From: Bacteroidota bacterium | Lineage (GTDB): Bacteria; Bacteroidota; Ignavibacteria; UBA10030; UBA8401 | DNA length: 64,000 nt | Direction of reading: 5' to 3' | Assembly: GCA_008933835.1 (NCBI GenBank) | Contig: WBUG01000002.1 | Coordinates: forward strand, 62,929-126,928 | Part shown: positions 1-64,000 of the stretch, piece by piece | How the letters are laid out: each line of letters begins with the position of its first letter | Position numbering within the stretch: the stretch's first letter is position 1 | The notes under the pieces: generated by a model | Told to the model about the DNA's origin: nothing | Database searches by the model: none | What the model saw: only the letters and a program-made list of their open reading frames with translations | Translations under genes and position numbers: made by a program

Positions 1-1
1 G

Positions 2-1534
2 TCGTGCCACGGCTCCGCAGAGATGACGCAGGGGGTCGCCTCGAGCTTCATCCATGCGTACGAGCAGAGCGTCCATGCGAACGCCCTGAAGAACGGGAAC
101 GGGAAGGCGGCCAACTGCGTGGACTGCCACAGCAGTCATGATATGCAGAAGGGTTCGCACCCGGACTCGAAGGTGAACAAGAAGAACATCCCCGGCACCT
201 GCGCCCAGTGTCATGAAGGTGTCGTGAAGACGTACGAGACGAGCATCCACGGAAAAGCGTTCGCCGGCGGGAACACCGTGTCGCCGGTCTGCACGGACTG
301 TCACGGCGAGCATAAGATCCTCGGCACCAAGGACCCCGATTCCCCCGTCTCGAAGCTCCACGTCGCCGAAGAGGTCTGCGCCCCCTGCCACGCTTCGGTG
401 AAGATGTCCGAGAAGTTCGGGCTCCCCACCGGGAAGACGAACACGTTCAACGACAGCTTCCACGGTCTGGCCGTGAAGTCCGGAAGCAAGGAAGCGGCGA
501 ACTGCGCCAGCTGCCACGGCTACCACGATATCCTGCCGTCGTCCGACCCCGCCTCGCGCGTGAGCAAGTCGAACCTCGCGAAGACCTGCGGCACCTGTCA
601 TCCCGGCGCGGGGGAGAACTTCTCCGCCGGCGTCGTGCACGTCTCCACCAAGGCGGACAGTGAGGACGACCTCATCGCGTTCGTCTCGAACATCTACGTG
701 GTGCTCATCCTCGTCACCATCGGCGGCATGGCCGCGCACAACATCCTCGACTTCGTCCGGAAGTCAAAACGCCGGCTGCAGCACCGCCGCCACGGTCCCG
801 GCGAGGAGGAGGTCGGCCACAGTCTGTACGTCCGCATGACCCTCGGCGAACGTCTGCAGCACGGAGCGCTCGCCCTGAGCTTCATCACCCTGGTCGTCAC
901 CGGATTCATGCTCCGCTATCCGGACGCCTGGTGGGTGGTGGGGATCCGCTCTCTGAGCGAATCGGTGTTCGAGATCCGCGGCGTCATCCACCGCGTGGCC
1001 GCCGTCGTGATGGTCCTGGCCTCGCTGTACCACCTCTATTATATCTTCTTCGTCCCCCGCGGCAAGCAGCTCATCCGTGACCTTCTGCCCAAGGTGCAGG
1101 ACGCGTACGACGCCATCGGCGTGGCACGCTATAACCTCGGTCTTTCGAAGGAAAAGCCGCTGCTGGACCGCTTCAGTTACATCGAAAAGGCCGAATACTG
1201 GGCCCTGATCTGGGGGACCATCGTCATGGCCGTCACCGGCGTCATCCTCTGGTTCGACGTCACGTTCATCAATCTCATCGGCAAGCAGCTGTGGGACGTC
1301 TCCCGCGTCGTGCACTACTACGAGGCATGGCTCGCCACGCTCGCCATCATCGTCTGGCACTTCTACTTCATCATCTTCAATCCGGACGTCTATCCGATGA
1401 ACCTCGCCTGGCTCAAGGGGACCATCTCGGAAGAGGAGATGGCGGACGAACATCCGCTGGAACTCCGCCGCATCAAGGAGGAACAGCTCCGCCTCGAGGA
1501 AGAGGAGAAGAAGAAGAACGCCGACATCAACTGA
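2..1534 (+). CDS. 5'-partial fusion protein: periplasmic multiheme cytochrome c domain plus C-terminal FdnI/HydC-type membrane cytochrome b domain (CbcL-like inner-membrane quinol oxidoreductase)
   Basis: The reading frame is open from the window edge; upstream codons already read ..SCHG, so the gene starts before position 1. Six complete CxxCH motifs are visible: CVDCH, CAQCH, CTDCH, CAPCH, CASCH and CGTCH. About 4-5 His-containing transmembrane helices follow (LILVTIGGMAAHNILDF, LALSFITLVVTGFMLRY, AAVVMVLASLYHLYYIFF, IVMAVTGVILWF, LATLAIIVWHFYFIIF), typical of Ni/Fe-hydrogenase or formate dehydrogenase b-type cytochrome subunits. Confidence 0.8.
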   Translation, partial: SCHGSAEMTQGVASSFIHAYEQSVHANALKNGNGKAANCVDCHSSHDMQKGSHPDSKVNKKNIPGTCAQCHEGVVKTYETSIHGKAFAGGNTVSPVCTDCHGEHKILGTKDPDSPVSKLHVAEEVCAPCHASVKMSEKFGLPTGKTNTFNDSFHGLAVKSGSKEAANCASCHGYHDILPSSDPASRVSKSNLAKTCGTCHPGAGENFSAGVVHVSTKADSEDDLIAFVSNIYVVLILVTIGGMAAHNILDFVRKSKRRLQHRRHGPGEEEVGHSLYVRMTLGERLQHGALALSFITLVVTGFMLRYPDAWWVVGIRSLSESVFEIRGVIHRVAAVVMVLASLYHLYYIFFVPRGKQLIRDLLPKVQDAYDAIGVARYNLGLSKEKPLLDRFSYIEKAEYWALIWGTIVMAVTGVILWFDVTFINLIGKQLWDVSRVVHYYEAWLATLAIIVWHFYFIIFNPDVYPMNLAWLKGTISEEEMADEHPLELRRIKEEQLRLEEEEKKKNADIN

Positions 1535-1555
1535 GACCACCAAGCGGAGCAACGT

Positions 1556-3055
1556 ATGAAGGACCTGCGGTCACTGCTTCCCACGACGTTCTTCAATCCC
1601 GTCAGTTACCTCGGCGGTGCGGTATCCGTCGCCAGTTTCATCCTCATCCTGTTCCTCTTCACCGTGGAGATGCTCGGCGTGCCGATGCAGCCGTACGTCG
1701 GCATCATCACCTTCGTGGTGCTGCCGGGCATCATGCTCCTCGGCATCGCGGTCAGCCTGTACGGCATGCGGCGCGAGAAACGGCGCCGGCTCCGCACCGG
1801 TTCCGAGACCGCGGTGTTCCCCACGCTGGACCTGAACGACCCGGTGCAGCGCACGCGGTTCACCTTCGCTTCCATCCTCGTCTTCATCCTGCTGCTCGGC
1901 ACCGCGTTCGGCAGCTACCAGGTGTACCATTTCACCGAGTCGGTCACCTTCTGCGGTCAGATCTGCCATCAGGTGATGAAACCCGAGTTCGTCGCCTATT
2001 CCAACTCGCCGCACTCCCGCGTCACCTGCGCCGACTGTCACGTGGGGTCGGGTGCGGACTGGTACGTGAAGTCCAAGCTCTCCGGAGCGTACCAGATCTA
2101 CTCCGTCATCTTCAAGAAGTACTCGCAGCCCATCCCCACGCCGGTGCACAGCCTTCGGCCGGCGCAGGGGACGTGCGAACAGTGCCACTACCCGCAGCAT
2201 TTCCATAACGACATCCAGGTCAACAAGACGTACTACCTGAAGGACGAGGCGAACACGCCGTGGTCGGTCTCGCTGCTGATGAAGATCAGCGGCGGCCGGT
2301 CGGACTCCGGCCCCACCTCCGGCATCCACTGGCACGTCAACCGCGACCACGCCGTCACCTACACCGCCGTCGATTCGCAGCGGCAGAACATCCCCGTCGT
2401 CCGCGTCCGCTACCCCGATGCGAGCGAGGACGAGTTCGTGACCACGGATGCGTATGACGCTGCGGCGCTGGCAGCGGGCGAGACGCGCACCATGGACTGC
2501 ATCGACTGCCACAATCGGCCGACGCACATCTACCGTTCGCCGGAAGAGACCATCAACGCCGAGATGTCGCACGGCGCCATCGCTCCCACGCTCCCCTCGG
2601 TCCGCCTCACCGTCTCCGAAGCGCTCACGCAGGAGTACGCGGACGACGAGGCGGCGATGAAAGGCATCGCTTCGTACATCACCGACTTCTACCGCCTCCG
2701 CCATCCGGCGCTGTTCGCGTCACGGCGGACGGAGATCGACTCCGCCGTCAGCGTCGCGAAGCGCATCTATGAGCGGAACTTCTTCCCGTACATGCGCGTG
2801 AGCTGGAAACGGTACCCGAACAACATCGGCCACTTCAACAACCTCGGATGCTTCCGGTGCCACGACAACAAGCATGTGTCGAAGAAGACCGGGAAGGTGC
2901 TGTCGAACGACTGCAACACCTGTCATACCATCCTTTCGCAGGGGACGTCGCTCGCCTCGAACATCTCGCCGAAGGGGCTCGAGTTCCTCCATCCGGTCGA
3001 CATCGGCGATGCCTGGAAAACGATGAACTGCATCGACTGCCATACGGGACAATGA
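1556..3055 (+). CDS. membrane-anchored heptaheme cytochrome c (ImcH-like / NapC-NirT-related candidate quinol dehydrogenase)
   Basis: The N-terminus has 2-3 hydrophobic transmembrane segments. Seven heme motifs follow: CGQICH (CX3CH), CADCH, CEQCH, CIDCH, CFRCH, CNTCH and CIDCH. Length of about 499 aa and the heme count match the ImcH family. Confidence 0.7.
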   Translation: MKDLRSLLPTTFFNPVSYLGGAVSVASFILILFLFTVEMLGVPMQPYVGIITFVVLPGIMLLGIAVSLYGMRREKRRRLRTGSETAVFPTLDLNDPVQRTRFTFASILVFILLLGTAFGSYQVYHFTESVTFCGQICHQVMKPEFVAYSNSPHSRVTCADCHVGSGADWYVKSKLSGAYQIYSVIFKKYSQPIPTPVHSLRPAQGTCEQCHYPQHFHNDIQVNKTYYLKDEANTPWSVSLLMKISGGRSDSGPTSGIHWHVNRDHAVTYTAVDSQRQNIPVVRVRYPDASEDEFVTTDAYDAAALAAGETRTMDCIDCHNRPTHIYRSPEETINAEMSHGAIAPTLPSVRLTVSEALTQEYADDEAAMKGIASYITDFYRLRHPALFASRRTEIDSAVSVAKRIYERNFFPYMRVSWKRYPNNIGHFNNLGCFRCHDNKHVSKKTGKVLSNDCNTCHTILSQGTSLASNISPKGLEFLHPVDIGDAWKTMNCIDCHTGQ

Positions 3056-3235
3056 GGTCCGGTTCCTTCCCGACTTTGCAAAGGGGCCGATTTGGGTTTT
3101 CCTAATCGTAGGAAGCCGACCCCCGTTCTGATGCAAATTTCAACGGTTTTATGTTGGATTTTTCGGCACATAAATTGCCATAAAATGGGAGAGTTTCACT
3201 CTTTTCTTTCACACTTCACTTCAATGGAGACAGAC

Positions 3236-3748
3236 ATGAAAAAGCTTCTCTATCTTCTCTTCGCGGTCGTCATCGCGCTGCCGCTGGCCGCGCAGAACAA
3301 GTATGTCGGCGTGAAAGGTTGCGCCTGCCACAACATGCCGAAGCAGGGCAAGCAGGTGGACGTGTGGAAGAAGTCGGACCATGCGAAGGCGTTCGAGACC
3401 TTGAAGAGCGACAAGGCGGCGGAGATCGCGAAGAAGAACGGCATCGCCTCCGCGGCCGAAGCGAAGCAGTGTCTCGAGTGTCACTCCACCGGCGCCGGTG
3501 ATCCGGCCGAGAAGACCTTCGCCGCCGCCGACGGTGTGCAGTGCGAAGCGTGCCACGGTGCCGCCTCCGGATACAAGGCCATTCATAACAAGCCCGAGAA
3601 CAAAGAGAAGGCGGTCGCCGCCGGTCTGCTGAAGGCCGATGAGAAGACCTGCAAGCCGTGCCACGGCGCCAACAAGATGCACGACGCGAAACCGTTCGAC
3701 TACAAGAAAGCGTGGGAACAGATCAAGCATCCGGCACCGAAAGGCTGA
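3236..3748 (+). CDS. small secreted cytochrome c (3 canonical CxxCH plus one atypical CACH)
   Basis: An internal ATG at 3236 gives the signal peptide MKKLLYLLFAVVIALPLAAQ. Motifs are CLECH, CEACH, CKPCH and GCACH. The upstream in-frame extension of the track ORF lies in an AT-rich non-coding gap and is rejected. Confidence 0.75.
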   Translation: MKKLLYLLFAVVIALPLAAQNKYVGVKGCACHNMPKQGKQVDVWKKSDHAKAFETLKSDKAAEIAKKNGIASAAEAKQCLECHSTGAGDPAEKTFAAADGVQCEACHGAASGYKAIHNKPENKEKAVAAGLLKADEKTCKPCHGANKMHDAKPFDYKKAWEQIKHPAPKG

Positions 3749-3750
3749 GT

Positions 3751-5031
3751 ATGGAACGGACACTTCTGGCGGCGCTCGTGCTGCTGTCGATGACGGCGGA
3801 CGCGCAGTCGATCAACGGCCGGCTGACGACATCGTTCTACGGCTTTGAAGGCCGCGATGCCGCGCTGGCGAAGCAGACCTACCTCCGGGCGTACGAGAAC
3901 GTGTACCTGAACGCCTCCAGCGGTGATGTTTCATTCAATATGAACGCGATGGTCAGCAACGATTTCGGCTCCGACCTCGCGACCGACCCCGAACTCCGAA
4001 TCTCCTCCTTACTGGTGAAGGTGAGAAAGATTGGCGGCTTGGCGGACCTGTCCGTCGGCCGCCAATTCATTTTCGCCGGTGCCGGGTACGGTCTCATCGA
4101 CGGCGCGCAGACGGGACTCCGCTTCCTGGACGACCGGGTGAGCGTCACGCTGTACGGCGGAACGAACGTGGACCACACCCGCGACGTCCGCAAGCAGTGG
4201 ATCGGCAGCAACGGGATGTTCGGCGGCCAGGTCGTCTTCGCCCCCGTCGAGAACGGTTCGGTCGGTCTCAGCTATATGAACAAACGGCGGGAGCGCGCGC
4301 CGTACACCGCCGTCCGTGCGGACTCGCTCTTCAATCCCTACATCATCGTCGTCAACAGCACCCCGCTCGAAGAGGAGCTCGCCTCGGTCGATGCGGAGTA
4401 TGAGTTCGGCCACGCGGTGATGCTGCAGGCGAAGGCGGACTATGACGTCCACCATGCTGAGCTCTCCCGCATCCAGGCCTTCACCCGCGTGCACGCCATG
4501 GAAGGCCTCAGCGGAACGCTGGAGTACATCTTCCGCGAACCCCGCGTCGCCTACAACTCCATCTTCTCCGTCTTCAACACCAACAGCACGCAGGAGATCG
4601 AAGGGGGTCTCGAGTACCGTCACAGTCCCTTCTTTTTCCTCTTCGCCCGCTTCGCGGACGTGCAGTATGTGGACGACAACAGCCAGCGGCTGTCGGTGGG
4701 TGGGACGTACGAGTTCCTCTCCGCCGCGTACACCCAGAACTTCGGATACGCCGGCGAACTCAACGGCGTCTCCCTGCAGGCGGCCTATCCGCTGATGGAC
4801 CGTGTCATCACCCCCACGTGCGGGTTCGGCTACGCCTCCTATAAACATGCGAAAGACGACCCGTCCAGCACGGTCGTCAACCTGGCGGCCGGAGCGGTCT
4901 ACCGTCCCAGCAAGTACATCTCGGCGGACGTGCAGCTGCAGTGGATGCAGAATCCGCAGTTCGACAGCGACATGCGCGCCTTCGTCAAGTTCACCTATTG
5001 GTTCAACGATCGTTTGGGGTGGCTGGAATGA
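3751..5031 (+). CDS. outer-membrane beta-barrel protein (porin partner of a porin-cytochrome complex)
   Basis: An internal ATG at 3751 gives the signal peptide MERTLLAALVLLSMTADAQS. The protein is rich in alternating hydrophobic/Gly/Tyr beta-strand patterns and has an aromatic-rich C-terminus (FVKFTYWFNDRLGW). It starts 2 nt after the small cytochrome gene, and its stop overlaps the next cytochrome's start. Confidence 0.7.
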   Translation: MERTLLAALVLLSMTADAQSINGRLTTSFYGFEGRDAALAKQTYLRAYENVYLNASSGDVSFNMNAMVSNDFGSDLATDPELRISSLLVKVRKIGGLADLSVGRQFIFAGAGYGLIDGAQTGLRFLDDRVSVTLYGGTNVDHTRDVRKQWIGSNGMFGGQVVFAPVENGSVGLSYMNKRRERAPYTAVRADSLFNPYIIVVNSTPLEEELASVDAEYEFGHAVMLQAKADYDVHHAELSRIQAFTRVHAMEGLSGTLEYIFREPRVAYNSIFSVFNTNSTQEIEGGLEYRHSPFFFLFARFADVQYVDDNSQRLSVGGTYEFLSAAYTQNFGYAGELNGVSLQAAYPLMDRVITPTCGFGYASYKHAKDDPSSTVVNLAAGAVYRPSKYISADVQLQWMQNPQFDSDMRAFVKFTYWFNDRLGWLE

Positions 5032-6233
5032 AAAAGAACCTCACCATCGCCGCGGCCGCCGCCGTCCTCATCGGTCTGGTCCTCTTCGGACGCGGAACCG
5101 TCGTGGCGGACGATGCAGCGCCGGCGGACAAGACGCAGCTCATCAAGTTCTCCCATGCCAAGCACGCCGAGGCCGGTGCCGAATGCGCGTCCTGTCATAA
5201 AGCGGACCTCAGCGACAACTCCTCGGACCGCATGCTCCCCGGCCACGCCGAGTGCCAGTCCTGCCACGAGCAGGAAGTGAACGAGAATTGCTCCTTCTGC
5301 CACACCAATCCCGACGATCCGCAGGCCCTTCCCAATCCCGTCCGCTCCCTCTTCTTCAGCCATAAACAGCATGTCGGTATGGAGGGGGTGAAGTGCGAGA
5401 CGTGCCATCAGGGGATGGACAAAGCGGACTTCGCCGGTCATCAGAACCTTCCCGCCATGGCGACCTGCAATACGTGCCATAACGACGTGAAGGCGACGAA
5501 CCAGTGCGAAGCGTGCCACACGGACCTCTCGAACCTCCGTCCGGCGTCGCACAACGTTGCCAATTTCAAGCGCGAGCATGCGCGCGTCATGAGCCTCCGC
5601 ACGTTCGAAGCGAAGTGCCAGTCCTGCCACACCGAGCAGTCCTGCGCTGAGTGTCATGACGGCACCAATCTGACCGAACTGGCCCCCGGCGTGAAGAGCG
5701 GTCTGCTCTCGCCGCGGCACGCCGCCGGCGACAAGGCGGTCGCTCTGGCGGGCGAAGCGGTGCACGGCATGAACTACCGCTTCACGCACGGCATCGATGC
5801 CAAAGGCCGCGCGGCGGACTGCCAGACCTGCCACAGCAGCCAGCAGTTCTGCAGCGACTGCCACATGAACGGCTCCGCCGCCCTCGGCGGTGCGATGCCC
5901 ACCAGCCATGAGGCGCCCGGCTTCACCACCATCGGCGTCGGATCGGGCGGCGGCTCGCATGCGACCCTCGCGAAGCGCGACATCCAGCGCTGCATGACCT
6001 GTCACGACACGGAAGGGGGCGACCCCAACTGCATCACCTGCCATGCGGACTACGACGGCATCAAGGGGACCAATCCCCGGACGCACAAGAGCGGCTTCAT
6101 GAAGGATAACGAACACGGCGAATGGCACGACGATGCGAACGCGAACTGCTTCGTCTGCCATACGGACGCCAATGCCAAACCGAGCGGAAGACCGGGACAG
6201 GGATTCTGCGGATATTGCCATGGTGTGAAATGA
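5028..6233 (+). CDS. periplasmic 14-heme c-type cytochrome (MtrA/OmaB-like periplasmic conduit cytochrome)
   Basis: The ATG at 5028 overlaps the porin stop (ATGA). Signal peptide is MKKNLTIAAAAAVLIGLVLFG. There are 14 CxxCH motifs: CASCH, CQSCH, CSFCH, CETCH, CNTCH, CEACH, CQSCH, CAECH, CQTCH, CSDCH, CMTCH, CITCH, CFVCH and CGYCH. Confidence 0.85.
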   Translation: MKKNLTIAAAAAVLIGLVLFGRGTVVADDAAPADKTQLIKFSHAKHAEAGAECASCHKADLSDNSSDRMLPGHAECQSCHEQEVNENCSFCHTNPDDPQALPNPVRSLFFSHKQHVGMEGVKCETCHQGMDKADFAGHQNLPAMATCNTCHNDVKATNQCEACHTDLSNLRPASHNVANFKREHARVMSLRTFEAKCQSCHTEQSCAECHDGTNLTELAPGVKSGLLSPRHAAGDKAVALAGEAVHGMNYRFTHGIDAKGRAADCQTCHSSQQFCSDCHMNGSAALGGAMPTSHEAPGFTTIGVGSGGGSHATLAKRDIQRCMTCHDTEGGDPNCITCHADYDGIKGTNPRTHKSGFMKDNEHGEWHDDANANCFVCHTDANAKPSGRPGQGFCGYCHGVK

Positions 6234-7054
6234 TGAACACGACCCTTCGTTTCGGGACCCTGGCGCTCGTCGCCGCGCTGCTCCTCGGCGGATGCGCCGA
6301 GACCAAAGAGGACAAGGTGCCCACCACGCCGGAAGTGTCGGTGCACGGCGCCGGTTTCGCCGACATTTCTTCGTCGAACTTCCACGCGAAGTACATCCAG
6401 GGGAAGAACTTCGACCTCTCGCTGTGCAAGACCTGCCACGGTCCCGATTTCTCCGGCGGAACGTCCGGGAAGTCGTGCAACACCTGCCACAGCAAGCCCG
6501 GCGGACCGGAGAACTGCACCGTCTGCCACGGCAGCGTGAATGCCGCACCGCCGTTCGATCTGGCGGGCAACGTATCGCCCGCATCGCGCGCCGTCGGAGC
6601 GCACCAGGTCCATCTGCTCGGCGGCCTCGTCGGCGCCAAGGTCACATGCACCGAGTGCCATGTCGTCCCTGCGGCCCTCACTGCCGCAGGACACATCGAC
6701 AATTCAGCCCATGCAGAGGTGCGGTTCGACCCTTCGTCGGTCTTCTATAAGGCGGACGCCGTGTTCAGCGGCAGCGGTACGACGGCCACCTGTTCCAACA
6801 CCTACTGCCACGGCAACTTCCCCGGCGGTAACGGCAACGTGACCATGACCTGGAGCGATACCAATCCGGACGCTGCCGCCTGCGGTACCTGCCATGGCGA
6901 CGTCACCAAGGCGACCTTCGCCGAGAAGGCGTTCCCGAAGAGCGGTCATCCTGCTATCGGCAGCATGACGTGCAACCAATGTCATTCGCGCACGGTGAAC
7001 AGCCTTGCGCAGATCATCGATCCGTCGAAGCATGTGAACGGCGTGGTCGATTAA
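6230..7054 (+). CDS. lipoprotein multiheme cytochrome c (7 heme motifs; putative outer-membrane/surface cytochrome)
   Basis: The ATGATG start overlaps the upstream stop. A lipobox (LLLGGC) is present. Motifs are CKTCH, CNTCH, CTVCH, CTECH, CSNTYCH (CX4CH), CGTCH and CNQCH. Confidence 0.8.
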   Translation: MMNTTLRFGTLALVAALLLGGCAETKEDKVPTTPEVSVHGAGFADISSSNFHAKYIQGKNFDLSLCKTCHGPDFSGGTSGKSCNTCHSKPGGPENCTVCHGSVNAAPPFDLAGNVSPASRAVGAHQVHLLGGLVGAKVTCTECHVVPAALTAAGHIDNSAHAEVRFDPSSVFYKADAVFSGSGTTATCSNTYCHGNFPGGNGNVTMTWSDTNPDAAACGTCHGDVTKATFAEKAFPKSGHPAIGSMTCNQCHSRTVNSLAQIIDPSKHVNGVVD

Positions 7055-7133
7055 CGAAAGTGACTCATCCTTCACCGGGAGTCATTTTGCACCAAGAACC
7101 AATCACTTCATCACTGAAAGGAGCGTTAAGACA

Positions 7134-8354
7134 GTGAAACATCTCCTGACTGTTCTGATCGCACTGTTGTTCCTTGCTCTCCAGGCCTGCGAAGGACCCG
7201 AAGGTCCCGCCGGCGCGCAGGGTCCTGCTGGTAAGGACGGCGCGAACGGACAGAACGCCGGCTTCGTGTACTTCGAAGGCTTCAAAGACAGCCTCCGCTG
7301 CGCGACCTGCCATACTCCCGATGCCGATACGGCGCTGTTCATGGCCGCGAAGACGTTGGAATACGAATCCGCCGGTCACATGGAAGGCACTTCATGGGCG
7401 CGCGGTATCAACAGCGGCGATTGCGCCAGCTGCCACATCACTGAAGGGTATCTCGAATCGGCACGCGGCAATTTCGCGTCACAGGCGACCAAGCTCTACT
7501 CGCATGGTTCGCAGCCCGGTTGCTTCACCTGCCATTCGCCGCATAAGGCCGGTTCGTTTGCGGTCCGCAAGACCGATGCGATCAAGGTGAAATCCTTCGT
7601 TGCCGGCGCTGCCGACCTGCAGTTCAACGTCGGTTCGTCCAACACCTGCGTCACCTGCCATCGTACGCGTGAGACTAGCCCGATGACGAACAGCGTTTTC
7701 GTGAACGGCGTCAGCGGCAACCCCGATCCGACGAAGACGGCAGCGACCGACTCCATCGAGATCAAGACCAGCCGCTTCTATCCTCACTATGGCGTCCAGG
7801 GCCAGATTCTGACCGGAAAGGGAGGATTTGAGTTCACCGGATATACCTACCCGTCATCGTATCACACGAATCTGGCGGCGGCAAAGAACATCCAGTGCTC
7901 CGACTGCCATATGGCGAATCCGACCGTCATCGTGAACGGTACACCGGTCGCCGGCGGACACACCCTGAAGATCGGGTACAGCTCCATTTCCACCGACTCC
8001 GCGAACAATATGGTGAACGTCGCCGGTTGCCGGACGACGGGATGCCATCCGAGCGCCTTCACCGCCAACACGGTGACCGCGACGGTGTTCGCCGCGTTCA
8101 AGCAGTCCGGTCAGAAAGCGCTGCAGGATTCCATGGCCACGCTGAAGTCCATGCTTGTCTCGAAAGGCTGGCTCGATCCGGCGACGGACCTTGCCAAGCT
8201 GACCGGCGGCAAACTGGTGATCAAGCCCGCCTATAAGGCCGGTGCATTGTTCAACTACTTCTTCTTGGAACATGAAGGAAGCCACGGCATGCACAACATG
8301 CAGTATGCTCAGGCGTTGCTGAATGCTTCGTTGGCGGAACTCCGCAAACCGTAA
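7134..8354 (+). CDS. lipoprotein multiheme cytochrome c with N-terminal collagen-like Gly-X-Y stalk (6 heme motifs)
   Basis: GTG start at 7134 with the RBS aaaggag about 10 nt upstream. Lipobox is LALQAC. A (GPE)(GPA)(GAQ)(GPA)(GKD)(GAN)(GQN) stretch follows. Heme motifs are CATCH, CASCH, CFTCH, CVTCH, CSDCH and CRTTGCH (CX4CH). Confidence 0.8.
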   Translation: MKHLLTVLIALLFLALQACEGPEGPAGAQGPAGKDGANGQNAGFVYFEGFKDSLRCATCHTPDADTALFMAAKTLEYESAGHMEGTSWARGINSGDCASCHITEGYLESARGNFASQATKLYSHGSQPGCFTCHSPHKAGSFAVRKTDAIKVKSFVAGAADLQFNVGSSNTCVTCHRTRETSPMTNSVFVNGVSGNPDPTKTAATDSIEIKTSRFYPHYGVQGQILTGKGGFEFTGYTYPSSYHTNLAAAKNIQCSDCHMANPTVIVNGTPVAGGHTLKIGYSSISTDSANNMVNVAGCRTTGCHPSAFTANTVTATVFAAFKQSGQKALQDSMATLKSMLVSKGWLDPATDLAKLTGGKLVIKPAYKAGALFNYFFLEHEGSHGMHNMQYAQALLNASLAELRKP

Positions 8355-8402
8355 TTCCCTCCTCCTACCTTACAGAACGAAAGCACTACCTCCTCATACC
8401 AG

Positions 8403-8433
8403 CCGACCCGCACCCCGCGGGTCGGTTTTTTTT
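8403..8433 (+). terminator. Rho-independent terminator after the cytochrome cluster
   Basis: A ccgacccgc / gcgggtcgg 9-bp stem with loop acccc is followed by 8 T residues. Confidence 0.7.
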
Positions 8434-8504
8434 AAAATGCCCGTACCGTTGAGACCGGCACACGCTGTCGTTGAATTTCGTGCGGTTATTCTGTACCATG
8501 ATGC

Positions 8505-9647
8505 ATGTCCTTCATCCGTCCGCTCGCGCTCCTTTTGGCCGCCGTTCTGTCATCACCGGCGCAGGAACGGATCCTGACGGTGACCGTGTCGATGCCCGAT
8601 TCTCTTGCGAAACCCTCGCTGACGCTGTTCGTCGCCGGCAACAGACCGGAGTTCGGCAACTGGCATCCCGCGACTGCGGCGCTCGAGCGGGTGAACGACA
8701 CCGTGTGGCGCCGCTCCTGGACCTTCCCGCAGGGGAGCGTGCTGCAGTTCAAGATCACCGCCGGTTCGTGGGACGATGAGGCCGTGTACCGTGCGGACGC
8801 CGTTCCGGGCAACACCATCATTCATCTCGATTCCGACACCACCGTGCAGCTCCGACCCATCTTTTGGAAGTCGCGCCTGAAACTGGCGAAGCCCGAGCGG
8901 GCCATCGTCGGCACCGTGCGGTACCATCGCGGTCTGACCGGCGCAGGACTCGCGCATGCGCGGGACCTCATCGTGTGGCTCCCGCCGTCGTATGAAACAG
9001 CCTCCGCGAAGCGATATCCGGTGCTGTATGTGCATGACGGACAGAACATCTTCGACCCGTCGACGTCGTTCACCGGACACGACTGGAGGATGGACGAAAC
9101 GGCGGACAGTCTCATCCGCATGGGGAGGATGGAAGAGGTCATCATCGTGGGCATCGGCAATACGGCGGACCGGCTGCCGGAGTATTCCGACTCGCCGCTG
9201 GGGGACGCGTACCGGGAATTCGTCATCTCGACCGTGAAACCCCTCATTGATTCCACATACCGTACGAAACCGGACCGCCGCCATACGTCGGTGATGGGAT
9301 CGTCACTGGGAGGGTTGTGCTCGTTCCTGTTCGCATGGAAACGGCCGGACATCTTCGGGGCTGCGGCGGGTCTTTCCACCTCGTTCTGGTACGACGACGA
9401 ACGGACGCTGAAGGAGATCCGCGGACATTCGGGGGCGAAGAAAGCGGTGCGCTGGTATCTGGACTGCGGCGGGAGGGAGAAGGAACTGCTCAGCGGTTAT
9501 CGCCGTATGACGGAGATATTGAAGAAGCAGGGATACGAGAAGGGGAAGGACCTCGAGTACCACCTCGATTCGAACGGCGTCCACAACGAACTCTCATGGT
9601 CCCGCCGCACCTGGCGTCCGCTCTTATTCCTGTACGGGAAGAAGTGA
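8505..9647 (+). CDS. secreted esterase (esterase D / enterochelin-esterase-like alpha/beta hydrolase) with N-terminal CBM20-like carbohydrate-binding domain
   Basis: Signal peptide is MSFIRPLALLLAAVLSSPAQ. The N-terminal region matches a CBM20 pattern (LFVAGNRPEFGNWHP..W..LQFKITAGSW). The catalytic part has YPVLYVHDGQNIFD and a GSSLGG serine motif. Confidence 0.7.
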   Translation: MSFIRPLALLLAAVLSSPAQERILTVTVSMPDSLAKPSLTLFVAGNRPEFGNWHPATAALERVNDTVWRRSWTFPQGSVLQFKITAGSWDDEAVYRADAVPGNTIIHLDSDTTVQLRPIFWKSRLKLAKPERAIVGTVRYHRGLTGAGLAHARDLIVWLPPSYETASAKRYPVLYVHDGQNIFDPSTSFTGHDWRMDETADSLIRMGRMEEVIIVGIGNTADRLPEYSDSPLGDAYREFVISTVKPLIDSTYRTKPDRRHTSVMGSSLGGLCSFLFAWKRPDIFGAAAGLSTSFWYDDERTLKEIRGHSGAKKAVRWYLDCGGREKELLSGYRRMTEILKKQGYEKGKDLEYHLDSNGVHNELSWSRRTWRPLLFLYGKK

Positions 9648-9668
9648 ACGGCGTTCGCCGCGTTCACT
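9645..9668. terminator. candidate bidirectional hairpin between convergent esterase and purE
   Basis: The imperfect palindrome gtgaacg-N10-cgttcac overlaps both stop codons. There is no clean T-run, so it is weak. Confidence 0.3.
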
Positions 9669-10161
9669 TCTTCGTGCTGTGATGCTTCCGGTTCTTTCCC
9701 TTCGACTCCCGCTCCATCCTCTTCTTGTACGCGCTCATCTTCCTGACCAGCGATGCATCACGGACGGAGAGGATCTGTACCGCCAGCAGTCCGGCGTTCT
9801 TCCCGCCGCCGATGGCGACCGCCGCCACCGGCACGCCGCCCGGCATCTGCGCGATGGAGAGGAGGGAGTCGAGCCCGTCCAGCGAGCGGGTCTTGATGGG
9901 GACGCCGATGACCGGCAGCGGGGTGTGTGCGGCGGACATGCCGGGGAGATGTGCCGCGCCGCCGGCGCCGGCGATGAGCACCTTCAATCCGCGTCCCGCT
10001 GCGCTCCGGGCATAGGAGGCCATCAATCCCGGTGTGCGGTGTGCGGAGGTGATCTTCATCTCGAACGGAACGCCGAACTCGGTCAGCACGGCGGCCGCCT
10101 CCTGCATGGTCGGAAGGTCGCTGTCGCTTCCCATGATGATGCCGACGAGCGGTCGTTTCAT
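9664..10161 (-). CDS. purE: N5-carboxyaminoimidazole ribonucleotide mutase
   Basis: Classic PurE sequence: [38 protein letters not shown]...[16 protein letters not shown]. Confidence 0.92.
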
Positions 10162-10180
10162 AGTGTCTCCATTGATGGCG

Positions 10181-11317
10181 TCACAGACGGATGCGGCGCT
10201 CGGCGGCCGCCGCTTCGCGCAGCAGCGTCTCGCGGTCCTGGCCCACGAGCGTGATGTGCCCCATCTTCCTCCCGATGCGCGACGAGCGTTTCCCGTACAC
10301 GTGCAGATGCGCCGACGGGTGACGGAGCGCCGACCTGTGGACGTCGAGCAGGGACTGCGGTTCGGGGCGGCCGAGCAGATTGATCATCACCGCGGCCGGC
10401 GCCACCATCGCCGTGGAGCCGAGCGGCAGTCCCGTGACCGCACGGACATGGTTCTCGAACTGCGAGGTGACGCACGCCTCCATGGTGTAGTGGCCGGAGT
10501 TGTGCGGGCGCGGCGCCATCTCGTTCACGATCACCGTTCCGTCGGCGGCGAGGAACATCTCGATGCCGAACAGACCATACCCTTTCACCGCCTTCACGCA
10601 TTCCACCGCGATCTCCTCCGCCTCGCGCCGCGTCTTCGCCGGTATGGAGGCCGGTGCGATGACGGTGTGACAGATGTGATGCTTCTGCACCGTCTCGACC
10701 ACCGGATACACCGCCGTCTCCTTCCGTGTCCGGGCCACCATCACCGCCAGTTCGCTCCGGAAGTCGATGAACGACTCCGCCATCAGCGTCGCATGCCGTC
10801 CGGTCAGCCGTTCCACCGCCGCGCCGAACTCCTTCGACGAGCGTACCAGTGCATTGCCGTACCCGTCGTACCCCATCTTCCGCGACTTGAGAACGAACGG
10901 CGCGCCGAGCTCCGCCGCGAGCTGCGCGAACGTGCGGTTCCGTTCCACCGCCGTGAAGCGGGGGACCGGAATGCCGTGTTTCGCCAGCGCTTCTTTCTGC
11001 AGGAACTTGTCCTGGATGAGCGCGATGGTGCCGGAGGCGGGTAGCACGCTCCGTCCGGAGGCCTCGAGCAGCTCCAGCCGGTGGTGGTCCACGAACTCGT
11101 TCTCGAGCGTGATGACGTCGCACTGCTGCGCGAACTTCCGCATCAGCCGGTCGTCGTCCACCCAGCCGACGTACTCGTGCCGCGTGAGCCGGCCGGCGGG
11201 AGAGCCGGACTCCTTCTCCATGATGGCGACGTCGATACCGAGGCGGATGGCCGCCTGTGCGGACATCTTGGCGAGCTGGCCTCCTCCGAGGATGCCGAGA
11301 ACGAACGGGTGGGACAT
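10181..11317 (-). CDS. purK: N5-carboxyaminoimidazole ribonucleotide synthase (ATP-grasp)
   Basis: [34 protein letters not shown], followed by an ATP-grasp body. It is adjacent to purE. Confidence 0.9.
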
Positions 11318-11335
11318 GGGGACTGTTGAATGACG

Positions 11336-11367
11336 AAAAAGGAAATGTCGGACGGCTGCGGTCCGAC
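11336..11367 (-). terminator. Rho-independent terminator (minus strand) downstream of the flavoprotein gene
   Basis: A gtcggac/gtccgac 7-bp stem with a 7-nt loop; on the minus strand it is followed by atttccttttt. Confidence 0.45.
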
Positions 11368-11413
11368 ATTCATTGCATGGGAGAAGATAACCGGTTTTCG
11401 GGGGAGAAGCAAC

Positions 11414-12661
11414 TCACCGGAGGGCGGCGCTTCGTCCCGCAACGTATCCGGTCGAGAACGCCGCCTGCAGATTGTACCCGCCGACCGGCCCGGCGATGTC
11501 CAGGATCTCGCCGCAGATGAAGAGTCCCGGAACGACCGCCGATTCCATGGTGGTGGGGGAGACCTCGTTCAGCGGGATGCCTCCCGCGGTCACTTCGCCG
11601 CGGTCCAGCGGGATGCCGGAGACCGTTCCGGCGATGAACCGCTTCAGCACGGAGGCCAGCCGCCGCCGTTCCCCACGGGAGAACTGGTGCAGTTTCCGTT
11701 CCCCGTCCAGCTCTCCCTGCAGCAGCACCGGTTCGGCGAGTTTCGTCGGTATGAAATTGGCAATGAACGTCGATAGGTTCCGGTTCGGTCCTTCGGCTGC
11801 GGCGGACGTCAGCCGTTGTTCGACCGCGTCCGGGGGCGTTCCGGGGAGGAAGTCCACGGCCATCTCGACACGCTTTCCTTCTTCGAACGGCAGGAACGCC
11901 TTCTTCGATATCTCGAGCGCGGCGGGTCCGGAGAGACCGAAGTGGGTGTAGAGGATGTCTCCATCGAACGAGTCGATCGTCTCCGTTCCGCTCACGGCGG
12001 AGAGACGGCAGGAGCGCACCGGTGTCCCCTGCAGCGACGGAGGCGGTACAGGGGTGAGTTCAATCGGGGCGAGCGCTGGGCGGAGCGGTACCACGGTATG
12101 TCCCAGCGCCGTGAGCCAGCGGAATCCGTCGCCGCTCGTCCCGGTCTTCATATACGACATCCCTCCGGTCGCCACGATGACGCTCCGTGCGGTGTACCGC
12201 TCCTGCGCGGTGGTCACGACGAAAGACCCGGACGCTTCACGGATGAGGGAGAGGACGGGAGCGCCGAAGACGGACTGTACTCCCGCATCGGCGGCGGTGC
12301 GGATGAGCGCATCGAGCACATCGTCAGCATTGTGGCTCGAGGGAAAGACCTTTCCGTCTTCCCGGACGTACGTTTCGACACCCTGCTGCCGGAGAAGTTC
12401 ACGGACGGCGCCGTTCGGGAACGCATGGAACGCGAACCGGAGGAAACGCGACTCCGGCTTCTCGAACCGTTTCAGCATCGCGTCGATGGTCCCGCCGTTC
12501 GTCACGTTGCACTTTCCGCCTCCCGATATACGGATCTTGATTCCGGCGCGGGCATTCTTCTCTATTAATATTACCCGCCGGCCTCCGAGTGCGGCCTGCC
12601 ATGCGGAGAGCAGACCGGCGGCTCCGGCTCCGATGACGATGATGGTGTCTGGTGTCTCCAT
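11414..12661 (-). CDS. NAD(P)/FAD-dependent oxidoreductase, HI0933/BaiN-like flavoprotein
   Basis: N-terminal Rossmann motif IIVIGAGAAGLLSAWQAALGGRRVILIEKNARAGIKIRISGGGKCNVTN. Confidence 0.75.
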   Translation of the reverse strand: METPDTIIVIGAGAAGLLSAWQAALGGRRVILIEKNARAGIKIRISGGGKCNVTNGGTIDAMLKRFEKPESRFLRFAFHAFPNGAVRELLRQQGVETYVREDGKVFPSSHNADDVLDALIRTAADAGVQSVFGAPVLSLIREASGSFVVTTAQERYTARSVIVATGGMSYMKTGTSGDGFRWLTALGHTVVPLRPALAPIELTPVPPPSLQGTPVRSCRLSAVSGTETIDSFDGDILYTHFGLSGPAALEISKKAFLPFEEGKRVEMAVDFLPGTPPDAVEQRLTSAAAEGPNRNLSTFIANFIPTKLAEPVLLQGELDGERKLHQFSRGERRRLASVLKRFIAGTVSGIPLDRGEVTAGGIPLNEVSPTTMESAVVPGLFICGEILDIAGPVGGYNLQAAFSTGYVAGRSAALR

Positions 12662-12713
12662 TTCGCATAATATAGTGAGAACTTTGACCCCGGAGAAGCG
12701 TCTAAATCGTTGA

Positions 12714-12759
12714 TTATCACGCCATAAAAGAGTATCTTTTCAGGATTATGGCGTGGAAA
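12714..12759. promoter_or_regulatory. 10-bp perfect inverted repeat (cacgccataa-N18-ttatggcgtg) in divergent intergenic region
   Basis: Read directly from the sequence. It lies between the flavoprotein gene (minus) and uppS (plus) in a locally AT-richer stretch. Confidence 0.35.
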
Positions 12760-12799
12760 CCGATGTTCTTCACGGATTTTCAGACAATCTGAGGCGAAA

Positions 12800-13642
12800 T
12801 TGGCAAAAGGGATGTCCCGCGCAACGGGGCAGGATAAAAAGCTGCAGGAAAAGCTCCAAAAGAGCGGCGCAATTCCCCGCCATGTCGCCATCATCATGGA
12901 TGGGAACGGACGTTGGGCGAAGAAGCGCGGATTGCCGCGGGTGGCGGGTCATCATGAGGGGGTGAATTCGGTCCGGGTCATCACCGAAACCTGCGGACAG
13001 CTGGGGGTGAAGTATCTGACGCTGTACACCTTCTCCACCGAGAACTGGAAACGCCCGCAGGATGAGGTCTCCATCCTGATGCGCCTCCTCCTCAGCTCGC
13101 TCAAGGACGAATGCGACAATCTCAACCGGAACAATGTCCGGCTGAAGACCATCGGCGACTTCTCCGCCCTCCCCGAGGAGGTGCAGAACGAGTTCATCGA
13201 CGCCATCGAACTGACGAAGAACAACACCGGCCTCACGCTCGTCCTCGCGCTCAGTTACAGCGGCCGCTGGGACATCAATACGGCGGTCCGTTCCATCGCT
13301 CGCGAGGTGAAGGAGGGGCGGCTGCGTCCGGACCAGGTCACGGACGATGTCATCTCCGCGCACTTGGCGACCAAAGGAATCCCTGATCCCGACCTGCTGA
13401 TACGCACCAGCGGCGAACTCCGCATCAGCAACTTCCTCCTGTGGCAGCTCGCGTATTCCGAGATGTACGTCACTGACGTCCTCTGGCCCGACTTCCGGAA
13501 GCAGGAATTCTACGATGCCGTGACCGCCTTCCAGAACCGCGAGCGGCGGTTCGGACTGGTGAGCGAACAGGTCGGCGCCTCCGCCGCACCGGCCCCCAAG
13601 GGGGTCGTCCGCCGTCTCCTCAAGAGCGTCACCAAAATCTGA
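12800..13642 (+). CDS. uppS: isoprenyl transferase (undecaprenyl-diphosphate synthase)
   Basis: HVAIIMDGNGRWAKKRGLPRVAGHHEG and a C-terminal RRFG motif. The start is a TTG at 12800; an ATG at 12812 is an alternative. Confidence 0.88.
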   Translation: MAKGMSRATGQDKKLQEKLQKSGAIPRHVAIIMDGNGRWAKKRGLPRVAGHHEGVNSVRVITETCGQLGVKYLTLYTFSTENWKRPQDEVSILMRLLLSSLKDECDNLNRNNVRLKTIGDFSALPEEVQNEFIDAIELTKNNTGLTLVLALSYSGRWDINTAVRSIAREVKEGRLRPDQVTDDVISAHLATKGIPDPDLLIRTSGELRISNFLLWQLAYSEMYVTDVLWPDFRKQEFYDAVTAFQNRERRFGLVSEQVGASAAPAPKGVVRRLLKSVTKI

Positions 13643-13658
13643 AAGCAGACACCTCCGC

Positions 13659-16049
13659 GTGAAAACAACCATCGTGACAATCCTGGCGCTCTGTCTCACC
13701 GTACTCGGGGCCGCACAGGAGAACAGTGCGAAACAGACGAAGTACACCATCCTCGGTATCTCGGTCTCGGGCAACGAACTGGCCGAACCGGCCGCCATCA
13801 TCGGCAATTCGGGACTGAAGGTGGGGGACGAACTCACCATCCCCGGAGAGCAGACCCGCACCGCCATCCAGCGTCTTTGGAACCTCAAGATCTTCGCGAA
13901 CATCGAGGTCGAGGCGGAGAGCTTCGTCGGCGACGGCGTCTTCCTCCTCATCAAGGTGGAGGAATACCCGCGCCTGGAGAAGGTGATCTACGACGGGAAC
14001 GACGAACTGGACGCCGAGGACCTGGACAAGAAGATCAACGTCACGAAGGGACAGATCATCTCGCCGCAGGAGGTCAACAAGATCATCAAGACCATCAAGA
14101 AGGCGTACGAGGAGGAGGGATACCTGCAGGCATCGGTCACACCGGAGCTGGTGCGGTCCGAAGAGGAGGGGACGAAGGGTCGCAAGGTGCTGAAGCTCGC
14201 CATCGACGAAGGGAGCGACGCCCGCATCGCGGAGATCCTCTTCTACGGCAATGCGGCGTACGATGACGGCGACCTGAAGGACGAACTGCCGGACCTCCAT
14301 GAGAACCGGTGGTGGAAGTTCTGGCGCACCGGCAAGCTCGAACGGAAGAAGTACGACGAGGCGAAGAAGGCGCTGGTGGACTTCTACAAGAAGAACGGGT
14401 ACCGGGACGCGGAGCTGGTGACGGATTCCGTGGTGTTCAGCGCGGACAAGGAGAGCATCATCCTGAAGTTCGTCCTCTACGAAGGGCCGCAGTACAAGGT
14501 GGGGGCGGTGACGTGGGAGGGGGTCACGGTGTTCAAGACCGAACAGCTCAACCAGCGGCTCGGATTCACGCCGGGGGACGTCTACAACGTGGAGAAGTTC
14601 GAACGCAACCTGCGCGGGAACGAGGACCAGACCGACGTCGCCTCGCTCTACCTCGACAACGGCTATCTTACCGTCTCGCTCGAGCCCGAAGAGGTGAAGG
14701 TGGGTCCGGACAGTCTCAACATCGTCATCCGGGTCCGCGAGCGCAACCAGTTCAAGATCGGCGCGGTGGACATCCGCGGCAACACCAAGACGCAGGAGCG
14801 GGTCATCCGGCGGGAGCTCTATGTGCGTCCCGGCGACTACTTCAGCCGTTCCAACATCATCCGCAGCATCCGTCAGCTCTCGGTGCTGAACTACTTCAAT
14901 CCGGAAAAGATCAAACCGGACACGAAGTTCGTGGACGACAAGACGGTGGACGTCGTCTTCGAGGTGGAGGAGAAGTCCAGCGATACGTTCAACGCCTCCG
15001 TCGGGTACAGCGGAGCGTTCGGCGCCACCGGAGCGCTCGGCCTCACCTTCAACAACTTCGACATCACCGAGCCCTTCTCGGGCGGCGGCGGACAGGTGCT
15101 GAACTTCGACTGGCAGTTCGGCGAAGGGAGCCGGTACCGCACCTTCTCCATCTCCTTCCGCGAGCCGTGGGTGTACGACACGCCCACCTCGTTCGGGTTC
15201 AGCCTCTACGACACGAAGCAGGACTATTACATCAAGATCCAGCAGACCGGCGGCACCATCAGCGTCGGACGGCGGTTCAAGTGGCCGGACGACTACTTCA
15301 GCGCCACCTGGACCTTCCGTTTCCAGCAGAACAACGTCGAAGACATCTACGGTTCGAGCTACTACAGCAGCCTGTACCGCACCGGGAAGAGCAGTCAGTT
15401 CAGCATCTCGCAGGTCATCCAGCGGAACAGCGTGAACAGCCCCCTCTTCCCGACGCAGGGGAGCAACATTTCGCTCATGACCGAACTGGCCGGCGCGCCG
15501 CTCCTTCCGGGCGATGCCCACTATAATAAGCACCTCTTCAACGCCGACTTCTACGTGCCGGTGCTGAACAGCGGCCGGCTCGCGCTGTATTACGGCACAC
15601 AGTACGGCGCCATCTTCGGTTTCACGGACGCGTACAAAGACATCCCGTACATCGAGACCTTCTATATGGGCGGGACGGGCCTGGGGCAGATCGCGACCAC
15701 GCCGCTCCGGGGGTATGCGGACCGGAGCATCGCCCCCGTCGATTACGACGGCCGGTATCTGCCCGGAACGGTGATGGCGAAGCACACCGCCGAACTGCGG
15801 TTCAATGTTGCACTTAATCCGATTCCGATTTACTTTCTGGCATTCGCCGAGGCGGGAAACGTCTGGCAGAACATGACGAAGGCCGAGTTCTTCGACCTGA
15901 AACGCTCCGCGGGTCTCGGGGCGCGGCTGCTCATCAACCCCATCGGACTGCTCGGTTTCGACTACGGGTACGGCTACGACAACGCCGATCCCGCCGAGCG
16001 GTCGCCCTCCGGCTGGCAGTTCCACTTCCAGTTCGGCCGGGGATTCTGA
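13659..16049 (+). CDS. bamA: outer membrane protein assembly factor BamA
   Basis: 796 aa with a signal peptide, repeated POTRA-like segments and an Omp85 barrel ending FHFQFGRGF. GTG start. Confidence 0.9.
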   Translation: MKTTIVTILALCLTVLGAAQENSAKQTKYTILGISVSGNELAEPAAIIGNSGLKVGDELTIPGEQTRTAIQRLWNLKIFANIEVEAESFVGDGVFLLIKVEEYPRLEKVIYDGNDELDAEDLDKKINVTKGQIISPQEVNKIIKTIKKAYEEEGYLQASVTPELVRSEEEGTKGRKVLKLAIDEGSDARIAEILFYGNAAYDDGDLKDELPDLHENRWWKFWRTGKLERKKYDEAKKALVDFYKKNGYRDAELVTDSVVFSADKESIILKFVLYEGPQYKVGAVTWEGVTVFKTEQLNQRLGFTPGDVYNVEKFERNLRGNEDQTDVASLYLDNGYLTVSLEPEEVKVGPDSLNIVIRVRERNQFKIGAVDIRGNTKTQERVIRRELYVRPGDYFSRSNIIRSIRQLSVLNYFNPEKIKPDTKFVDDKTVDVVFEVEEKSSDTFNASVGYSGAFGATGALGLTFNNFDITEPFSGGGGQVLNFDWQFGEGSRYRTFSISFREPWVYDTPTSFGFSLYDTKQDYYIKIQQTGGTISVGRRFKWPDDYFSATWTFRFQQNNVEDIYGSSYYSSLYRTGKSSQFSISQVIQRNSVNSPLFPTQGSNISLMTELAGAPLLPGDAHYNKHLFNADFYVPVLNSGRLALYYGTQYGAIFGFTDAYKDIPYIETFYMGGTGLGQIATTPLRGYADRSIAPVDYDGRYLPGTVMAKHTAELRFNVALNPIPIYFLAFAEAGNVWQNMTKAEFFDLKRSAGLGARLLINPIGLLGFDYGYGYDNADPAERSPSGWQFHFQFGRGF

Positions 16050-16093
16050 CGTCCATCAAATTCATCCACCATCATCCCAACTACGAGGTCACA

Positions 16094-16615
16094 GTGAAAA
16101 CAATCGTCACCACCGTCCTGGCCGTGCTCTTGCTCAGCCCGCTGGCCGTCGCCCAGCAGGCCCCGCTGAAGATCGGCTACGTCAACTCCGAGAAGATCAT
16201 CGCCGAACTCCCCGAAGCCAAGGAATCGCAGCAGAAGCTCGAGACGATGGTGAAGGGCTGGCAGGACGAGATCGAGAAGCGGAGCCAGGCGCTCCAGGGG
16301 AAGTTCGAGGAGTATCAGAAGCAGGCGAACATGCTCAACGAGTCCGCCAAGCAGGCGCGGCAGAAGGAGCTGGTCGAAGAAGAGCAGAAGCTCAACGTGT
16401 ACCGCCAGGAGAAGCAGCAGGAGCTCGCCGTGCAGCGCGAGAAGGTCATGAAGCCGATCCAGGAGAAGGTGTTCAAGGCCATCGAGCGCGTGGCGAAGGA
16501 CAAGAAGCTCTCCTTCGTGTTCGACCGCGCCAACGAAGTGCCGGTGCTCTACGCCGACCCGACGTTCGATTACACGCCGGACGTCATCATCTATCTGAAG
16601 CGCGGCGGCAAGTAA
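16094..16615 (+). CDS. skp: OmpH/Skp periplasmic chaperone
   Basis: Signal peptide plus a coiled-coil Lys/Glu/Gln-rich body (KIGYVNSEKIIAELPEAKESQQKLE). GTG start with a gagg RBS. Confidence 0.85.
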   Translation: MKTIVTTVLAVLLLSPLAVAQQAPLKIGYVNSEKIIAELPEAKESQQKLETMVKGWQDEIEKRSQALQGKFEEYQKQANMLNESAKQARQKELVEEEQKLNVYRQEKQQELAVQREKVMKPIQEKVFKAIERVAKDKKLSFVFDRANEVPVLYADPTFDYTPDVIIYLKRGGK

Positions 16616-16658
16616 GACCGCCCGTACTGGGATCCGACTTCATCCGCACGGAGGGACC

Positions 16659-17174
16659 ATGAAACGCACGCTCATCATCGCGCTCCTGCTCGCCGCCGCG
16701 TCCTCCGCGGCGCCGGCGCAGACGAAGATCGCCTACATCAACTCGCAGTCCGTCATGGAGCAGCTGCCGGAGGCCCAGGACGCACAGAAGCAGCTCGACG
16801 CCCTGGCCCAGGAGTGGCAGAACGAGCTCACCCGCATGGCGTCCGACATCCAGCGAAAGGTGGAGGAGTACGACAAGCGCAAGCTCATCATGACCGACAA
16901 GCGCCGCGCCGAGGTGGAGAAGGAGCTGCAGGACCTCGATAAGAAGCTGGTCGAGTACCGAACGCAGAAGTTCGGCACCGCGGGGGAGATGTTCACCAAG
17001 CAGAACGAGCTCATGAAGCCCATTCAGGAGAAGATCTTCAAGGCGGTGAAGGACGTGGCGGACGCGGAGGAGTACGATTACGTGGTGGACCGGAGCAGTT
17101 CCACGCTGCTCCTGTTCGCCAATCCCAAGCACGACCTCACACAGAAGGTGCTGGAGAAGGTGCAGCAGAAATGA
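16659..17174 (+). CDS. skp: OmpH/Skp periplasmic chaperone (second paralog)
   Basis: Same architecture as the first: KIAYINSQSVMEQLPEAQDAQKQLD. Confidence 0.85.
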   Translation: MKRTLIIALLLAAASSAAPAQTKIAYINSQSVMEQLPEAQDAQKQLDALAQEWQNELTRMASDIQRKVEEYDKRKLIMTDKRRAEVEKELQDLDKKLVEYRTQKFGTAGEMFTKQNELMKPIQEKIFKAVKDVADAEEYDYVVDRSSSTLLLFANPKHDLTQKVLEKVQQK

Positions 17175-17181
17175 GACGGAG

Positions 17182-17208
17182 CGAGGCCGAAGGGCCTCGT
17201 TTTCATTT
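17182..17208 (+). terminator. candidate hairpin/attenuator between skp2 and lpxD
   Basis: A cgaggcc-gaag-ggcctcg stem-loop followed by gttttcattt; lpxD starts at 17209. Confidence 0.35.
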
Positions 17209-35798: not shown

Positions 35799-37858
35799 TG
35801 AAACGGTCCATCGTCATATCGCTTCTGCTGATCGCTGCGGCGGGACCGGTCTCCGCTCAAAGCGACACCCTCATCTCGTCGCCGTCGCTCTCGTTCAGCC
35901 GCGGCAAACTGTGGCACAGCGTCTTCAACGGGAAGAGCGGTCCGAACTTCGCCAACTGGGGACGGCGCGGCATCGGACTGGACTGGCCCGGATACGACGA
36001 GACGTGGGTGAACGAGGACATCGGCGGACCGTCGTCGTACCTCGTGACGGGGGGATTCTTCATCGGGGCGAAGAAACAGGCGGACACCATCATCGCCGTG
36101 GAGGACTGGTCCATCTACGGCTCGACCATCTCGTCCGAAGTGAACTCGAAGTACCGTCTGCGGAGCCACCGCCACCTCTATCCCAACGGCACCAACTGGG
36201 GGATGAAGACGAAGGCGAAGGCGGGCGAGGAGGTCATCGAGACCGTGTGGGAGTACAATCCCGGTTTCAGTTCGCAGGTGGACCAGAACCAGCTCTTCCC
36301 CGTGCTTCCGGTCCGCGTCACGCGGCGGGCGCATCAGTGGAACGGTTCCACGCGCGATGAGAACTACGTCCTCTACGAGTACATCATCAAGAACGTCTCG
36401 AACGAGTTCCCGCAGCTCAACGGCCATACGGTGGACACCCTCTTCGGACTCCGCATCGTGATGAACTACGCCCTGCAGGCGAACTCCCGTGCATGGAGCG
36501 TCCTCTTCCCGCAGCTCTCACCGGGTTCCCGGAACCTCGTTTTCGACACCGACAGCACCCAGCGGCTCACCCGCGCACGCGCCGGCGATTACAAGGAGGA
36601 GGCCGGTGACGAATCGTACATGTTCGCGTCGACGCAGGGCTACCGTGTGGAAGGGGATCCCACCGGCGAGTTCCTTGCGCCGGCCATCGTGGGGGTGAAG
36701 CTGCTCTACGCGACGCCGGAGGCGCGGTACAACGAACCCTCCCTGGTGAGCCGGTACGGATGGTCCGCCGCCAGCAACTCGGTGGACCTGAGCGGACCCG
36801 TGACCAACATCGGTTCCCTCGAAGCGCGGTACAATTTCCTCGCCGACATCGCCGCCGCGAACGCGTTCGTCGCGAACTATGCGGACCCGACGTACGCCGG
36901 ACGCTCGCGCGTCTGGTCCATGATGCAGCTCGGACCGTGGAACCTCGCTCCCGGCGACTCCGTCCGAATCGGCATCGCCGAGATCGTGGACGGTCCTTCC
37001 GATTCGCTCTGGTTCGACGAGAAGAAGCGGAGCCTCATCTCGTCCGAGGGAGCGACGCAGTTCAGCCGGTCCGTTCAGTTCGCGCAGCAGACGTGGCAGT
37101 TCAATCTGGACCATCCCGATCCGCCGGTCGCGCCGCCGTTCACGGTGGAGTACATCCGGAACCGCGAACGGTTCGCCGCCTCTGTCATCGAATGGAGCAG
37201 CGCATCGGAATCGCTGCCGGACCCCGACGACGGCACGCTCGACCTCGCCGGATACCGGGTGTACCGCTCGTTCCATCTGCCGACCGGACCCTGGAAGCGC
37301 ATCGCCGACATCCGGAAAGGTGACCCCGCCTTCTATGATGCGGCGGGGGGGAAGTACGCGTTCGTCGATTCTACCGGAGATATCGGGACGAACTATTACT
37401 ATGCCCTCACCGCGTACGACACCGGAAAGGCCTCCTGGCCGGTGAGTCCGTCCACCATCTTCCAGCCCGGCGGCACGGGAGCGCGCAGAGTGCCGCCGCT
37501 CGAATCGTCCATCTTCGCCAACCGGCTGAGCCGTCCGTTCCGTATGACCATCGCGCCGGCGAAATCACAGAACGACGTCCTGGTGGTCCCGAATCCGTTC
37601 GTCATCTCCCGCGGCGTGTCGCAGGTCGGTTCGGGGGACGACATCCTCTTCACCAACGTCCCGAACCCCTGCACCATCCGTATCTACACCGTCCGCGGCG
37701 ATCTGGTGCGCACCATCGAGGTGCCGGAGGGAACGGGAGGGATCGTTTCGTGGAACCAGCAGACCGGATACGGTCAGTTCGCTGAGAGCGGCATCTACAT
37801 CTTCCACGTCGATTCACCCGCCGGCACGAAGGTCGGCAAGTTCGCCATCATCCGATGA
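35798..37858 (+). CDS. secreted hypothetical protein with C-terminal T9SS/FlgD-Ig-like sorting-type domain
   Basis: Signal peptide MKRSIVISLLLIAAAGPVSAQ. C-terminus LVVPNPFVISRG...NPCTIRIYTVRGDLVRTIEV...GIYIFHVDSPAGTKVGKFAIIR. The start overlaps the TonB-dependent receptor stop. Confidence 0.55.
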   Translation: MKRSIVISLLLIAAAGPVSAQSDTLISSPSLSFSRGKLWHSVFNGKSGPNFANWGRRGIGLDWPGYDETWVNEDIGGPSSYLVTGGFFIGAKKQADTIIAVEDWSIYGSTISSEVNSKYRLRSHRHLYPNGTNWGMKTKAKAGEEVIETVWEYNPGFSSQVDQNQLFPVLPVRVTRRAHQWNGSTRDENYVLYEYIIKNVSNEFPQLNGHTVDTLFGLRIVMNYALQANSRAWSVLFPQLSPGSRNLVFDTDSTQRLTRARAGDYKEEAGDESYMFASTQGYRVEGDPTGEFLAPAIVGVKLLYATPEARYNEPSLVSRYGWSAASNSVDLSGPVTNIGSLEARYNFLADIAAANAFVANYADPTYAGRSRVWSMMQLGPWNLAPGDSVRIGIAEIVDGPSDSLWFDEKKRSLISSEGATQFSRSVQFAQQTWQFNLDHPDPPVAPPFTVEYIRNRERFAASVIEWSSASESLPDPDDGTLDLAGYRVYRSFHLPTGPWKRIADIRKGDPAFYDAAGGKYAFVDSTGDIGTNYYYALTAYDTGKASWPVSPSTIFQPGGTGARRVPPLESSIFANRLSRPFRMTIAPAKSQNDVLVVPNPFVISRGVSQVGSGDDILFTNVPNPCTIRIYTVRGDLVRTIEVPEGTGGIVSWNQQTGYGQFAESGIYIFHVDSPAGTKVGKFAIIR

Positions 37859-38796
37859 ACCGGAACACCGTCATAGCGCTGTGGATGCTGCTGGCCGCCG
37901 TCACCGCGGGCGCACAGGAGTTCCGGAGCACCGCCACGGCGGGATTCGTGTTCCTGGAGATCCCCATGACCGCCCGCTCCGCGGCGCTCGGCGAGGCGAC
38001 GGTCGCGCTGGCGGACGCCGGTTCGTCCGGACTCTTCATGAACCCGGCCGCCATCGGCTTCATGACCGCCTCCCATTCCGTCTCGTTCTCCACCGCCCGG
38101 TGGTTCGCGGAGATCGACCATTTCGGCGGAAGCTACGCCCTGACGACGGAAGCGGGGAACTTCGGCATCACCACCGCCATCCTCGATTACGGCACCATGC
38201 CGCTCACCGTCCGGACGGGGGGAGAGCGGACGTTCGCCTCCATCGGCACCTTCACGGCGCAGGCGGCGGCGGTGGGACTCACCTACAGCCGCGCCCTCAC
38301 GGACCGGTTCTCGTTCGGTGTGGGACTGAAGTACGTGCGCGAAACGATCCACGAGTACAGCGCCTCGAACATCCTCTTCGACGGCGGCATCATCTACCAC
38401 ACCGGATTCCGTTCGCTCCGTCTCGGAGCGAGCATGATGAACTTCGGAACGAACGCGCAGTACATCAACGACCCGTTCAAGATGCCGACGCTGCTCCGGC
38501 TCGGCGTGGCGGCCGAACTGCTGGGAGGGTTCGACGAGGACCTCCGCGTCACCGGACTGGCCGAAGCGCTCCATCCCAGCGACGCGCCGGAACGGGTGAA
38601 CGCCGGCGTCGAGGTGGGACTGTACCGCATGGTCACGCTCCGCGCAGGATATAAGTTCTTCTCGGACGAGGAATCGTTCACCGCCGGCGTCGGACTGGAC
38701 GCCGCGCGGGTGATGCCGCTCGCGCTCGATGTGGCGGTGTCGCGCTACGGCCGGCTCGGCGACATCGTTCGGCTCACCATCACGGGGGCGTTGTGA
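37855..38796 (+). CDS. PorV/PorQ-family (FadL-like) outer-membrane beta-barrel protein
   Basis: Signal peptide followed by the FadL/PorV-type N-terminal motif GFVFLEIPMTARSAALGEATVALADAGSSGLFMNPAAIGF. ATGA overlap with the upstream gene. Confidence 0.5.
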   Translation: MNRNTVIALWMLLAAVTAGAQEFRSTATAGFVFLEIPMTARSAALGEATVALADAGSSGLFMNPAAIGFMTASHSVSFSTARWFAEIDHFGGSYALTTEAGNFGITTAILDYGTMPLTVRTGGERTFASIGTFTAQAAAVGLTYSRALTDRFSFGVGLKYVRETIHEYSASNILFDGGIIYHTGFRSLRLGASMMNFGTNAQYINDPFKMPTLLRLGVAAELLGGFDEDLRVTGLAEALHPSDAPERVNAGVEVGLYRMVTLRAGYKFFSDEESFTAGVGLDAARVMPLALDVAVSRYGRLGDIVRLTITGAL

Positions 38797-39518
38797 TGCG
38801 GCGGAGCGTCATCATATCGCTCCTGGCGTTCTTCGCCCTCTCCACAGCAGCGGCGCAGCTTCGCTCCGTGCAGTTCTCGGCGGCGGCGGACCTGGTGCCG
38901 GAAAAACGACTCGGGATCACCGAAGCATCGGCGTACGGAGGCCGTCTTTCGGTCTCCTACGGTGTCGGCGACGCCGGCACGGTGACCGTCGATGTGGGCT
39001 ACTCACGGTACGACATCGAACAGCCGGACGAGGTCGTTCGGTGGGGATGGACCATCTGGGACCGCCGGTACCGGAACTGGGTCAGCATCTATTCCGCCGA
39101 CACGGCCAATTTTACCGGAAAGGTCGAATCGGTCCAGTCGATGGAATCGGTCCCCGTGACGGTGAAGTACTCGCACCGCTTCCCGCTGACGGAGGACATC
39201 ACCGTCGCGCCGCTCCTCGGCGCCGGAGTGGAGTTCTATACGCGCAAACTGTATCATAACGAGACCTGGACGCGGAAGTATCCGCAGGACGGATACCAGT
39301 TCACGTACTCGTACCACAATTTCGCGCCGTACAAGAGCGGCAATCCGCTCTTCGGCGTCGCCGGCGTCAACGCCGAAGCCCGGTTGTCCCGCATCATCGT
39401 GCTCACTGCGGGAGCGGAACTGCGCCGGTATCTCGACACACCCGGTTCGTTCGGCTATGACGCCTATCCATTCTCCACGGCGCTCTCGCTCTTCGCCGGC
39501 ATAGGATTCACCTACTGA
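38793..39518 (+). CDS. small outer-membrane beta-barrel protein, hypothetical
   Basis: Signal peptide MMRRSVIISLLAFFALSTAAAQ. Amphipathic strands, ending FAGIGFTY. Confidence 0.5.
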   Translation: MMRRSVIISLLAFFALSTAAAQLRSVQFSAAADLVPEKRLGITEASAYGGRLSVSYGVGDAGTVTVDVGYSRYDIEQPDEVVRWGWTIWDRRYRNWVSIYSADTANFTGKVESVQSMESVPVTVKYSHRFPLTEDITVAPLLGAGVEFYTRKLYHNETWTRKYPQDGYQFTYSYHNFAPYKSGNPLFGVAGVNAEARLSRIIVLTAGAELRRYLDTPGSFGYDAYPFSTALSLFAGIGFTY

Positions 39519-40234
39519 TGAGAACCTCCGCCGCCATCCTGCTCGTGCTCCTTACCGCCGCCGCCGGAACCGCCGCGCAGCCGCTCGGCGTTCTTCTTGG
39601 CGCCGACGCCTCCTACTCCGCTCCGGCGGGGAGCTTCGCGAAACGCTCGAAACCCGCCCTCACCTACCGGCTGACGGGACGGGAAACGCATTACAACAAC
39701 CCCCGTTGGGGGGGATATGTCGAGTATGCGCGCTTTGAAGAGGAGAACCGGGACCGGTTGTCCGTGAAGCGGCTCGACACGCTCAACGGCGTTCCGCGCG
39801 AGCTCGTCTTTCCGTTGAAGCCGTTCGATATGGTCCTCACCTCCTACGGTGCGGGCGTGACGATGAACTACGCCGTCGTCACCACGCCGGCGGCGGAGCT
39901 GAGCGCCTACGCGGCGTTCGGCATACACTACTGGGAGTTCGACCGTGCCTCCTACGTCGACTCCATCCGCATCGACACCGGCTCGGTCGCTCCAAAACTG
40001 AAGCTCCTGGACGTGCTCCGCGTACCGGAGCTGCATCAGAAGGACTGGTCCGGCGCCCTGCATGTGGGCCTGGACGCCGACATCACCCTCTTCTCTCCGG
40101 TCATCCTCACCGCCGGAGTCCGGTACCGCATCCTCCTCGCCGAACTGTGGCCCACGCTCGAAATGGACCTGGAGAACGTCAGCGGCATCCAGTCCGTTTC
40201 CGTCTCGGTTGGTCTTCAGTATTTATTTGAGTAA
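39518..40234 (+). CDS. small outer-membrane beta-barrel protein, hypothetical (second)
   Basis: Signal peptide MRTSAAILLVLLTAAAGTAAQ, ending VGLQYLFE. TGATG overlap with the upstream gene. Confidence 0.5.
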   Translation: MRTSAAILLVLLTAAAGTAAQPLGVLLGADASYSAPAGSFAKRSKPALTYRLTGRETHYNNPRWGGYVEYARFEEENRDRLSVKRLDTLNGVPRELVFPLKPFDMVLTSYGAGVTMNYAVVTTPAAELSAYAAFGIHYWEFDRASYVDSIRIDTGSVAPKLKLLDVLRVPELHQKDWSGALHVGLDADITLFSPVILTAGVRYRILLAELWPTLEMDLENVSGIQSVSVSVGLQYLFE

Positions 40235-40271
40235 CTTCCAACCGTTCAATCCATCAATCGACTGCCACCGT

Positions 40272-41177
40272 ATGCTCTCGTTCATCGTCCATGGGGGCGC
40301 CTGGGACATTCCCGACGCCATGCTTGAAGACCATCGCGCCGGGGTCGCCCGCGCCCTCGCCATCGGATGGGAGGTCCTCTCCGGCGGCGGCAGCGGCGTC
40401 GAAGCGGTGGAGAAGGCCATCCGCTACCTTGAAGACGACCCCACGTTCGACGCGGGGCGCGGTTCGTTCGTGAACTCGCTCGGCGAGATCGAACTCGACG
40501 CCAGCATCATGAACGGCACCTCCTTCCGCTGCGGAGCCGTCGCGGCGGTACAGAACATCCGCAATCCCATCTCGCTCGCCCGGCTCATCATGGACAAGAG
40601 CGAACATGTGCTCATCGCCGGCATGGGGGCGGTGCGTTTCGCGCGTGAGAACGGCATCCAGCAATGTAAGAGCGACGACCTGCTGGTGGGGCGGGAACTG
40701 CAGCGATGGAAGGAACTGCAGGGGAAGACCACCTTCTCCACGAAGGATGCCTTCAAGGGCAAGCTCCCCTCGGACACCGTCGGCGCCGTGGCGCTGGACA
40801 AGGACGGCGTCATCGCCGCGGGCACCTCCACCGGCGGCACCCCCAACAAGTATCCCGGCCGCGTCGGCGATTCGCCGATGATCGGCTGCGGCACCTACGC
40901 GGACAGCGCCATCGGCGGCGTGTCGTGCACCGGATGGGGGGAGGCCATCATCAAAGTGGCGCTCTCCAAGACCATCGTGGACCGCATGGAAGTGAACGGC
41001 GGCGATGCGGACGAAGCGTCCCGCTTCGGCATCGACCGGCTGAAGACGAAAGCGGACGGCTTCGGCGGCGTCATCGTGCTGAACCACGAGGGGCGACCCG
41101 CCGTGGCGTTCAACACGCCGCGGATGGCGCGGGCGTACCGGACCTCGGAGATGCCGGACGGCACGGTGGAAGTGTGA
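40272..41177 (+). CDS. iaaA: isoaspartyl peptidase / L-asparaginase (Ntn-hydrolase)
   Basis: MLSFIVHGGAWDIPD...DDPTFDAGRGS...GTVGAVALDKDGVIAAGTSTGG (the autoproteolytic Thr region). Confidence 0.85.
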   Translation: MLSFIVHGGAWDIPDAMLEDHRAGVARALAIGWEVLSGGGSGVEAVEKAIRYLEDDPTFDAGRGSFVNSLGEIELDASIMNGTSFRCGAVAAVQNIRNPISLARLIMDKSEHVLIAGMGAVRFARENGIQQCKSDDLLVGRELQRWKELQGKTTFSTKDAFKGKLPSDTVGAVALDKDGVIAAGTSTGGTPNKYPGRVGDSPMIGCGTYADSAIGGVSCTGWGEAIIKVALSKTIVDRMEVNGGDADEASRFGIDRLKTKADGFGGVIVLNHEGRPAVAFNTPRMARAYRTSEMPDGTVEV

Positions 41178-41187
41178 GCGCCGCGGT

Positions 41188-42471
41188 GTGAAACTCTCCT
41201 CGCTCATCGGTCACGTCACCGAGGCGTACGCCGAGATCGCCTCCTCCCGCAAGCCGGCGGACCACCTCATCGACCTTTTCTTCCGTTCCCGGAAGTACCT
41301 CGGTTCCCACGACCGCCGGTTCATCGCCGAAACGGTCTACGCCATGCTCCGCCACCGGCGCAGGACCGAATGGATGGTGTCACGCGCCGATGTGCAAGGG
41401 AACCGTCATCTGCTGCTCTGTGCCGCCACGCTGCTGTTGGAGCGGAAGGTGGCGCCGGAGGTGCTCGACGCGGAGCAGCTGCTGCCGGAGGGCACCGTCG
41501 CAGCGCTCGCAGCGCTGACGGAGTGCGAACCGGAGGGGACCGCGGCGGCGGAACGGATGGGACTGCGGTACTCCTTCCCGGACTGGATGCTCGAACGGTG
41601 GTTCGGTTCGTTCGGCGAAGAGGAGACGGAATCGCTCTGCCGCTCCATGAACACGCCTGCTCCCATCACGCTCCGCGTCAACACGGTGCGGTGCAGCGTC
41701 GACGAATGCATGCGCTCCCTCAAAGAGGAAGGGATCGACAGCGTGCGGACGGAGTTCTCCCCCGTCGGACTGCACATCCCGAAACGGCTCAACGTGTTCC
41801 AGCTGGAGACCTTCCGCAAAGGGTATTTCGAAGTGCAGGACGAGGGAAGCCAGCTGCTGGCGCTGCTGGTGGACCCCAAACCGCGTGCGAAGGTGGTGGA
41901 CGCCTGCGCCGGGGGCGGCGGGAAGTCGCTCGCCCTGGCCGCCATCATGAAGAACCGCGGCGAGATCTTCTCGCTCGACATTCACGAGTTCCGACTGGAG
42001 GAACTGAAGAAGCGGATACGGCGCGCCGGTATCGACACCATCCGGGTGCGGCCGGTGAGCGAAGAGGAGTCCCCGGAGGAACTGCAGGGTGCTGCCGAGT
42101 ATGTGCTGGTGGACGCACCGTGCAGCGGCACCGGAACCATCCGGCGGAACCCCGGCATGAAATGGTCCGTGACCCCCGAGATGCTCAGGGAACTGCATCA
42201 GAAACAGGTGCGCATCCTCGACCAGTACTCCCGCTGCGTCGCTCCGGGCGGTACGCTCGTGTATGCGACCTGTTCGCTGATGGAGGAGGAGAACGCGCAG
42301 GTGGCGGAACAGTTCCTGGCCGCGCATCCCGAATTCGAACCGCTGCCGCCGGGAGCGAGACTGCAGCGGTACGGTCTCGAAGCGCTCGCGGGGGAGCGGT
42401 TTTTCCGTCTGATGCCGAACCGGCACGGCACGGACGGTTTCTTCGCGGCGGTGTTCCGGAGGAGGCCATGA
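41188..42471 (+). CDS. rsmB: 16S rRNA (cytosine-C5) methyltransferase, RsmB/Sun family
   Basis: NusB-like N-terminal region, SAM-binding DACAGGGGKS, then catalytic PCSGTG and TCS motifs. GTG start. Confidence 0.85.
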   Translation: MKLSSLIGHVTEAYAEIASSRKPADHLIDLFFRSRKYLGSHDRRFIAETVYAMLRHRRRTEWMVSRADVQGNRHLLLCAATLLLERKVAPEVLDAEQLLPEGTVAALAALTECEPEGTAAAERMGLRYSFPDWMLERWFGSFGEEETESLCRSMNTPAPITLRVNTVRCSVDECMRSLKEEGIDSVRTEFSPVGLHIPKRLNVFQLETFRKGYFEVQDEGSQLLALLVDPKPRAKVVDACAGGGGKSLALAAIMKNRGEIFSLDIHEFRLEELKKRIRRAGIDTIRVRPVSEEESPEELQGAAEYVLVDAPCSGTGTIRRNPGMKWSVTPEMLRELHQKQVRILDQYSRCVAPGGTLVYATCSLMEEENAQVAEQFLAAHPEFEPLPPGARLQRYGLEALAGERFFRLMPNRHGTDGFFAAVFRRRP

Positions 42472-42953
42472 GAACGTTCACGTTCGTTCTCGTCGCCGCA
42501 CTGCTCTCCGGATGCGGACGACTCTCCGAAGAAGAGCTCTGGAGCCGCGTCGAAGCGGCGAAGGGGGGAGGCAACTGGGATTCCACCGGAGCGGTGTGCG
42601 AACGCATCCTGAAGGAGTATCCCGCCGGTGCGTACGCCGCCTATGCGCGGTTCGGTCTCGCCGAAAGCCACCGGTTCCGGAACCAGCCGCGCGAAGCGCT
42701 GGACAATTACAAGATCTTCTCCGCGGAACATCCCGACCTGCAGCCCGCTCCGCTCTCCCTCTTTCTGGTCGGATACCTCTACAACAATACGTTCGGTCTG
42801 AAGGACAGCGCCGCGGCGCAATACCGTCTCTTTTTGGAGCGCTATCCCGGTCACGAACTCGCACCGACGGTCCGTTTCGAGCTCGAGACGTTGGGACTCA
42901 CCCCGCAGGAGGCGCTGGAACGGACCGAACGACGGAACCAGGCGTTGAAATGA
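42468..42953 (+). CDS. TPR-like lipoprotein (YbgF/CpoB-like), hypothetical
   Basis: The ATG overlaps the rsmB stop (ATGA). Lipobox LLSGC, followed by helical TPR-like repeats. Confidence 0.55.
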   Translation: MRTFTFVLVAALLSGCGRLSEEELWSRVEAAKGGGNWDSTGAVCERILKEYPAGAYAAYARFGLAESHRFRNQPREALDNYKIFSAEHPDLQPAPLSLFLVGYLYNNTFGLKDSAAAQYRLFLERYPGHELAPTVRFELETLGLTPQEALERTERRNQALK

Positions 42954-42966
42954 ACCGAACTCCCGC

Positions 42967-43881
42967 ATGCAGCCGGCGCTGAAATATCTCCGTCCCGACG
43001 TCGTCTCGAGACTCTCGACGATGGAACTCCGCGCCCGCCTCGTGGTGGAAGGGTTCATCACGGGACTGCATCAGAGTCCGTACCACGGGTTCAGCGTCGA
43101 GTTCGCCGAACACCGGCAGTACATGCCGGGGGATGAGATCCGGCGCATCGACTGGCGGGTGTACGGCAAGACCGACCGGTACTACGTGAAGCAGTTCGAG
43201 GAGGAGACCAATCTCGTTTCGTACATCGCCGTGGACACCAGCGCCTCCATGCGCTTCGCGTCCGACAGGGACCGCACCGGGACGAAGCGCCTCACCAAAC
43301 TGGAGTACGCGTCGTACATCGCGGCGGCGCTGTCGTACCTGATGGTGCAGCAGCGCGACGCGGTGGGACTGCTCCGGTACGACACCGAGGTGCGCACCGT
43401 CATCCCTCCCCACGCCACGTCGCAGCATCTGCGGCGTCTGCTGGTGGAACTGGAACGGATGGAGGCCTCCAACGGCACCAACTCGGCCGCCGCGCTCCAC
43501 CGCCTGGCCGAACGGATGAACCGGCGAGGTCTGGTGGTGGTGCTGAGCGACCTGTTCGACGAACCCGCCGCCGTAATGAGCGCGCTCCGCCACTTCCGGC
43601 ACGACCATCACGAGGTTATCGTGATGCAGGTGCTCGATCCGCTCGAGCGGTCGTTCGCCTTCGGGAGCGACGCGCTCTTCCGCGACCTCGAAACGGGGGA
43701 GGTCCTTCCCTCCCAGCCGTACCACATGCAGCGGGCCTACCAGCAGGCCATGGCGCAGTTCATCGAACGGACCAAGCGGGAATGCCGGGAGAACGGCATC
43801 GACTATCTGCTGCTGGACACCGGCACGCCGTTCGACACGGCGCTGCTCAACTACCTGAACAAACGGAGGAGGATGGGATGA
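42967..43881 (+). CDS. DUF58 domain protein (vWA-fold, MoxR-associated family)
   Basis: GLHQSPYHGFSVEFAEHRQYMPGDEIRRIDWRVYGKTDRYYVKQFEEETN is the DUF58 signature. Confidence 0.8.
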   Translation: MQPALKYLRPDVVSRLSTMELRARLVVEGFITGLHQSPYHGFSVEFAEHRQYMPGDEIRRIDWRVYGKTDRYYVKQFEEETNLVSYIAVDTSASMRFASDRDRTGTKRLTKLEYASYIAAALSYLMVQQRDAVGLLRYDTEVRTVIPPHATSQHLRRLLVELERMEASNGTNSAAALHRLAERMNRRGLVVVLSDLFDEPAAVMSALRHFRHDHHEVIVMQVLDPLERSFAFGSDALFRDLETGEVLPSQPYHMQRAYQQAMAQFIERTKRECRENGIDYLLLDTGTPFDTALLNYLNKRRRMG

Positions 43882-44423
43882 CCACCGGCGAACGGCGCGT
43901 TCTGGACCTCGGCTGCGGACGGCGCAAGCGGCCCGGCGCCGTTGGGGTGGACGTCAATCCGCGCTCCGAGGCGGACGTCCTGCACGACCTCAACCACTAT
44001 CCGTACCCCTTCGCCGAGGACCATTTTTCGGAGGTGTACGCGGACAACGTACTCGAGCATCTCGACGACGTGCTGAAAGTGATGATCGAACTCCACCGCA
44101 TCACCCGCTCCGACGGCGTCGTCGAGATCACCGTCCCGTTCTATGCGCACCGCAACGCCAACACCGACCCGACGCACCGGCACTGGTTCGGCGTCCACTC
44201 CTTCGACTACTTCGTGGAGGGGACCGACCACGGGAACTTCCGCTATTCGCCCATCCGCTTCACCCTGCTCTCCGTCGAGTTCAACAAGGGGCTCACGCTC
44301 CGGCACTGGTTCGACCGGGCCGTGACACGGTTCGCGAACCGTCATATGGACCTCTACGAGAACCGGCTGGCGACCATCGTTCCGCTCGCCCAGCTCACCT
44401 TCCGGCTCCGTCCGGTGAAGTGA
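43878..44423 (+). CDS. class I SAM-dependent methyltransferase
   Basis: The ATG overlaps the DUF58 stop (ATGA). VLDLGCGRRKRPGAVGVD motif I, then DNVLEHLDD. Confidence 0.75.
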   Translation: MTTGERRVLDLGCGRRKRPGAVGVDVNPRSEADVLHDLNHYPYPFAEDHFSEVYADNVLEHLDDVLKVMIELHRITRSDGVVEITVPFYAHRNANTDPTHRHWFGVHSFDYFVEGTDHGNFRYSPIRFTLLSVEFNKGLTLRHWFDRAVTRFANRHMDLYENRLATIVPLAQLTFRLRPVK

Positions 44424-44537
44424 ACGTTCCCCGCTCCCCGCTTTGCCCTTCCGGTCAAGTTTGACTATCTTTCGGTTTGAACTTCTCCGCCGTTTCCGGC
44501 GTTCTGCCGGTGCCATGACATCTTCGTTCCCGTCCGC

Positions 44538-47432
44538 ATGAAACGTTCGACGCCCGTCCCGGCAAGGGATCCCGAGGCCCTCATCGTCAAGGGGGCCCGG
44601 GAACACAACCTGAAGAACATCGACGTCGAGATCCCGCGGGACCGGCTGGTCGTCATCACCGGCCTCTCCGGTTCGGGGAAATCGTCCCTCGCGTTCGACA
44701 CCATCTACGCCGAAGGGCAGCGGCGGTACGTCGAATCGCTCTCGGCGTACGCCCGCCAGTTCCTCGGTCTGATGGAACGGCCGGACGTGGACCACATCGA
44801 AGGCCTCTCGCCCGCCATCTCCATCGAACAGAAGACCGTCAGCACCAATCCCCGCTCCACCGTCGGCACCGTCACCGAAGTGTACGATTTCCTCCGTCTG
44901 CTCTACGCCCGCGCCGGCACGCAGTTCTGCGTGGACTGCGGCACCGCCGTCCAGAAACAGAGCGTGGACCAGATCATCGACGCGGTGATGCGCATCCCCG
45001 CCGGCACCCGGGTACAGATCCTCGCTCCGGTGGTGAAGGGACGCAAGGGACATTACCGGGAACTGTTCGAGAAGATCGTGAAGGACGGGTTCCTGCGCGT
45101 GCGGGTGGACGGCGAAGTGAAGGAGATCGTGAAAGGGATGAAGGCGGACCGGTACAAGGTGCACGACATCGAGATCGTCATCGACCGCATCCAGATGAAG
45201 AAGGACATCCGGTCCCGGGTCGCGGACTCCGTCGAAGTGGCGCTCCAGTTCGGAGAGGGTGTGCTCATCGTGAACGACGGCGAAAAGGACATCCTCTTCA
45301 GCAAGGCGTACTCCTGTCCGACCTGCGGACGGAGCTACGAGGAGCCGGCGCCGAACTCCTTCTCCTTCAACACCACCTACGGCGCCTGTCCCTCCTGCGA
45401 GGGACTGGGCGAACGGAAACAGTTCGACCTTTCGCTCATCATACCGGACCTGTCCAAGTCCATCCAGGAGGAGGGGATCGCCCCGCTCGGCAAACCGCGC
45501 GCCACCTGGTTCTACAGCCAGGTGAGAGCGGTGCTGAAACGGCACAAGCTCGACCTCGCCGTGCCGATCCGTCAGTTCAGCAAGACGGCGCTCGATGAAC
45601 TGCTGTACGGGACGAAGGGAGAGAAGATCGAAGTGGAGTACACGTACGCCGGCGGCCGGACCACCACGTACAAGCACCGGTACGACGGCGTGATGTCGAT
45701 GCTGCAGGAGTACTACAACGACACCGCGTCGCTCAAGATCCGCGAATGGGTGGAAGGGTACATGAGCACCAAGGTGTGCGCCGAGTGCGGCGGAGGACGG
45801 CTCCGGAAGGAGAACCTCGCCATCCGACTCGTCGACGCCTCCACCGGAGAACGGCATTCCATCGCCGACGTCGTTCGCCGCTCGCTCTCCGACGCGCAGC
45901 GGTTCTTCGCCGGCATCGCCTTCGCGGAACGCCAGCAGGAGATCGCCCGCCCCATCCTGAAAGAGATCAATCAGCGGCTCGGGTTCATGGTCGACGTCGG
46001 CCTCGGCTACCTCACGCTGGACCGCGCGGCGCGCACCCTCTCCGGAGGCGAGGCGCAGCGCATCCGGCTGGCGACGCAGATCGGCACGCAGCTCGTCGGC
46101 GTGCTCTACATCCTGGACGAGCCGAGCATCGGACTGCATCAGCGCGACAACACCAAGCTCATCGCGTCGCTCAAGAAACTGCGCGACCTCGGCAACACCG
46201 TGCTGGTGGTGGAGCACGACAAGGAGATGATGGAGAGTTCGGACTTCATCGTGGACCTCGGGCCGGGGGCGGGGGAGCACGGCGGTATGCTCGTGGCCGC
46301 CGGTTCGCCGCGCGAGTTCAAGACCGGGCTCGTCAAGAGCGCCGGTGAACGTTCCTCCACCATCGCCTACCTGACCGGGACGAAACGCATTCCGGTCCCC
46401 GCGCAGCGACGCAAGGGGAACGGACGGCATCTCGTCCTCACCGGCGCGACGGGGAACAATCTGAAGCAGACGGACCTCCGCATCCCGCTCGGCACCATGA
46501 CCTGCGTGACGGGGGTGAGCGGCTCGGGGAAATCGACCCTCATCAACGAGACCCTCTATCCCATCCTTTCGCAGAAGTTCTATAAGACGAAGATCCCCGT
46601 CTATCCGTACCGCTCCGTCGACGGGGTCCAGCACATCGACAAGGTCATCGACATCGACCAGTCCCCCATCGGCCGCACGCCGCGTTCCAATCCCGCGACG
46701 TACACCGGACTCTTCACCTTCATCCGCGACCTGTTCGCCCAGCTCCCCGAATCGAAGATCCGCGGATACCGGCCGGGACGGTTCAGCTTCAACGTGAAGG
46801 GGGGACGGTGCGAGGCGTGCGAAGGGGACGGCGTGAAGAAGATCGAGATGAACTTCCTGCCGGACGTCTACGTGATGTGCGACGTCTGCCGCGGACGCCG
46901 GTACAACCGGGAGACGCTGGAGGTGCTCTACAAGGGGAAGTCCATCGCCGACGTCCTGGACATGACGGTGGAGGAGGCGCTCAGCTTCTTTTCGGAACTT
47001 CCGGCGATGCAGCGGAAGGTGCAGACGCTCTACGATGTGGGGCTCGGATACATCCACCTCGGACAGCAGGCCACGACCCTCTCCGGGGGCGAGGCGCAGC
47101 GCGTGAAGCTCTCCACCGAGCTCTCCAAGGTCGGCACCGGGAACACGCTCTACATCCTCGACGAGCCGACCACCGGTCTCCACTTCGACGACGTCCGGAT
47201 GCTGCTCGATGTGCTGAACAAGCTGGTCGATAAAGGGAACACCGTCGTCATCATCGAACACAACCTCGACGTCATCAAGACGGCGGACTGGCTCGTCGAC
47301 CTCGGACCGGAAGGAGGGGACGCCGGAGGACGCATCATCGCTGAAGGGACTCCGGAAAGCGTGGCGTCGGTCCGCGAGTCGTACACCGGCCGGTACCTTG
47401 TGCCGGAACTGAAGGCCGGGAACGCCCGATGA
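44538..47432 (+). CDS. uvrA: excinuclease ABC subunit A
   Basis: 964 aa with two ABC ATPase modules ([23 protein letters not shown]; [11 protein letters not shown]), zinc-finger CxxC pairs and LSGGEAQR signatures. Confidence 0.95.
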
Positions 47433-48070
47433 AGAGCATCAGCTGCCGTCGTTCGGCATTGAACGGCATCGACCGTGCCGACCTCTCCTTCATCATGGGA
47501 TTGACAGGGCTGGAGGGCCTATCGTTCAATGACGGCCGTCCGGTCCCGGAAACCATTCGTACCGAAGCGGGCCTGCAATGGAACGACCGGGGTCTCCTGG
47601 CGTTCTTCCGCGGCCGTTTCATCACGCTGCGGGGTGAAACCATTCTCCCGCCGGGCGTGTTGGAACAGAAAACGAAACACCTGTGGGAGAAGAGCGATGT
47701 GTTCGAGCTCTTCGTCGGTCCCGGCGCGGCGGAGAGCCGGATGTATAAGGAGTTTCAGGTCGCGCCGAACGGCGAGTGGATCGACATCGACGTCTTCCTC
47801 GCGCTCGGCACATCGAACCACGATTGGTACTCCGGATGCGCCATGCGTTCCTTCGTGGACGAAGGGGAGCGGAGATGGTGCGCGGTCATGGAACTGCCCT
47901 GGACCTGTTTCGGGGCACGGCCGGAGACGGAGCGTCCGTGGTACGTCAATTTCTACCGCGCATCGGGTGCGTTCCACGGGGACGAACTGCTCGCGTGGTC
48001 ACCCGTCGGCACCGGTCCCAAATGCTTCCACCGTCCGGAACATTTCGGCCGGATAGAATTCATCGAATGA
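47429..48070 (+). CDS. carbohydrate-binding family 9-like domain protein, hypothetical
   Basis: The start overlaps the uvrA stop. The YKEFQVAPNGEWIDIDV pattern resembles CBM9/DOMON-like folds. Assignment is weak. Confidence 0.45.
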   Translation: MKSISCRRSALNGIDRADLSFIMGLTGLEGLSFNDGRPVPETIRTEAGLQWNDRGLLAFFRGRFITLRGETILPPGVLEQKTKHLWEKSDVFELFVGPGAAESRMYKEFQVAPNGEWIDIDVFLALGTSNHDWYSGCAMRSFVDEGERRWCAVMELPWTCFGARPETERPWYVNFYRASGAFHGDELLAWSPVGTGPKCFHRPEHFGRIEFIE

Positions 48071-48071
48071 C

Positions 48072-48683
48072 GTGAACACCGCACTTCGGCATATCATCAT
48101 CCTCGTCGCCGTCTTGCCGGCGCTGGCGGCCGGTCAGGACAGCACCGCCGTGCAGGAGAGCACGTTCGGCCAGGATGTGGCGCTCTATACCATGACCGGT
48201 ATCATCGTTCCGATGGCGCTCGCCGGAACGGTGGTCAGCGTCCTCCCGCCGAGCGTCGGCACGGTGGTGCGGAACGGTACGGCGTACGGTGCGCTGAGCG
48301 TGGAGACGGGGTACGGAGACGGGGCGATGCGGGAGACGGGAGAGTTCACGGACTACCGGGTGTCGCTGACGTATACGCACGTCTTCCATTCAAAAGTGCG
48401 CGACCTGTACCGGCTGGAGTACAAACGGGATTTCCATTTCGACTTCGCGGACCGGCGGAAGATCTTCCTCGGCGGGTTCCACGTGAGCGGGGGATTGATG
48501 ACCGACCTGCCGAACCATGGATACACGGTCGGTGCGGGAGCGTGGTTCAAATCCCCCTGGCTTCCGTTCTTCGGATTCTTCCCCTCGCACACGTACGGTA
48601 TCACGTACCGCTACAACCGGTACTTCGCCGGTACGGCGTTCCACGAACTCTCGCTCGGCGTCACCTCGGCCTTCACGTTCTAG
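48072..48683 (+). CDS. secreted hypothetical protein (possible small beta-barrel)
   Basis: Signal peptide MNTALRHIIILVAVLPALAAGQ, ending VTSAFTF. Confidence 0.45.
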   Translation: MNTALRHIIILVAVLPALAAGQDSTAVQESTFGQDVALYTMTGIIVPMALAGTVVSVLPPSVGTVVRNGTAYGALSVETGYGDGAMRETGEFTDYRVSLTYTHVFHSKVRDLYRLEYKRDFHFDFADRRKIFLGGFHVSGGLMTDLPNHGYTVGAGAWFKSPWLPFFGFFPSHTYGITYRYNRYFAGTAFHELSLGVTSAFTF

Positions 48684-49257
48684 AGACGAACGGATTCCCC
48701 TGCACGTAGAACCGCCACCGTTTCTCCGTCGCGACGCGGATGCCGATGCGGCCGGAGCGTCCCACCAACCGGTCCGGCACCGGGACCCCCTCTTCGATGG
48801 TCACATGCCCGCGACGGAGGTCCGCGCCGTTCTGTGCGAGCGTGAGACCGAACGCCTGCGCCAGCTTTGCGGGACCGTTCGTGAGCGACTCCACCGGCAT
48901 TCCCCGATTCCACCCTCGCCGCCGTTTCATCACCGCCACTCCCCGCGACGGTTCCACCGCACGGATGAGCACCGCTTCGCCGATCCCTTCGCGCTGTGTG
49001 ACGACGTTGATGCAGTGGTGCATCCCGTACGTGAAATAGACGTAGAGCCGCCCCGGAGGTCCGAACATCACGTCGTTCCGGCGGGTCCTGCCGCGGAAGG
49101 AATGGCTCGCCGGGTCGTTCCGGAGGTACGCTTCGGTCTCGACGATGATGCCGGACAACGTTCCGGAACGGGTCCGGCACACCAGTGTTTTACCAAGCAA
49201 ATGTCTGGCCGTCCGGAGCGTGGTCCCGCTGAGCAGGGAGGGGGAGAATGCCGGCAT
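48673..49257 (-). CDS. mpg: DNA-3-methyladenine glycosylase (Mpg/AAG family)
   Basis: LLGKTLVCRTRSGTLSGIIVETEAYLRNDPASHSFRGRTRRNDVMFGPPGRLYVYFTYGMHHCINVV. Confidence 0.88.
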   Translation of the reverse strand: MPAFSPSLLSGTTLRTARHLLGKTLVCRTRSGTLSGIIVETEAYLRNDPASHSFRGRTRRNDVMFGPPGRLYVYFTYGMHHCINVVTQREGIGEAVLIRAVEPSRGVAVMKRRRGWNRGMPVESLTNGPAKLAQAFGLTLAQNGADLRRGHVTIEEGVPVPDRLVGRSGRIGIRVATEKRWRFYVQGNPFVSRT

Positions 49258-49265
49258 GCGATGCG

Positions 49266-50309
49266 TCAGGAGAAGAGGCCGGATTGTGAGGAGGATGGTC
49301 GCGCCAATCGGAAATGCGTATAGGCGAGAGGGGTCGCCTCCCGTCCGCGGGGGGTCCGCTGGATGAATCCTTCCTGAATGAGGTACGGTTCGTACACCTC
49401 TTCGATGGTCCCCGCTTCTTCCCCCACCGCCACCGCGAGCGTGTTGATGCCGACCGGTCCGCCGGAATACTTGTCGATGATGGTGCGCAGGATGCGTTTG
49501 TCCATCTCATCGAGTCCGTGTTCGTCCACTTCCAGCGCCTTCAGGGCGTGCCGCGCCACGTCGTGGGTGATCACTCCTTTGTGGCGTGCCAGGCTCGCGT
49601 CCGCTTCGGCGAAATCGCGGCACCGTTTCAGCAGCCGGTTGGCGATGCGGGGGGTGCCGCGCGAACGTTTGGCGATCTCCTTCGCCCCTTCGGTGTCCAC
49701 CTCGATGCCGAGGATGTGGGCGGAGCGGACGATGATGGTGAAGAGCACCTCCGGCGTGTAGTAGTCCAGCCGGTTGGTGATGCCGAACCGCGCGCGCAGC
49801 GGCGCCGTGAGCAGGCCGGCGCGGGTCGTGGCGCCGACCAGGGTGAACGGGGGGAGGGAGAGCTGCACCGAACGGGCGCTCGGTCCGCTGTCGATCATGA
49901 TGTCCAGACGGAAGTCCTCCATCGCCGAGTACAGGTACTCCTCCACCACGGCGTTGATGCGGTGGATCTCGTCGATGAAGAGGACGTCCCCCGCTTTCAG
50001 GTTCGTGAGGATGCCGGCCAGGTCCGCGGGCTTGTCGAGCACGGGACCGGAGGTGATCTTGATGTCGCTCCGCATCTCGTTGGCGATGATGAACGAGAGG
50101 GTGGTCTTGCCCAGTCCCGGCGGCCCGGTCAGCAGCACATGGTCGAGCGATTCCCCCCGTTTGCGGGCGGCGGCGATGAAGATGCGGAGGTTGTCCACGA
50201 TCTTCGGCTGGCCGGCGAACTCTTCGAAGCCGGCGGGACGGAGCCGCTGTTCGAACTCCCGTTCTCCTCCCGCGGCGCCGGCGTCGGTCGTGTCGTTCCG
50301 TTTCTTCAT
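49266..50309 (-). CDS. ruvB: Holliday junction branch migration DNA helicase RuvB
   Basis: An internal start (MKKRND..) is chosen. [44 protein letters not shown]. The track ORF upstream extension overlaps obg and is rejected. Confidence 0.9.
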
Positions 50310-51295
50310 TCGTCGCGTCCGATGGTCTTCCAGAGGGTTTCGACCAGTTCCGGCAATCCGTCCCTCGTGGCGGCGGAGATGCGGAGCAGGGGATACTTCT
50401 TCGGCAGGTCGAGCTTCTTCAGCGAACGCTTCACCGCGTCGTCCGCGATGTCCATCTTCGTCAGGATGATGACGCTCTTCTTCTTCGGCAGTTCGGGATT
50501 GAACTCCTTCAGTTCCTTCTGCAGCACCCTGAAGTCCCGCTTGATGTCGTCGCTCGTGCAGTCGATGAGGTACGCCAGCACCCTGGTCCGTTCGATGTGG
50601 CGGAGGAACTGGATGCCGAGCCCCTTCCCCTCGTGCGCCCCTTCGATGAGGCCGGGAATGTCCGCCACGACGAAGCTCTTCTCCTCCTGGAAGTACACCA
50701 TGCCGAGGTTCGGAACGAGCGTCGTGAAGGGATAGTCCGCGATCTTCGGTTTGGCCGCGGAGATGGAGGAGATGAGGGTGGACTTCCCGGCGTTGGGGAA
50801 GCCGACCAGTCCCACGTCGGCCAGCAGTTTCAGTTCGAGCTCCAGCCAGTGCTCTTCGCCCGGTTCTCCCGGCGTGCAGACCCGCGGCGCCTGATTGGTG
50901 GGGGAGCGGAAGACCCAATTCCCTTTCCCGCCTTTGCCCCCCTTGGCAATGATGAACTCGTCGCCGTCCTGCACCATGTCCGCCACCAGTTCCCCTGTCT
51001 CCGCGTCGCGGACGAGCGTGCCGGCGGGCACCTTCACGACGATGGGCTGCGCGGAGCGCCCTTCCTTGTTCGATCCTTCGCCGGGATTCCCCGGCTTGGC
51101 GATGAACTTTTTGGTGTAGCGGAAATCGAGCAGCGTGTTGAGCTGCTTGTCGGCGCGGAGGATCACGTCGCCTCCCCGTCCGCCGTTGCCGCCGTCCGGT
51201 CCCCCTTTCGGGATGAACTTCTCGCGGCGCCAGTGGATGATGCCGTCGCCCCCTTTGCCGGATTGCACGAAGATCTTTGCAGAATCAATGAACAT
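50306..51295 (-). CDS. obg: GTPase Obg/CgtA
   Basis: [44 protein letters not shown], then G-domain GFPNAGKST. Confidence 0.92.
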
Positions 51296-51343
51296 AGTGT
51301 CGGTGCGGAGCGCGGAGAACGCCCTCCGGATTGGTGGTCCGGC

Positions 51344-52450
51344 TCACGGCCGGTCGTCGCGGTTCGTGAAATGGGACTGCAGCGCGTTGGTGAGCATGAT
51401 GGCCTCGCGCGTGAACGGATCGATGCTGCGGGAGGAGAAGAAGTGGTCCAGTTCCGCTCCGGCCTCGTCCCATCCCGCCGCGTCCGTGACGGTGCTGATG
51501 AGGCCGGCGTAGGCCGATTCCTGTCCGCCGAAGAGAGCGGAGACGATGGCGACACGCTCCCGCTCCGGAAGGAGAAGGGTCGGGAAACGTTTGGAGCCCG
51601 CTTCCGCCGCCGGCTGGGACTCCTCTTCCACATACCATCCCTTTTTGACGAAGGACGATGTGAGCGTCGCGGTCAGTTCGTCGAACTGGAGCGACGTGCG
51701 TCCCTGGTCCCGCAGTTTGAGCAGATGCTCCGCGACGGAACGGACCCCCTTGTCTTCGAAAAAGTAGGAGAGCGCTTTGGCGGGGATGCCGCCGGCTTCG
51801 TTGTTCGCCGAGTTCCGGTGAATGTAATGCACGAAGGAGAAGAACGGTTCCGTCATCCGCGCCAGGTCGGCGGCGGAACTGTCCCGCACGATCTCGCGGT
51901 CGATCTTCCGCAGCAGTTCCACCGCTTCGTCCTTCGACAGGGACTCCTTCCCTTTGGATGCGAGATATTTTTCGATGATGGTCCAATAATAGCGGTAGTC
52001 GGCACAGTAGCGGAACCGGTATTCCAGGTCCCTGGCGGACATCACGGCCCGTTCCTCGAACAGGAATTGTTCCAGCGTCCAGACAGGCCGGCAGAGGTAG
52101 TTGAAGAGGAAATGGGCCGCTTTCTCACCCGCCTCCTGGAACTCGCTCTGTCCGTAATTGTAATGGTACACCAGCAGCATGTCGGTCTGCTCCTGCAGCA
52201 GCCGCACATCCTCCTGCGCGTAATTGAATCGCGATTCTTTCGGACCGGTCCGCCGCTCCTGGTACAGCATCCATTCGACCTCCCCCTTGAAGAAACTTTT
52301 TACGCTGGTCGGGATGTTTGACTCAAGGATGGACTTCAGGGAGATGGATTGGGCGTTCCCGATCGTCTTCGCTCGCACGATTCGCTGAAGATTCTCCAAT
52401 TCCAGTTCAAACATCGTCGGTCGGGATTTCGGTGGATGATGGGTGTCCAA
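51344..52450 (-). CDS. hypothetical protein
   Basis: A 368-aa ORF with a coding-like GC3 pattern. No recognisable motifs; the start could be the downstream Met (MFELELENL). Confidence 0.5.
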   Translation of the reverse strand: MDTHHPPKSRPTMFELELENLQRIVRAKTIGNAQSISLKSILESNIPTSVKSFFKGEVEWMLYQERRTGPKESRFNYAQEDVRLLQEQTDMLLVYHYNYGQSEFQEAGEKAAHFLFNYLCRPVWTLEQFLFEERAVMSARDLEYRFRYCADYRYYWTIIEKYLASKGKESLSKDEAVELLRKIDREIVRDSSAADLARMTEPFFSFVHYIHRNSANNEAGGIPAKALSYFFEDKGVRSVAEHLLKLRDQGRTSLQFDELTATLTSSFVKKGWYVEEESQPAAEAGSKRFPTLLLPERERVAIVSALFGGQESAYAGLISTVTDAAGWDEAGAELDHFFSSRSIDPFTREAIMLTNALQSHFTNRDDRP

Positions 52451-52493
52451 GGAATATACGGTAAATATCTCACATTTCTGAAAGGAATAACCG

Positions 52494-52844
52494 ATGCACC
52501 TCCTTCTCTACACGCTGCACGTCGGCGGGATGGCGTTGCTGCTCGTCTCCGCGTTCCTGGTGATGAAGGAGCGCAACACGGCATCACCGCCGTTCCGCTG
52601 GTCCGTCATCATGATGTCCGCGGCGCATACGCAGATCCTGACCGGATTCATCCTCTTCTTCATGCTGCTGACGGAATTGAATCACATGAAGGTGGGGATC
52701 AAAATGTTGCTGGCCATTTCGCTGGCGCTCTTCGCCACATTGCATCACCGCGCGCTCAAGAAGGGGGTGACACCGGCACGATGGTTCATGCCCGTGATCA
52801 TTGCACTCGGAATCACGATAACGGCTATCGCATTTCTTGTGTAG
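52494..52844 (+). CDS. small integral membrane protein, hypothetical
   Basis: Four hydrophobic helices in 116 aa, followed by a clean terminator. Confidence 0.5.
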   Translation: MHLLLYTLHVGGMALLLVSAFLVMKERNTASPPFRWSVIMMSAAHTQILTGFILFFMLLTELNHMKVGIKMLLAISLALFATLHHRALKKGVTPARWFMPVIIALGITITAIAFLV

Positions 52845-52879
52845 AAAAATAAACCGGAATATCGACAATCTTCCTTCCA

Positions 52880-52902
52880 CCCCGATTCCATCGGGGTTTT
52901 TT
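52880..52902 (+). terminator. Rho-independent terminator
   Basis: A ccccgat-tcc-atcgggg stem-loop followed by T6. Confidence 0.7.
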
Positions 52903-53040
52903 ATTTGATAGAGTTGAAATCCTCTAAAAACATTAGAAATTATGTCGATTTCACGAAAACAGAAAACCCTATAAAACTTGGCGTATTATTTGTTGTAACG
53001 ATAAAAGCCTTGATTTTATTATGCAATTTTGTTTTTTCAT

Positions 53041-53068
53041 TTGACATGATGTTGAAAAATCATATATT
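53041..53068 (+). promoter_or_regulatory. sigma70-like promoter upstream of HU genes (TTGACA-N16-TATATT) in AT-rich island
   Basis: Read directly from the sequence. About 280 nt of AT-rich DNA precedes the HU genes. Confidence 0.35.
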
Positions 53069-53132
53069 TACACAGGTTGTTTTAGAGCATCGCTGTAATT
53101 CACTATCCATTCACCCTTAAAAGGAGTCCACC

Positions 53133-53423
53133 ATGGGAAAGGCAATGACGAAATCCCAGATCGCTGCCCACTTTGCCAATAAATTCGGGCTGAAGAAGAA
53201 AGTGGCGAATGAGTTCTTCGTCGAACTGGCGAATCTCGCGTACAAGGAAGCGGCGAACCAGTTCACATTCCCCGGCATCGGGAAATTGGTGCTTGTGGAC
53301 CGTAAAGCGCGTATCGGACGCAATCCTGCCACCGGCGAGACCATTCAGATCCCCGCGAAGAAGGTGGTGAAGTTCAAGGTCGCGAAGGCCGCGAAGCAGG
53401 AAATTCTCAAGAAATTCATCTGA
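53133..53423 (+). CDS. hup: HU family DNA-binding protein
   Basis: MGKAMTKSQIAAHFANKFGLKKK...RNPATGETIQIPAKKVVKFKVAKAAK; RBS aaaaggag. Confidence 0.9.
   Translation: MGKAMTKSQIAAHFANKFGLKKKVANEFFVELANLAYKEAANQFTFPGIGKLVLVDRKARIGRNPATGETIQIPAKKVVKFKVAKAAKQEILKKFI
53329..53377 (+). repeat. 49-nt tract identical to 53654..53702 (shared C-terminal coding segment of the two HU genes)
   Basis: Direct comparison of the two gene sequences. The flanking sequences are clearly diverged. Confidence 0.7.
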
Positions 53424-53457
53424 TATCCATTCACCACTCTATCAATAGGAGTCCTTC

Positions 53458-53745
53458 ATGGGAAAATCGATGACGAAATCGCAGATCGCGAGCCACTTCG
53501 CCGACAAGTTCGAGCTGAAAAAGAAGGTCGTGGTCCAGATCTTTGAAGAACTGGCCGCTTTATCGTACAAGGAAGCCCCGAACCAGTTCACCATCCCCGG
53601 CGTCGGCAAGCTGGTTCTGGTCCAGAGAAAAGCACGCCAGGGCCGCAATCCCGCCACCGGCGAGACCATTCAGATCCCCGCGAAGAAGGTGGTGAAGTTC
53701 AAAGTCGCGAAAGCGGCGAAGGATGCCATCCTCGCGAAGAAGTAA
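53458..53745 (+). CDS. hup: HU family DNA-binding protein (tandem paralog)
   Basis: MGKSMTKSQIASHFADKFELKKK...RNPATGETIQIPAKKVVKFKVAKAAK; RBS ataggag. Confidence 0.9.
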   Translation: MGKSMTKSQIASHFADKFELKKKVVVQIFEELAALSYKEAPNQFTIPGVGKLVLVQRKARQGRNPATGETIQIPAKKVVKFKVAKAAKDAILAKK

Positions 53746-53768
53746 CACTGCGCATACCCGTGCGAAAA

Positions 53769-53797
53769 GTCCATCCGAACGGATGGACTTTTTTTTT
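53769..53797 (+). terminator. Rho-independent terminator after second HU gene
   Basis: A gtccatccg-aac-ggatggac stem-loop followed by T9. Confidence 0.75.
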
Positions 53798-53876
53798 CAT
53801 GGAATCCGTCCGGATTTAGTATATTTCAGTCACATCACACCCTCACCATCCATCAAGAACTCAATTTCGGCTCATC

Positions 53877-55040
53877 ATGATACGTTATCTTACCGCCGGC
53901 GAATCGCATGGACAGGCGCTCGTCGGCATCGTTGAAGGCATCCCCGCCGGAGTTCCTCTTACGGCCGCCTACATCGATCATCAATTGTGGAGACGTCAGC
54001 AGGGGTACGGGAGAGGGGGTCGGATGCGCATCGAATCCGACACGGTGGAGATCCTCTCCGGTGTCCGGTTCGGACGGACGCTCGGTTCGCCGGTCGCATT
54101 GATGGTGCGGAACAGGGATTGGCAGAACTGGACGGAAAAGATGGCGGTGGAGGGGAATGGAAAAGGGATCGAAAAGATAACGCTGCCGCGACCCGGCCAT
54201 GCCGATTATGTCGGAGCGCTGAAGTACGGTTTCGATGACATCCGGAACGTCATCGACAGGGCGAGCGCTCGTGAGACCGCCATGCGGGTGGCATGCGCCA
54301 GTGTGGTCCGCCGTCTTCTGGAAGAAATCGGCATTACCATCGGATCCCATGTCACCTCCATCGGGAAAGTGACACTGGCGGACCGCCGTGCGGTGGACAC
54401 GCTCATCCGGAAGTGCTCTCCAGACATGACGGACATCGCTGATGCCGCGGACGCCTCAGAGGTTCGGATGCTGGAACGGGCCGCGGAAGCGAAGGCCATC
54501 AACATCATTAAATCGTGCAAAAAGAAGGGTGATACGCTCGGCGGAACCTTCGAGGTCCTTGTCGGCGGTGTTCCGGCGGGTTTGGGAAGCTACGTGCAGT
54601 ACGACCGCAAACTCGACGGTCAGCTCGCGGCCGCGGTCATGTCCATCCATGCCGTGAAAGGGGTTGAGATCGGCGATGGTTTCGCGAATTCCGGACGATA
54701 CGGCTCGGAGGTGCATGACGAGCTGCTGGCGAAACGCGGTGTAGTCACCCGTCCCACGAACCGTGCCGGGGGAATGGAAGGGGGGGTGACGAACGGAGAA
54801 CTCCTCGTCATCCGCGGCGCGATGAAACCGATCGCCACACTGGCGCATCCGCTCCGTACGGTCGACATCCGGTCGAAAAAGACCGCCCGCTCCCGCTATG
54901 AACGGTCCGACGTCTGCGCTGTACCCGCCTGTTCGGTCATCGCCGAGGCGGCCGTCGCGCCGGTCATCGCGAACGCTTTCCTGGAGAAATACGGCGGCGA
55001 TTCGCTGCGGGAGGTCTCCGCGCGGTTCAAGCGGCGGTGA
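53877..55040 (+). CDS. aroC: chorismate synthase
   Basis: MIRYLTAGESHGQALVGIVEGIPAGVPL...RQQGYGRGGRMRIESD. Confidence 0.93.
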   Translation: MIRYLTAGESHGQALVGIVEGIPAGVPLTAAYIDHQLWRRQQGYGRGGRMRIESDTVEILSGVRFGRTLGSPVALMVRNRDWQNWTEKMAVEGNGKGIEKITLPRPGHADYVGALKYGFDDIRNVIDRASARETAMRVACASVVRRLLEEIGITIGSHVTSIGKVTLADRRAVDTLIRKCSPDMTDIADAADASEVRMLERAAEAKAINIIKSCKKKGDTLGGTFEVLVGGVPAGLGSYVQYDRKLDGQLAAAVMSIHAVKGVEIGDGFANSGRYGSEVHDELLAKRGVVTRPTNRAGGMEGGVTNGELLVIRGAMKPIATLAHPLRTVDIRSKKTARSRYERSDVCAVPACSVIAEAAVAPVIANAFLEKYGGDSLREVSARFKRR

Positions 55041-55212
55041 AAGCGGTTCCGGTAAATTGATATTCACCACCGCCGTTCGTATATTTCATTGGAATTTCAT
55101 GCAAGGCCGGATGTCTCTCAAAGTATCGCTCGAGGGTATCCGGCAAAGTGGTTTTCCGGTATCATGAAAGGATGCCGAACAGCGGTTCCGGTCCGAACCG
55201 GGACCAGGGAGG

Positions 55213-55764
55213 ATGTGCGTCTTCAGTTCGCTCTTCCAATCGAAAAGCATACACGGCCGTTTGAACAGCAAAGTACTGGTGCTGAACCAGAACTATGAAC
55301 CGCTGAGCGTCTGTAACGTCAAGAAGGCCATCATACTCCTCTTCCTTGGGAAGGCGGAGATGATCGAGACCAGCAACGGCAAGACGCTGCGGTCCGTGAC
55401 GATGACATTCCCGTTCCCGAGCGTCGTTCGTCTTTCCGTCTTCGTGCGAGTCCCCTACAAAAAGATCATCCTCTCCCGGAAGAACATCCTCCGGCGGGAC
55501 GGTCACCGCTGCCAGTACTGCGGACGGGGGGACGTTCCGCTGACGGTGGACCATGTGGTGCCGAAGTCGCGCGGAGGTGAGGACACGTGGGAGAACCTGG
55601 TGGCCGCCTGCGTGAGATGCAACAATAAGAAGGGGGACCGGATGCCGGATGAAGTGAACATGCCGCTGCACCGTCCGCCGGTCAAACCGAACCACGTCAC
55701 GTTCATCCGGCATTTCGTCGGCAACATGGACGAGCGGTGGAAACCGTACCTGTTCCAGAACTGA
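55213..55764 (+). CDS. HNH endonuclease family protein
   Basis: C-terminal HNH motif HRCQYCGRGDVPLTVDHVVPKSRGGEDTWENLVAACVRCNNKK. Start is uncertain: the ATG at 55213 abuts the gggagg sequence. Confidence 0.7.
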   Translation: MCVFSSLFQSKSIHGRLNSKVLVLNQNYEPLSVCNVKKAIILLFLGKAEMIETSNGKTLRSVTMTFPFPSVVRLSVFVRVPYKKIILSRKNILRRDGHRCQYCGRGDVPLTVDHVVPKSRGGEDTWENLVAACVRCNNKKGDRMPDEVNMPLHRPPVKPNHVTFIRHFVGNMDERWKPYLFQN

Positions 55765-55791
55765 TCATACACCGCATCGACGGACACGACC

Positions 55792-56808
55792 GTGAGCGAC
55801 ACCAAGAAACGAATCCTGAGCGGCATGCGCCCCACCGGAAAGCTCCACATCGGCCATCTGGTCGGTGCGCTGGAGAACTGGGTGGCGCTGCAGGACCGCT
55901 ATCAGAACTTCCATCTCATCGCGGACTACCATGCGCTGACGACGAACCTGGACACGACGGAGCTCTATCAGAATTCGTTGGACATGGTCATCGACTGGCT
56001 CGCGGCCGGCATCGATCCGGCGAAGAGCCCGGTCTTTCGGCAGTCCCAGGTGAAGGAGCACACCGAGCTTCACCTCATCTTCTCCATGCTCGTCACCACC
56101 GCGCGGCTGGAACGCAATCCCACGCTGAAGGATCAGGTGCGGGACCTGAACATGGAGACGCTCGTCTACGGCCATCTCGGTTATCCGGTGCTGCAGGCGG
56201 CCGACATCCTGCTCTATAAAGGGGAGGTGGTGCCGGTGGGAGAGGACCAGGTGCCGCATATCGAGATCACGCGCGAGATCGCGCGCCGCTTCAACAACCA
56301 GTGGGGTGAGGTCTTCCCGGAACCGGAGCCGAAGCTCACGAAGTTCGCACGTCTGGCGGGGCTCGACGGCGGGCAGAAGATGAGCAAGTCGCTCGGCAAC
56401 ACCATCCTCCTCTCCGATACGCCGGAGGAGATCCAGAAGAAGATGCGCACCGCGGTGACCGACACGCAGAAGGTCCGGAAGAACGACCCGGGCCGGCCGG
56501 ACGTGTGCGTCGTCTTCTCGTACCATCAGAAGTTCAACCCGGCGGAGGTCCCCGAGATCCGCCGCGACTGCGAGTCCGGCGCGCTCGGCTGCGTGGCGTG
56601 CAAGCTCAACTGCTCGGCGAAGGTGGCGGCGGTACTGGCGCCGGTGCGGGAACGCCGCGCGGCGCTCGAGGCCGATATGGACCATGTGCTGGACGTGCTC
56701 CGGACCGGCGAAGCGGCGGCGCGCGCCGAGGCGGCGCGGACCATGGAGCAGGTGCGCGAGGCGATGAAGGTGGGAGCCGTGAAGACCGAATCCATCAACG
56801 TCAGGTAG
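55792..56808 (+). CDS. trpS: tryptophan--tRNA ligase
   Basis: Class I HIGH (TGKLHIGHLVG) and KMSKS (KMSKSLGN) motifs. GTG start. Confidence 0.93.
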   Translation: MSDTKKRILSGMRPTGKLHIGHLVGALENWVALQDRYQNFHLIADYHALTTNLDTTELYQNSLDMVIDWLAAGIDPAKSPVFRQSQVKEHTELHLIFSMLVTTARLERNPTLKDQVRDLNMETLVYGHLGYPVLQAADILLYKGEVVPVGEDQVPHIEITREIARRFNNQWGEVFPEPEPKLTKFARLAGLDGGQKMSKSLGNTILLSDTPEEIQKKMRTAVTDTQKVRKNDPGRPDVCVVFSYHQKFNPAEVPEIRRDCESGALGCVACKLNCSAKVAAVLAPVRERRAALEADMDHVLDVLRTGEAAARAEAARTMEQVREAMKVGAVKTESINVR

Positions 56809-56813
56809 ACCGA

Positions 56814-57545
56814 ATGTACCGCGTCAAGCTCACGGACTTCGAGGGGCCTCTCGACCTGCTGCTGTTCTTCATCAAGCGGGACGAGCTGGACATCTACGAC
56901 ATCCCCATCGCGCGGATCACGAAAGAGTTCCTCGAGTACCTGCAGTACCTGCAGGAGCTGGACCTGGACATCGCCGGCGAGTTCATCGTCACCGCCGCCG
57001 AGCTGATGCAGATCAAGGCGCAGATGCTCCTCCCGCGTCCCGAAGGGGAGGGGGAGGAGGAGTTCGACCCGCGCGCCGAGCTCGTCCGGCGGCTGCTGGA
57101 GTACAAGCGTTGGAAGGAGATGGCGGAGGAACTGGAGCGGATGCAGCTGCAGCACCGCCGCGTGGCGTACCGCGGGAACTTCGAGCACGACCCGAAGGTC
57201 GTCGAACAGGAGGACGCCGACGACCTCATCCGTGACGTGACGCTGTTCGACCTCATCGCGGCGTTCCAGTACGCCGTGAACAAGATGCCGCGCAAGCACG
57301 TGCACGAGATCAACAAACTGAACGTCACCCTCGAGGAACAGATCGACCACATCCTGCGCCTGTTCGACGGGAAGGACCAGATCTCCTTCTATGATATCGC
57401 CCTGGCGATGACGGAGAAGATCCGCATCGTGGTGACCTTCCTCGCGCTGCTCGAGATGATGAAATCCAAGCTCATCGCCATCAGTCAGTTCGAACCGTAC
57501 GGAGACATCACCATCGTGAAACTGCCCGTGGAGGCCGCCGCATGA
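56814..57545 (+). CDS. scpA: segregation and condensation protein A
   Basis: MYRVKLTDFEGPLDLLLFFIKRDELDIYDIPIARITKEFLEYL. An internal ATG is chosen; the upstream track extension overlaps trpS. Confidence 0.88.
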   Translation: MYRVKLTDFEGPLDLLLFFIKRDELDIYDIPIARITKEFLEYLQYLQELDLDIAGEFIVTAAELMQIKAQMLLPRPEGEGEEEFDPRAELVRRLLEYKRWKEMAEELERMQLQHRRVAYRGNFEHDPKVVEQEDADDLIRDVTLFDLIAAFQYAVNKMPRKHVHEINKLNVTLEEQIDHILRLFDGKDQISFYDIALAMTEKIRIVVTFLALLEMMKSKLIAISQFEPYGDITIVKLPVEAAA

Positions 57546-58774
57546 GCGAGGGACAGCAGGAGATCAACGTATCCGAGGTGGAGGTCACCGTCGAGGTGCG
57601 GAACATCATCGAAGCGCTCGTGTTCGCCAGCGACGAACCGATGAGCGTGCGGATGATCCGCGGCCTGATGGACGAAGTGAACAAGGACCGGCTGCCGCAC
57701 GAACAGCTCGCCGTCAACGCGGAGATCATCCGGAAGGCGGTGGGGGAACTGAACAAGGGGTACGCCCGGATGGGGAGCGGGTTCCGCATCTCCGAGATCG
57801 CGGGCGGTTTCGTCTACACCACGCTCGAGCACTTCGCGTCGTGGGTCGGCCGTCTGGCGAAGGAACGCGCGCGGCGCCGCCTCTCGCCCACCGCCGTCGA
57901 GACCCTCGCCATCATCGCGTACAAGCAGCCCATCACCAAGACCGAGGTGGAGTTCATCCGCGGCGTGAACGTGGACTACATCATCAACGCGCTGCTGGAG
58001 AAGGACCTCATCCACATCACCGGGCGGCAGAACTCCCCGGGGCGTCCGCTCCTCTACGGCACCACGCCGAAGTTCCTGGAGCACTTCGGCCTCAACGAGC
58101 TGACCGACCTTCCGAAACCGCGCGAGATCGCCGAGCTCATCAGCGAGACGGAGATCGAGGTGGACCGGCGGCTCCTCGCCGAGCAGCAGGAACTGGAGTT
58201 CCGCGAGAGTCTCGAGAACAAGCTCGAAGGGCACGAAGGGACCGCCAAGAAACAGAAGGAGAAGGAGCGCACGCCGCGCGCACCGAAGGTGAAGGTGCCG
58301 GACGAGGTCACGGCGGAACGGCTGGAGAAGGAGCGGGCCGAGAAGAACACGGAACCGGCGAAGGAATCGGAAGCGGCGGTGCCGGAAGCGCCCCCCGCTG
58401 CCGGCGAAACGGCCGCCGTCATCCTCCCGGAACCGGCGGACGAGACCGTCCTTCCCGCGCCCGACGACGGTCCGGCGGAACCGCTGGCGGAACCCGCGCC
58501 GGAGTTCGCGGAACCGGCCGTCGTCGAAACGCCGGCGGACGAACCGGAACCCGCCGCGTCGGAGATGCCGGACGCGGACGTAACGGAACAGACAGCGCCG
58601 AAGCCGCTCATGGTCTTCGGCGAAGAAGGAGTACGGACATCAGAAAGCCGCCATCACACACAAGAGGACGACCGGCACCCCGCCGACGCCCACGGCCATC
58701 CGGAGGAGGGCGCGCACGGATGGAGCAAGTGGAAGAACAAGGTAAAGTCGTTCTTCAAGAAACTGTTCGGATAA
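57542..58774 (+). CDS. scpB: segregation and condensation protein B with extended acidic/Pro-rich C-terminal tail
   Basis: The ATG overlaps the scpA stop (ATGA). IIEALVFASDEPMSVRMI... is a winged-helix ScpB core of about 190 aa. A low-complexity tail of about 220 aa follows, ending WSKWKNKVKSFFKKLFG. Confidence 0.8.
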   Translation: MSEGQQEINVSEVEVTVEVRNIIEALVFASDEPMSVRMIRGLMDEVNKDRLPHEQLAVNAEIIRKAVGELNKGYARMGSGFRISEIAGGFVYTTLEHFASWVGRLAKERARRRLSPTAVETLAIIAYKQPITKTEVEFIRGVNVDYIINALLEKDLIHITGRQNSPGRPLLYGTTPKFLEHFGLNELTDLPKPREIAELISETEIEVDRRLLAEQQELEFRESLENKLEGHEGTAKKQKEKERTPRAPKVKVPDEVTAERLEKERAEKNTEPAKESEAAVPEAPPAAGETAAVILPEPADETVLPAPDDGPAEPLAEPAPEFAEPAVVETPADEPEPAASEMPDADVTEQTAPKPLMVFGEEGVRTSESRHHTQEDDRHPADAHGHPEEGAHGWSKWKNKVKSFFKKLFG

Positions 58775-59484
58775 ACCGGTTCCTTGCCATGGCGGGGGTC
58801 TCGTCCCGCCGCGCCGCGGAGGAACTGGTGCGCAGCGGCGAGGTCGAGGTGAACGGGACGGTGGTGACCGACCTGGCCACCAAGGTGACGCCGTACAAGG
58901 ACACCGTCACCGTCTCGGGCAAGAACGTCTCGGCGGCCCAGAAGTTCATCTACGTGCTGCTGCACAAACCGAAGGACGTCATCACCACCGTCAGTGACGA
59001 GAAGGACCGCCGGACGGTGATGGACCTCGTCTCCGTACGCGAACGCATCTATCCGGTGGGACGGCTCGACCGCAACACCTCCGGCGTGCTGCTGCTGACC
59101 AACGACGGCCCGCTGGCGGCCCGTCTCATGCATCCCTCGAACGAAGTGGTGAAGTCGTACCACGTGTCGCTCGACAAGACGCTCGACAATGCGCATGCGG
59201 AGAAGCTCGCGAACGGTGTCCACCTCGAGGACGGGAAGACCGCTCCGTGCCAGCTGGACATCGTCCCCGGCACGAAGAGCCGCGAAGTGGTGATCCATAT
59301 CCACGAAGGGAAGAACCGGCAGGTGCGCCGAATGTTCGAATCGCTCGGGTACGAAGTGGAGAAGCTCCACCGGACCGTGTACGCCGGGCTCACCCTGAGC
59401 GGACTGGGGCGCGGCCGCTGGCGTTTCCTCACGGACCGCGAACTCCGTTCACTGCGGCGGGCGGCCGGTATCACCGCCGAGTGA
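58720..59484 (+). CDS. rluB: pseudouridine synthase, RluB/RsuA family (S4 domain plus catalytic domain)
   Basis: S4-like RINRFLAMAGVSSRRAAEELVRSGEVEVNG, then catalytic VGRLDRNTSGVLLLTNDG. An ATG at 58720 is required to retain the S4 N-terminus and overlaps scpB by 55 nt. Confidence 0.8.
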   Translation: MEQVEEQGKVVLQETVRINRFLAMAGVSSRRAAEELVRSGEVEVNGTVVTDLATKVTPYKDTVTVSGKNVSAAQKFIYVLLHKPKDVITTVSDEKDRRTVMDLVSVRERIYPVGRLDRNTSGVLLLTNDGPLAARLMHPSNEVVKSYHVSLDKTLDNAHAEKLANGVHLEDGKTAPCQLDIVPGTKSREVVIHIHEGKNRQVRRMFESLGYEVEKLHRTVYAGLTLSGLGRGRWRFLTDRELRSLRRAAGITAE

Positions 59485-59507
59485 ACACACTCTGAACCGA
59501 CAACACC

Positions 59508-61049
59508 ATGGACCACACACGTTCCTCCGGCATCCTGCTCCACCCCACATCCCTTCCCGGCCCGTACGGCTCCGGCGATCTCGGACCGTCCGCCTACCAC
59601 TTCGTCGACTGGCTGGTCGTCGCCGGCCAGTCGCTCTGGCAGACGCTGCCGTTGGGACCGGTGGGAATGGGCGACTCCCCCTACATGTGTCTCTCCGCCT
59701 TCGCCGGCGAACCGCTGCTCATCGACCTCGAAGAGCTCGTCCGCCGCGGCTGGCTGTTGCGTGAAGAATTGGACCGGCATCCGCGCTTCGATGAACGCGC
59801 GGTGCGCTTCGGCGACGTCCGCTCGTTCCGCATGGAGAAACTCCGTTCCGCCGCCGATGCGTTCTTCGGCCGGGGGAGCGCGGATGAGAGGAGCGAGTTC
59901 GACCGCTTCTGCCGGGCGCAGCGTTCCTGGCTCGACGACTATGCGCTCTTCATGGCGCTCATCGGCCGCTCCAACGGCGCGGAGTGGTGCACATGGGACC
60001 CCGACCTGGTGAAGCGGAAACCCGCTGCGCTGAAGAAGGCGCGGACGGAGCTGCAGGACGACGTGCGCTTCTGGGAGTTCACCCAATGGTGCTTCTTCCG
60101 GCAGTGGCATGCGCTCAAGAAGTACGCGAACGAACGCGGCGTACGCATCGTCGGCGACATCCCCATCTTCATCGCCTACCAGAGCTCGGACGCCTGGGCC
60201 AACCAGCATCTCTTCCACCTCGACAAGGACCTCCGGCCGAAGTTCGTCGCCGGCGTACCGCCGGACTACTTCAGCGTCACCGGACAGCGCTGGGGGAATC
60301 CTCTCTATGACTGGAAGGCGATGCACGAAGAACAGTACGCCTGGTGGATCGACCGCATCCGCACCACGCTCGAACTCGTCGACGTCGTCCGTGTCGACCA
60401 CTTCCGCGGTTTCGCGGGATACTGGGAGATACCGGCGGAGGAGAAGACCGCGGTGAAGGGACGCTGGGTGAAAGGACCCGGAGCGAAACTGTTCGACGTC
60501 ATCCAGAAGAAGCTCGGCACGCTCCCCATCATCGCCGAGGACCTCGGCGACATCACGCCGGACGTCATCGAACTCCGCGACCGGTACGATTTCCCCGGCA
60601 TGCGCATCCTCCAGTTCGCGTTCGCCGGCGACGTGAAGAACGGATTCCTTCCGCACAACTACGTCGCGAACACCGTCGTCTACTCGGGCACGCACGACAA
60701 CGACACCACCGCCGGATGGTTCGCCGCCGCCACGGAACGGGAGCGGGTCTTCGTGCAGCGCTACCTTCACACCGACGGACGGGAGATCCACTGGGACTTC
60801 ATCCGCGCCGCCTCCGCCTCCGTCGCGGTGATGGCGGTGTTCCCGTTCCAGGACGTGCTCGGCCTGGGGACCGAGGCCCGCATGAACATGCCGGGCCAGG
60901 CGCTCGGCAACTGGGCGTGGCGCTTCTCGTGGGACCAGGTGAATCCGACGCATGCACAGCGTCTGTACGACATCACGGCGATGACCAACCGCACCGCGGC
61001 GGACCGTCTGCAGCTCCCGTCCTATCCCGCCGGCAAAGCGCAGCCGTAA
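59508..61049 (+). CDS. malQ: 4-alpha-glucanotransferase (amylomaltase, GH77)
   Basis: SSGILLHPTSLPGPYGSGDLGPSAYHFVDWL...; overall GH77 layout. Confidence 0.9.
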   Translation: MDHTRSSGILLHPTSLPGPYGSGDLGPSAYHFVDWLVVAGQSLWQTLPLGPVGMGDSPYMCLSAFAGEPLLIDLEELVRRGWLLREELDRHPRFDERAVRFGDVRSFRMEKLRSAADAFFGRGSADERSEFDRFCRAQRSWLDDYALFMALIGRSNGAEWCTWDPDLVKRKPAALKKARTELQDDVRFWEFTQWCFFRQWHALKKYANERGVRIVGDIPIFIAYQSSDAWANQHLFHLDKDLRPKFVAGVPPDYFSVTGQRWGNPLYDWKAMHEEQYAWWIDRIRTTLELVDVVRVDHFRGFAGYWEIPAEEKTAVKGRWVKGPGAKLFDVIQKKLGTLPIIAEDLGDITPDVIELRDRYDFPGMRILQFAFAGDVKNGFLPHNYVANTVVYSGTHDNDTTAGWFAAATERERVFVQRYLHTDGREIHWDFIRAASASVAVMAVFPFQDVLGLGTEARMNMPGQALGNWAWRFSWDQVNPTHAQRLYDITAMTNRTAADRLQLPSYPAGKAQP

Positions 61050-61070
61050 CGACCAACTTCGGGACCGACC

Positions 61071-62558
61071 ATGACACGACTCATCCTCATTTCGCTCGCG
61101 CTCTTCGCCGCCGGCTGCACAACGCAGCAGGCGCTGCATGATGCGGACTCGCCGCTGGGCCGTCTCCGGCAGACGCTCGACGAGAAGTTCGACGATCCGC
61201 AGTTCGACAACGCGCACTGGGGGGTCCTCATCCGTTCCCTCAAGACCGGCGAGACGGTCTACGCGCGGAACGAACGGAAGATGTTCATGCCGGCATCGAA
61301 CCTCAAGCTCTTCACCTCGTCCGTCGCGATGATGACGCTCTCGCCGGACTACCGGTACACGACGCGTCTCGCCGCGAACGGTCCGGTGAAGGACGGCGTG
61401 CTGGCGGGCGACCTCGTCGTGATCGGCAGCGGCGATCCGACCATCTCCGGCCGGTACAACGACGGCCGGGTGACCGAGACGTTCGAGCAGTGGGCGGACA
61501 GTCTTCTTGCGAAGGGGATCCGCCGCATCGACGGTGCCGTCGTCGGGGACGACAACGCGTTCGAGGACGAACCGTACGGCACCGGCTGGTCGGCGGACTA
61601 CGAGACCGACTACTACGCGGCGCAGATGTCCGCGCTGACCTTCAACGACAACTGTGTCGATGTGCGACTCGTGCCGTCAGCGGTCACGGGCGACCTCTGT
61701 TCGCTCTCGGTCGTGCCGGACACGAAGTACGTCACGTTCATCAATCAGACCGTCACCGCGCCGCCGGCGGATTCCGTGAGCGACGTCTGGTTCCACCGGG
61801 TGCGCGGCACGAACACCGTGTACGTGCGCGGACGCATGTCGCCGGGGAAACCGGCGTGGCTCGAATCGGTGGCCATCGACAATCCGACGCTCTACGCCGC
61901 GACCGTGCTCCGCGAAGTGCTCCTGTCCAAAGGCATCACCGTCGCCGGACCCGCGCAGGACATCGACGACCGGAAGGATTCTCTGAGGAGCGCCGGCCTG
62001 CCCGTCCTGGCCTCGTTCACCTCGGTGCCGTATTCCGTCATCGTCCGCACCATCAACAAGCCGAGCCACAATCTGTACACGGAACAGGTACTGCGGACCA
62101 TCGGGAAGGAGCGCTCCGGTAGCGGCGTCGGCTCCGTGCGCGCCGGTCAATCGGCGGCCCTGCCGGTCCTCGCCTCCTGGGGGGTCGACACCGTCCGCTT
62201 GCGCTATGCGGACGGTTCCGGACTCTCGCGCCTCAATCTGGTGACGCCGAAGGACATCGTCGCCATCCTGGAAGGGATGCACGCCGGACCGCACTTTCTG
62301 CCGTTCTATGAATCGCTCCCCATCGCGGGGGTGGACGGCAGCATCCGGAACCGGATGAAGGGAACGAAAGCGGAAGGGAACGTGCACGCCAAGACCGGGT
62401 TCATCGGCTACGTCCGCGCCCTTTCCGGGTACGTCACCTCCGCCGACGGAGAGATGTACGCGTTCTCGATGATCGCCAATCACTACACGGTCCCCACACG
62501 GGTGGCGGAGAAGGTGCAGAACGACGTCTGCGTCCTCCTGGCCGGATTCTCCCGGTGA
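61071..62558 (+). CDS. dacB: D-alanyl-D-alanine carboxypeptidase/endopeptidase (PBP4, peptidase S13)
   Basis: Lipoprotein signal LFAAGC. SxxK-type MPASNLKLFTS, SxN and KTG (AKTGFIGYVRALSGY) motifs. Confidence 0.85.
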   Translation: MTRLILISLALFAAGCTTQQALHDADSPLGRLRQTLDEKFDDPQFDNAHWGVLIRSLKTGETVYARNERKMFMPASNLKLFTSSVAMMTLSPDYRYTTRLAANGPVKDGVLAGDLVVIGSGDPTISGRYNDGRVTETFEQWADSLLAKGIRRIDGAVVGDDNAFEDEPYGTGWSADYETDYYAAQMSALTFNDNCVDVRLVPSAVTGDLCSLSVVPDTKYVTFINQTVTAPPADSVSDVWFHRVRGTNTVYVRGRMSPGKPAWLESVAIDNPTLYAATVLREVLLSKGITVAGPAQDIDDRKDSLRSAGLPVLASFTSVPYSVIVRTINKPSHNLYTEQVLRTIGKERSGSGVGSVRAGQSAALPVLASWGVDTVRLRYADGSGLSRLNLVTPKDIVAILEGMHAGPHFLPFYESLPIAGVDGSIRNRMKGTKAEGNVHAKTGFIGYVRALSGYVTSADGEMYAFSMIANHYTVPTRVAEKVQNDVCVLLAGFSR

Positions 62559-62608
62559 TCCGTTCAATGACCGGACCGTTCAATCGTCTATAGGAAGCTG
62601 CGCCACGC

Positions 62609-64000
62609 ATGGAAGACCAGAACAAAGAGTATCACGAAGAACTCAACGAACTGATGAAGCGACGCCGCGAGGAGCTAGACCATCTGCGCGCGGCCGGCGT
62701 GGAACCGTATCCGCACGAGTTCGAACGCAACGCCTCCGCGGCCGAGGTGCTGTCGAAGTACACCGACGGGATGGCGCCGTGGATCGTCTCCGTCGCCGGC
62801 CGCATCGTGTCGCTCCGCCGCATGGGGAAGGCCTCCTTCGCCCACGTGCTGGACATGACCGGGCGCCTGCAGGTGTACCTGAAGAAGGACGACCTCGGCG
62901 AAGCGTACGACCATTTCCGGCTGCTCGACATCGGCGACATCATCGGCGTCGAAGGGACCGTCTTCCGGACGCGCACCGGCGAGGTGTCGGTGCACGCGCA
63001 GCGGTACGTGCTCCTCTCCAAGTCGCTCCGGCCGCTCCCCGTGGTGAAGGAGAAGACGGACGAGCAGGGGAACACGGTGGTGTTCGATCCGTTCTCGGAC
63101 AAGGAACTGCGGTACCGGCAGCGGTACGTGGACCTGGTGGTGAATCCTGCCGTGCGCGAAACGTTCATCAAGCGGTCGGTCATCCTTCGGCAGATGCGCC
63201 GGTTCCTCGACGACAAGAACTTCCTGGAGGTCGAGACGCCGGCCCTGCAGCCCATCTACGGAGGCGCCAGTGCGCGTCCGTTCATGACGCATCACAACGC
63301 GCTGGACATGCCGCTCTACCTCCGCATCGCGGACGAACTGTACCTGAAGCGGCTCATCGTCGGCGGGTTCGACGGCGTGTACGAGATCGCGAAGGACTTC
63401 CGGAACGAGGGGATGGACCGGACGCACAATCCCGAGTTCACCATGATGGAGCTCTACGTCGCCTACCGGGAGTACCGGTGGATGATGGAGCTCGTCGAAC
63501 AGATGGTGCATTCCATCGCGGTCGCGCTCAACGGCGGTCCCACGGTCTCCATCGGCGGGAACACCATCGACTTCACCCCGCCCTGGAAACGGATGACGAT
63601 GTTCGGCGCCATCGAACAGCATACCGGCCGGGCGCTTCGGGGGAAGAGCGAAGCCGAGCTCCGCGCCGTCGCCAAAGAACTGCATATCGACCTCGACCCG
63701 AAGATCGGTGCGGGGAAGATCATCGACGAGATCTTCAGTGCGACGGTGCAGCCGCGCCTGGTGCAGCCGACGTTCATCATGGACTATCCCGTCGAACTCT
63801 CTCCGCTCGCCAAGGCCCACCGGTCCGAACCGGGGCTGGTGGAGCGCTTCGAGGGCTTCGTCAACGGCCAGGAGATCTGCAACGCCTTCTCCGAACTGAA
63901 CGACCCGCTCGACCAGCGCGCCCGCTTCGAGGAGCAGGTGCGTCTGCGGGAACGGGGGGACGACGAAGCGCAGACCATGGACGACGATTTCCTGCGGGCG
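62609..64000 (+). CDS. lysS: lysine--tRNA ligase (class II), 3'-partial
   Basis: My own translation from the ATG at 62609 gives [15 protein letters not shown]...[27 protein letters not shown]...[21 protein letters not shown]...[20 protein letters not shown] (class II motifs 1 and 2). The ORF runs off the window end, so it is absent from the supplied track. Confidence 0.9.

Follow-up and report, generated by a model that had tools for sequence, protein, structure and literature searches.

The window that we analysed, a stretch of 64,000 nucleotides from a Bacteroidota/Ignavibacteriota-type MAG lineage (63% G+C), begins with two adjoining genes for quinol-oxidising membrane cytochromes, one CbcL-like (gene 1) and one ImcH-like (gene 2), heading a seven-gene cluster that probably provides an electron route to the cell surface. 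We put at about 75% the probability that the two proteins are structurally unrelated inner-membrane menaquinol:periplasmic-cytochrome oxidoreductases, probably co-transcribed with the five downstream genes (about 8.4 kb), which would give a route from the quinone pool to the surface. The component families are already known, and the adjacency of CbcL-like and ImcH-like genes recurs across many phyla; a published account of this side-by-side layout was not found in the literature.

Genes 1 and 2 both lie on the + strand, where the initial annotation had placed them, and are followed on the same strand by five genes (3236-8354) with 3, 0, 14, 6 and 5 CxxCH motifs. From gene 1 to gene 7, successive genes are separated by 21 bp, 180 bp, 2 bp, a 4-bp overlap, a second 4-bp overlap and 79 bp. 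An internal promoter could be located in the 180 bp between genes 2 and 3. After gene 7 the cluster is closed by an intrinsic-terminator-like hairpin, the only + strand candidate within positions 1-9800 with a stem of more than five pairs. Extension upstream was performed on a sister contig, L001, whose DNA is 93.4% identical to positions 1-11568 of the window. There, a tRNA-Arg and a hairpin lie 5' of gene 1, and the 1.2 kb upstream contain only an ICMT/PEMT-type gene and the tRNA. The short spacer between genes 1 and 2, these two upstream features, the hairpin after gene 7 and the recurrence of the layout support the earlier proposal that the pair heads one operon. Open reading frames, motifs and family matches likewise bear out its description as two multihaem quinol-oxidoreductase types in tandem, and the predicted downstream conduit cluster was recovered as genes 3-7, four of which carry CxxCH motifs and one of which encodes a porin-like protein.

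Table 1. Coordinates of the cluster genes and their features, counted from the first letter of the window.
Feature	Position	Strand	Basis or description
Gene 1, 5'-truncated CbcL-like fusion of multihaem c and FdnI/HydC-type cytochrome b	2..1534	+	open frame from base 2; PF01292; multihaem c families; P0121
Gene 1, periplasmic c-type domain	2..661	+	motif scan; one cut motif and six complete CxxCH
Gene 1, complete CxxCH	116-130, 200-214, 290-304, 377-391, 503-517, 587-601	+	motif scan
Gene 1, linker transmembrane helix, periplasmic c domain to cytoplasmic face	668..748	+	hydropathy; AF2 helix 423-463 of P0121
Gene 1, four-helix dihaem cytochrome b domain	833..1384	+	
Gene 1, invariant His codons	860-862, 989-991, 1031-1033, 1313-1315, 1358-1360	+	P0121 H487, H530, H544, H638, H653
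Gene 2, ImcH-like seven-haem inner-membrane cytochrome, 499 aa	1556..3055	+	ORF; PF03264; motif and helix layout collinear with GSU3259
Gene 2, three N-terminal transmembrane helices	1610-1666, 1697-1753, 1859-1915	+	hydropathy; AF2
Gene 2, six canonical CxxCH	2027-2041, 2174-2188, 2498-2512, 2849-2863, 2912-2926, 3029-3043	+	motif scan
Gene 2, putative quinol site around haem 1	1937..2122	+	counterparts of GSU3259 residues
Gene 2, site residues: E128; CGQICH (CX3CH); K174; Q180; Y189	1937-1939; 1952-1969; 2075-2077; 2093-2095; 2120-2122	+	
Gene 3, small periplasmic c554-like cytochrome, 170 aa	3236..3748	+	signal peptide; three CxxCH and an odd CACH; PF13435 E 2.7e-16
Gene 4, porin-like, putative outer-membrane protein, 426 aa	3751..5031	+	signal peptide, no haem motif, one Cys; amphipathicity, position, size
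Gene 5, periplasmic 14-haem cytochrome, 401 aa, c7-like units	5028..6233	+	14 CxxCH, 28 Cys; PF14522 E 1.1e-16
Gene 6, lipoprotein cytochrome, 274 aa	6230..7054	+	LLGGC lipobox; six CxxCH and one CX4CH; TIGR01904 E 5.7e-11
Gene 7, lipoprotein multihaem cytochrome, 406 aa	7134..8354	+	five CxxCH and one CX4CH; PF22113 30.0 bits, at cut-off
Intrinsic-terminator-like hairpin	8401..8427	+	11-bp stem, 8 G-C pairs, T8 tail; closes cluster after gene 7

Gene 2 had been annotated with N-terminal transmembrane helices and seven haem motifs in about 500 aa. We found three helices (residues 19-37, 48-66 and 102-120 by hydropathy; 15-39, 46-81 and 96-127 by AF2) and confirmed the number of motifs, one of which, a CX3CH, had not been distinguished from the others. 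All 14 Cys lie within haem motifs. A NapC/NirT N-terminal region (PF03264, E 6.2e-12) was matched at residues 103-190. By the positive-inside rule, the Arg/Lys-rich loop between helices 2 and 3 puts the haem domain on the periplasmic side, in agreement with the orientation that had been proposed for it.

The comparison with Geobacter ImcH (GSU3259) places gene 2 in the ImcH family by every structural hallmark testable here. Members of this family measure about 495-519 aa and have three N-terminal helices (Levar 2014; Zhong and Shi 2018), with one CX3CH and six CXXCH in the homologues described by Zhong and Shi 2018; in gene 2, as is characteristic of the family, NapC/NirT similarity is confined to helix 3 and the first haems. 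GSU3259 has 507 aa and helices at 13-35, 45-67 and 100-122, and in both proteins a CX3CH directly after helix 3 is followed by six CXXCH at near-equal spacing. The first Cys of the motifs falls at 133 (CGQICH), 158, 207, 315, 432, 453 and 492 in gene 2 versus 132, 157, 206, 312, 429, 449 and 487 in GSU3259, the latter derived from the published ligand list, small insertions shifting the gene 2 numbering by +1 to +5. Over residues ~1-275 the two are ~38% identical (59% positives, 274 aa, E 3e-62), an approximate figure as the GSU3259 copy was partial and contained OCR errors; it falls inside the 31.5-49% reported for ImcH homologues outside Geobacter. Together, layout, ligand set and this partial identity uphold the earlier naming of gene 2 as ImcH-like.

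Residues E128, H138, K174, Q180 and Y189 of gene 2 are the counterparts of GSU3259 Glu127, His137, Lys173, Gln179 and Tyr188, and the 13 predicted axial His of GSU3259 correspond to H138, 153, 162, 211, 258, 260, 319, 324, 426, 436, 457, 479 and 496. None of these 13 His varies among 24 homologues (alignment A1), nor do Q180 and K174. The pattern points to a NapC/NirT-like quinol site at the CX3CH haem, with Gln as predicted distal ligand, and to six more periplasmic haems that would be bis-His ligated. Gene 2 and GSU3259 differ in lineage, the latter coming from Desulfuromonadia, and in surroundings: gene 2 sits between the CbcL-like gene on its 5' side and the porin-cytochrome cluster on its 3' side, whereas imcH of Geobacter is far from cbcL by locus tag and Zhong and Shi reported no mtrAB or mtoAB genes adjoining imcH.

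Gene 1 runs off the 5' edge of the window, as had been noted; the ATG at 23 is internal, and the window carries the last 510 of ~711 residues, with one cut motif (..SCH) before the six complete ones. Its N-terminus was recovered on L001 in a full-length homologue, P0121, which agrees with the fragment in 504 of 510 residues and has 711 aa, a signal peptide and 13 CxxCH. The gene 1 of the window itself, given this close relative, likely encodes 13 haems. All 26 Cys of P0121 are in haem motifs; chance cannot give such a pattern, here or in gene 2. A four-haem module is duplicated within the protein (residues 104-233 versus 230-362). The linker helix is followed by an Arg/Lys-rich loop, and fragment residues 278-461 match PF01292 (Ni_hydr_CYTB, E 8.9e-16, 58.6 bits against a cut-off of 30.1). 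Motifs and Pfam match thus agree with the annotated fusion of a periplasmic multihaem c domain to an FdnI/HydC-type membrane domain. A lack of b-haem His pairs, which would have spoken against that annotation, was not observed: the five membrane His listed for P0121 in Table 1 are 100% conserved in 35 homologues, likewise in alignment A2, and should suffice for two b haems.

Gene 1 is of CbcL/MtrH/MtoC type, with a signal peptide, 13 bis-His periplasmic c haems, a linker helix and an FdnI-like four-helix bundle. The family is defined by 3-23 N-terminal periplasmic CXXCH and a C-terminal HydC/FdnI-like b-type membrane domain, both present here, and the conserved membrane His are also common to gene 1 and the family. 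Intervals between the last five haem motifs, and from there to the first helix, are 30, 29, 42, 28 and 28 residues in gene 1 versus 29, 28, 43, 28 and 28 in CbcL of Geobacter (GSU0274), and the N-terminal spacing (37, 23, 28-30, 28) matches that of an Ignavibacteria member in Zhong and Shi. P0121 has 13 haems in 711 aa compared with nine in 619 aa for GSU0274, an excess that results from the duplicated module. The AF2 model has five helices, while six are predicted for GSU0274, and the Geobacter gating residues V205 and F525 could not be mapped onto gene 1. Identities to GSU0274 within the family span 28.6-100%; BLASTP of GSU0274 fragments gave nothing significant, the fragments coming from an unreliable machine-read figure in which the same strings were repeated in each row. 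The earlier label CbcL-like stands as regards fusion architecture, motif spacing and b-haem His; on its architecture and conserved b-haem His we assign gene 1 to the broad CbcL/MtrH/MtoC family, which does not imply orthology to GSU0274.

Downstream of the pair, gene 3 is a candidate periplasmic carrier, and its homologues adjoin ImcH-like genes in 17 other loci. Gene 4 had no Pfam, NCBIfam or PDB match. In its family alignment, in contrast to those of the cytochromes, amphipathicity was stronger at period 2 than at the helical period, although this measure is crude; with the signal peptide and the context, it suggests a beta-barrel porin. Gene 5 matched c7-like proteins and ActA in the PDB. 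The family matched by gene 6, TIGR01904, is a CxxxxCH/CxxCH domain. Gene 7, with a lipobox-like LALQAC and an MtrC/MtrF-like domain match (PF22113), is a candidate cell-surface terminal reductase; it is 77% identical to its L001 counterpart, compared with 95-100% for the other cluster genes. Gene order, sizes and lipoprotein cytochromes fit a Pcc conduit, the gene 4 barrel being the component without a database match.

To place the pair in a wider context, we used 80 species representatives from several phyla, each with an ImcH-like gene. In 48 of the 80, a CbcL-like gene was found no more than 10 kb from the ImcH-like gene; it is upstream on the same strand in 43 of these, and the gap is below 600 bp in 23. 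Among the 71 informative loci, 23 have no CbcL-like neighbour of the ImcH-like gene. In at least 12 loci, porin-cluster homologues adjoin the ImcH-like gene. Two further genes stand beside the ImcH-like gene in 21 of the 80 loci, often between it and the CbcL-like gene: one for a multihaem cytochrome of 664 aa that has a C-terminal helix, the other for a cytochrome b of 313 aa. We call this pair CbcA/CbcB-like. CbcBA is a split bc-type quinol oxidase of G. sulfurreducens, and such a split pair is absent from the window. The CbcB-like proteins encoded beside ImcH-like genes are homologues of the gene 1 b domain (30% identity, 222 aa, E 3e-24).

In the route that we propose, the gene 1 and gene 2 proteins would oxidise menaquinol and pass electrons to the c554-like and 14-haem periplasmic cytochromes, from which they would cross the porin-like protein, reach the two lipoprotein cytochromes and finally be delivered to an extracellular acceptor. 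In Geobacter, reduction of acceptors depends on ImcH above about -0.1 V, as shown genetically and electrochemically, and on CbcL at or below this potential. Expression of CbcL there is constitutive, and potential switches off the protein itself; its working range and self-inactivation at higher potential are known from genetics and voltammetry. By analogy, current to high-potential acceptors would flow by the ImcH-type entry, while the CbcL-type entry would serve lower potentials and turn itself off once oxidised. Carrying Geobacter genetics over to this locus, we infer that genes 1 and 2 may act as potential-dependent alternative entry points. If one transcript carries both genes, selection between the entries would take place at the protein level rather than through transcription.

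Alternatively, genes 1 and 2 could encode a single physical or obligate functional complex, joined by the CbcA/CbcB-like pair where present, for example as a redox loop that conserves or dissipates energy. The 21-bp spacing, the fixed cbcL-like to imcH-like order across several phyla and the presence of the CbcA/CbcB-like pair in the same block would fit this, as would the correlation of pairwise identities between the linked proteins (r = 0.76, reached by none of 2000 permutations). A shared species tree would, however, give the same correlation. The loci with no CbcL-like neighbour and the wide separation of GSU0274 and GSU3259 by locus-tag number in Geobacter, where each protein supports respiration without the other in its own potential window, also argue against an obligate partnership, which we regard as unlikely. 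Still less probable is that the cluster runs in reverse for electron uptake, as in Fe(II) or cathode oxidation, with gene 1 as a quinone reductase like MtoC. The CbcL/MtrH/MtoC family does occur in Fe(II) oxidisers, from which MtoC comes, so family membership does not settle which way electrons move, and no sequence feature tells the directions apart. Reports of ImcH homologues, however, had been confined to organisms with outward electron transfer, no known Fe(II) oxidiser had yielded a Pcc-type cluster by the time of Shi et al. 2014, and the ORF survey of the window revealed neither a Cyc2 gene nor an obvious reverse-electron-flow module near the cluster.

A role in ordinary periplasmic respiration appears very improbable. 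Gene 2 would there anchor a nitrite, nitrate or TMAO reductase in the manner of NrfH/NapC, and gene 1 would supply a formate dehydrogenase or hydrogenase with its gamma subunit. Homologues are auto-annotated accordingly ('nitrate/TMAO reductase-like tetraheme cytochrome c subunit', 'cytochrome b subunit of formate dehydrogenase'), and weak matches were obtained to TIGR03153 (NrfH, 51.3 bits, gene 2 residues 109-212) and TIGR01583 (FdnI, 56.5 bits), but these scores are far under the curated cut-offs of 134.2 and 115.85. We rejected gene 2 as NrfH/NapC/CymA and gene 1 as FdnI/HyaC on these scores and on those for TIGR02161 (16.2 against 310.6) and TIGR02125 (29.9 against 121.5), respectively, and gene 1 also because its b domain is fused to 13 c haems, while FdnI/HyaC proteins stand alone, at about 200 aa, beside catalytic subunits. 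Gene 2 residues 108-212, from helix 3 to haem 3, do align with NrfH (PDB 2j7a; PDB phmmer E 0.0074), and a conserved Lys near haem 1 is common to gene 2 and NrfH/CymA. Quinol dehydrogenases of the NrfH/NapC/CymA group, however, carry one helix and four or five haems and adjoin a reductase gene, with CXXCHxM at haem 1 in tetrahaem NrfH and CymA, whereas gene 2 combines three helices and seven haems with His/Gln ligation of haem 1 at a CX3CH, and a partner reductase gene is lacking. None of the seven cluster genes encodes a catalytic reductase, and no fdnGH- or hya-type catalytic subunit was found in the cluster or immediately upstream in L001. The initial annotation would have yielded to an NrfH/NapC-like gene 2 with nrf or nap genes nearby; the NrfH score speaks against the first, and as to the second, our survey, which beyond the cluster covered cytochrome ORFs only, detected no CxxCK protein and no further CxxCH-rich ORF in the 64-kb window.

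One caveat on the preferred reading, an outward route with two quinol-oxidising entries, comes from Ignavibacterium album. An I. album MAG locus (L030) carries the same CbcL-like/ImcH-like pair, with no porin-cluster homologue within 10 kb; Shi et al. report a pcc cluster at another place in the genome, yet group the species with organisms for which reduction of solid Fe(III) or Mn(IV) oxides is not known. This suggests that the acceptor may not be a metal oxide. In the I. album pcc cluster (IALB_1838-1840; Shi, Fredrickson and Zachara 2014), the order of small periplasmic cytochrome, porin-like protein and 14-haem cytochrome is that of genes 3, 4 and 5. IALB_1838, described as '400 aa, 14 haem', matches gene 5, and the pcc porin matches gene 4 in position and size. 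As published, the I. album cluster is described without attached inner-membrane quinol oxidases, whereas in the window both types lie directly upstream and two lipoprotein cytochromes follow.

Genes 1 and 2 lie on the same strand within the first 3,055 bases of the window, 21 bp apart, and genes 3–7 follow on that strand, overlapping or closely spaced.

Features at the start of the window (window coordinates)
Feature	Position	Strand	Description
gene 1	2-1534	+	frame open from base 2, no start within the window
gene 2	1556-3055	+	499 aa
gene 2/gene 3 spacer	3056-3235		180 bp
gene 3	3236-3748	+	small c554-like cytochrome
first haem motif of gene 3	3320-3331		residues 29-32, CACH
gene 4	3751-5031	+	426 aa, signal peptide, haem-free, no family match
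gene 5	5028-6233	+	cytochrome, 14 haems
gene 6	6230-7054	+	lipoprotein cytochrome
gene 7	7134-8354	+	lipoprotein cytochrome
terminator-like hairpin	8401-8427	+	11-bp G+C-rich stem, T8 tail; ends the cluster
esterase gene	8505-9647		PF00756, N-terminal starch-binding CBM20, signal peptide

The gene 1 fragment opens partway through a haem motif ('SCH') and carries six more CxxCH motifs downstream. With Pfam PF01292 (prokaryotic cytochrome b561/Ni-hydrogenase b family), its membrane domain scored over the curated cut-off (E 8.9e-16); matches to models for FdnI and HyaC stayed below theirs. This agrees with the initial annotation, which had described a multihaem c domain joined to a FdnI/HydC-type cytochrome b. 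That annotation had also called for extension upstream, for which P0121 served as a stand-in, a 711-aa full-length homologue retrieved by database search with 504 identities over the 510 residues of the fragment. P0121 is encoded on a sister metagenomic contig, L001, whose DNA is 93.4% identical to window positions 1-11568 with the same gene order. The protein begins with a signal peptide, and its 13 CxxCH motifs, spread over residues 25 to 396, hold 26 of its 26 cysteines; in the AF2 model, a linker helix (423-463) is followed by four helices. A module of four haems and about 130 residues is tandemly duplicated at residues 104-233 and 230-362 (window 2-490 and P0121 104-362; local BLOSUM62 score 203). 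Haem counts of 9, 11, 13 and 18-19 occur among relatives of gene 1, which together with the duplication suggests that the family grows by addition of whole modules.

On L001, the CbcL-like gene is preceded by a tRNA-Arg(CCG) and a hairpin with a T-run (887-961, about 250 bp before the start codon) and by an A+T-rich spacer of about 190 bp. These likely represent the 5' boundary and promoter region absent from the window. The counterpart of gene 1 therefore heads the cluster in this relative and, with genes 3–7 following the pair in the window, the proposed position of the two genes at the head of a conduit cluster is supported.

Gene 1 shares the architecture of the CbcL/MtrH/MtoC family, in which a periplasmic multihaem c domain is joined to a HydC/FdnI-like dihaem b domain. 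Five membrane histidines (P0121 H487, H530, H544, H638 and H653; window codons 860, 989, 1031, 1313 and 1358) were invariant in 35 of 35 full-length homologues from several phyla. These residues suffice to ligate two bis-His b haems, and the concern that gene 1 might lack haem b-ligating His pairs can be set aside. Over the last five c-haem motifs and the first helix, spacing is 29, 28, 43, 28, 28 in GSU0274 (CbcL of Geobacter sulfurreducens) and 30, 29, 42, 28, 28 in gene 1, while the N-terminal motif spacing agrees with that of an Ignavibacteria protein catalogued in the family. GSU0274 text taken from a machine-read supplementary alignment, unreliable in that identical strings stood on every row, gave no significant alignment and counts neither for nor against the assignment. 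Membership of gene 1 in the broad CbcL/MtrH/MtoC family is well supported; the comparison with GSU0274 being one of motif and helix layout, gene 1 is a candidate orthologue of Geobacter CbcL.

Gene 2 has hydrophobic helices at residues 19-37, 48-66 and 102-120, a CGQICH motif at 133 and CxxCH motifs at 158, 207, 315, 432, 453 and 492. All 14 cysteines fall within these motifs, which are therefore not due to chance. N-terminal helices and seven haem motifs in about 500 aa had been predicted correctly; that the first motif is of the CX3CH type is a new detail. Zhong and Shi (PMC6295460) define ImcH homologues as proteins of 495-519 aa with three helices at the N-terminus, one atypical CX3CH beside the membrane domain and six typical CXXCH, and gene 2 has all four features. 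In GSU3259, the ImcH of G. sulfurreducens, the first cysteines stand at 132, 157, 206, 312, 429, 449 and 487 and the helices at 13-35, 45-67 and 100-122 (Zhong and Shi Table S3; Pimenta et al., bioRxiv 10.1101/2023.05.03.539133, Fig. S2); motif order in gene 2 is identical, with positions offset by +1 to +5. The predicted axial ligands of GSU3259 (His137, 152, 161, 210, 256, 258, 316, 321, 423, 433, 453, 474 and 491, and Gln179) and the protonatable residues nearby (Glu127, Lys173 and Tyr188; Pimenta et al.) have counterparts in gene 2 at H138, 153, 162, 211, 258, 260, 319, 324, 426, 436, 457, 479 and 496, Q180, E128, K174 and Y189. Across 24 aligned homologues sharing 48-80% identity with gene 2, none of the 13 ligand histidines varied, and neither did Q180 or K174.

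The machine-read alignment in the supplement of Pimenta et al. yielded, after reconstruction, about 275 residues of the N-terminal part of GSU3259, which we compared with gene 2 by BLASTP. Identity was 38% (59% positives, 274 residues, pairwise E 3e-62), an approximate value because the rebuilt sequence has OCR errors; it lies within the 31.5-49% that Zhong and Shi give for ImcH homologues not belonging to the Geobacter group. The resemblance of gene 2 to NapC/NirT was limited to residues 103-212, as described for ImcH. Scores were far under the model cut-offs for both NrfH (51.3 against 134.2) and NapC (16.2 against 310.6), and a motif survey of the rest of the 64-kb window for cytochromes revealed neither a CxxCK protein nor an additional CxxCH-rich ORF. 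A reading of the two genes as ordinary NrfH/FdnI subunits, with gene 2 as an NrfH/NapC nitrite-respiration partner, failed the available tests.

Genes 3–5 match the pcc cluster of Ignavibacterium album (IALB_1838-1840; Shi, Fredrickson and Zachara 2014), in which a porin-like protein stands between two periplasmic cytochromes, the second described as having '400 amino acids and 14 haem-binding motifs'. Gene 4 gave no significant match in Pfam, NCBIfam or the PDB, the latter searched with the single sequence and with a profile of 14 homologues. In its family alignment, period-2 amphipathicity exceeded helical amphipathicity, and the opposite held for the two cytochrome alignments. From this, its position and its signal peptide, we infer that gene 4 encodes a beta-barrel. 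The spacer between genes 2 and 3 is far more A+T-rich than the window (63% G+C) and contains TTTG-type elements; it could be an internal promoter site for the outer-membrane part of the cluster. A sigma-70 promoter scan of the + strand gave nothing useful, and this consensus is not expected to suit Bacteroidota-type promoters.

We then scanned an ImcH-like alignment against one genome per species and analysed the loci of the best 80 of at least 564 relatives. Their labels were Ignavibacteriota/Bacteroidota, Acidobacteriota, KSB1, Calditrichota, Verrucomicrobiota/Kiritimatiellales, Omnitrophota, Latescibacteria, Gemmatimonadota and others. Geobacter was not among these 80, and its non-adjacency is taken from published locus tags. 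A CbcL-like gene, called at a b-domain score of at least 130 bits no more than 10 kb from the ImcH-like gene, was present in 48 of the 80 loci. It lay upstream on the same strand in 43 of these, with a gap below 600 bp in 23 and a larger one, typically about 3 kb, in 20; it was downstream on the same strand in three and on the opposite strand in two. A further 23 loci showed 2.5 kb or more of upstream sequence but no CbcL-like gene, and nine had too little sequence upstream to be informative. Homologues of the porin cluster adjoined the ImcH-like gene in at least 12 loci. The CbcL-like proteins carried 13 haems in the Ignavibacteriota/Bacteroidota type and 11 in Acidobacteriota.

In one locus with a larger gap (L009, 7000-9928), the gap encodes a multihaem cytochrome (664 aa, helix at the C-terminus) and a cytochrome b (313 aa), the same split layout as described in the literature for CbcA/CbcB of Geobacter. 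Of the 80 loci, 21 had such a pair next to their ImcH-like gene (also L003, L004, L010, L015, L017, L021, L027, L032, L045, L054, L063, L078 and others), usually between the CbcL-like and ImcH-like genes; the pair is absent from the window. There are therefore operons in which look-alikes of all three Geobacter inner-membrane quinol oxidases are encoded consecutively. Pairwise identities of linked CbcL-like and ImcH-like proteins were correlated (r = 0.76, reached by none of 2000 permutations), which is consistent with long co-inheritance, although a shared species tree gives the same outcome. Among related genomes, an I. album MAG (L030) has a CbcL-like gene 60 bp upstream of the ImcH-like one, whereas an uncultured Melioribacter MAG (L060) has none within 10 kb upstream; a second Melioribacter MAG (L075), with only about 600 bp of upstream sequence, is uninformative. 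Linkage thus appears to vary within the class and does not follow the Fe(III)-reducing phenotype as reported.

The observation holds and the genes are soundly assigned to their families; no new protein family is revealed. ImcH and CbcL homologues in Ignavibacteriae/Bacteroidetes and Pcc clusters in Ignavibacteria are already published; Zhong and Shi (PMC6295460) noted that both families can co-occur in one bacterium and found no mtrAB/mtoAB adjoining imcH. Full-text literature searches returned no mention of cbcL-like and imcH-like genes being adjacent (depiction in the gene maps of Zhong and Shi 2018 being possible), of their standing at the head of a porin-cytochrome cluster, or of a cbcBA-like pair frequently placed between them. 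The proteins are therefore new members of known families, unsurprising to a specialist, and what appears to be new is the conserved cbcL-(cbcAB)-imcH-pcc layout, which is widespread in public genomes rather than rare and provides a useful, testable comparative observation.

How bacteria that respire metals and electrodes match the electron exit route to acceptor energy is known almost only from G. sulfurreducens, where ImcH, CbcL and CbcBA are encoded at separate loci. Outside Desulfuromonadia, CbcL- and ImcH-type genes are commonly adjacent in the surveyed Ignavibacteriota/Bacteroidota, Acidobacteriota, Calditrichota, KSB1, Verrucomicrobiota and relatives, and in the window the quinol-oxidase pair is joined to a putatively complete outer-membrane conduit within one compact cluster. 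Genes 1 and 2 have distinct quinol-site architectures, and the positive-inside rule and the signal peptide place their haem domains in the periplasm, as the initial annotation had it. Electrons from menaquinol would enter through the ImcH-like protein, the CbcL-like protein or both, pass to periplasmic cytochromes and presumably leave through the porin complex to an extracellular acceptor. We also considered that the electron route runs inward, and that the two proteins work as a single complex. The cluster has no catalytic partner, and its downstream components are periplasmic, porin-like and lipoprotein. G. sulfurreducens depends on ImcH at potentials higher than about -0.1 V and on CbcL from that value downwards; CbcL is produced constitutively but inactivates itself when the potential is high, and substitution of single residues shifts its threshold. 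By analogy, it would be reasonable for the products of genes 1 and 2 to serve different potential ranges. Co-transcription of the two is sensible because, with a self-switching CbcL, the proteins themselves can make the choice, and the layout argues for a post-translational decision on partition by potential.

We give a probability of about one in four to a broader reading, in which the CbcL-like and ImcH-like genes, with the CbcA/CbcB-like pair where present, would make up an ancient 'quinol exit module', inherited together and expressed jointly across many phyla; Geobacter, whose scattered genes have been studied one by one, would be the derived case. If so, route choice by acceptor potential would be intrinsic to the proteins of a co-expressed set, or else the proteins would cooperate physically, and the module would outperform any single gene as a genomic marker of extracellular electron transfer. 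The layout itself provides a simple genomic criterion by which extracellular respiration can be predicted for uncultured lineages, and the seven-gene unit of about 8.4 kb could be transferred whole into a host to test these ideas.

Three further observations concern the cluster and its border. The esterase gene right past the terminator-like hairpin is unrelated to the cytochrome cluster. In gene 3, a single residue separates the cysteines of the first haem motif (CACH). CACH is also present in L001, which makes a sequencing error unlikely; 14 of 17 homologues have CXXCH at this site, an independent MAG (L008) has CVCH and L034 has CAGICH. A literature search returned no CX1CH haem-c site, and we know of none described. 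Finally, the gene 7 protein is 77% identical to its L001 counterpart (8942-10126), compared with 95-100% for the other six cluster proteins and 93% for the contig; this presumed surface-exposed cytochrome appears to diverge much faster.

Follow-up and report, generated by a model that had tools for sequence, protein, structure and literature searches.

A putative porin-cytochrome conduit of the Geobacter Pcc type in an uncultured bacterium of the Ignavibacteria lineage

Three adjacent genes in the stretch of DNA analysed here (64,000 nucleotides, hereafter the window), which encode an outer-membrane beta-barrel, a periplasmic 14-haem c-type cytochrome and a lipoprotein cytochrome, very probably specify a Geobacter-type Pcc conduit such as occurs in Ignavibacteria and related bacteria of the FCB group. 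A preliminary description of the sequence had read the porin and its cytochrome as an electron conduit across the outer membrane, and this core reading is supported by a predicted barrel of 22 strands, the co-conservation of the pair, an invariant number of 14 haems and the precedent of Ignavibacterium album. The window belongs to an uncultured lineage of high GC content (63%), and the features of the cluster are collected in Table 1.

Table 1. Features of the cytochrome cluster, in window coordinates
Feature	Position	Strand	Properties and proposed role
CbcL-like inner-membrane gene, 3' part	1..1534	+	truncated by window start; multihaem c domain fused to cytochrome b (PF01292)
NapC/NirT-type, putative ImcH-like inner-membrane cytochrome gene	1556..3055	+	499 aa, N-terminal membrane helices, 6 CXXCH + 1 CX3CH
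Small periplasmic c554-like cytochrome gene	3236..3748	+	170 aa, signal peptide, 3 CXXCH
Outer-membrane beta-barrel gene	3751..5031	+	426 aa, signal peptide, ~22 predicted transmembrane strands, plug-less; proposed porin-like sheath of conduit
Periplasmic 14-haem c-type cytochrome gene	5028..6233	+	401 aa; proposed trans-barrel haem wire
Outer-membrane lipoprotein cytochrome gene	6230..7054	+	274 aa, lipobox LLGGC, 6 CXXCH + 1 CX4CH; proposed extracellular terminus
Second lipoprotein cytochrome gene	7134..8354	+	406 aa, 5 CXXCH + 1 CX4CH
Intrinsic-terminator-like hairpin	8401..8437	+	11-bp stem, 8 G-C pairs, T-run; closes cytochrome operon

Organization and conservation of the gene cluster

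The CbcL-like gene, the frame of which is open from base 2, retains six complete CXXCH motifs and the tail of a seventh, and its product matches Ni_hydr_CYTB of Pfam (E=8.5e-16) together with several multihaem domains. Its orthologue in one related locus (L001) encodes 739 amino acids with a signal peptide, and a CbcL-like gene precedes the barrel in most of the related loci and also in L058 and L062. The product of the second gene matches Cytochrom_NNT of Pfam (E=6e-12) and NrfH of NCBIfam (E=1e-13, under the NrfH cut-off); the name ImcH-like, suggested by its architecture and by the ImcH homologues reported in Melioribacter (PMC4251993, PMC6295460), is used here for this putative inner-membrane cytochrome, the gene for which is kept in about 40 of the 57 related loci. 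The small cytochrome encoded next is assigned to Cytochrome_C554 of Pfam (E=2.7e-16), and its gene, which ends 2 nt before the start of the barrel gene, immediately precedes the barrel gene in most of the related loci too. In this protein the first CXXCH motif is replaced by a clade-specific CXCH.

Downstream of the 14-haem cytochrome, the product of the third gene of the conduit begins with MMNTTLRFGTLALVAALLLGGC, a lipoprotein signal with its lipobox cysteine, and matches the Geobacter-type CxxxxCH/CxxCH domain of NCBIfam TIGR01904 (42 bits, cut-off 27) and Pfam PF09698. A lipoprotein cytochrome of this kind, ranging from 258 to 871 amino acids, is found at this position in every related locus that is long enough to show the gene. 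In the second lipoprotein cytochrome a collagen-like G-X-Y run follows directly after the lipobox cysteine, and this run is kept in 21 of 21 orthologues. The hairpin listed in Table 1 is the only strong terminator-like site on the + strand within positions 1-9800, and its presence as a single downstream terminator, together with the tight or overlapping junctions, indicates that the genes form one operon, a layout that favours production of sheath and wire in matching amounts. A scan for sigma-70 promoters gave results at chance level, the consensus being probably unsuited to the host lineage, and no Rfam family or tRNA was detected in the window.

The stop codon of the barrel gene (TGA, 5029-5031) overlaps the start codon of the cytochrome gene (ATG, 5028-5030) by 4 nt in the sequence GGA-ATGA-AAA, and the cytochrome stop (TGA, 6231-6233) in turn overlaps the ATG of the third gene at 6230-6232 in the sequence ATGATG, an overlap that shrinks to 1 nt should translation actually begin at the second ATG (6233). 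Both overlaps are as the preliminary description reported them; the weight that it placed on the ATGA junction as a telling feature is not borne out. Overlaps of 1 nt or 4 nt occur at no fewer than five other same-strand junctions of the window (35798, 37855-37858, 38793-38796, 39518 and 47429-47432) and, because they are so common, the ATGA overlap by itself is not beyond chance. The junction also varies among the 57 related loci, in which the distance from barrel to cytochrome ranges from -10 to +50 nt; in 19 of them the genes overlap, in most cases by a single nucleotide, and an overlap of 4 nt is seen in only two. Translational coupling of the two genes is best regarded as plausible. Unlike the overlap, the adjacency of the genes, their order and the invariant haem count are far beyond chance.

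In fact, the order barrel, 14-haem cytochrome, lipoprotein cytochrome is held in all 57 related loci as far as the contigs extend, so that the co-conservation proposed earlier as a check on the pair is observed and includes the downstream lipoprotein cytochrome. We may ask whether an unrelated outer-membrane protein simply came to lie inside a cytochrome operon, and the one point that could be raised in favour of such a coincidence is the lack of an annotated family for the barrel; nevertheless, the barrel precedes the cytochrome gene in 57 of 57 loci, from several lineages and down to 30% barrel identity, and with synteny conserved to this degree a coincidental adjacency is effectively refuted and barely conceivable. 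The loci with the conserved pair belong to Ignavibacteria, Melioribacteraceae, one MAG of Rhodothermaceae and one MAG labelled Acidobacteriota, and the relatives include MAGs from groundwater, lakes and soils that represent uncultured Ignavibacteria and other bacteria labelled Bacteroidota. Identity to MAGs labelled Melioribacteraceae or Ignavibacteriaceae and to the cultured Rosettibacter firmus is about 30-37% for the barrel and about 40-48% for the cytochrome; R. firmus carries the same cluster, beside genes for cytochrome c maturation and haem synthesis. A homologue search that started from an orthologue of Melioribacteraceae lists the cultured R. firmus and strain 4301-Me among its best 120 matches; IALB_1838 of I. 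album is absent from these 120, and the IALB proteins do not figure among the other matches listed. In an HMM search of 1.84 billion proteins, the matches listed are only relatives of about the same length, and the ten weakest among them include MAGs of Calditrichia and Cloacimonadota.

The predicted barrel and the 14-haem cytochrome

The barrel reading frame opens with the ATG at 3751, and its N-terminus, MERTLLAALVLLSMTADA/QS, reads as a signal peptide. No match to the protein was found in Pfam or NCBIfam, and a search of PDB sequences with the barrel profile gave nothing meaningful; its family comprises 476 clusters at 50% identity. According to the AlphaFold model (pLDDT 84) the protein is a barrel of 22 strands with no plug, which agrees with the earlier suggestion that at least 20 strands would be consistent with a cytochrome-threading porin and departs from the 8-12 strands or the FadL/OmpA-like fold that had been set against it. 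The best superpositions of the model are on the 22-strand barrels of TonB receptors, which normally enclose a protein plug, and among the solved structures searched the sole porin-cytochrome complex to appear was that of Shewanella Mtr (PDB 6R2Q). The most conserved element of the barrel is a non-strand motif, PRxAYNSIFSVF (residues 264-275), for which AlphaFold finds no placement in the absence of a partner.

The cytochrome gene, with its start at 5028-5030, encodes an N-terminal signal-like segment followed by exactly 14 CXXCH motifs, the number that had been claimed, and zero atypical haem motifs, and 14 haem motifs are likewise counted in 51 of 52 complete orthologues. Across the orthologues no variation is seen in the 14 motifs, in 11 further histidines or in M144, and there is almost none at H73, H367 and M358; with 11 invariant and two nearly invariant histidines in addition to M144 and M358, the distal ligands suffice for 14 six-coordinate haems of the electron-transfer type. 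Modules of the c7 and c3 types were detected by searches of Pfam, NCBIfam and PDB sequences, the PDB sequence matches being limited to c7 and ActA-type modules. The protein uses 28.6 residues per haem, a value below the approximately 33 quoted for MtrA-like wires (PMC5566968). Its structural model reached a pLDDT of 57, and Foldseek returned only ActA of alternative complex III; because this pLDDT is too low, nothing said here on the length or shape of the cytochrome rests on the model.

These properties also bear on the question of whether the barrel could be an ordinary solute channel, admitting a metal in soluble or chelated form or an oxyanion of a metalloid, as in the proposal made for ExtI of Geobacter, and feeding periplasmic cytochrome reductases while the 14-haem protein stays outside the pore. 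We consider this quite improbable. Specific porins align over only about 260 of the approximately 405 mature barrel residues, compared with 340-351 for the 22-strand barrels, and the model has neither a constriction loop nor a plug, its connecting loops being mostly very short. Likewise, the invariant haem count and ligand set of the cytochrome are typical of a wire rather than of an enzyme. Furthermore, a lipoprotein cytochrome that presumably faces outward is always encoded adjacent to the pair, and such a neighbour calls for an electrical connection across the membrane and not for a solute pore.

Relationship to known porin-cytochrome systems

The cluster matches the Geobacter-type Pcc arrangement and specifically that of IALB_1837-1840 of I. 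album JCM 16511, the two being compared by architecture and description. Three of the elements by which a Geobacter-type Pcc is defined (PMC4245776) are present, namely a small porin-like barrel, an adjacent periplasmic multihaem cytochrome and an adjacent lipoprotein multihaem cytochrome. IALB_1837-1840 were classed as a Pcc cluster by Shi, Fredrickson and Zachara in 2014, with IALB_1839 described as porin-like, IALB_1838 as a 400-aa protein with 14 haems, IALB_1837 as a cytochrome of the outer membrane that carries an atypical motif and IALB_1840 as a periplasmic cytochrome (PMC4245776). The four-gene layout found here matches the one given by the locus-tag order of I. album, a likeness by architecture alone, and it shares with that subtype the cytochrome of about 400 residues (401 amino acids and 14 motifs here, 400 and 14 there), the porin-like gene, the outer-membrane cytochrome with an atypical motif (CX4CH here, CXnCH in I. 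album) and the extra periplasmic cytochrome. Both belong to the same broad lineage, the relatives of the present locus including MAGs labelled Ignavibacteriaceae and Melioribacteraceae and the cultured R. firmus, and Pcc clusters of Ignavibacteria are also known from MAGs of bioanodes and hot springs (PMC7399161, PMC6137239). In contrast to the I. album cluster, a second lipoprotein cytochrome, tethered by the collagen-like run, and an ImcH-like gene are present here.

In Geobacter sulfurreducens the OmbB-OmaB-OmcB complex, with which the second Pcc complex OmbC-OmaC-OmcC is grouped for this comparison, is encoded in the same order of porin-like protein, periplasmic cytochrome and outer-membrane lipoprotein cytochrome (PMC4589669). 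Consequently, the gene order that the preliminary description called inverted is indeed opposite to that of mtrA-mtrB, but it is the normal order of ombB-omaB-omcB and no inversion has to be invoked. With the Geobacter systems the cluster shares a barrel far below MtrB in size, a surface cytochrome that varies and in which atypical haem motifs may occur (PMC4245776), and the proposed mechanism. The haem numbers differ, with 8 in OmaB and 12 in OmcB against 14 and 7 in the present proteins, and no OrfR-type regulator gene is found in the visible part of the cluster. For the I. album counterparts themselves, the relationship to every Geobacter group has been described as no more than distant (PMC4245776).

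The label MtrAB/PioAB-like, also given earlier, has to be abandoned, and membership of the MtrAB/MtoAB/PioAB family is rejected on barrel family, cytochrome family and gene order: the barrel gives no Pfam match to MtrB_PioB, the 14-haem protein gives no match to the DmsE/MtrA decahaem family (TIGR03508 of NCBIfam) at E<=0.1, and the barrel gene comes first. The likeness to MtrCAB of Shewanella and to MtoAB/PioAB is one of functional logic, that is a barrel sheathing a multihaem wire, a lipoprotein cytochrome as cap and some 20 haems in total. It does not extend to the number of strands (22 in the model, 26 in Mtr), the size of the barrel (426 amino acids against approximately 650-700) or the cytochrome, which is built of c7/c3-type modules resembling ActA of alternative complex III. 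A fused porin-cytochrome of the Cyc2 type is rejected as well, given that the barrel protein contains neither CXXCH nor CXnCH. The PCC3 and PCC4 clusters of Fe(II) oxidisers, found mostly in Proteobacteria, similarly combine in one cluster a porin, a periplasmic multihaem cytochrome, in some cases an extracellular one, and an inner-membrane redox protein, and for their function, as here, genomics is the only source of evidence (He et al. 2017, PMC5566968). However, the cytochromes of PCC3 are far richer in haem (medians of 21 and 34) and contain low-complexity repeats, and the inner-membrane component of PCC3/PCC4 is a protein of five helices and about 300 amino acids, unlike the CbcL-like and ImcH-like cytochromes of the present cluster (PMC5566968).

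A more far-reaching hypothesis is that the FCB-group conduit constitutes a structurally distinct third type of porin-cytochrome system, evolved independently of Mtr and of the Geobacter Pcc, in which a plug-less 22-strand barrel without annotated relatives would grip, through PRxAYNSIFSVF, an invariant 14-haem c7/ActA-like wire that crosses the membrane and reaches well into the periplasm. We regard this as possible, if doubtful.

Proposed electron route and significance

Based on these comparisons, we infer that the cluster functions as an electron conduit. Quinol would be oxidised by the CbcL-like and ImcH-like cytochromes of the inner membrane, and the small c554-like cytochrome may carry the electrons across the periplasm. 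The plug-less 22-strand barrel would be embedded in the outer membrane and house the 14-haem cytochrome, which, once exported to the periplasm, is expected to lie within the barrel as an insulated haem wire; such threading is proposed by analogy with MtrAB (PDB 6R2Q) and with the biochemistry of the Geobacter Pcc. The lipoprotein cytochrome, with its seven haem motifs, would cap the wire at the cell surface, and wire and cap together would make a chain of about 21 haems, compared with 20 in MtrCAB. The second, collagen-tethered lipoprotein cytochrome could then extend the path outside the cell.

Electrons most probably flow outward through the conduit, which would allow the cell to respire insoluble Fe(III) or Mn(IV), humics or electrodes. 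In principle, a porin-cytochrome conduit can work in reverse, and proteins of the CbcL/MtoC type have been proposed to act both ways (PMC6295460); the same conduit could run inward, as in PioAB/MtoAB, and feed the quinone pool with electrons supplied by a cathode, Fe(II) or a syntrophic partner. Relatives do occur among MAGs of groundwater, lakes and soils, habitats that offer Fe(II). We nevertheless hold inward flow to be unlikely: Mtr-type clusters linked to Fe(II) oxidation often contain no mtrC or other gene for a surface cytochrome (PMC4245776), whereas two lipoprotein cytochromes are encoded here, proteins of the ImcH type are tied to the reduction of high-potential acceptors (PMC4251993), and the cultured Melioribacter roseus, of the class Ignavibacteria, reduces Fe(III) (PMC6137239, PMC6295460). 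The multi-omics paper on M. roseus makes no mention of multiheme, porin, heme-binding or outer membrane.

Clusters of this kind have been recognised in genomes since 2013-2014, and the present one leaves the current picture unchanged. By means of porin-cytochrome conduits Gram-negative bacteria can respire minerals and electrodes, and the conduit of the Ignavibacteria type emerges as a large and coherent module that is strictly conserved, and its spread supports the view that these abundant heterotrophs join in the redox cycling of iron and humics. The module is present in cultured strains (Rosettibacter, Melioribacteraceae), hence it is open to experiment, and it offers a defined target for structural work.

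Conservation of the barrel and cytochrome gene pair

[quoted passage not shown] The barrel stop and the cytochrome start share ATGA, and the cytochrome stop overlaps the start (ATGATG) of the first lipoprotein cytochrome gene. Scanning a single genome for each species yielded 57 loci with the barrel gene, and in all 57 the 14-haem gene comes directly after it, as expected if the pair is co-conserved, at a spacing of -10 to +50 nt and with a 4-nt overlap in two. Of the tight coupling regarded as a hallmark of such complexes, it is thus the close adjacency that is conserved, but not ATGA itself, which alone is unremarkable; overlaps of 1 nt and 4 nt are found at at least five further junctions elsewhere in the window. 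Nevertheless, the two genes may be translationally coupled.

Features of the plus-strand unit around the barrel and cytochrome genes
Feature	Position	Strand	Description
CbcL-like gene	1-1534	+	multihaem c domain fused to PF01292 cytochrome b domain; cut by window start
ImcH-like gene	1556-3055	+	NapC/NirT-type membrane cytochrome; 6 CXXCH and 1 CX3CH
Small c554-like periplasmic cytochrome	3236-3748	+	ends 2 nt before barrel start
Putative conduit (next three genes)	3751-7054	+	
Barrel	3751-5031	+	ATG to TGA; 426 aa; no haem motif; cleavable signal peptide (SMTADA/QS)
14-haem cytochrome	5028-6233	+	ATG to TGA; 401 aa; exactly 14 CXXCH
First lipoprotein cytochrome	6230-7054	+	274 aa; N-terminal lipoprotein signal (LLGGC); 6 CXXCH and 1 CX4CH
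Second lipoprotein cytochrome	7134-8354	+	406 aa
Terminator	8401-8437	+	strong hairpin

The true start of the CbcL-like gene is not the ATG at 23 proposed by the ORF finder, since the first bases of the window already encode the end of a haem motif (...SCHG); its orthologues comprise 739-815 aa (739 aa in related locus L001). No further multihaem genes were found in the remaining 55 kb of the window, where the genes seem by eye to be housekeeping genes (purEK, uppS, bamA, skp, lpx genes, uvrA and others). In the c554-like cytochrome the first haem motif (residues 29-32) is CXCH (CACH) instead of CXXCH. About 27 close relatives share the one-residue-short motif (CACH, CVCH, CNCH or CTCH), which is therefore not a sequencing error; more distant clades have four motifs, with CXXCH, and no c-type CXCH site turned up in a literature search. 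The second lipoprotein cytochrome carries, directly after the lipobox cysteine (residues ~20-42), a collagen-like G-X-Y run of seven triplets, GPEGPAGAQGPAGKDGANGQN, kept in 21/21 orthologues with about 5-9 triplets and weakly matched by Pfam Collagen (E=0.032), which might tether this surface cytochrome in an extended form or serve as its trimerisation stalk.

The MAGs with barrel loci are labelled Ignavibacteriales, Ignavibacteriaceae, Melioribacteraceae, Rhodothermaceae and, once, 'Acidobacteriota'; the frequent bin names 'Chitinophagaceae' and 'Synechococcus' are evidently not to be relied on. The cluster also occurs in a closed metagenomic genome (3.36 Mb) and in a cultured species, Rosettibacter firmus (GCA_036860695.1), with genes for cytochrome c maturation and haem synthesis after it in the latter. 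Over their full lengths the barrels of R. firmus and the window align at 29% identity (E 3e-70), and the 14-haem cytochromes share 43% identity. In two Melioribacteraceae-type genomes (loci L058, 10285-13209, and L062, 8339-13200) a cytochrome c assembly gene (PF01578) and haem synthesis genes (glutamyl-tRNA reductase, porphobilinogen deaminase, HEM4 and URO-D family matches) come directly after the cluster; the window has instead an ORF (8505-9647) and, by eye, apparent purE and purK.

Barrel fold and haem ligation

The barrel matched no Pfam or NCBIfam model and, by sequence, no solved structure, even with a 55-sequence profile. It has many homologues, none with a name beyond 'hypothetical', in MAGs bearing the labels Bacteroidota, Ignavibacteriales or Ignavibacteriae. 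At E<=1e-3 the barrel HMM matched 476 clusters in a search of 1.84 billion representative proteins, with 400-450 aa in nearly all full-length matches; among the weakest matches listed, the named sequences came only from Calditrichia and Cloacimonadota MAGs. From the alignment AlphaFold gave a confident model (pLDDT 84, pTM 0.71), which displays 22 long antiparallel strands, mostly connected by very short segments, a short hairpin within a loop and no plug domain, rather than the 8-12 strands or FadL/OmpA-like fold named beforehand as arguing against a porin-cytochrome complex. Conservation in the family is highest over 12 residues, PRVAYNSIFSVF (residues 264-275, window 4540-4575). They lie outside the strands, within some 17 residues left at pLDDT <50, and are a candidate site at which a partner protein, the cytochrome, might make contact.

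Predicted signal peptides end in A-Q, Q being the first mature residue, in the barrel (3751-3810; Q19, invariant across the barrel family), the small cytochrome (3236-3300) and a BamA recognized by eye (13659-13725). Such an end is typical of exported proteins in the Bacteroidota group. The window has 63% G+C, but this feature fits an origin in the FCB group.

The 14-haem cytochrome consists of c7/c3-type modules (Pfam, NCBIfam), and its sequence relatives in the PDB are confined to c7 cytochromes and ActA, a subunit of alternative complex III. Across 52 aligned orthologues, with identities as low as 45%, all 14 CXXCH motifs, 11 further histidines and M144 are invariant, and H73, H367 and M358 nearly so, hence distal ligands suffice for 14 six-coordinate haems, the predicted signature of an electron-transfer wire and not of an enzyme. 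Exactly 14 motifs are present in 51 of the 52 complete orthologues, the exception being a shortened ORF (350 aa, 11 motifs). The protein has 28.6 residues per haem, fewer than MtrA-type wires, with roughly 33 (PMC5566968). Its AlphaFold model is poor (pLDDT 57), and a fold search with it was consequently uninformative.

The size of the barrel, the conserved pairing and the invariance of haems and ligands support the porin-cytochrome interpretation put forward previously. That the barrel serves solely as a solute channel is very improbable, considering its size, its lack of a constriction, the invariant haem and ligand set of the 14-haem cytochrome and an obligatory partner that is a surface lipoprotein cytochrome.

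Relationship to known porin-cytochrome clusters

The assignment as MtrAB/PioAB-like did not hold: an MtrB_PioB barrel, an MtrA/DmsE decahaem cytochrome (no NCBIfam match for the 14-haem protein) and the corresponding gene order were all looked for and none was found. Likewise, the order is not inverted, since porin, periplasmic cytochrome and lipoprotein cytochrome follow each other as in Geobacter ombB-omaB-omcB (PMC4589669). The likeness to this porin-cytochrome gene cluster (Pcc) is one of gene order. The same anatomy is found in the pcc cluster of Ignavibacterium album (Shi et al. 2014; PMC4245776), with the porin-like IALB_1839, the cytochrome IALB_1838 (400 aa, 14 haems), IALB_1837, an outer-membrane cytochrome carrying an atypical motif, and the associated periplasmic cytochrome IALB_1840; IALB_1839 and IALB_1838 are only distant relatives of all Geobacter groups (PMC4245776). 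It is by architecture and lineage that the window cluster is tied to that of I. album. OmbB-like clusters were later reported from metagenomes of Ignavibacteria, Melioribacter and Caldithrix (PMC7399161, PMC6137239), a spread in agreement with the loci found here. Accordingly, the cluster should be refiled as a Geobacter/Ignavibacteria-type Pcc of normal order.

A lipoprotein-type cytochrome gene follows the 14-haem gene in every locus extending far enough, and is highly variable (258 to 871 aa, 5 to 18 motifs), matching the extreme diversity published for Pcc outer-membrane cytochromes (PMC4245776). In two related MAG loci the downstream lipoprotein cytochrome is enlarged (L051, 10496-12565, 689 aa, 14 CXXCH; L057, 10526-13141, 871 aa, 18 CXXCH) by tandem repeats of a module of which the window protein has a single copy; the putative conduit thus has a modular surface end of variable length.

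A putative electron conduit

The best-supported reading is that the barrel and cytochromes form a trans-outer-membrane electron conduit. Quinol would be oxidised at the inner membrane and electrons would cross the periplasm to the 14-haem wire, which would thread the 22-strand barrel and pass them to the lipoprotein cytochromes at the surface; wire and first lipoprotein cytochrome would together provide a chain of about 21 haems. We favor outward flow because of the two surface cytochromes, the ImcH-type link, a protein type associated with high-potential acceptor reduction (PMC4251993), and Fe(III) reduction by Melioribacter (PMC6137239, PMC6295460); the same observations argue against a conduit running inward, which we consider unlikely.

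Judged by architecture and lineage, the putative conduit is a new member of the Geobacter/Ignavibacteria-type Pcc, a kind already described from genomes and with a putative function; that it evolved independently, as a third structural type of conduit, is conceivable, though doubtful. What is added here is a confident 22-strand barrel model, the strict invariance of 14 haems and their ligands, a conserved barrel motif unplaced in the model, the size and spread of the barrel family and the full operon context.

Follow-up and report, generated by a model that had tools for sequence, protein, structure and literature searches.

Outside Shewanella and Geobacter, it is poorly understood how surface cytochromes are positioned with respect to the membrane, the lipopolysaccharide and the exit of a porin-cytochrome conduit. 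A 406-residue hexaheme lipoprotein (7134..8354, forward strand, GTG start), encoded in the 64,000-nucleotide stretch of Bacteroidota DNA analysed here (the window), raises this question in a particular form, since seven collagen-like G-X-Y triplets follow almost directly upon its lipobox. What do these triplets do between a lipid anchor and a heme domain? Our preferred reading, to which we assign a probability of roughly 0.55, is that they form a conserved, modular collagen-like stalk joining the lipid anchor at Cys19 to the hexaheme electron-transfer domain, and that this stalk is probably trimeric.

Seven triplets beside a lipobox

The reading frame is preceded by a Shine-Dalgarno-like AAAGGAG (7117..7123, +), 10 nt 5' of the GTG, and the protein begins MKHLLTVLIALLFLALQA-C19-E20-GPE-GPA-GAQ-GPA-GKD-GAN-GQN-AGFVYFEGF... 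The PROSITE-type lipobox rule comprises a basic N-terminal residue, a hydrophobic core and, by about residue 35, [LVI..][..][AGS]-C. The target has K2, a hydrophobic core and L-Q-A-C, as bacterial lipoproteins processed by SPase II do, and residues 1-18 thus read as a lipoprotein signal peptide (with the lipobox, 7134..7190, +); Cys19 (7188..7190, +) is the residue whose lipidation the lipobox predicts, and the first of the mature protein. The N-terminus and the Cys are invariant in the family alignment, and homologs down to 39% identity keep the same N-terminus, with LVAC, LIAC, FAAC, LFGC and others as lipobox variants among 120 homologs. Ribosome-binding site, lipobox rule and conserved N-terminus therefore all support the start codon and lipobox assigned by the first-pass annotation.

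The run itself covers aa 21-41 (7194..7256, +), Gly21 beginning at 7194 and Asn41 finishing at 7256, with the single residue E20 separating it from Cys19. The first-pass annotation had placed these seven perfect triplets exactly, although 'heptad repeat' was a misnomer for them, and its 'proline-rich' overstates the case, Pro accounting for only 3 of the 21 residues, each at an X position (triplets 1, 2 and 4). Neither K-G-E nor K-G-D occurs as a junction in the target's run, which counts against the stalk.

Collagen-like proteins are defined by uninterrupted G-X-Y with Gly strictly at every third position, and this is what the target shows, in a run that is short beside characterised members. 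The resemblance to Streptococcus Scl1/Scl2, Bacillus BclA, Legionella Lcl and Burkholderia Bucl extends to the lack of an evident hydroxylation system, to Pro mainly at X, to charged triplets (GKD) and, in the target's family, K-G-D/E junctions, to a repeat number that varies by strain, and to a place between the cell envelope and a globular domain for which the repeat acts as a stalk. Characterised bacterial collagens comprise tens to about 80 triplets, whereas the target has 7 and its family 3-12; they carry an adhesin or spore-surface domain where the target carries a multiheme cytochrome; and, unlike in those proteins, no separate trimerisation domain was identified in the target. Because the run begins one residue after the predicted lipidated Cys, the lipid would hold the putative helix by its N-terminal end. 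Collagen-like lipoproteins have been predicted earlier, in the B. cepacia complex (PMC10224339).

The Pfam Collagen model (PF01391), to which the first-pass annotation had pointed, stays below threshold on the target (14.4 bits, E 0.032, against a 27.2-bit cutoff); the run spans only about a third of this 60-residue model, and family members with 12 triplets carry a precomputed PF01391 match (P0106). The AlphaFold2 (AF2) monomer has no secondary structure across aa 20-45, with a mean pLDDT of 51 for aa 21-30 and 44 for aa 31-40, and values below 50 across aa 30 to 45. Such predicted disorder is to be expected of a monomer, and as a model outcome is not informative on a triple helix.

Conservation and reuse of the head

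The first-pass annotation would have abandoned the stretch as a chance feature had it been absent or non-conserved in homologs; it is instead present at the same position in all 120 full-length family members, beginning one residue after the Cys in every one of them and comprising 3-12 triplets. G21, G24 and G27 are invariant, and P22, P25 and G30 are conserved to at least 90%. Gly is in phase in 717/717 family triplets, while X positions contain only 7 Gly and Y positions 16. The variation in length between strains, which had been proposed for examination, is readily seen: between the end of the run and the first heme Cys lie 11-14 aa in 116/120 members, so the variation from 3 to 12 triplets consists entirely of whole triplets, and such differences occur even inside clusters of at least 90% identity (5/6/8, 6/7, 7/8, 9/11 and 8/9 triplets; the 48-aa and 39-aa members of two such clusters are unrelated fragments).

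The composition of the run is graded along its length. Pro makes up 46% of X positions overall, reaching 92-95% in triplets 1-2 and falling to 14% by triplet 5. Junctions of the form [KR]-G-[DE] number 34 in the family against 10.2 +/- 2.4 in within-run shuffles, and 16 against 5.4 +/- 1.7 in the independent heads described below; in neither set did any of 2000 shuffles reach the observed count. Among remoter members of the heme superfamily the spacing from Cys to Gly comes to 1 residue in 61 representatives and to 3 residues in 24, and a sister clade has a plain, non-repetitive tether, C-E-R-K-[VI]-x-x-E. The heme domain of this clade works with that plain tether, and the collagen head is thus not something that the heme domain requires.

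To catalogue the head beyond this family, we scanned one genome per species for a signal peptide followed by Cys-[EK]-GPxGPxG. This genome-wide scan returned 92 heads, mostly from Bacteroidota and allied phyla, 25-27 of them on multiheme cytochromes, namely a large hexaheme superfamily homologous to the target and MtrC-type decahemes. The first-pass annotation had called collagen-like triplets rare in cytochromes, a view that these counts overturn. C-terminal domains of at least 12 kinds, unrelated in sequence, follow the head, including MtrC/MtrF decahemes (PF22113, 172 bits), EB_dh, a secreted-type trypsin-like protease and a large Flavobacteriaceae family, and Gly is in phase in 721/721 triplets of the independent heads. 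The Cys-[EK]-collagen head is therefore a general module that is also found on non-heme lipoproteins, and its occurrence in front of so many unrelated domains fits a self-contained structural unit. Some members are already named "collagen-like protein" in databases. In the literature searched we found no paper that describes the head and none that joins 'collagen-like' with 'multiheme cytochrome'; a search on collagen, lipoprotein and Bacteroidetes or Ignavibacteria likewise returned nothing relevant.

A putative trimeric stalk or a flexible tether

The proposed stalk would have two parts, a Pro-rich cap, C-[EK]-G-P-x-G-P-x-G, beside the lipidated Cys, and then G-X-Y triplets of polar or charged character, gained or lost only as complete units. 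The membrane would bring three lipidated chains together, and their G-X-Y segments would wind into a short collagen triple helix, ~6 nm long in the target and 2.6-10 nm across the family, which would keep the trimerised hexaheme domains, with 18 hemes in all, at a fixed distance from the outer membrane surface. There the domains would receive electrons from the porin-cytochrome conduit encoded upstream and hand them to extracellular acceptors; given a 6-nm insulating stalk, these electrons would have to come in from the side, by way of another cytochrome, which is a point against this reading. A triple helix is favoured because Gly holds its phase in every family and independent-head triplet, and we know of no other structure that requires Gly at every third residue. 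Moreover, the X-position Pro and the [KR]-G-[DE] excess give the runs a composition like that of bacterial collagens. The data show directly the run, its conservation, its strict periodicity and triplet-wise length changes, its reuse on unrelated domains, the fold of the heme domain and the conserved gene cluster; lipidation, the triple helix, the trimer state, an outward-facing position, and where electrons come from and go to are inferred.

The stability of hydroxyproline-free (Hyp-free) bacterial collagens is ascribed to X-position Pro together with charge pairs, a [KR]-G-[DE] interchain ion pair contributing 15-17 °C of triple-helix stabilisation, and their Tm reaches a stable plateau near 150 residues (PMC7824840). 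The 21 residues of the target, without hydroxyproline, fall far short of the length that gives a stable Tm, which counts against the stalk; with so short a run, a triple helix would depend on added stabilisation by the lipid anchors and by a heme domain that itself trimerises.

Could the run instead be a monomeric tether, a polyproline-II-like or disordered spacer that is extended or flexible and never triple-helical, in which length rather than oligomerisation is under selection, comparable to the unstructured tethers that other surface lipoproteins have? We consider this possible but doubtful. Such a spacer fits the brevity of the runs, 27 members having only four triplets, their evolutionarily labile length, the disorder of the AF2 monomer at this point and the ordinary tether of the sister clade. 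It also fits the scan of ~31 window ORFs with Pfam or NCBIfam, in which no prolyl hydroxylase was found, and the precedent of the Geobacter lipoprotein cytochrome PgcA, whose repetitive Pro-rich (PTx) linkers have no collagen structure (PMC5732950). Yet a spacer of this kind does not account for Gly at every third residue, a pattern kept over more than 1400 triplets of the family and of 12 or more unrelated carriers, and it leaves unexplained why Gly stays under 3% at X or Y, why indels involve only whole triplets, and why [KR]-G-[DE] junctions are in threefold excess.

If the run is a rigid trimerising stalk, the head would serve as an easily recognised sequence mark of redox proteins displayed at the cell surface when metagenomes are searched, since roughly one in four of the heads found is on a multiheme cytochrome; Ignavibacteriota-like organisms would possess 18-heme trimeric terminal reductases; and natural collagen helices of very small length, with lipid anchors as their nuclei, would become available as a folding model and display scaffold. 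Should the run be a flexible tether and nothing more, what remains is a useful annotation rule and no new mechanism. More tentatively, and at less than even odds, the head may be an undescribed and widely reused membrane-anchored trimerisation and stalk module, in which three lipidated chains would nucleate, from the membrane surface, the shortest natural collagen triple helices known (4-12 triplets). Its preferred cargo in the Bacteroidota/Ignavibacteriota group, Gemmatimonadota and Myxococcota would be multiheme cytochromes (NrfA-like hexahemes and MtrC-type decahemes), held above the outer membrane at a height that can be tuned, with triplet gain and loss adjusting their reach toward minerals, electrodes or partner cells.

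Heme domain, gene cluster and the remaining alternatives

The domain that this putative stalk would carry (aa 42-406; 7257..8351, +) ends in a three-helix bundle and, in keeping with the multiheme cytochrome of the first-pass annotation, contains six heme motifs: five CXXCH (7299..7313, 7422..7436, 7521..7535, 7647..7661 and 7896..7910, +) and an invariant CX4CH (aa 299-305; 8028..8048, +). Its heme-core fold and C-terminal three-helix bundle are those of the NrfA/ONR/HAO/MccA/OcwA superfamily, and a fold search groups it with NrfA and OcwA rather than with MtrC/OmcA. A sequence search against PDB chains gave no significant match (best, MccA, E 0.16), and NCBIfam has no model for the family. 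Six non-motif His are invariant in the family alignment and could serve as distal heme ligands, and CXXCK is absent; all hemes are therefore probably bis-His, and the protein an electron carrier rather than a nitrite or hydroxylamine enzyme.

One homolog (P0088) bears the name NrfA at NCBI, an identity that we reject for the target since its motifs are CXXCH and CX4CH, without the catalytic CXXCK of NrfA, and the six invariant His could occupy the distal sites; Pfam Cytochrom_C552 scores 16.8 bits on it, below the 24.1 cutoff. An MtrC/OmcA decaheme is likewise rejected, as the target has six hemes, the NrfA/OcwA fold and no PF22113 domain II/IV pair, this model scoring 30.0 bits, with a cutoff of 30, on a single incomplete stretch. 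In fold the target resembles OcwA of Thermincola potens (PDB 6i5b) and OmhA of Carboxydothermus (6qvm), both cell-surface terminal reductases. It differs from its NrfA/ONR/HAO/MccA/OcwA relatives in having six hemes rather than 5, 8, 9 or 11, and from OcwA and OmhA, which are associated with the cell wall or S-layer of monoderms, in belonging to a diderm and reaching its predicted lipid anchor by way of a collagen-like run. These relatives are oligomeric, a point for the stalk reading: OcwA runs as monomer/dimer on gel filtration and crystallises as a dimer, NrfA forms dimers, and HAO and MccA form trimers.

Upstream of the target, on the same strand, lie genes that form with it a putative outer-membrane electron-export cluster. 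The product of the first unites a multiheme c domain with a cytochrome b of HydC/FdnI type (23..1534, +), the CbcL/MtrH/MtoC architecture (PMC6295460), whose relative in locus L001 has 911 residues. It is followed by a candidate NapC/NirT-like (NrfH/ImcH-like) membrane multiheme quinol dehydrogenase (1556..3055, +), a cytochrome c554-like multiheme protein (3092..3748, +; PF13435, 59.5 bits) and a 426-aa protein with a signal peptide and many aromatic residues (3751..5031, +), whose position is kept in relatives. This last protein matches no Pfam, NCBIfam or PDB family, including the MtrB/OmbB models in the searched libraries; its only hits are weak ones, to designed transmembrane beta-barrels (E 0.13), and it has a crude beta-amphipathicity (beta-moment) z of 1.7 and no hydrophobic helix. 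With no family match and so low a z, we call it porin-like by position only, a beta-barrel being the presumptive structure. A multiheme cytochrome of ~400 aa with an N-terminal signal/anchor follows (5028..6233, +; position kept in L123 and L124), presumably periplasmic or porin-inserted. Directly upstream of the target, here as in L001, L123 and L124, lies a second multiheme lipoprotein (6230..7054, +) with an LLLGGC lipobox, a plain acidic tether (CAETKEDKVPTTPEVS) and a CX4CH...CXXCH Geobacter-type domain.

This gene order is kept down to 41% identity. With its inner-membrane quinol oxidase candidates, periplasmic multiheme cytochromes, porin-like gene and lipoprotein cytochromes, the cluster is a putative porin-cytochrome-like set reminiscent of OmaB-OmbB-OmcB in Geobacter and MtrCAB in Shewanella, and porin-cytochrome clusters have been reported in Ignavibacteria (PMC7399161). 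A surface role for a multiheme cytochrome encoded in such a conserved cluster is plausible. The target departs from MtrCAB/OmcB-type conduits in that its outer cytochrome has an NrfA-like fold instead of that of MtrC/OmcA, and its tether is G-X-Y periodic where those of Geobacter and Shewanella outer cytochromes and of PgcA are PTx or non-repetitive.

Were the lipoprotein to face the periplasm instead, anchored in the inner membrane or in the outer membrane's inner leaflet, the stalk would span the periplasm and bridge the inner-membrane quinol oxidases to the porin-cytochrome. A canonical surface-export signal is indeed absent from the target, and with two lipoprotein cytochromes in the cluster one could be periplasmic. 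We nonetheless judge this orientation unlikely, as the same head is found on a secreted-type protease, on an EB_dh domain and on MtrC/MtrF-type decahemes, and the closest structural relatives include the cell-surface OcwA and OmhA. MtrC and MtrF are surface lipoproteins in Shewanella.

Still less probable, in our estimation, is that C-[EK]-G-P-x-G-P acts mainly as a sorting or export signal, or as a cleavage site for release, the later triplets being secondary. The first two triplets are far more conserved than the rest, unrelated lipoproteins mostly of Bacteroidota and allied phyla share them, and PgcA-type cytochromes are released by proteolysis. Residues +2 to +6 after the Cys direct surface export in Bacteroidota, and the head resembles this lipoprotein export signal in being a short conserved motif from +2 to about +8 in mainly Bacteroidota-related phyla; the mature C-E-G-P-E-G-P of the target, however, lacks the acidic K-(D/E)2, Q-A-(D/E)2, SDDDD or SDDFE motif (PMC5080379). 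Nor does the head match C-X-K-(D/E)2-X, a signal defined by experiment. Moreover, the spacing from Cys to Gly shifts between 1 and 3 residues in remoter members, the periodicity conserved beyond the cap is left unexplained, and a signal in the cap would be compatible with the stalk rather than exclusive of it.

Finally, the view that the run is low-complexity sequence arisen by chance, or that start codon or lipobox were miscalled, is already refuted by the conservation data: DNA of 63% GC is rich in Gly codons and every frame has its share of four-triplet runs, 17 of them in the window, but runs of at least seven triplets have a Bernoulli expectation of 0.004 per window in six-frame translation (still below about 0.05, given an observed tail ~3x heavier), all 120 homologs, down to 39% identity, keep the run and signal peptide, the ribosome-binding site lies at the correct distance, and the frame has a coding GC3 bias (GC3 0.75 against GC2 0.49). 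The target's seven triplets are the longest in-phase Gly run in all six frames of the window, the runner-up having 5. At the DNA level the only tandem repetition in the run is a 9-bp unit present 2.2 times at 7190..7209, and present-day slippage on a perfect repeat does not account for the target's triplets, although unit gains of GPQ and GTN are seen in relatives.

A G-X-Y run directly after the lipobox

The 406-aa lipoprotein cytochrome encoded at 7134..8354 (+) starts at a GTG with AAAGGAG 10 nt 5' of it, and its N-terminus reads MKHLLTVLIALLFLALQA-C19-E-GPE-GPA-GAQ-GPA-GKD-GAN-GQN-AGFVYFEGFKDSLRC. The first-pass annotation placed seven G-X-Y triplets directly after the lipobox, and both position and count are exact (7194..7256); these are triplets, not the 'heptad repeat' it described, and, as to its 'proline-rich', Pro accounts for only 3 of 21 run residues. 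Its multiheme cytochrome is more precisely a hexaheme one, with five CXXCH motifs and one CX4CH. The protein matches KAB2925990.1 at 100% identity; that deposit is named 'hypothetical protein [Bacteroidetes bacterium]'. Within the collagen-coding stretch, 2.2 copies of a 9-bp unit (CGAAGGACC) at 7190..7209, across E20-GPE-GP, form the sole DNA-level repeat; no nucleotide repeat was found in the remainder.

Among 5.8 billion proteins searched, 244 homologs scored E below 1e-5, and the best 120 were examined for this head. The first-pass annotation had held that absence from homologs would mark the run as a chance feature; all 119 full-length proteins among these 120 (90% to 39% identity) carry it, as does the window protein, and the sole exception is an N-terminally truncated fragment. 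In the 120 full-length sequences, window protein included, a signal peptide leads to the lipobox Cys, and a single residue (E in 82, K in 36) separates this Cys from an unbroken run of 3-12 triplets (mode 7). In an 88-sequence alignment C19, G21, G24 and G27 are invariant, and P22, P25 and G30 are conserved in at least 90%. Gly is in phase in 717/717 family triplets and occupies X only 7 times and Y only 16. Pro fills 46% of X positions and 9% of Y, but falls from 92-95% of X in triplets 1 and 2 to 52%, 25% and 14% thereafter, so that the run comprises a Pro-rich membrane-proximal cap and a polar/charged variable part. Run end and first heme Cys lie 11-14 residues apart in 116/120, thus length variation is restricted to whole triplets. 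Variation among close strains, which had been named as arguing against chance, is indeed found: triplet counts inside clusters of at least 90% identity are 5/6/8, 6/7, 7/8, 9/11 and 8/9, through steps such as one added GPQ unit or added GTN units. A few relatives are named 'collagen-like protein' by NCBI. The Pfam Collagen HMM, proposed earlier as a check, scores the window run under threshold, which leaves it formally outside that family; longer relatives reach the threshold.

The head on unrelated proteins

To survey the head elsewhere, we scanned one genome per species (GTDB) at the DNA level for C-[EK]-G-P-x-G-P-x-G-x-x-G, which detected at least 120 loci. A hydrophobic signal sequence and lipobox directly precede the pattern in 92/121 of the matches listed. 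Because the pattern fixes the cap sequence, conservation of the cap at these loci is built in; past the cap, where nothing is imposed, the independent heads listed have 4-31 triplets with Gly in phase in 721/721. The listed carriers are mostly Bacteroidota, comprising Flavobacteriaceae (including cultured Maribacter, Flavobacterium, Dokdonia and Algoriphagus), Cytophagia and Bacteroidales, with others in Ignavibacteriota, Gemmatimonadota, Myxococcota, Latescibacterota and Dehalococcoidia.

With the run removed, the C-terminal parts form at least 12 BLAST-unrelated clusters. Among the matches listed, 52 of these parts are small domains (57-150 residues) without a Pfam match; 22 are cytochromes that have 5-6 CXXCH when complete and all match the window-family profile (E 1e-149 to 2e-11); five more are cytochromes carrying 7-10 CXXCH; trypsin-like proteases and others also occur. 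The one 7-10-CXXCH cytochrome scanned with Pfam (L081) matches MtrC/MtrF domains at 172 bits, and an EB_dh heme domain also bears the head. Multiheme cytochromes carry 25-27 of the 92 heads listed, so the earlier statement that cytochromes rarely carry such triplets fails for these phyla. A locus from Maribacter flavus (L006) and the homologs P0121-P0240 represent a large Flavobacteriaceae lipoprotein family of ~190 aa (1418 matches at E below 1e-5), named 'collagen-like protein' in source databases, with a Cys-E-GPxGPPG head, FDG/LDG/RDG triplets and a conserved ~140-aa C-terminal domain. This domain has no Pfam model, and its AF2 prediction (pLDDT only 61) gave no fold match.

The head would work like the collagen-like regions of the bacterial surface proteins Scl, BclA, Lcl and Bucl. 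Collagen-like lipoproteins were predicted earlier in Burkholderia (PMC10224339), and the Geobacter lipoprotein cytochrome PgcA has repetitive Pro-rich linkers (PMC5732950). The window protein's head differs from these precedents in being extremely short, directly adjoining the (predicted) lipidated Cys, having a conserved GPxGPx cap and carrying a cytochrome as cargo. No paper joining collagen-like sequences and multiheme cytochromes was found, which is weak evidence as most subscription journals lie outside the coverage. The head is a real, conserved structural module, akin to bacterial collagen-like proteins and outer lipoprotein cytochromes.

Triple helix or tether

The periodic Gly (more than 1400 triplets), the whole-triplet-only indels, Pro in X and modular reuse together argue for selection for a collagen triple helix, to our knowledge the sole structure requiring Gly at every third position. 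Judged from sequence, we favor a trimeric collagen-like stalk, a putative triple helix, at a probability of roughly 0.55. The [KR]-G-[DE] junction forms an interchain ion pair to which 15-17 °C of stabilization is attributed (PMC7824840). Such junctions are enriched about threefold in both sets relative to within-run shuffles (family, 34 vs 10.2 +/- 2.4; independent heads, 16 vs 5.4 +/- 1.7; 0/2000 shuffles as high in each), an enrichment which is supporting evidence only, as relatedness and tandem GDK units inflate the statistic. Length is the argument against a triple helix: the stability of Hyp-free bacterial collagen rises with length to ~150 residues (PMC7824840), and the run has 21, some relatives 12. 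A helix this short would have to be held by three lipid anchors at one end and a putative trimerizing heme domain at the other. With the collagen rise of 0.286 nm per residue, seven triplets would extend ~6 nm and the family's runs 2.6-10 nm. A stalk of ~6 nm would be unable to carry electrons, hence the heme domain would have to dock laterally or swing. It may dock sideways on a conduit cytochrome, either the neighboring lipoprotein or the putative porin-inserted one, or alternatively swing between conduit and acceptor.

The run may instead be a monomeric extended tether, a reading we hold as possible though clearly weaker; the strict Gly phase favors the triple helix, and the shortness of the run weighs against it. 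In the AF2 model, residues 21-30 average a pLDDT of 51 and residues 31-40 one of 44, values stay below 50 from residue 30 to 45, and the first secondary structure appears only from residue 56. A periplasm-facing lipoprotein is improbable, and compatible with the other readings. That the conserved cap is mainly a sorting or processing signal is slightly less probable again, and the cap matches none of the Bacteroidota export signals of PMC5080379. Chance or mis-annotation can be dismissed: the run is the longest in-phase Gly run over the window's six frames (runner-up, five triplets), runs of at least seven are expected ~0.004 times at the six-frame Gly frequency of 0.084 and still <0.05 times given an observed length tail ~threefold heavier than expected, and the codon-position GC pattern (GC3 0.75 vs GC2 0.49, in a 63% GC window) is that of a real gene.

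Heme domain and gene neighborhood

The six heme motifs and six further His are invariant in the 88-sequence alignment, and CXXCK is absent from it, a pattern suggestive of bis-His coordination at all six hemes and of the lack of a catalytic open site. The AF2 model (pLDDT 84.5) pairs a globular heme region with three long helices at the C-terminus, the architecture given for OcwA; a heme domain with three-helix bundle is common to OcwA, NrfA, HAO and MccA, and OcwA is a monomer/dimer mixture (PMC6703420). One homolog of 41% identity (P0088) is named 'ammonia-forming cytochrome c nitrite reductase subunit c552' by NCBI, probably an over-annotation given the family's six invariant candidate distal His, the lack of CXXCK and a sub-threshold Pfam Cytochrom_C552 match in the window protein.

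The heme domain alone, searched against 1.84 billion 50%-identity representatives, matched 830 clusters (E at most 1e-3). Among the best 150 of these, ~89 have a lipobox and G-X-Y run, ~23 a lipobox and ordinary tether (typically C-E-R-K-[VI]-x-x-E), and a few embed the domain in much bigger proteins; the collagen head is thus frequent and old in this superfamily, but exchangeable. In this wider set, 61 representatives have 1 residue between the Cys and the first Gly, and 24 have 3. A hexaheme sister clade (P0267, P0280, P0282, P0295, P0307, P0314, P0315, P0324, P0330, P0352) has a conserved C-E-R-K-[VI]-[VT]-x-E tether replacing the run, and P0242, P0247 and P0248 have an extra N-terminal domain of ~160 aa ahead of the heme domain.

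The cytochrome gene is the last of a same-strand (+) cluster. Upstream lie a 503-aa multiheme c domain fused to a HydC/FdnI-type cytochrome b (23..1534), the quinol-oxidase architecture of CbcL/MtrH/MtoC (PMC6295460); a NapC/NirT-like multiheme protein (1556..3055); a c554-like cytochrome (3092..3748); a 426-aa secreted protein without family match (3751..5031); a ~400-aa multiheme cytochrome (5028..6233); and a multiheme lipoprotein with a Geobacter-type CX4CH...CXXCH domain (6230..7054). The 426-aa protein may be a beta-barrel, as it gives weak matches to designed transmembrane barrels, has a beta-moment z of 1.7 and lacks a hydrophobic helix; porin-cytochrome clusters are already reported in Ignavibacteria (PMC7399161). 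The 6230..7054 lipoprotein has a plain acidic tether (CAETKEDKVPTTPEVS), such that one cluster's two lipoprotein cytochromes differ in tether; its K-E-D at +5 to +7 is loosely reminiscent of a Bacteroidota export signal in shifted position.

The same gene arrangement surrounds three homologs with 90%, 41% and 41% identity (loci L001, L123 and L124), where Rieske, cytochrome b and ~485-aa multiheme genes lie between the NapC/NirT-like and c554-like genes (window 1556..3748 against L001 1370..6609). No Rieske or cytochrome b homolog of these inserted genes was found in the window's entire 64 kb, so the cluster is shorter in this organism. The L001 relative of 23..1534 runs to 911 residues, and the window ORF has nothing equivalent to its upstream part. 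The ~400-aa multiheme gene, also present at L123 and L124, is missed by JGI calls at L001 7904..9109 and L002 (another contig) 1282..2487; its place is taken by two called minus-strand ORFs (121 and 179 aa), probably a mis-annotation in high-GC DNA.

Elsewhere in the window are an LpxC-FabZ-type fusion (FabA-like domain) adjoining lpxA (18200..19714, +) and a patatin-like phospholipase fused to POTRA and an Omp85 barrel (28053..30836, -). Over 31196..39518, a protein bearing a C-terminal sorting domain for type IX secretion (31196..32731) is followed by a SusC-like TonB-dependent receptor (32778..35798) and then by three consecutive ORFs without Pfam match (35798..37858, 37855..38796, 38793..39518). 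Together, the patatin-Omp85, LpxC-FabZ-type, type IX secretion and SusC-like genes are what we take to be expected of a Bacteroidota/Ignavibacteriota-group diderm.

Follow-up and report, generated by a model that had tools for sequence, protein, structure and literature searches.

How did two adjacent genes of the HU/IHF family, which are 76% identical in nucleotides and 78% identical in amino acids overall, come to share a perfectly identical tract of 50 nt? We addressed this question in the window, that is, the whole stretch of 64,000 nt of DNA that was analysed, for which the first-pass annotation had proposed either recent gene conversion or selection for identical DNA-binding arms. The locus is composed of the following elements.

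52494-52844: small membrane-protein gene upstream, followed by the hairpin at 52879-52897
52879-52897, + strand: terminator-like hairpin with T-run (8-bp stem, 5 GC pairs, then TTTTTATTT), which ends the upstream gene
52898-53110, + strand: AT-rich intergenic region with the promoter, seen in the composition profile
53041-53068, + strand: candidate sigma-70-type promoter (TTGACA at 53041-53046, 16-nt spacer, TATATT at 53063-53068, then a conserved TACAC)
53133-53423, + strand: HU/IHF-family gene A, 96 aa, RBS AGGAG at 53122-53126, PF00216 E=1e-20
53424-53457, + strand: A-B spacer of 34 nt, which contains the RBS of gene B and no terminator
53458-53745, + strand: HU/IHF-family gene B, 95 aa, RBS AGGAG at 53447-53451, PF00216 E=2e-21
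53764-53793, + strand: intrinsic terminator 3' of gene B (13-bp stem and T9)

The spacer of 34 nt and the separate AGGAG sites agree with the first description of this pair, which had given both proteins as 95 aa; protein A has 96. In an HMM search, the two proteins matched PF00216 (Bac_DNA_binding) with 74.2 and 76.5 bits against a gathering cut-off of 22.4, and both covered profile positions 1-89/90. The AF2 model of protein A showed an HU fold (mean pLDDT 80.6) with helices H7-18 and H22-39, five strands and helix H85-95. When this model was compared with the PDB by Foldseek, each of the top 39 matches was to HU, to IHF or to a related histone-like protein, and 38 had a probability of 1.00; TM-scores were only 0.36-0.46, because the protein was modelled as a monomer outside its dimer context. 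Both A and B carry GRNPATGE (residues 62-69), the conserved arm motif R-N-P-x-T-G, and R63, N64, P65, T67 and G68 were invariant in an alignment of 55 sequences. The proline of this motif intercalates into DNA in HU and IHF. Neither protein reached any cut-off of the NCBIfam equivalogs for IHF alpha, IHF beta, HU alpha and HU beta: the best scores were those to IHF-alpha, with 56.2 and 51.9 bits (cut-off 111), followed by at most 41 bits to HU-beta (cut-off 157) and at most 37 bits to HU-alpha (cut-off 162). Since they fall below the equivalog cut-offs, A and B are, by profile score, members of the HU/IHF family, and neither is an ortholog of hupA or hupB of E. coli or of an IHF subunit. Protein A ends in a distinctive C-terminal tail, KQEILKKFI. 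Protein B ends in the ancestral-type tail KDAILAKK and has Gln rather than Asp at position 56; its exact sequence is on record (P0001).

The intergenic DNA upstream of the pair (about 52850-53100) has a GC content of 27-36%, versus 63% for the window, and the AT-rich region could be aligned with its counterpart in 11 relatives. The promoter candidate matches the consensus at 11 of 12 positions, and TTGAC(A/T) and ATATATTTAC recur at constant spacing in all 12 aligned loci, single-copy and AT-rich relatives included; we infer that the promoter at 53041-53068 is functional and used. Relatives keep the hairpin AAGTCCATCC...GGATGGACTTTTTT 3' of gene B. We predict that A and B are co-transcribed, because the spacer lacks a terminator and a single conserved terminator follows B. 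The earlier picture of TTGACA-N16-TATATT lying between two terminators is a real layout, with a promoter sequence that is conserved in relatives. The first 12 nt of the spacer, TATCCATTCACC, repeat the leader of gene A at 53104-53115.

Whether relatives carry one copy or two had been left open in the first-pass annotation, and both states were found. At least 12 lineages, counted at species level among Ignavibacteria/Bacteroidota-like MAGs, have an A-type gene next to a B-type gene, 31-82 nt apart (the window locus WIN, L178, L172-177, L003, L163, L164, L093, L090, L161, L168-170, L182 and L183), and about 155 other relatives have one copy. Two copies were present in 3 of 160 related loci in two collection scans. 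Scans of metagenomes and genomes returned no extra members of the GC-rich clade of the window; the sample of this clade consists of L178 and L172-177, which were recovered by exact-protein look-ups. A single-gene A/B fusion contig (L171) was seen in another lineage. Single-copy HU-family genes from MAGs of Ignavibacteria/Bacteroidota, Nitrospirales and Verrucomicrobiota (for example P0020, P0032 and L021) are 75-88% identical at the protein level, and share with the pair the 4-residue N-terminal extension MGKxM[TS]K, the same arm, the conserved promoter block and the small membrane-protein neighbour. They differ in being one gene, with the B-type tail DAILGKK and the A-type Asp56, and seem to represent the state from which the pair arose. 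On these sequence comparisons, the A/B pair is an old and conserved tandem duplication. Gene A has no amino-acid change versus L172 or L178 at a dS of 0.17-0.25, and gene B has one amino-acid change versus L172 at a dS of 0.36; judged from these substitutions, both copies are under strong purifying selection.

The identity between the copies is confined to the arm-coding part of the genes, where four intervals were delimited.

53328-53377, + strand: first copy of the 50-nt identical tract (gene A nt 196-245, codons 66-82)
53653-53702, + strand: second copy of the 50-nt identical tract (gene B nt 196-245)
53316-53386, + strand: putative conversion tract of gene A at its greatest extent (gene nt 184-254), where A and B show no fixed difference in any of three related species
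53641-53711, + strand: putative conversion tract of gene B at its greatest extent (gene nt 184-254), from the fixed-difference map and dS

The block had first been reported as 49 nt; those 49 positions are exact in both genes, and the match extends one base further 5'. The 50-nt tract occurs twice in the window, with 0 occurrences expected. The maximal tract is limited on one side by codon 61, which encodes Ile in A and Gln in B, and on the other by two synonymous differences, at nt 255 and nt 258. Among the codons that encode the same amino acid in A and B, 27 of 70 differ, and these are unevenly placed, with 22/43 in the N-terminal part and 5/27 in the arm (Fisher p=0.011), and with a run of 16 codons without a difference (permutation p=0.003). 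A drop in dS along the pair, for which the first-pass annotation had suggested windowed estimates as a check, was present, the NG86 value between A and B being 1.40 for codons 2-61 versus 0.28 for codons 62-85. Fixed A/B differences in the three species numbered 46 in nt 1-285 and 0 in nt 184-254, and a gap of that length has P=1.4e-4 under random placement. In nt 184-254, paralog distances (3-8) equalled ortholog distances (3-5), versus 47-50 and 4-15, respectively, in nt 1-183. Neighbour-joining trees gave a corresponding result: in the N-terminal partition the A-type genes of WIN, L172, L003, L163, L164 and L093 grouped by orthology, and in the arm partition A and B of WIN and L172 clustered together. 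On this evidence, a short conversion tract between A and B, superimposed on old tandem duplicates, is the probable explanation.

The strongest competing explanation involves no conversion and attributes the identity to purifying selection on the arm, a parallel shift of both copies to GC-rich preferred codons, and chance. Single-copy relatives from several phyla hardly vary in the arm peptide GRNPATGETIQIPAKKVVKFKVAKAAK, which is nearly invariant in hundreds of relatives, and almost all codons of the tract are preferred, G/C-ending ones. The GC3 of the window lineage is 0.75-0.80 versus 0.26-0.48 in the nearest pair-bearing relatives, a large shift that drives parallel codon changes in both copies. 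The arm also has a higher GC3 (0.85) than the N-terminal part (0.70-0.77), so that stronger codon selection at the most conserved residues could contribute to the identity. Moreover, in each of the 12 pair-bearing lineages, synonymous differences affect a somewhat smaller share of codons in the arm than in the N-terminal part. Furthermore, a strict comparison of fixed with variable sites at synonymous positions only (11 vs 17 in the N-terminal part, 1 vs 10 in the tract) gave a Fisher p of 0.12, and in L178, the sister whose flanking DNA is closest to that of the window, A and B show 8 differences within the 71 nt and 11 within the arm, near the unconverted level. However, a null model of independent codon draws from the usage of this genome expected 19.4/43 differing codons in the N-terminal part, which fits the 22 observed, and 12.3/27 in the arm, where 5 were observed (P=0.002 for at most 5; P=0.002 for the 16-codon run). 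The nominal p-values of 0.002-0.01 are post hoc and overstate the case, since the tract was chosen for its identity. As an empirical control, about 60 independent homologues with a GC3 of 0.60-0.91 were compared with WIN_A or WIN_B, and 7-17 of some 19-26 arm codons differed; the closest had 7/23, and none came near 5/27. Ortholog dS (NG86) was 0.20-0.36 in the arm and 0.11-0.47 in the N-terminal part; because it is not lower in the arm, no extra synonymous constraint acts there. The absence of all 46 fixed A/B differences from the 71 nt likewise counts against this explanation, which we consider unlikely. Codon bias with a GC shift was insufficient as a full explanation in the codon simulation, the approximately 60 controls and the regional ortholog dS, and it probably contributes.

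Selection for identical arms, the other cause first put forward, is a family-wide constraint rather than one specific to the pair, being seen in single-copy relatives of several phyla. Because the arm peptide is nearly invariant throughout the family, the identity of the two arms at the protein level results from purifying selection. Selection could also act on the nucleotide sequence itself and without recombination, for instance through a structured RNA, the target of an sRNA or an element that affects the translation rate; the one observation in favour of this is the restriction of identity to a short segment of both mRNAs. The same segment, however, varies synonymously between orthologs (dS 0.20-0.36) and in ten other pair-bearing lineages, which makes such selection very improbable. 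A search of 52700-53950 against Rfam gave no meaningful match (best E=0.59, in the upstream terminator), and a conserved RNA element in the tract or the leader was rejected on this basis. The least probable explanation, which had been raised at the outset, is an assembly or consensus artefact, with reads of the two paralogs combined or with a jump of the assembly graph from one copy to the other within the shared stretch. In its favour, the sequence comes from a metagenome-assembled genome with copies just 325 nt apart, the Logan contig L180 begins 11 nt past the gene A tract as at a repeat graph break, and the fusion contig L171 exists in another lineage. The artefact is nevertheless excluded: the sequence is reproduced in L179 (an ENA MAG contig) and L180, both 100% identical, and at 99.5% identity in the k141 contig L181, which extends across both copies and has a k-mer longer than the 50-nt repeat, and six independent Logan assemblies of one sister species have the two-gene layout and the low-divergence arm.

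Given a conversion, its age can be judged from the sister species. Flanking DNA is 88% and 91% identical to that of two sister species, and the differences between A and B within the 71 nt number 3 in the window and 4 and 8 in these two. Since the tract, with paralog distances equal to ortholog distances, is shared by the sisters, the best reading is that the ~71-nt tract dates from about the time when the three related species separated, or from earlier, and is not very recent. Gene conversion, as first suggested, remains the best explanation of the DNA identity by dS, the codon null and the approximately 60 controls, but the event would not be recent at the level of strains. Relatives with a uniformly diverged pair had been named as a finding that would speak against a conversion tract. 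Such pairs were found in the more distant, AT-rich relatives, where 8-15 of 24-27 synonymous codons of the arm differ in ten pairs and no identical run is significant; they localise the conversion to the GC-rich clade and do not refute it. At nt 204 and 231, A and B differ in both sister species and are homogenised in the window. The two changes are opposite in direction (at nt 204, A became B-like; at nt 231, B became A-like), and both lead to preferred codons, which also suits an origin of the perfect 50-mer without conversion. They may represent further micro-conversion or two independent mutations to preferred codons, and point mutation would account for them as well as conversion does.

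In L090, L161 and L168, A and B clustered in the N-terminal tree, where their nucleotide identity was 79-81%, because both copies resemble the single-copy ancestral type and protein divergence has been slow. Conversion of the N-terminal part in these three lineages was not adopted as an explanation; the N-terminal synonymous sites are near saturation (19-26 of 47-55 codons differ, dS at least 1.4).

We propose the following history, in which conversion is the preferred reading. One tandem duplication of a unit of ~325 nt, that is, the gene with a leader of ~30 nt containing the RBS, would have produced a two-gene operon for paralogous HU/IHF-family nucleoid proteins. Copy A then gained a new C-terminal tail of the EILKKF type, and copy B retains the ancestral tail, with Gln56 replacing Asp56 in the sub-clade of the window. 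Synonymous sites of A and B are saturated in the remainder of the genes; the DNA encoding the beta-arm retains the longest runs of A/B identity because the beta-arm peptide is nearly invariant in the family. In the ancestor of the GC-rich lineage, homologous recombination probably moved at most ~71 nt (gene nt 184-254) from one copy to the other, as a non-reciprocal gene conversion that would have reset synonymous divergence there; the arm contains no diagnostic site older than the event by which a donor copy or a direction could be assigned. The gene family, the distribution of the duplication, the pattern of divergence and the agreement among assemblies are direct observations; the recombination mechanism, co-transcription and promoter use are deduced. 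The copies would since have diverged slightly again, and the perfect 50-mer of the window would be the least re-diverged core of the tract.

Conversion between duplicated bacterial tuf genes is processive, and stretches in which the sequences differ block it (PMC5485169). The A/B pair resembles tufA/tufB of Salmonella and E. coli in that abundant housekeeping paralogs have stretches that are homogenised non-reciprocally, with tracts bounded by differences (PMC5485169). The tuf genes, however, share ~99% identity over 1.2 kb, are separated by 762 kb and are kept near-identical throughout (PMC5485169), whereas A and B are tandem, 325 nt apart and 76% identical, with a diverged N-terminal part and tail and a tract of at most 71 nt that is deduced from sequence. 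Like HU alpha/beta and IHF alpha/beta of E. coli, the pair represents two PF00216 paralogs in one genome with an identical or near-identical R-N-P-x-T-G arm motif and a diverged helical dimer-interface body. Unlike those genes, which are unlinked, A and B are tandem and probably co-transcribed, and their duplication is independent and lineage-specific. A literature search for tandem HU paralogs or gene conversion in HU genes found nothing relevant.

It is conceivable, though we regard it as rather doubtful, that A and B make up a heterodimeric nucleoid protein specific to this lineage, with an origin separate from that of HU alpha-beta and IHF alpha-beta in proteobacteria and with equal expression from one operon. 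The arm-coding segment would then be a hotspot of recurrent conversion, by which the two DNA-contacting arms stay identical as the dimer body and the new EILKKF tail of A diverge. The current understanding of HU proteins and of gene conversion is unchanged by this locus, which represents ordinary biology. Its value is mainly illustrative, as a compact and well-bounded natural example of what would be partial concerted evolution in bacteria, with a very short tract (at most 71 nt) in otherwise saturated and functionally diverging tandem paralogs, located at precisely the place where DNA identity is preserved by protein constraint. For annotation and phylogeny, it advises caution, as the arm sequences of HU paralogs may depart from the gene tree. 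For the uncultured Ignavibacteria/Bacteroidota-like clade, it defines a conserved two-gene HU operon in which paralog A has a distinctive tail.

The first-pass annotation had described two tandem 95-aa HU genes with their own ribosome-binding sites, between two terminators and behind a sigma70-like promoter in an AT-rich island. This observation as a whole was confirmed. The 34-nt spacer and the length of gene B are as described, and gene A encodes one residue more.

Features of the HU/IHF-family gene pair (window coordinates)
52879-52897: terminator hairpin upstream of the pair
53041-53068: promoter-like site, TTGACA-N16-TATATT
53133-53423: gene A, same strand as gene B, 96 aa, AGGAG upstream
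53458-53745: gene B, same strand as gene A, 95 aa, AGGAG upstream
53316-53386 in A and 53641-53711 in B: stretch without fixed A/B differences (gene nt 184-254)
53764-53793: terminator hairpin downstream of gene B

Both proteins matched PF00216 (Bac_DNA_binding, HU/IHF family) across the full Pfam profile (A, E = 1e-20; B, E = 2e-21), in agreement with the HU assignment, and neither reached an NCBIfam equivalog cut-off (top score 56 bits, for IHF-alpha, cut-off 111); they are therefore HU/IHF-family members without a named subtype. The AlphaFold model of protein A (mean pLDDT 80.6) shows the HU arrangement, with two helices and a beta-arm followed by a C-terminal helix, and its top PDB matches were all HU or IHF. 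The exact sequence of protein B is on record as P0001. Genes A and B are 76% identical in nucleotides and 78% in amino acids, and the direct-repeat unit of the tandem pair is 325 nt with part of the leader included. The identical block, reported as 49 nt, is exact and extends one base further to 50 nt (53328-53377 = 53653-53702), occurring within the window at these two sites only.

The arm peptide GRNPATGETIQIPAKKVVKFKVAKAAK hardly varies among the 120 best homologues, or among 55 aligned sequences from several phyla, so only synonymous sites are informative on conversion. Selection for identical arms, one of the earlier explanations, is real as a constraint on the peptide, but this protein-level identity is family-wide rather than special to the A/B pair. 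In L181 (307-594; ENA ERZ27296381 k141_396186), a strain with 99.5% identity to the window, a GGC to AGC change in the gene B tract gives Gly68Ser (protein P0003) within the otherwise invariant R-N-P-x-T-G arm motif; the change may be genuine variation or reflect a sequencing error.

Of the positions where A and B encode the same amino acid, 43 lie in the N-terminal part (codons 1-61), with 22 differing codons, and 27 lie in codons 62-88, with 5 differing (Fisher p = 0.011); the 16-codon identical run had a permutation p of 0.003. When the codons of both copies were drawn independently from the usage of 41 window genes, 19.4 of 43 differing codons were expected in the N-terminal part, close to the 22 observed, and 12.3 of 27 in the arm, where there were 5 (P = 0.002); the identical run had P = 0.002 under the same null. 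Convergent GC-rich codon use was addressed with about 60 homologues from other lineages (GC3 0.60-0.91); out of about 19-26 arm codons, 7-17 differed from gene A or gene B of the window, and no homologue came near 5/27. Calculated by region, as the first-pass annotation had suggested, A-B dS (NG86) fell from 1.40 in codons 2-61 to 0.28 in codons 62-85. When the window genes were compared with their orthologs in the sister-species loci L178 and L172, dS was 0.11-0.47 for the N-terminal part and 0.20-0.36 for the arm, which indicates that synonymous sites of the arm are no more constrained than the rest.

Comparison of three related species, the window, L178 (flanks 91% identical) and L172/L176 (88%), revealed 46 A/B differences fixed within nt 1-285. 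None of them lies in nt 184-254, a 71-nt gap with P = 1.4e-4 under random placement. In this stretch paralog distances (3-8) equalled ortholog distances (3-5), and in nt 1-183 they were 47-50 versus 4-15. The stretch is bounded by codon 61 on the 5' side (Ile in A, Gln in B) and by nt 255 and 258 on the 3' side. A region-limited reset with diagnostic boundaries and normal ortholog rates is the usual signature of gene conversion, and a short conversion tract is the probable explanation of the local DNA identity. Conversion had been proposed as recent. The equal paralog and ortholog distances in three species argue instead for an event at about or before their split, or a recurrent one, and not for a recent event at strain level. 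Two sites that distinguish the paralogs in L178 and L172, 204 and 231, have become identical in the window through a T to C change in A and an A to G change in B, each towards the preferred codon. These changes produced the perfect 50-mer there; either a later micro-conversion or just two mutations could account for them. No homogenised-arm pattern and no significant identical run were detected in ten more distant pair-bearing lineages, where 8-15 of 24-27 arm codons differ, dS in the arm runs from 0.74 to saturated and the longest identical A/B runs are 14-29 nt. The uniformly diverged pair, named earlier as evidence against a tract, thus occurs in these ten lineages but not in the window, L178 or L172/L176.

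The same pattern could also have arisen by purifying selection, parallel GC-biased codon change and chance, with no conversion, although we consider this improbable in view of the codon-bias null and the homologue control. It is favoured by the post hoc choice of the tract, the large GC3 shift in the window lineage, the higher GC3 of the arm and the 11 arm differences in L178, and also by the outcome of a stricter test. Restricted to codons whose amino acid is shared by all eight sequences, this test gave fixed/variable synonymous sites of 11/17 in the N-terminal part and 1/10 in the tract, which was not significant (Fisher p = 0.12). Selection at the nucleotide level to keep the segments identical is unlikely, as the segment had no Rfam match and varies freely between orthologs. 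An assembly artefact was excluded by L179 and L180 (100% identical to the window), by the k141 contig L181, which runs across both copies, and by the same layout in six independent sister-species assemblies. L180 (Logan SRR29931266_521420) starts at window 53388, 11 nt past the identical tract in gene A, which fits a de Bruijn graph break at a repeat and gives indirect read-level support for a real repeat.

As for how conversion would be seeded, protein constraint may keep the arm DNA the most similar part of A and B, so that the arm would be the only place with identity runs long enough for homologous recombination. A single HU gene was observed in L171 (502-789; Logan contig ERR6226080_2157803, 1056 nt), with 88 A-type codons first (16/183 nt differences from gene A of L003 in the N-terminal part), then a B-type tail, terminator and downstream FKBP gene. 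By blastn, L171 5-773 aligns to the L003 upstream region and gene A, and 501-1056 to gene B and downstream DNA. It is either a natural deletion-fusion, produced when unequal crossover took place in the shared arm, or a tandem pair that collapsed during assembly.

Copy number in relatives was also surveyed. Only 3 of 160 related loci from genome and metagenome collections carried two copies, the others (Ignavibacteria/Bacteroidota-like, Nitrospirales, Verrucomicrobiota and other MAGs) being single-copy. Exact-protein look-ups of A-type (tails QEILKKF, VEILKKF and similar) and B-type relatives found both genes adjacent every time, in unchanged order with a gap of 31-82 nt (L003, L090, L093, L161-170, L172-178, L182, L183). 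The pair is present in at least 12 species-level lineages, the window counted, and A-B synonymous sites in the N-terminal part are saturated in every lineage; the duplication is therefore old. Single-copy relatives such as L021 combine an A-like Asp56 with a B-type tail, which looks like the ancestral state. Between the window and the sister species with 88% identical flanks, protein A had no and protein B one amino acid change at dS 0.25-0.36, and both copies are kept under strong purifying selection.

HU-gene GC3 is 0.75-0.80 in the window lineage (window 53133-53745) versus 0.26-0.48 in the nearest pair-bearing relatives (L003, L163, L164, L093, L182, L183), yet despite this strong base-composition shift the AT-rich promoter region and leader are nearly unchanged. 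Chorismate synthase lies directly 3' of gene B in the window clade (window 53877-55040) and after an acyl-CoA dehydrogenase in L183; AT-rich relatives carry an FKBP-type isomerase, a ferredoxin and a geranylgeranyl-reductase-like gene there (compared with L161, L163, L164, L165 and L182). The upstream side is conserved, with a ~116-aa membrane protein, a ~360-aa protein without a Pfam match and, in relatives whose flank reaches far enough, an Obg GTPase.

Intergenic DNA around the promoter-like site is 27-36% GC against a window average of 63%. The -35 TTGAC(A/T) and the block ATATATTTAC, which holds the -10 TATATT, were kept at equal spacing in 12/12 aligned upstream regions, single-copy and AT-rich relatives included, which lends the predicted promoter good comparative support. 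The window has no terminator between A and B, and one hairpin 3' of gene B is conserved in all lineages, so the two genes are likely co-transcribed. About 150 nt upstream of gene A, a TGGC-N8-TTG(C) motif (52979-52993, TGGCGTATTATTTGT) is kept in 12/12 aligned relatives, though the AT-rich intergenic DNA is otherwise poorly conserved. In L003, L163, L178, L172 and L021 it reads TGGCGTA(N4)TTGC, fitting the GG-N10-GC spacing of sigma-54 promoters, and the window has GT in place of GC; it may be a second promoter or regulator site. A 12-nt string, TATCCATTCACC, is present twice, once in the gene A leader (53104-53115) and once where the A-B spacer begins (53424-53435), 320 nt start to start, the spacer copy being degraded to TGTTCATTCACA and TCGCAATTCATC in the sister species. 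Either it is left over from the duplicated leader, or it marks a second short patch that was homogenised in the window only. In L164 the spacer is longer (432-513, 82 nt), in this one lineage, with an inverted repeat rich in GC and a T-run after it (GCCATAGAACGCACAGCGCTAAATCTGTGGCGATTTTATT), which may be an internal terminator or attenuator uncoupling A and B expression.

Differences between A and B map to helix 1, helix 2 and the first strands, which form the dimer body, and also to the C-terminal helix and to residue 56 at the arm base, where A has Asp and B has Gln. Throughout the sub-clade that runs from the window to L093, this residue and residue 28, which is Phe in A and Ile in B, are diagnostic. 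This pattern is compatible with a putative A:B heterodimer made in equal amounts from one operon, and equally with two putative homodimers with different partners. The locus is a further example of two known kinds, paired HU paralogs and partial concerted evolution.

Follow-up and report, generated by a model that had tools for sequence, protein, structure and literature searches.

The C-terminus of ScpB is extended in a lineage of uncultured Ignavibacteria-related Bacteroidota by the following segments: (i) a conserved helix; (ii) a basic patch; (iii) a linker; and (iv) a terminal helix. One such protein is encoded in the stretch of DNA analysed here (hereafter, the window; 64,000 nucleotides). 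The best reading of the terminal helix, which we infer from its sequence pattern and to which about an even chance can be given, is that it tethers the Smc-ScpAB condensin to the membrane.

The scpAB Locus and the ScpB Core

The scpA gene (kleisin, 242 aa; Pfam SMC_ScpA, E = 1e-38) occupies positions 56817..57545 of the forward strand. Directly 3' of it lies scpB (57542..58774, forward strand), identified by its open reading frame and by family profiles, with 410 codons plus the stop codon and a product of 410 aa. The stop of scpA and the start of scpB overlap by 4 nt, as they do at most related loci, and the gene order scpA-scpB is kept in 12 related loci. Between positions 55000 and 61200, a promoter and terminator scan gave no signal above chance and no terminator-like sites on the plus strand; an Rfam scan of the whole window gave no match.

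By curated family thresholds, the window protein is a genuine ScpB: it matches Pfam SMC_ScpB PF04079 with 165.8 bits (cut-off: 27.4), over aa 22-192 only, and passes the NCBIfam ScpB equivalog TIGR00281 with 110.5 bits (cut-off: 89.2), over aa 21-198. The double winged-helix core (aa 22-192; 57605..58117, forward strand) is delimited by PF04079, PDB matches and the AlphaFold2 (AF2) model, in which its block-mean pLDDT is 64-96. The PDB ScpB chains matched (1t6s, 3w6j, 4i98 and 2z99; best E = 3e-30) are 162-219 aa long, and the alignment is confined to aa 21-203 of the window ScpB. In the ScpB family, the binding of an ScpB dimer to the kleisin ScpA is established. For the window ScpB, we infer the dimer on ScpA and the association with Smc from family membership only.

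Architecture of the C-Terminal Extension

Because Pfam, TIGR00281 and the solved chains cover only the core region, the 218 aa that lie beyond the canonical core can be regarded as a real extension, in agreement with the tail of about 220 aa that had originally been predicted. That prediction described the whole tail as disordered, a description that fits aa 229-392 but not aa 193-228. The latter form a conserved predicted post-core helix (PREIAELISETEIEVDRRLLAEQQELEFRESLENKL; 58118..58225, forward strand), recognized by AF2 (pLDDT ~74-86) and by alignments, with numerous invariant columns in two homologue alignments. Residues 229-392 (58226..58717, forward strand) constitute a polyanionic, hypervariable linker, predicted to be disordered from AF2 (no secondary structure; block-mean pLDDT ~39-50) and from the homologues. 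This linker contains (i) a semi-conserved basic patch (GTAKKQKEKERTPRAPKVKV; aa 233-252; 58238..58297, forward strand) that recurs in relatives as KKxKxPKQPKVKVP; and (ii) a short, semi-conserved VFGEEG motif (aa 358-363; 58613..58630, forward strand), whose counterpart among the nearer relatives is [VI]F[GS]E[EK]G.

The tail had also been described as acidic and rich in Glu, Ala and Pro. In the window this is correct: the tail contains 19% Glu, 13% Ala and 11% Pro (41, 29 and 25 of the 218 residues, respectively), and every 20-residue block within aa 261-380 is net negative. Nevertheless, the description does not extend to the relatives, whose linkers have E, S, T, Q and N in place of Ala and Pro and share net negative charge as the only conserved feature. 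The Ala/Pro richness is, then, specific to the high-GC genome of the window (68-73% GC at the scpB tail). In the 115 close homologues introduced below, the linker spans 107-360 aa and is net negative in every one (median -21): its sequence drifts freely, while its negative charge is retained.

Conservation among Homologues

Among the best 120 ScpB matches, 115 share both the tail and the terminal peptide (42-85% identity; 358-668 aa). Including more distant variants, at least 151 ScpB proteins have the same layout (288-668 aa). Close homologues do not, in consequence, end at about 200 aa, and the conservation of the tail is confirmed.

There is hardly any probability that the tail arose as an artefact of assembly or sequencing, that is to say, the product of a frameshift or of a lost stop codon followed by readthrough. 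The idea draws on the GC content mentioned above, with which several frames are open, and on the length of canonical ScpB in neighbouring families (only ~180-260 aa). But more than 150 homologues of like layout come from several sources (NCBI, JGI, ENA and Logan), and a near-identical protein (409 of 410 residues; F322I) is present in independent Logan assemblies. With respect to the nearest relative (locus L171), all indels in the tail are multiples of three and the differences are skewed to third codon positions. Besides, one of the five exceptions, a truncated homologue, was checked and proved to be a frameshifted assembly of the long form, in which the downstream frame still encodes tail and motif. 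Homologue lengths, in-frame indels and third-position bias rule out an origin of the tail by frameshift or readthrough.

The Terminal Amphipathic Helix

The last 18 residues of ScpB, GWSKWKNKVKSFFKKLFG (aa 393-410; 58718..58771, forward strand), form a predicted cationic amphipathic helix and candidate membrane-targeting sequence, defined from the profile, AF2 and the homologues (consensus: GWSKWKxK[VI][KQ]TFFxKLF[GA]). In the AF2 model, aa 394-409 are helical (pLDDT 74-85). The peptide has a charge of +6 and a muH of 0.65 at 100 degrees, the highest moment of all 18-residue windows in ScpB; this moment peaks at 95-100 degrees per residue, and 0.7% of shuffles reach 0.65. The basic amphipathic helix that had been predicted at the end of the tail is thus borne out. 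It recurs in the homologues: the 115 close members have muH values of 0.51-0.66 and charges of +4 to +6, and the more distant variants values of ~0.47-0.72 and +3 to +6.

The distribution of residues around the helix was derived from 75 distinct 18-mers. A hydrophobic arc at 20-160 degrees comprises positions 2, 5, 9, 12, 13, 16 and 17 (W2, W5, V/I9, F12, F/I13, L16 and F17). It is flanked on both sides by positions 6, 8, 14 and 15, at which Lys or Arg is found in at least 88% of the peptides. Nearly all acidic residues are located at positions 7, 11 and 18, in the centre of the polar face (240-280 degrees); position 3 is acidic in 1 of the 75. With its basic flanks and acidic polar centre, the helix has the radial arrangement of charges that characterizes class A amphipathic helices, which associate with lipids. 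Every computational test applied (helix prediction, periodicity, charge, face pattern, flexible linker and resemblance to verified anchors) agrees with the membrane-binding signature originally proposed. In the subclade of the window, W2, W5, K6 and F17 show little or no variation; at greater distance, the residues of the polar face vary freely (K, T, Q, E, H, D, S and G). The location of the helix is constant, since the 151 homologues end 0-1 residue past the final Phe. As judged from these alignments, the terminal helix is under strong purifying selection.

Overlap with the Downstream Synthase Gene

The next gene (58729..59484, forward strand; ATG 58720 as alternative start) encodes an RluB-like pseudouridine synthase with S4 and PseudoU_synth_2 domains (Pfam). 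It had been named rluB; the identification as a pseudouridine synthase stands, whereas the assignment to RluB itself is not supported, as the protein passes the general subfamily model TIGR00093 only and neither the RluB nor the RluF equivalog. Its frame is +2 relative to scpB. The predicted overlap with the last 18 codons of scpB is likewise real, but its length of 55 nt applies if it is counted from ATG 58720; comparison of loci favours GTG 58729 and hence a dual-coding overlap of 46 nt between the 3' end of scpB and the 5' end of the rluB-like gene (58729..58774, forward strand).

The most likely start, from the comparison of sequences, is indeed GTG 58729. Each of the 13 overlapping loci that have the motif type of the window keeps this codon (the divergent L005 has ATT), and no start codon lies between it and the S4 motif RLNRFLA, which starts at the scpB stop codon, 7 nt short of its end, in every overlapping locus. 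ATG 58720 is a possible start; GTG or CTG stands in its place at 8 of 14 loci, and in L165 it is followed by a stop. A synthase with a long N-terminal extension (547-aa open reading frame, 57841..59484) was discarded as just a high-GC open frame: in relatives, this frame is interrupted by a stop directly upstream (L004) or directly behind the ATG (L165), and the peptide that it encodes shows no conservation. The overlap is present in 14 of 15 loci; in the remaining one (L167), the genes are separated by a 68-nt spacer and GWGKWKTKIKTFFQKLFT is retained. With two conserved frames and the probable downstream start inside scpB, the sequences have the features of an overlapping, translationally coupled gene pair. 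The loci compared came from a genome-contig scan and from exact-protein look-ups. A metagenome contig scan returned at least 600 candidates, from which 80 loci, general ScpB genes, were kept, and there were no motif-bearing loci among the 80 listed. On a practical level, gene callers, which avoid overlap, routinely truncate the synthase.

Such an arrangement raises the question of which product is responsible for the conservation. It is very improbable that the ScpB peptide has no function of its own and is conserved solely because its DNA also provides the start region and the first codons of the synthase. In favour of this explanation, the overlap of 46-55 nt recurs in nearly all loci, the two Trp codons provide the ATG and GTG starts, and TGG-AGC provides GGAG. 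However, in the ScpB frame, the first, second and third positions of the 18 motif codons (15 loci) have nucleotide diversities of 0.17, 0.15 and 0.41, respectively, so that variation accumulates at ScpB third positions, which are the first positions of the other frame. Consistently, the peptide encoded in the other frame varies twice as much in the motif region (amino-acid diversity of 0.49 vs. 0.25 in the ScpB frame). Furthermore, L167 keeps the motif without overlap, and the synthase of Ignavibacteriaceae starts directly before RLNKF, so a leader is not needed. Owing to the codon-position variation and to the motif kept in the non-overlapping L167, the ScpB frame is the selected one, and the overlapping gene is largely ruled out as the cause of the conservation. 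In any case, sharing DNA with the next gene constrains the peptide further.

Proposed Role of the Terminal Helix

If the terminal helix acts like the membrane-targeting sequences of MinD and FtsA, it would be embedded flat in the cytoplasmic leaflet: Trp, Phe, Val and Leu would be buried, and Lys/Arg would snorkel towards anionic lipid head groups. With a dimer of ScpB on ScpA, as in the rest of the family, each Smc-ScpAB complex would possess two helices on flexible leashes (the window linker, of ~160 aa, would have a contour length of 50-60 nm), and the attachment of DNA-loaded condensin to the inner membrane would be reversible and avidity-dependent. The acidic linker would hold the cationic helix off the DNA and space the nucleoid from the membrane. 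At the same time, the last 15-18 codons of the helix would also supply the translation-initiation region and the first codons of the RluB-like synthase. The full version of this model, in which Smc-ScpAB is directly membrane-tethered via a dedicated ScpB anchor with two cationic helices on polyanionic leashes of ~50-100 nm each, is drawn by analogy and has a probability somewhat below one half.

In support of membrane binding, a flexible linker precedes the helix, and Trp and Phe share one face. Against it, (i) the peptide is, within the subclade, far more conserved than usual membrane anchors, which is typical rather of a specific protein contact; and (ii) a loop extruder permanently tethered to the membrane would be mechanistically awkward. 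In addition, a 30-aa C-terminal profile was compared with 1.84 billion representatives and produced 27 matches, all of them ScpB or ScpB tail fragments except one spurious repeat protein; this profile is narrow and of the window type, and divergent variants found later escaped it. Because the narrow profile found the peptide only on ScpB, association with known membrane proteins provides no support for membrane binding. By the same search, the peptide was rejected as a portable module of other proteins. Against PDB sequences, the peptide profile gave no match, even at E = 10.

The main rival, which is less probable though worth serious attention, considers the terminal helix a short linear motif for a specific partner and the linker a mere leash. 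The partner would be either a protein, such as Smc (head or hinge), ScpA, ParB or a factor of division or replication, or else DNA, contacted non-specifically by the Lys/Arg face. The C-terminal tails of FtsZ and SSB work in this manner, as a leash plus a partner-docking peptide. The very high sequence conservation within the subclade and the restriction of the peptide to ScpB (within the reach of the narrow profile just described) both favour a partner motif, and a groove-binding helix would likewise be conserved on one side. Other phyla also end their acidic ScpB tails with different conserved short motifs: those of Fibrobacterota are quite different from the window's and some are acidic-hydrophobic (e.g., DDALFEVKL), which suggests that ScpB tails in general may carry partner-binding peptides. 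On the other side, at larger evolutionary distance just the physico-chemical pattern is retained, and the basic flanks, acidic centre, two Trp and three Phe are predicted by binding to a lipid interface and not obviously by binding to a groove. Regarding DNA, the seven-residue aromatic/aliphatic face would be superfluous and the neighbouring polyanion would compete. A beta-clamp-binding motif was also considered and rejected. Such motifs are of the QLxLF type; FF[KRQ]KLF[GA] does not fit, and Gln is not conserved.

A further alternative, improbable in our opinion, is that the cationic helix has no external target and latches back on the linker or on the ScpB/ScpA core, thereby regulating ScpB (e.g., its engagement with DNA or the Smc head, or its phase behaviour). 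The opposite charges of linker (median -21) and helix (+4 to +6) in 115 of 115 close members are compatible with such a latch. Yet a purely electrostatic latch would need neither a hydrophobic face nor invariant Trp and Phe, the length of the linker varies more than threefold, and the helix appears free-standing in the AF2 model, as judged from its secondary structure and pLDDT. Moreover, a latch is compatible with membrane binding as an extra layer of regulation and, hence, it is not a true alternative to the membrane tether, which is still the preferred reading.

Significance

Dedicated adaptor proteins are known to set the position of bacterial chromosomes with respect to the envelope, and the SMC condensin is seen as a motor that binds the nucleoid only. 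To our knowledge, a membrane-binding helix on an accessory SMC subunit has not been described so far. A literature search on an ScpB membrane-targeting sequence, on an acidic tail or C-terminal extension of ScpB, and on membrane-tethered Smc-ScpAB found no relevant paper. If the membrane tether is correct, one bacterial lineage would wire the condensin motor itself to the membrane, with ScpB as the first core SMC subunit in bacteria that itself connects chromosome and membrane. The ScpB anchor could then replace or supplement dedicated tethers (e.g., RacA, Noc, RicO or PopZ), and the question would arise of how loop extrusion runs in an anchored complex. The ScpB tail would serve as a natural test of whether SMC complexes remain functional when tethered, and its helix is a short, portable peptide, testable in standard hosts. 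From a broader perspective, the ScpB tails of the FCB group (Fibrobacterota-Chlorobiota-Bacteroidota) have lineage-specific terminal motifs, previously undescribed.

Comparison with Known Systems

Canonical ScpB proteins (Geobacillus, 3W6J; S. pneumoniae, 4I98; Chlorobium tepidum, 1T6S) share with the window ScpB the double winged-helix core and the operon with scpA. But while they end soon after LPxPxE, at ~160-220 aa, the window ScpB continues for 218 aa and finishes in the terminal helix; none of the solved ScpB structures extends past its residue 203. The NCBIfam long form of ScpB, NF001106, is likewise longer than usual, but its extension is N-terminal (the core corresponds to positions 231-364 of 377). 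The window ScpB does not belong to it, with 87.9 bits vs. a cut-off of 300 and an alignment to positions 231-364 of 377.

FtsZ and SSB consist of a folded domain, a linker constrained in composition and free in sequence, and a short conserved C-terminal peptide. ScpB resembles them in having a folded domain, a linker and a conserved end peptide; it differs in its end peptide, which is a cationic helix of 18 residues, whereas those of FtsZ and SSB are protein-binding and either acidic-hydrophobic or short.

Regarding verified membrane anchors, those of MinD are KGMMAKIKSFFG in B. subtilis (10.1101/2024.06.11.598461) and KGFLKRLFGG in E. coli (PMC5471200). Locally, KVKSFF in ScpB is nearly identical to KIKSFF in B. 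subtilis MinD, and FFKKLFG to FLKRLFG in E. coli MinD. In both proteins, a cationic amphipathic helix forms the very C-terminus, and avidity via dimerization is plausible. Nevertheless, the host protein is unrelated, with no homology detectable by the peptide profile, and the ScpB helix is longer (18 vs. ~10-12 residues), contains two Trp, is set apart from the folded domain by a polyanionic stretch of 140-360 aa and has no ATP switch. The C-terminal amphipathic helix of E. coli FtsA, GSWIKRLNSWLRKEF (PMC9098913), is also cationic, contains Trp and is connected by a flexible linker, with a muH of 0.61 vs. 0.65 in ScpB. The FtsA linker, instead, is short and not polyanionic, and FtsA anchors the Z-ring and not a DNA-bound complex.

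B. subtilis Noc is a protein with an amphipathic helix that bridges DNA and membrane. S. aureus RicO bridges DNA and membrane by means of a DNA-binding domain and a C-terminal amphipathic helix (10.64898/2026.03.06.710092). By analogy of architecture, ScpB would share with RicO and Noc the combination of a nucleoid-associated module and a membrane-binding amphipathic helix. But RicO and Noc are dedicated tethers that contact DNA themselves, whereas the helix in the window is located on an accessory subunit of the SMC motor.

The scpB Gene and Its Surroundings

The scpB open reading frame (57542..58774, forward strand) encodes 410 aa, and its matches identify the product as a member of the ScpB family: (i) the Pfam SMC_ScpB match is limited to aa 22-192 (165.8 bits; cut-off 27.4); (ii) TIGR00281, the NCBIfam ScpB equivalog, passes its cut-off over aa 21-198; and (iii) the solved ScpB chains 1t6s, 3w6j, 4i98, and 2z99 (162-219 aa) align solely with aa 21-203. 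Identity with the NCBIfam "long form" of ScpB was rejected (87.9 bits vs. a cut-off of 300); that form is extended at the N-terminus, whereas the window protein is extended at the C-terminus.

The upstream gene, scpA (56817..57545), overlaps scpB by 4 nt and has trpS, an HNH-domain gene and aroC on its 5' side; 3' of scpB lie a gene with S4 and PseudoU_synth_2 domains (hereafter, the synthase gene), malQ, and a PBP4-type peptidase gene. This operon order is kept in related loci. The HNH-domain protein (183 aa; 55213-55764, forward strand) sits between aroC and trpS, a position that related loci share. Its HNH segment is similar to those of IscB and Cas9d but scores far under their cut-offs (77 bits vs. 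175), and it is classed as a stand-alone HNH protein. Open frames resulting from the 64-73% GC content were not accepted as genes: (i) a 547-aa ORF (57841-59484, forward strand), which runs in the synthase frame across most of the scpB tail and was discarded because relatives have stop codons in that frame upstream of the synthase start; and (ii) several antisense ORFs of 200-700 aa within 55000-61500.

Organization and Authenticity of the Tail

As originally predicted, the ScpB core is followed by an acidic, Ala/Pro-rich tail: it spans 218 aa (19% Glu, 13% Ala, 11% Pro), has a net negative charge over aa 261-380, and terminates in GWSKWKNKVKSFFKKLFG. The richness in Ala and Pro is due to the 68-73% GC of this genome segment; relatives of lower GC use E, S, T, Q, N, and K in the tail.

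On the basis of alignments and an AlphaFold2 run with a 77-sequence alignment, five modules can be differentiated in ScpB: (i) the winged-helix core; (ii) a conserved post-core helix (aa 193-228, PREIAELISETEIEVDRRLLAEQQELEFRESLENKL; pLDDT about 74-86); (iii) directly after it, a semi-conserved, KKxKxPKQPKVKVP-like basic patch (about aa 233-252; 58238-58297) that recurs across the clade and could contact DNA; (iv) an unstructured region, aa 229-392 being devoid of predicted structure (block-mean pLDDT about 39-50); and (v) the terminal helix (aa 394-409; pLDDT 74-85). The proposed disorder therefore holds for aa 229-392, but not for aa 193-228, which are predicted to be helical. The linker is unalignable between subclades and ranges from 107 to 360 aa, and yet it is net negative in every one of the 115 proteins compared (median -21). 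Within its acidic part, some 35 residues ahead of the terminal helix, a semi-conserved [VI]F[GS]E[EK]G (aa 358-363; 58613-58630) is also present in nearer relatives and is a candidate for another short linear motif.

The tail might have been an assembly or sequencing artefact, with homologues ending at about 200 aa. In a search of 5.8 billion proteins, a protein identical at 409 of 410 residues was found in independent assemblies (P0001; sole difference, Phe vs. Ile at linker residue aa 322, 58505-58507), and more than 100 homologues of 358-668 aa (42-85% identity) aligned over their full length. The ending GWSKWK.K[VI][KQ]TFF.KLF[GA] occurs in 115 of the 120 best homologues, the other five being truncated or partial. 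In the one motif-less homologue checked (P0120, locus L170), scpB is broken by a frameshift into 278-aa and 121-aa pieces, and the next frame still encodes the entire tail and motif. In another relative, L166, malQ is likewise split by a frameshift in the ENA assembly (376-aa and 125-aa pieces); both frameshifts are probably assembly errors and not pseudogenes. Compared with the closest relative (L171), all tail indels are multiples of three (6, 12, and 45 nt) and tail substitutions favor the third codon position (16, 20, and 41 at positions 1, 2, and 3). Long homologues, in-frame indels and third-position bias essentially rule out an artefact, whose probability is negligible, and indicate that the tail is translated in the scpB frame. 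Codon differences from L171 number 23 synonymous and 35 non-synonymous in the tail, against 23 and 7 in the core; constraint is relaxed in the middle of the tail and strong at its ends.

Overlap with the Synthase Gene

The original prediction placed the end of scpB over the start of rluB, with a 55-nt overlap. The overlap itself is found in 14 of 15 loci, where the synthase S4 motif R[LIV]N[RK]F[LI]A starts 7 nt before the end of the scpB stop codon, the latter being embedded within the synthase R-L/I-N codons; its length is better put at 46 nt. In the loci compared, the stretch separating the S4 motif from the two ScpB Trp codons is free of start codons. The ATG at 58720 (from GGA-TGG) is replaced by GTG or CTG in 8 of 14 comparison loci and, in L165, an in-frame stop comes after its equivalent. 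Each of the 13 overlapping loci with the window motif type has the GTG of 58729 (from AAG-TGG); the divergent L005 has ATT. Since GTG 58729 is kept and ATG 58720 often replaced, the former is the likely start, the latter (55 nt) being possible in this genome. The name "rluB" is only approximate, as the gene passes the general pseudouridine synthase subfamily model but neither the RluB nor the RluF equivalog model.

Automatic calls in L161, L162, L163, L164, L169, and L171 often begin at the LAMAG Met, 15 nt past the scpB stop, a choice that sidesteps the overlap but costs the S4 domain its conserved opening RLNRFLA. Since the GTG or ATG inside scpB is called by other pipelines, the gene is annotated inconsistently among relatives. 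In Ignavibacteriaceae and Melioribacteraceae, a Met directly precedes RLNKF and the overlap is of a few nucleotides only. In L005, a divergent Ignavibacteriota MAG (5111-5167), the ScpB motif reads GWSRFRNKVAELFKRLFG and the synthase frame upstream of RLNRF offers CTG and ATT, without ATG or GTG.

With two genes sharing these codons, conservation of the peptide could have been imposed by the synthase. Nucleotide diversity over the 18 motif codons is 0.17, 0.15, and 0.41 at ScpB positions 1, 2, and 3, the least variable being the third position of the synthase frame; at the amino-acid level, the ScpB frame is the less diverse of the two (0.25 vs. 0.49). Moreover, in L167, where 68 nt separate both genes, ScpB still ends in GWGKWKTKIKTFFQKLFT. 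Purifying selection thus acts on the ScpB frame, and conservation imposed by the synthase is highly improbable, essentially excluded.

The Terminal Peptide

The last 18 residues (aa 393-410) carry a net charge of +6 and have the highest hydrophobic moment of any 18-residue window of ScpB (0.65, Fauchere-Pliska scale), maximal at 95-100 degrees per residue and equalled by 0.7% of shuffles. On the HeliQuest discriminant (0.944 x muH + 0.33 x charge), the peptide scores about 2.6, far over the lipid-binding threshold of 1.34. At the sequence level, these values agree with the membrane-binding signature read in this helix by the original prediction.

Among 75 distinct 18-mers (151 proteins), large hydrophobic residues always occupy positions 2, 5, 9, 12, 13, 16, and 17 (arc 20-160 degrees). 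The peptides were collected with a regular expression that demanded hydrophobics at these seven positions; since every long-tailed protein except two truncated ones matched it, no real variant was lost. A search with L005 added the variants ERGWSKFTQRIRDLLKRLFG, RTRWQTWKEKIQTFIKKLFA, and TKWEQFKDTIRGFIKKVFG. Lys or Arg reaches at least 88% at positions 6, 8, 14, and 15, flanking the arc on both sides; polar positions 3, 4, 7, 10, and 11 vary freely (entropy 1.5-2.6 bits); and acidic residues fall nearly all at positions 7, 11, and 18 (240-280 degrees, mid polar face; 1/75 at position 3). Basic flanks with an acidic center characterize lipid-associating class A amphipathic helices.

We infer, at about even odds, that the terminal helix tethers condensin-bound DNA to the membrane, peripherally and reversibly. 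The helix would insert in the cytoplasmic leaflet and, as ScpB forms a dimer on ScpA, each Smc-ScpAB would have two anchors; the polyanionic linker, about 160 aa long and with a contour length of 50-60 nm, would act as a spacer between complex and membrane and would prevent the cationic helix from contacting DNA. An intramolecular electrostatic latch is an unlikely reading, though one that could coexist with membrane or partner binding. The main rival, a short motif binding a specific partner or DNA, is a less probable but serious candidate: it would suit a peptide so highly conserved inside the subclade and the different terminal motifs of other phyla, but the polar-face residues turn over freely and the radial charge pattern is of the lipid type. 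Full-text searches found no literature on a ScpB membrane-targeting sequence, ScpB tails or membrane-tethered Smc-ScpAB. The anchor-like helix is robustly conserved in this uncultured lineage, and the membrane role predicted for it lends itself to easy testing.

Distribution and Comparison with Known Anchors

When one genome per species was scanned, only MAGs labelled Bacteroidetes or Ignavibacteriota (L001-L005) carried the motif; the 18-residue cationic amphipathic helix is specific to this lineage. Among 1.84 billion representatives, a narrow last-30-aa profile matched ScpB, either whole or as tail fragments and invariably at the very C-terminal end, and no non-ScpB protein except one spurious repeat protein; it had no match in the PDB. 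In Ignavibacteriaceae and Melioribacteraceae, ScpB measures about 215 aa and its acidic end is short; in Cytophagia it has about 180-190 aa. Helix-less acidic tails occur in Balneolaceae, Nitrospirota, Endomicrobia, and others, while Fibrobacterota/Chitinispirillaceae proteins (L044, P0137-P0256) have long acidic tails (up to about 690 aa) ending in the MinD-like QKKGFFSKIRKKKK(EESEE), C-terminal DDALFEVKL, LEIFLPE, or EEFLPK. As an accessory of ScpB, the tail seems to be widespread, and tails with lineage-specific terminal peptides seem to form a wider, undescribed theme.

The ScpB peptide resembles three that have been used experimentally as membrane anchors: KGMMAKIKSFFG of Bacillus subtilis MinD (10.1101/2024.06.11.598461), KGFLKRLFGG of Escherichia coli MinD (PMC5471200), and GSWIKRLNSWLRKEF of E. 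coli FtsA (PMC9098913). The ScpB segments KVKSFF and FFKKLFG recall KIKSFF of B. subtilis MinD and FLKRLFG of E. coli MinD, respectively. This is resemblance and not homology; in its sequence, the ScpB helix has all the features of an anchor of the MinD/FtsA type. The proposed tether would follow a logic analogous to that of Staphylococcus aureus RicO, a protein with both a DNA-binding domain and, at its C-terminus, an amphipathic helix (10.64898/2026.03.06.710092).
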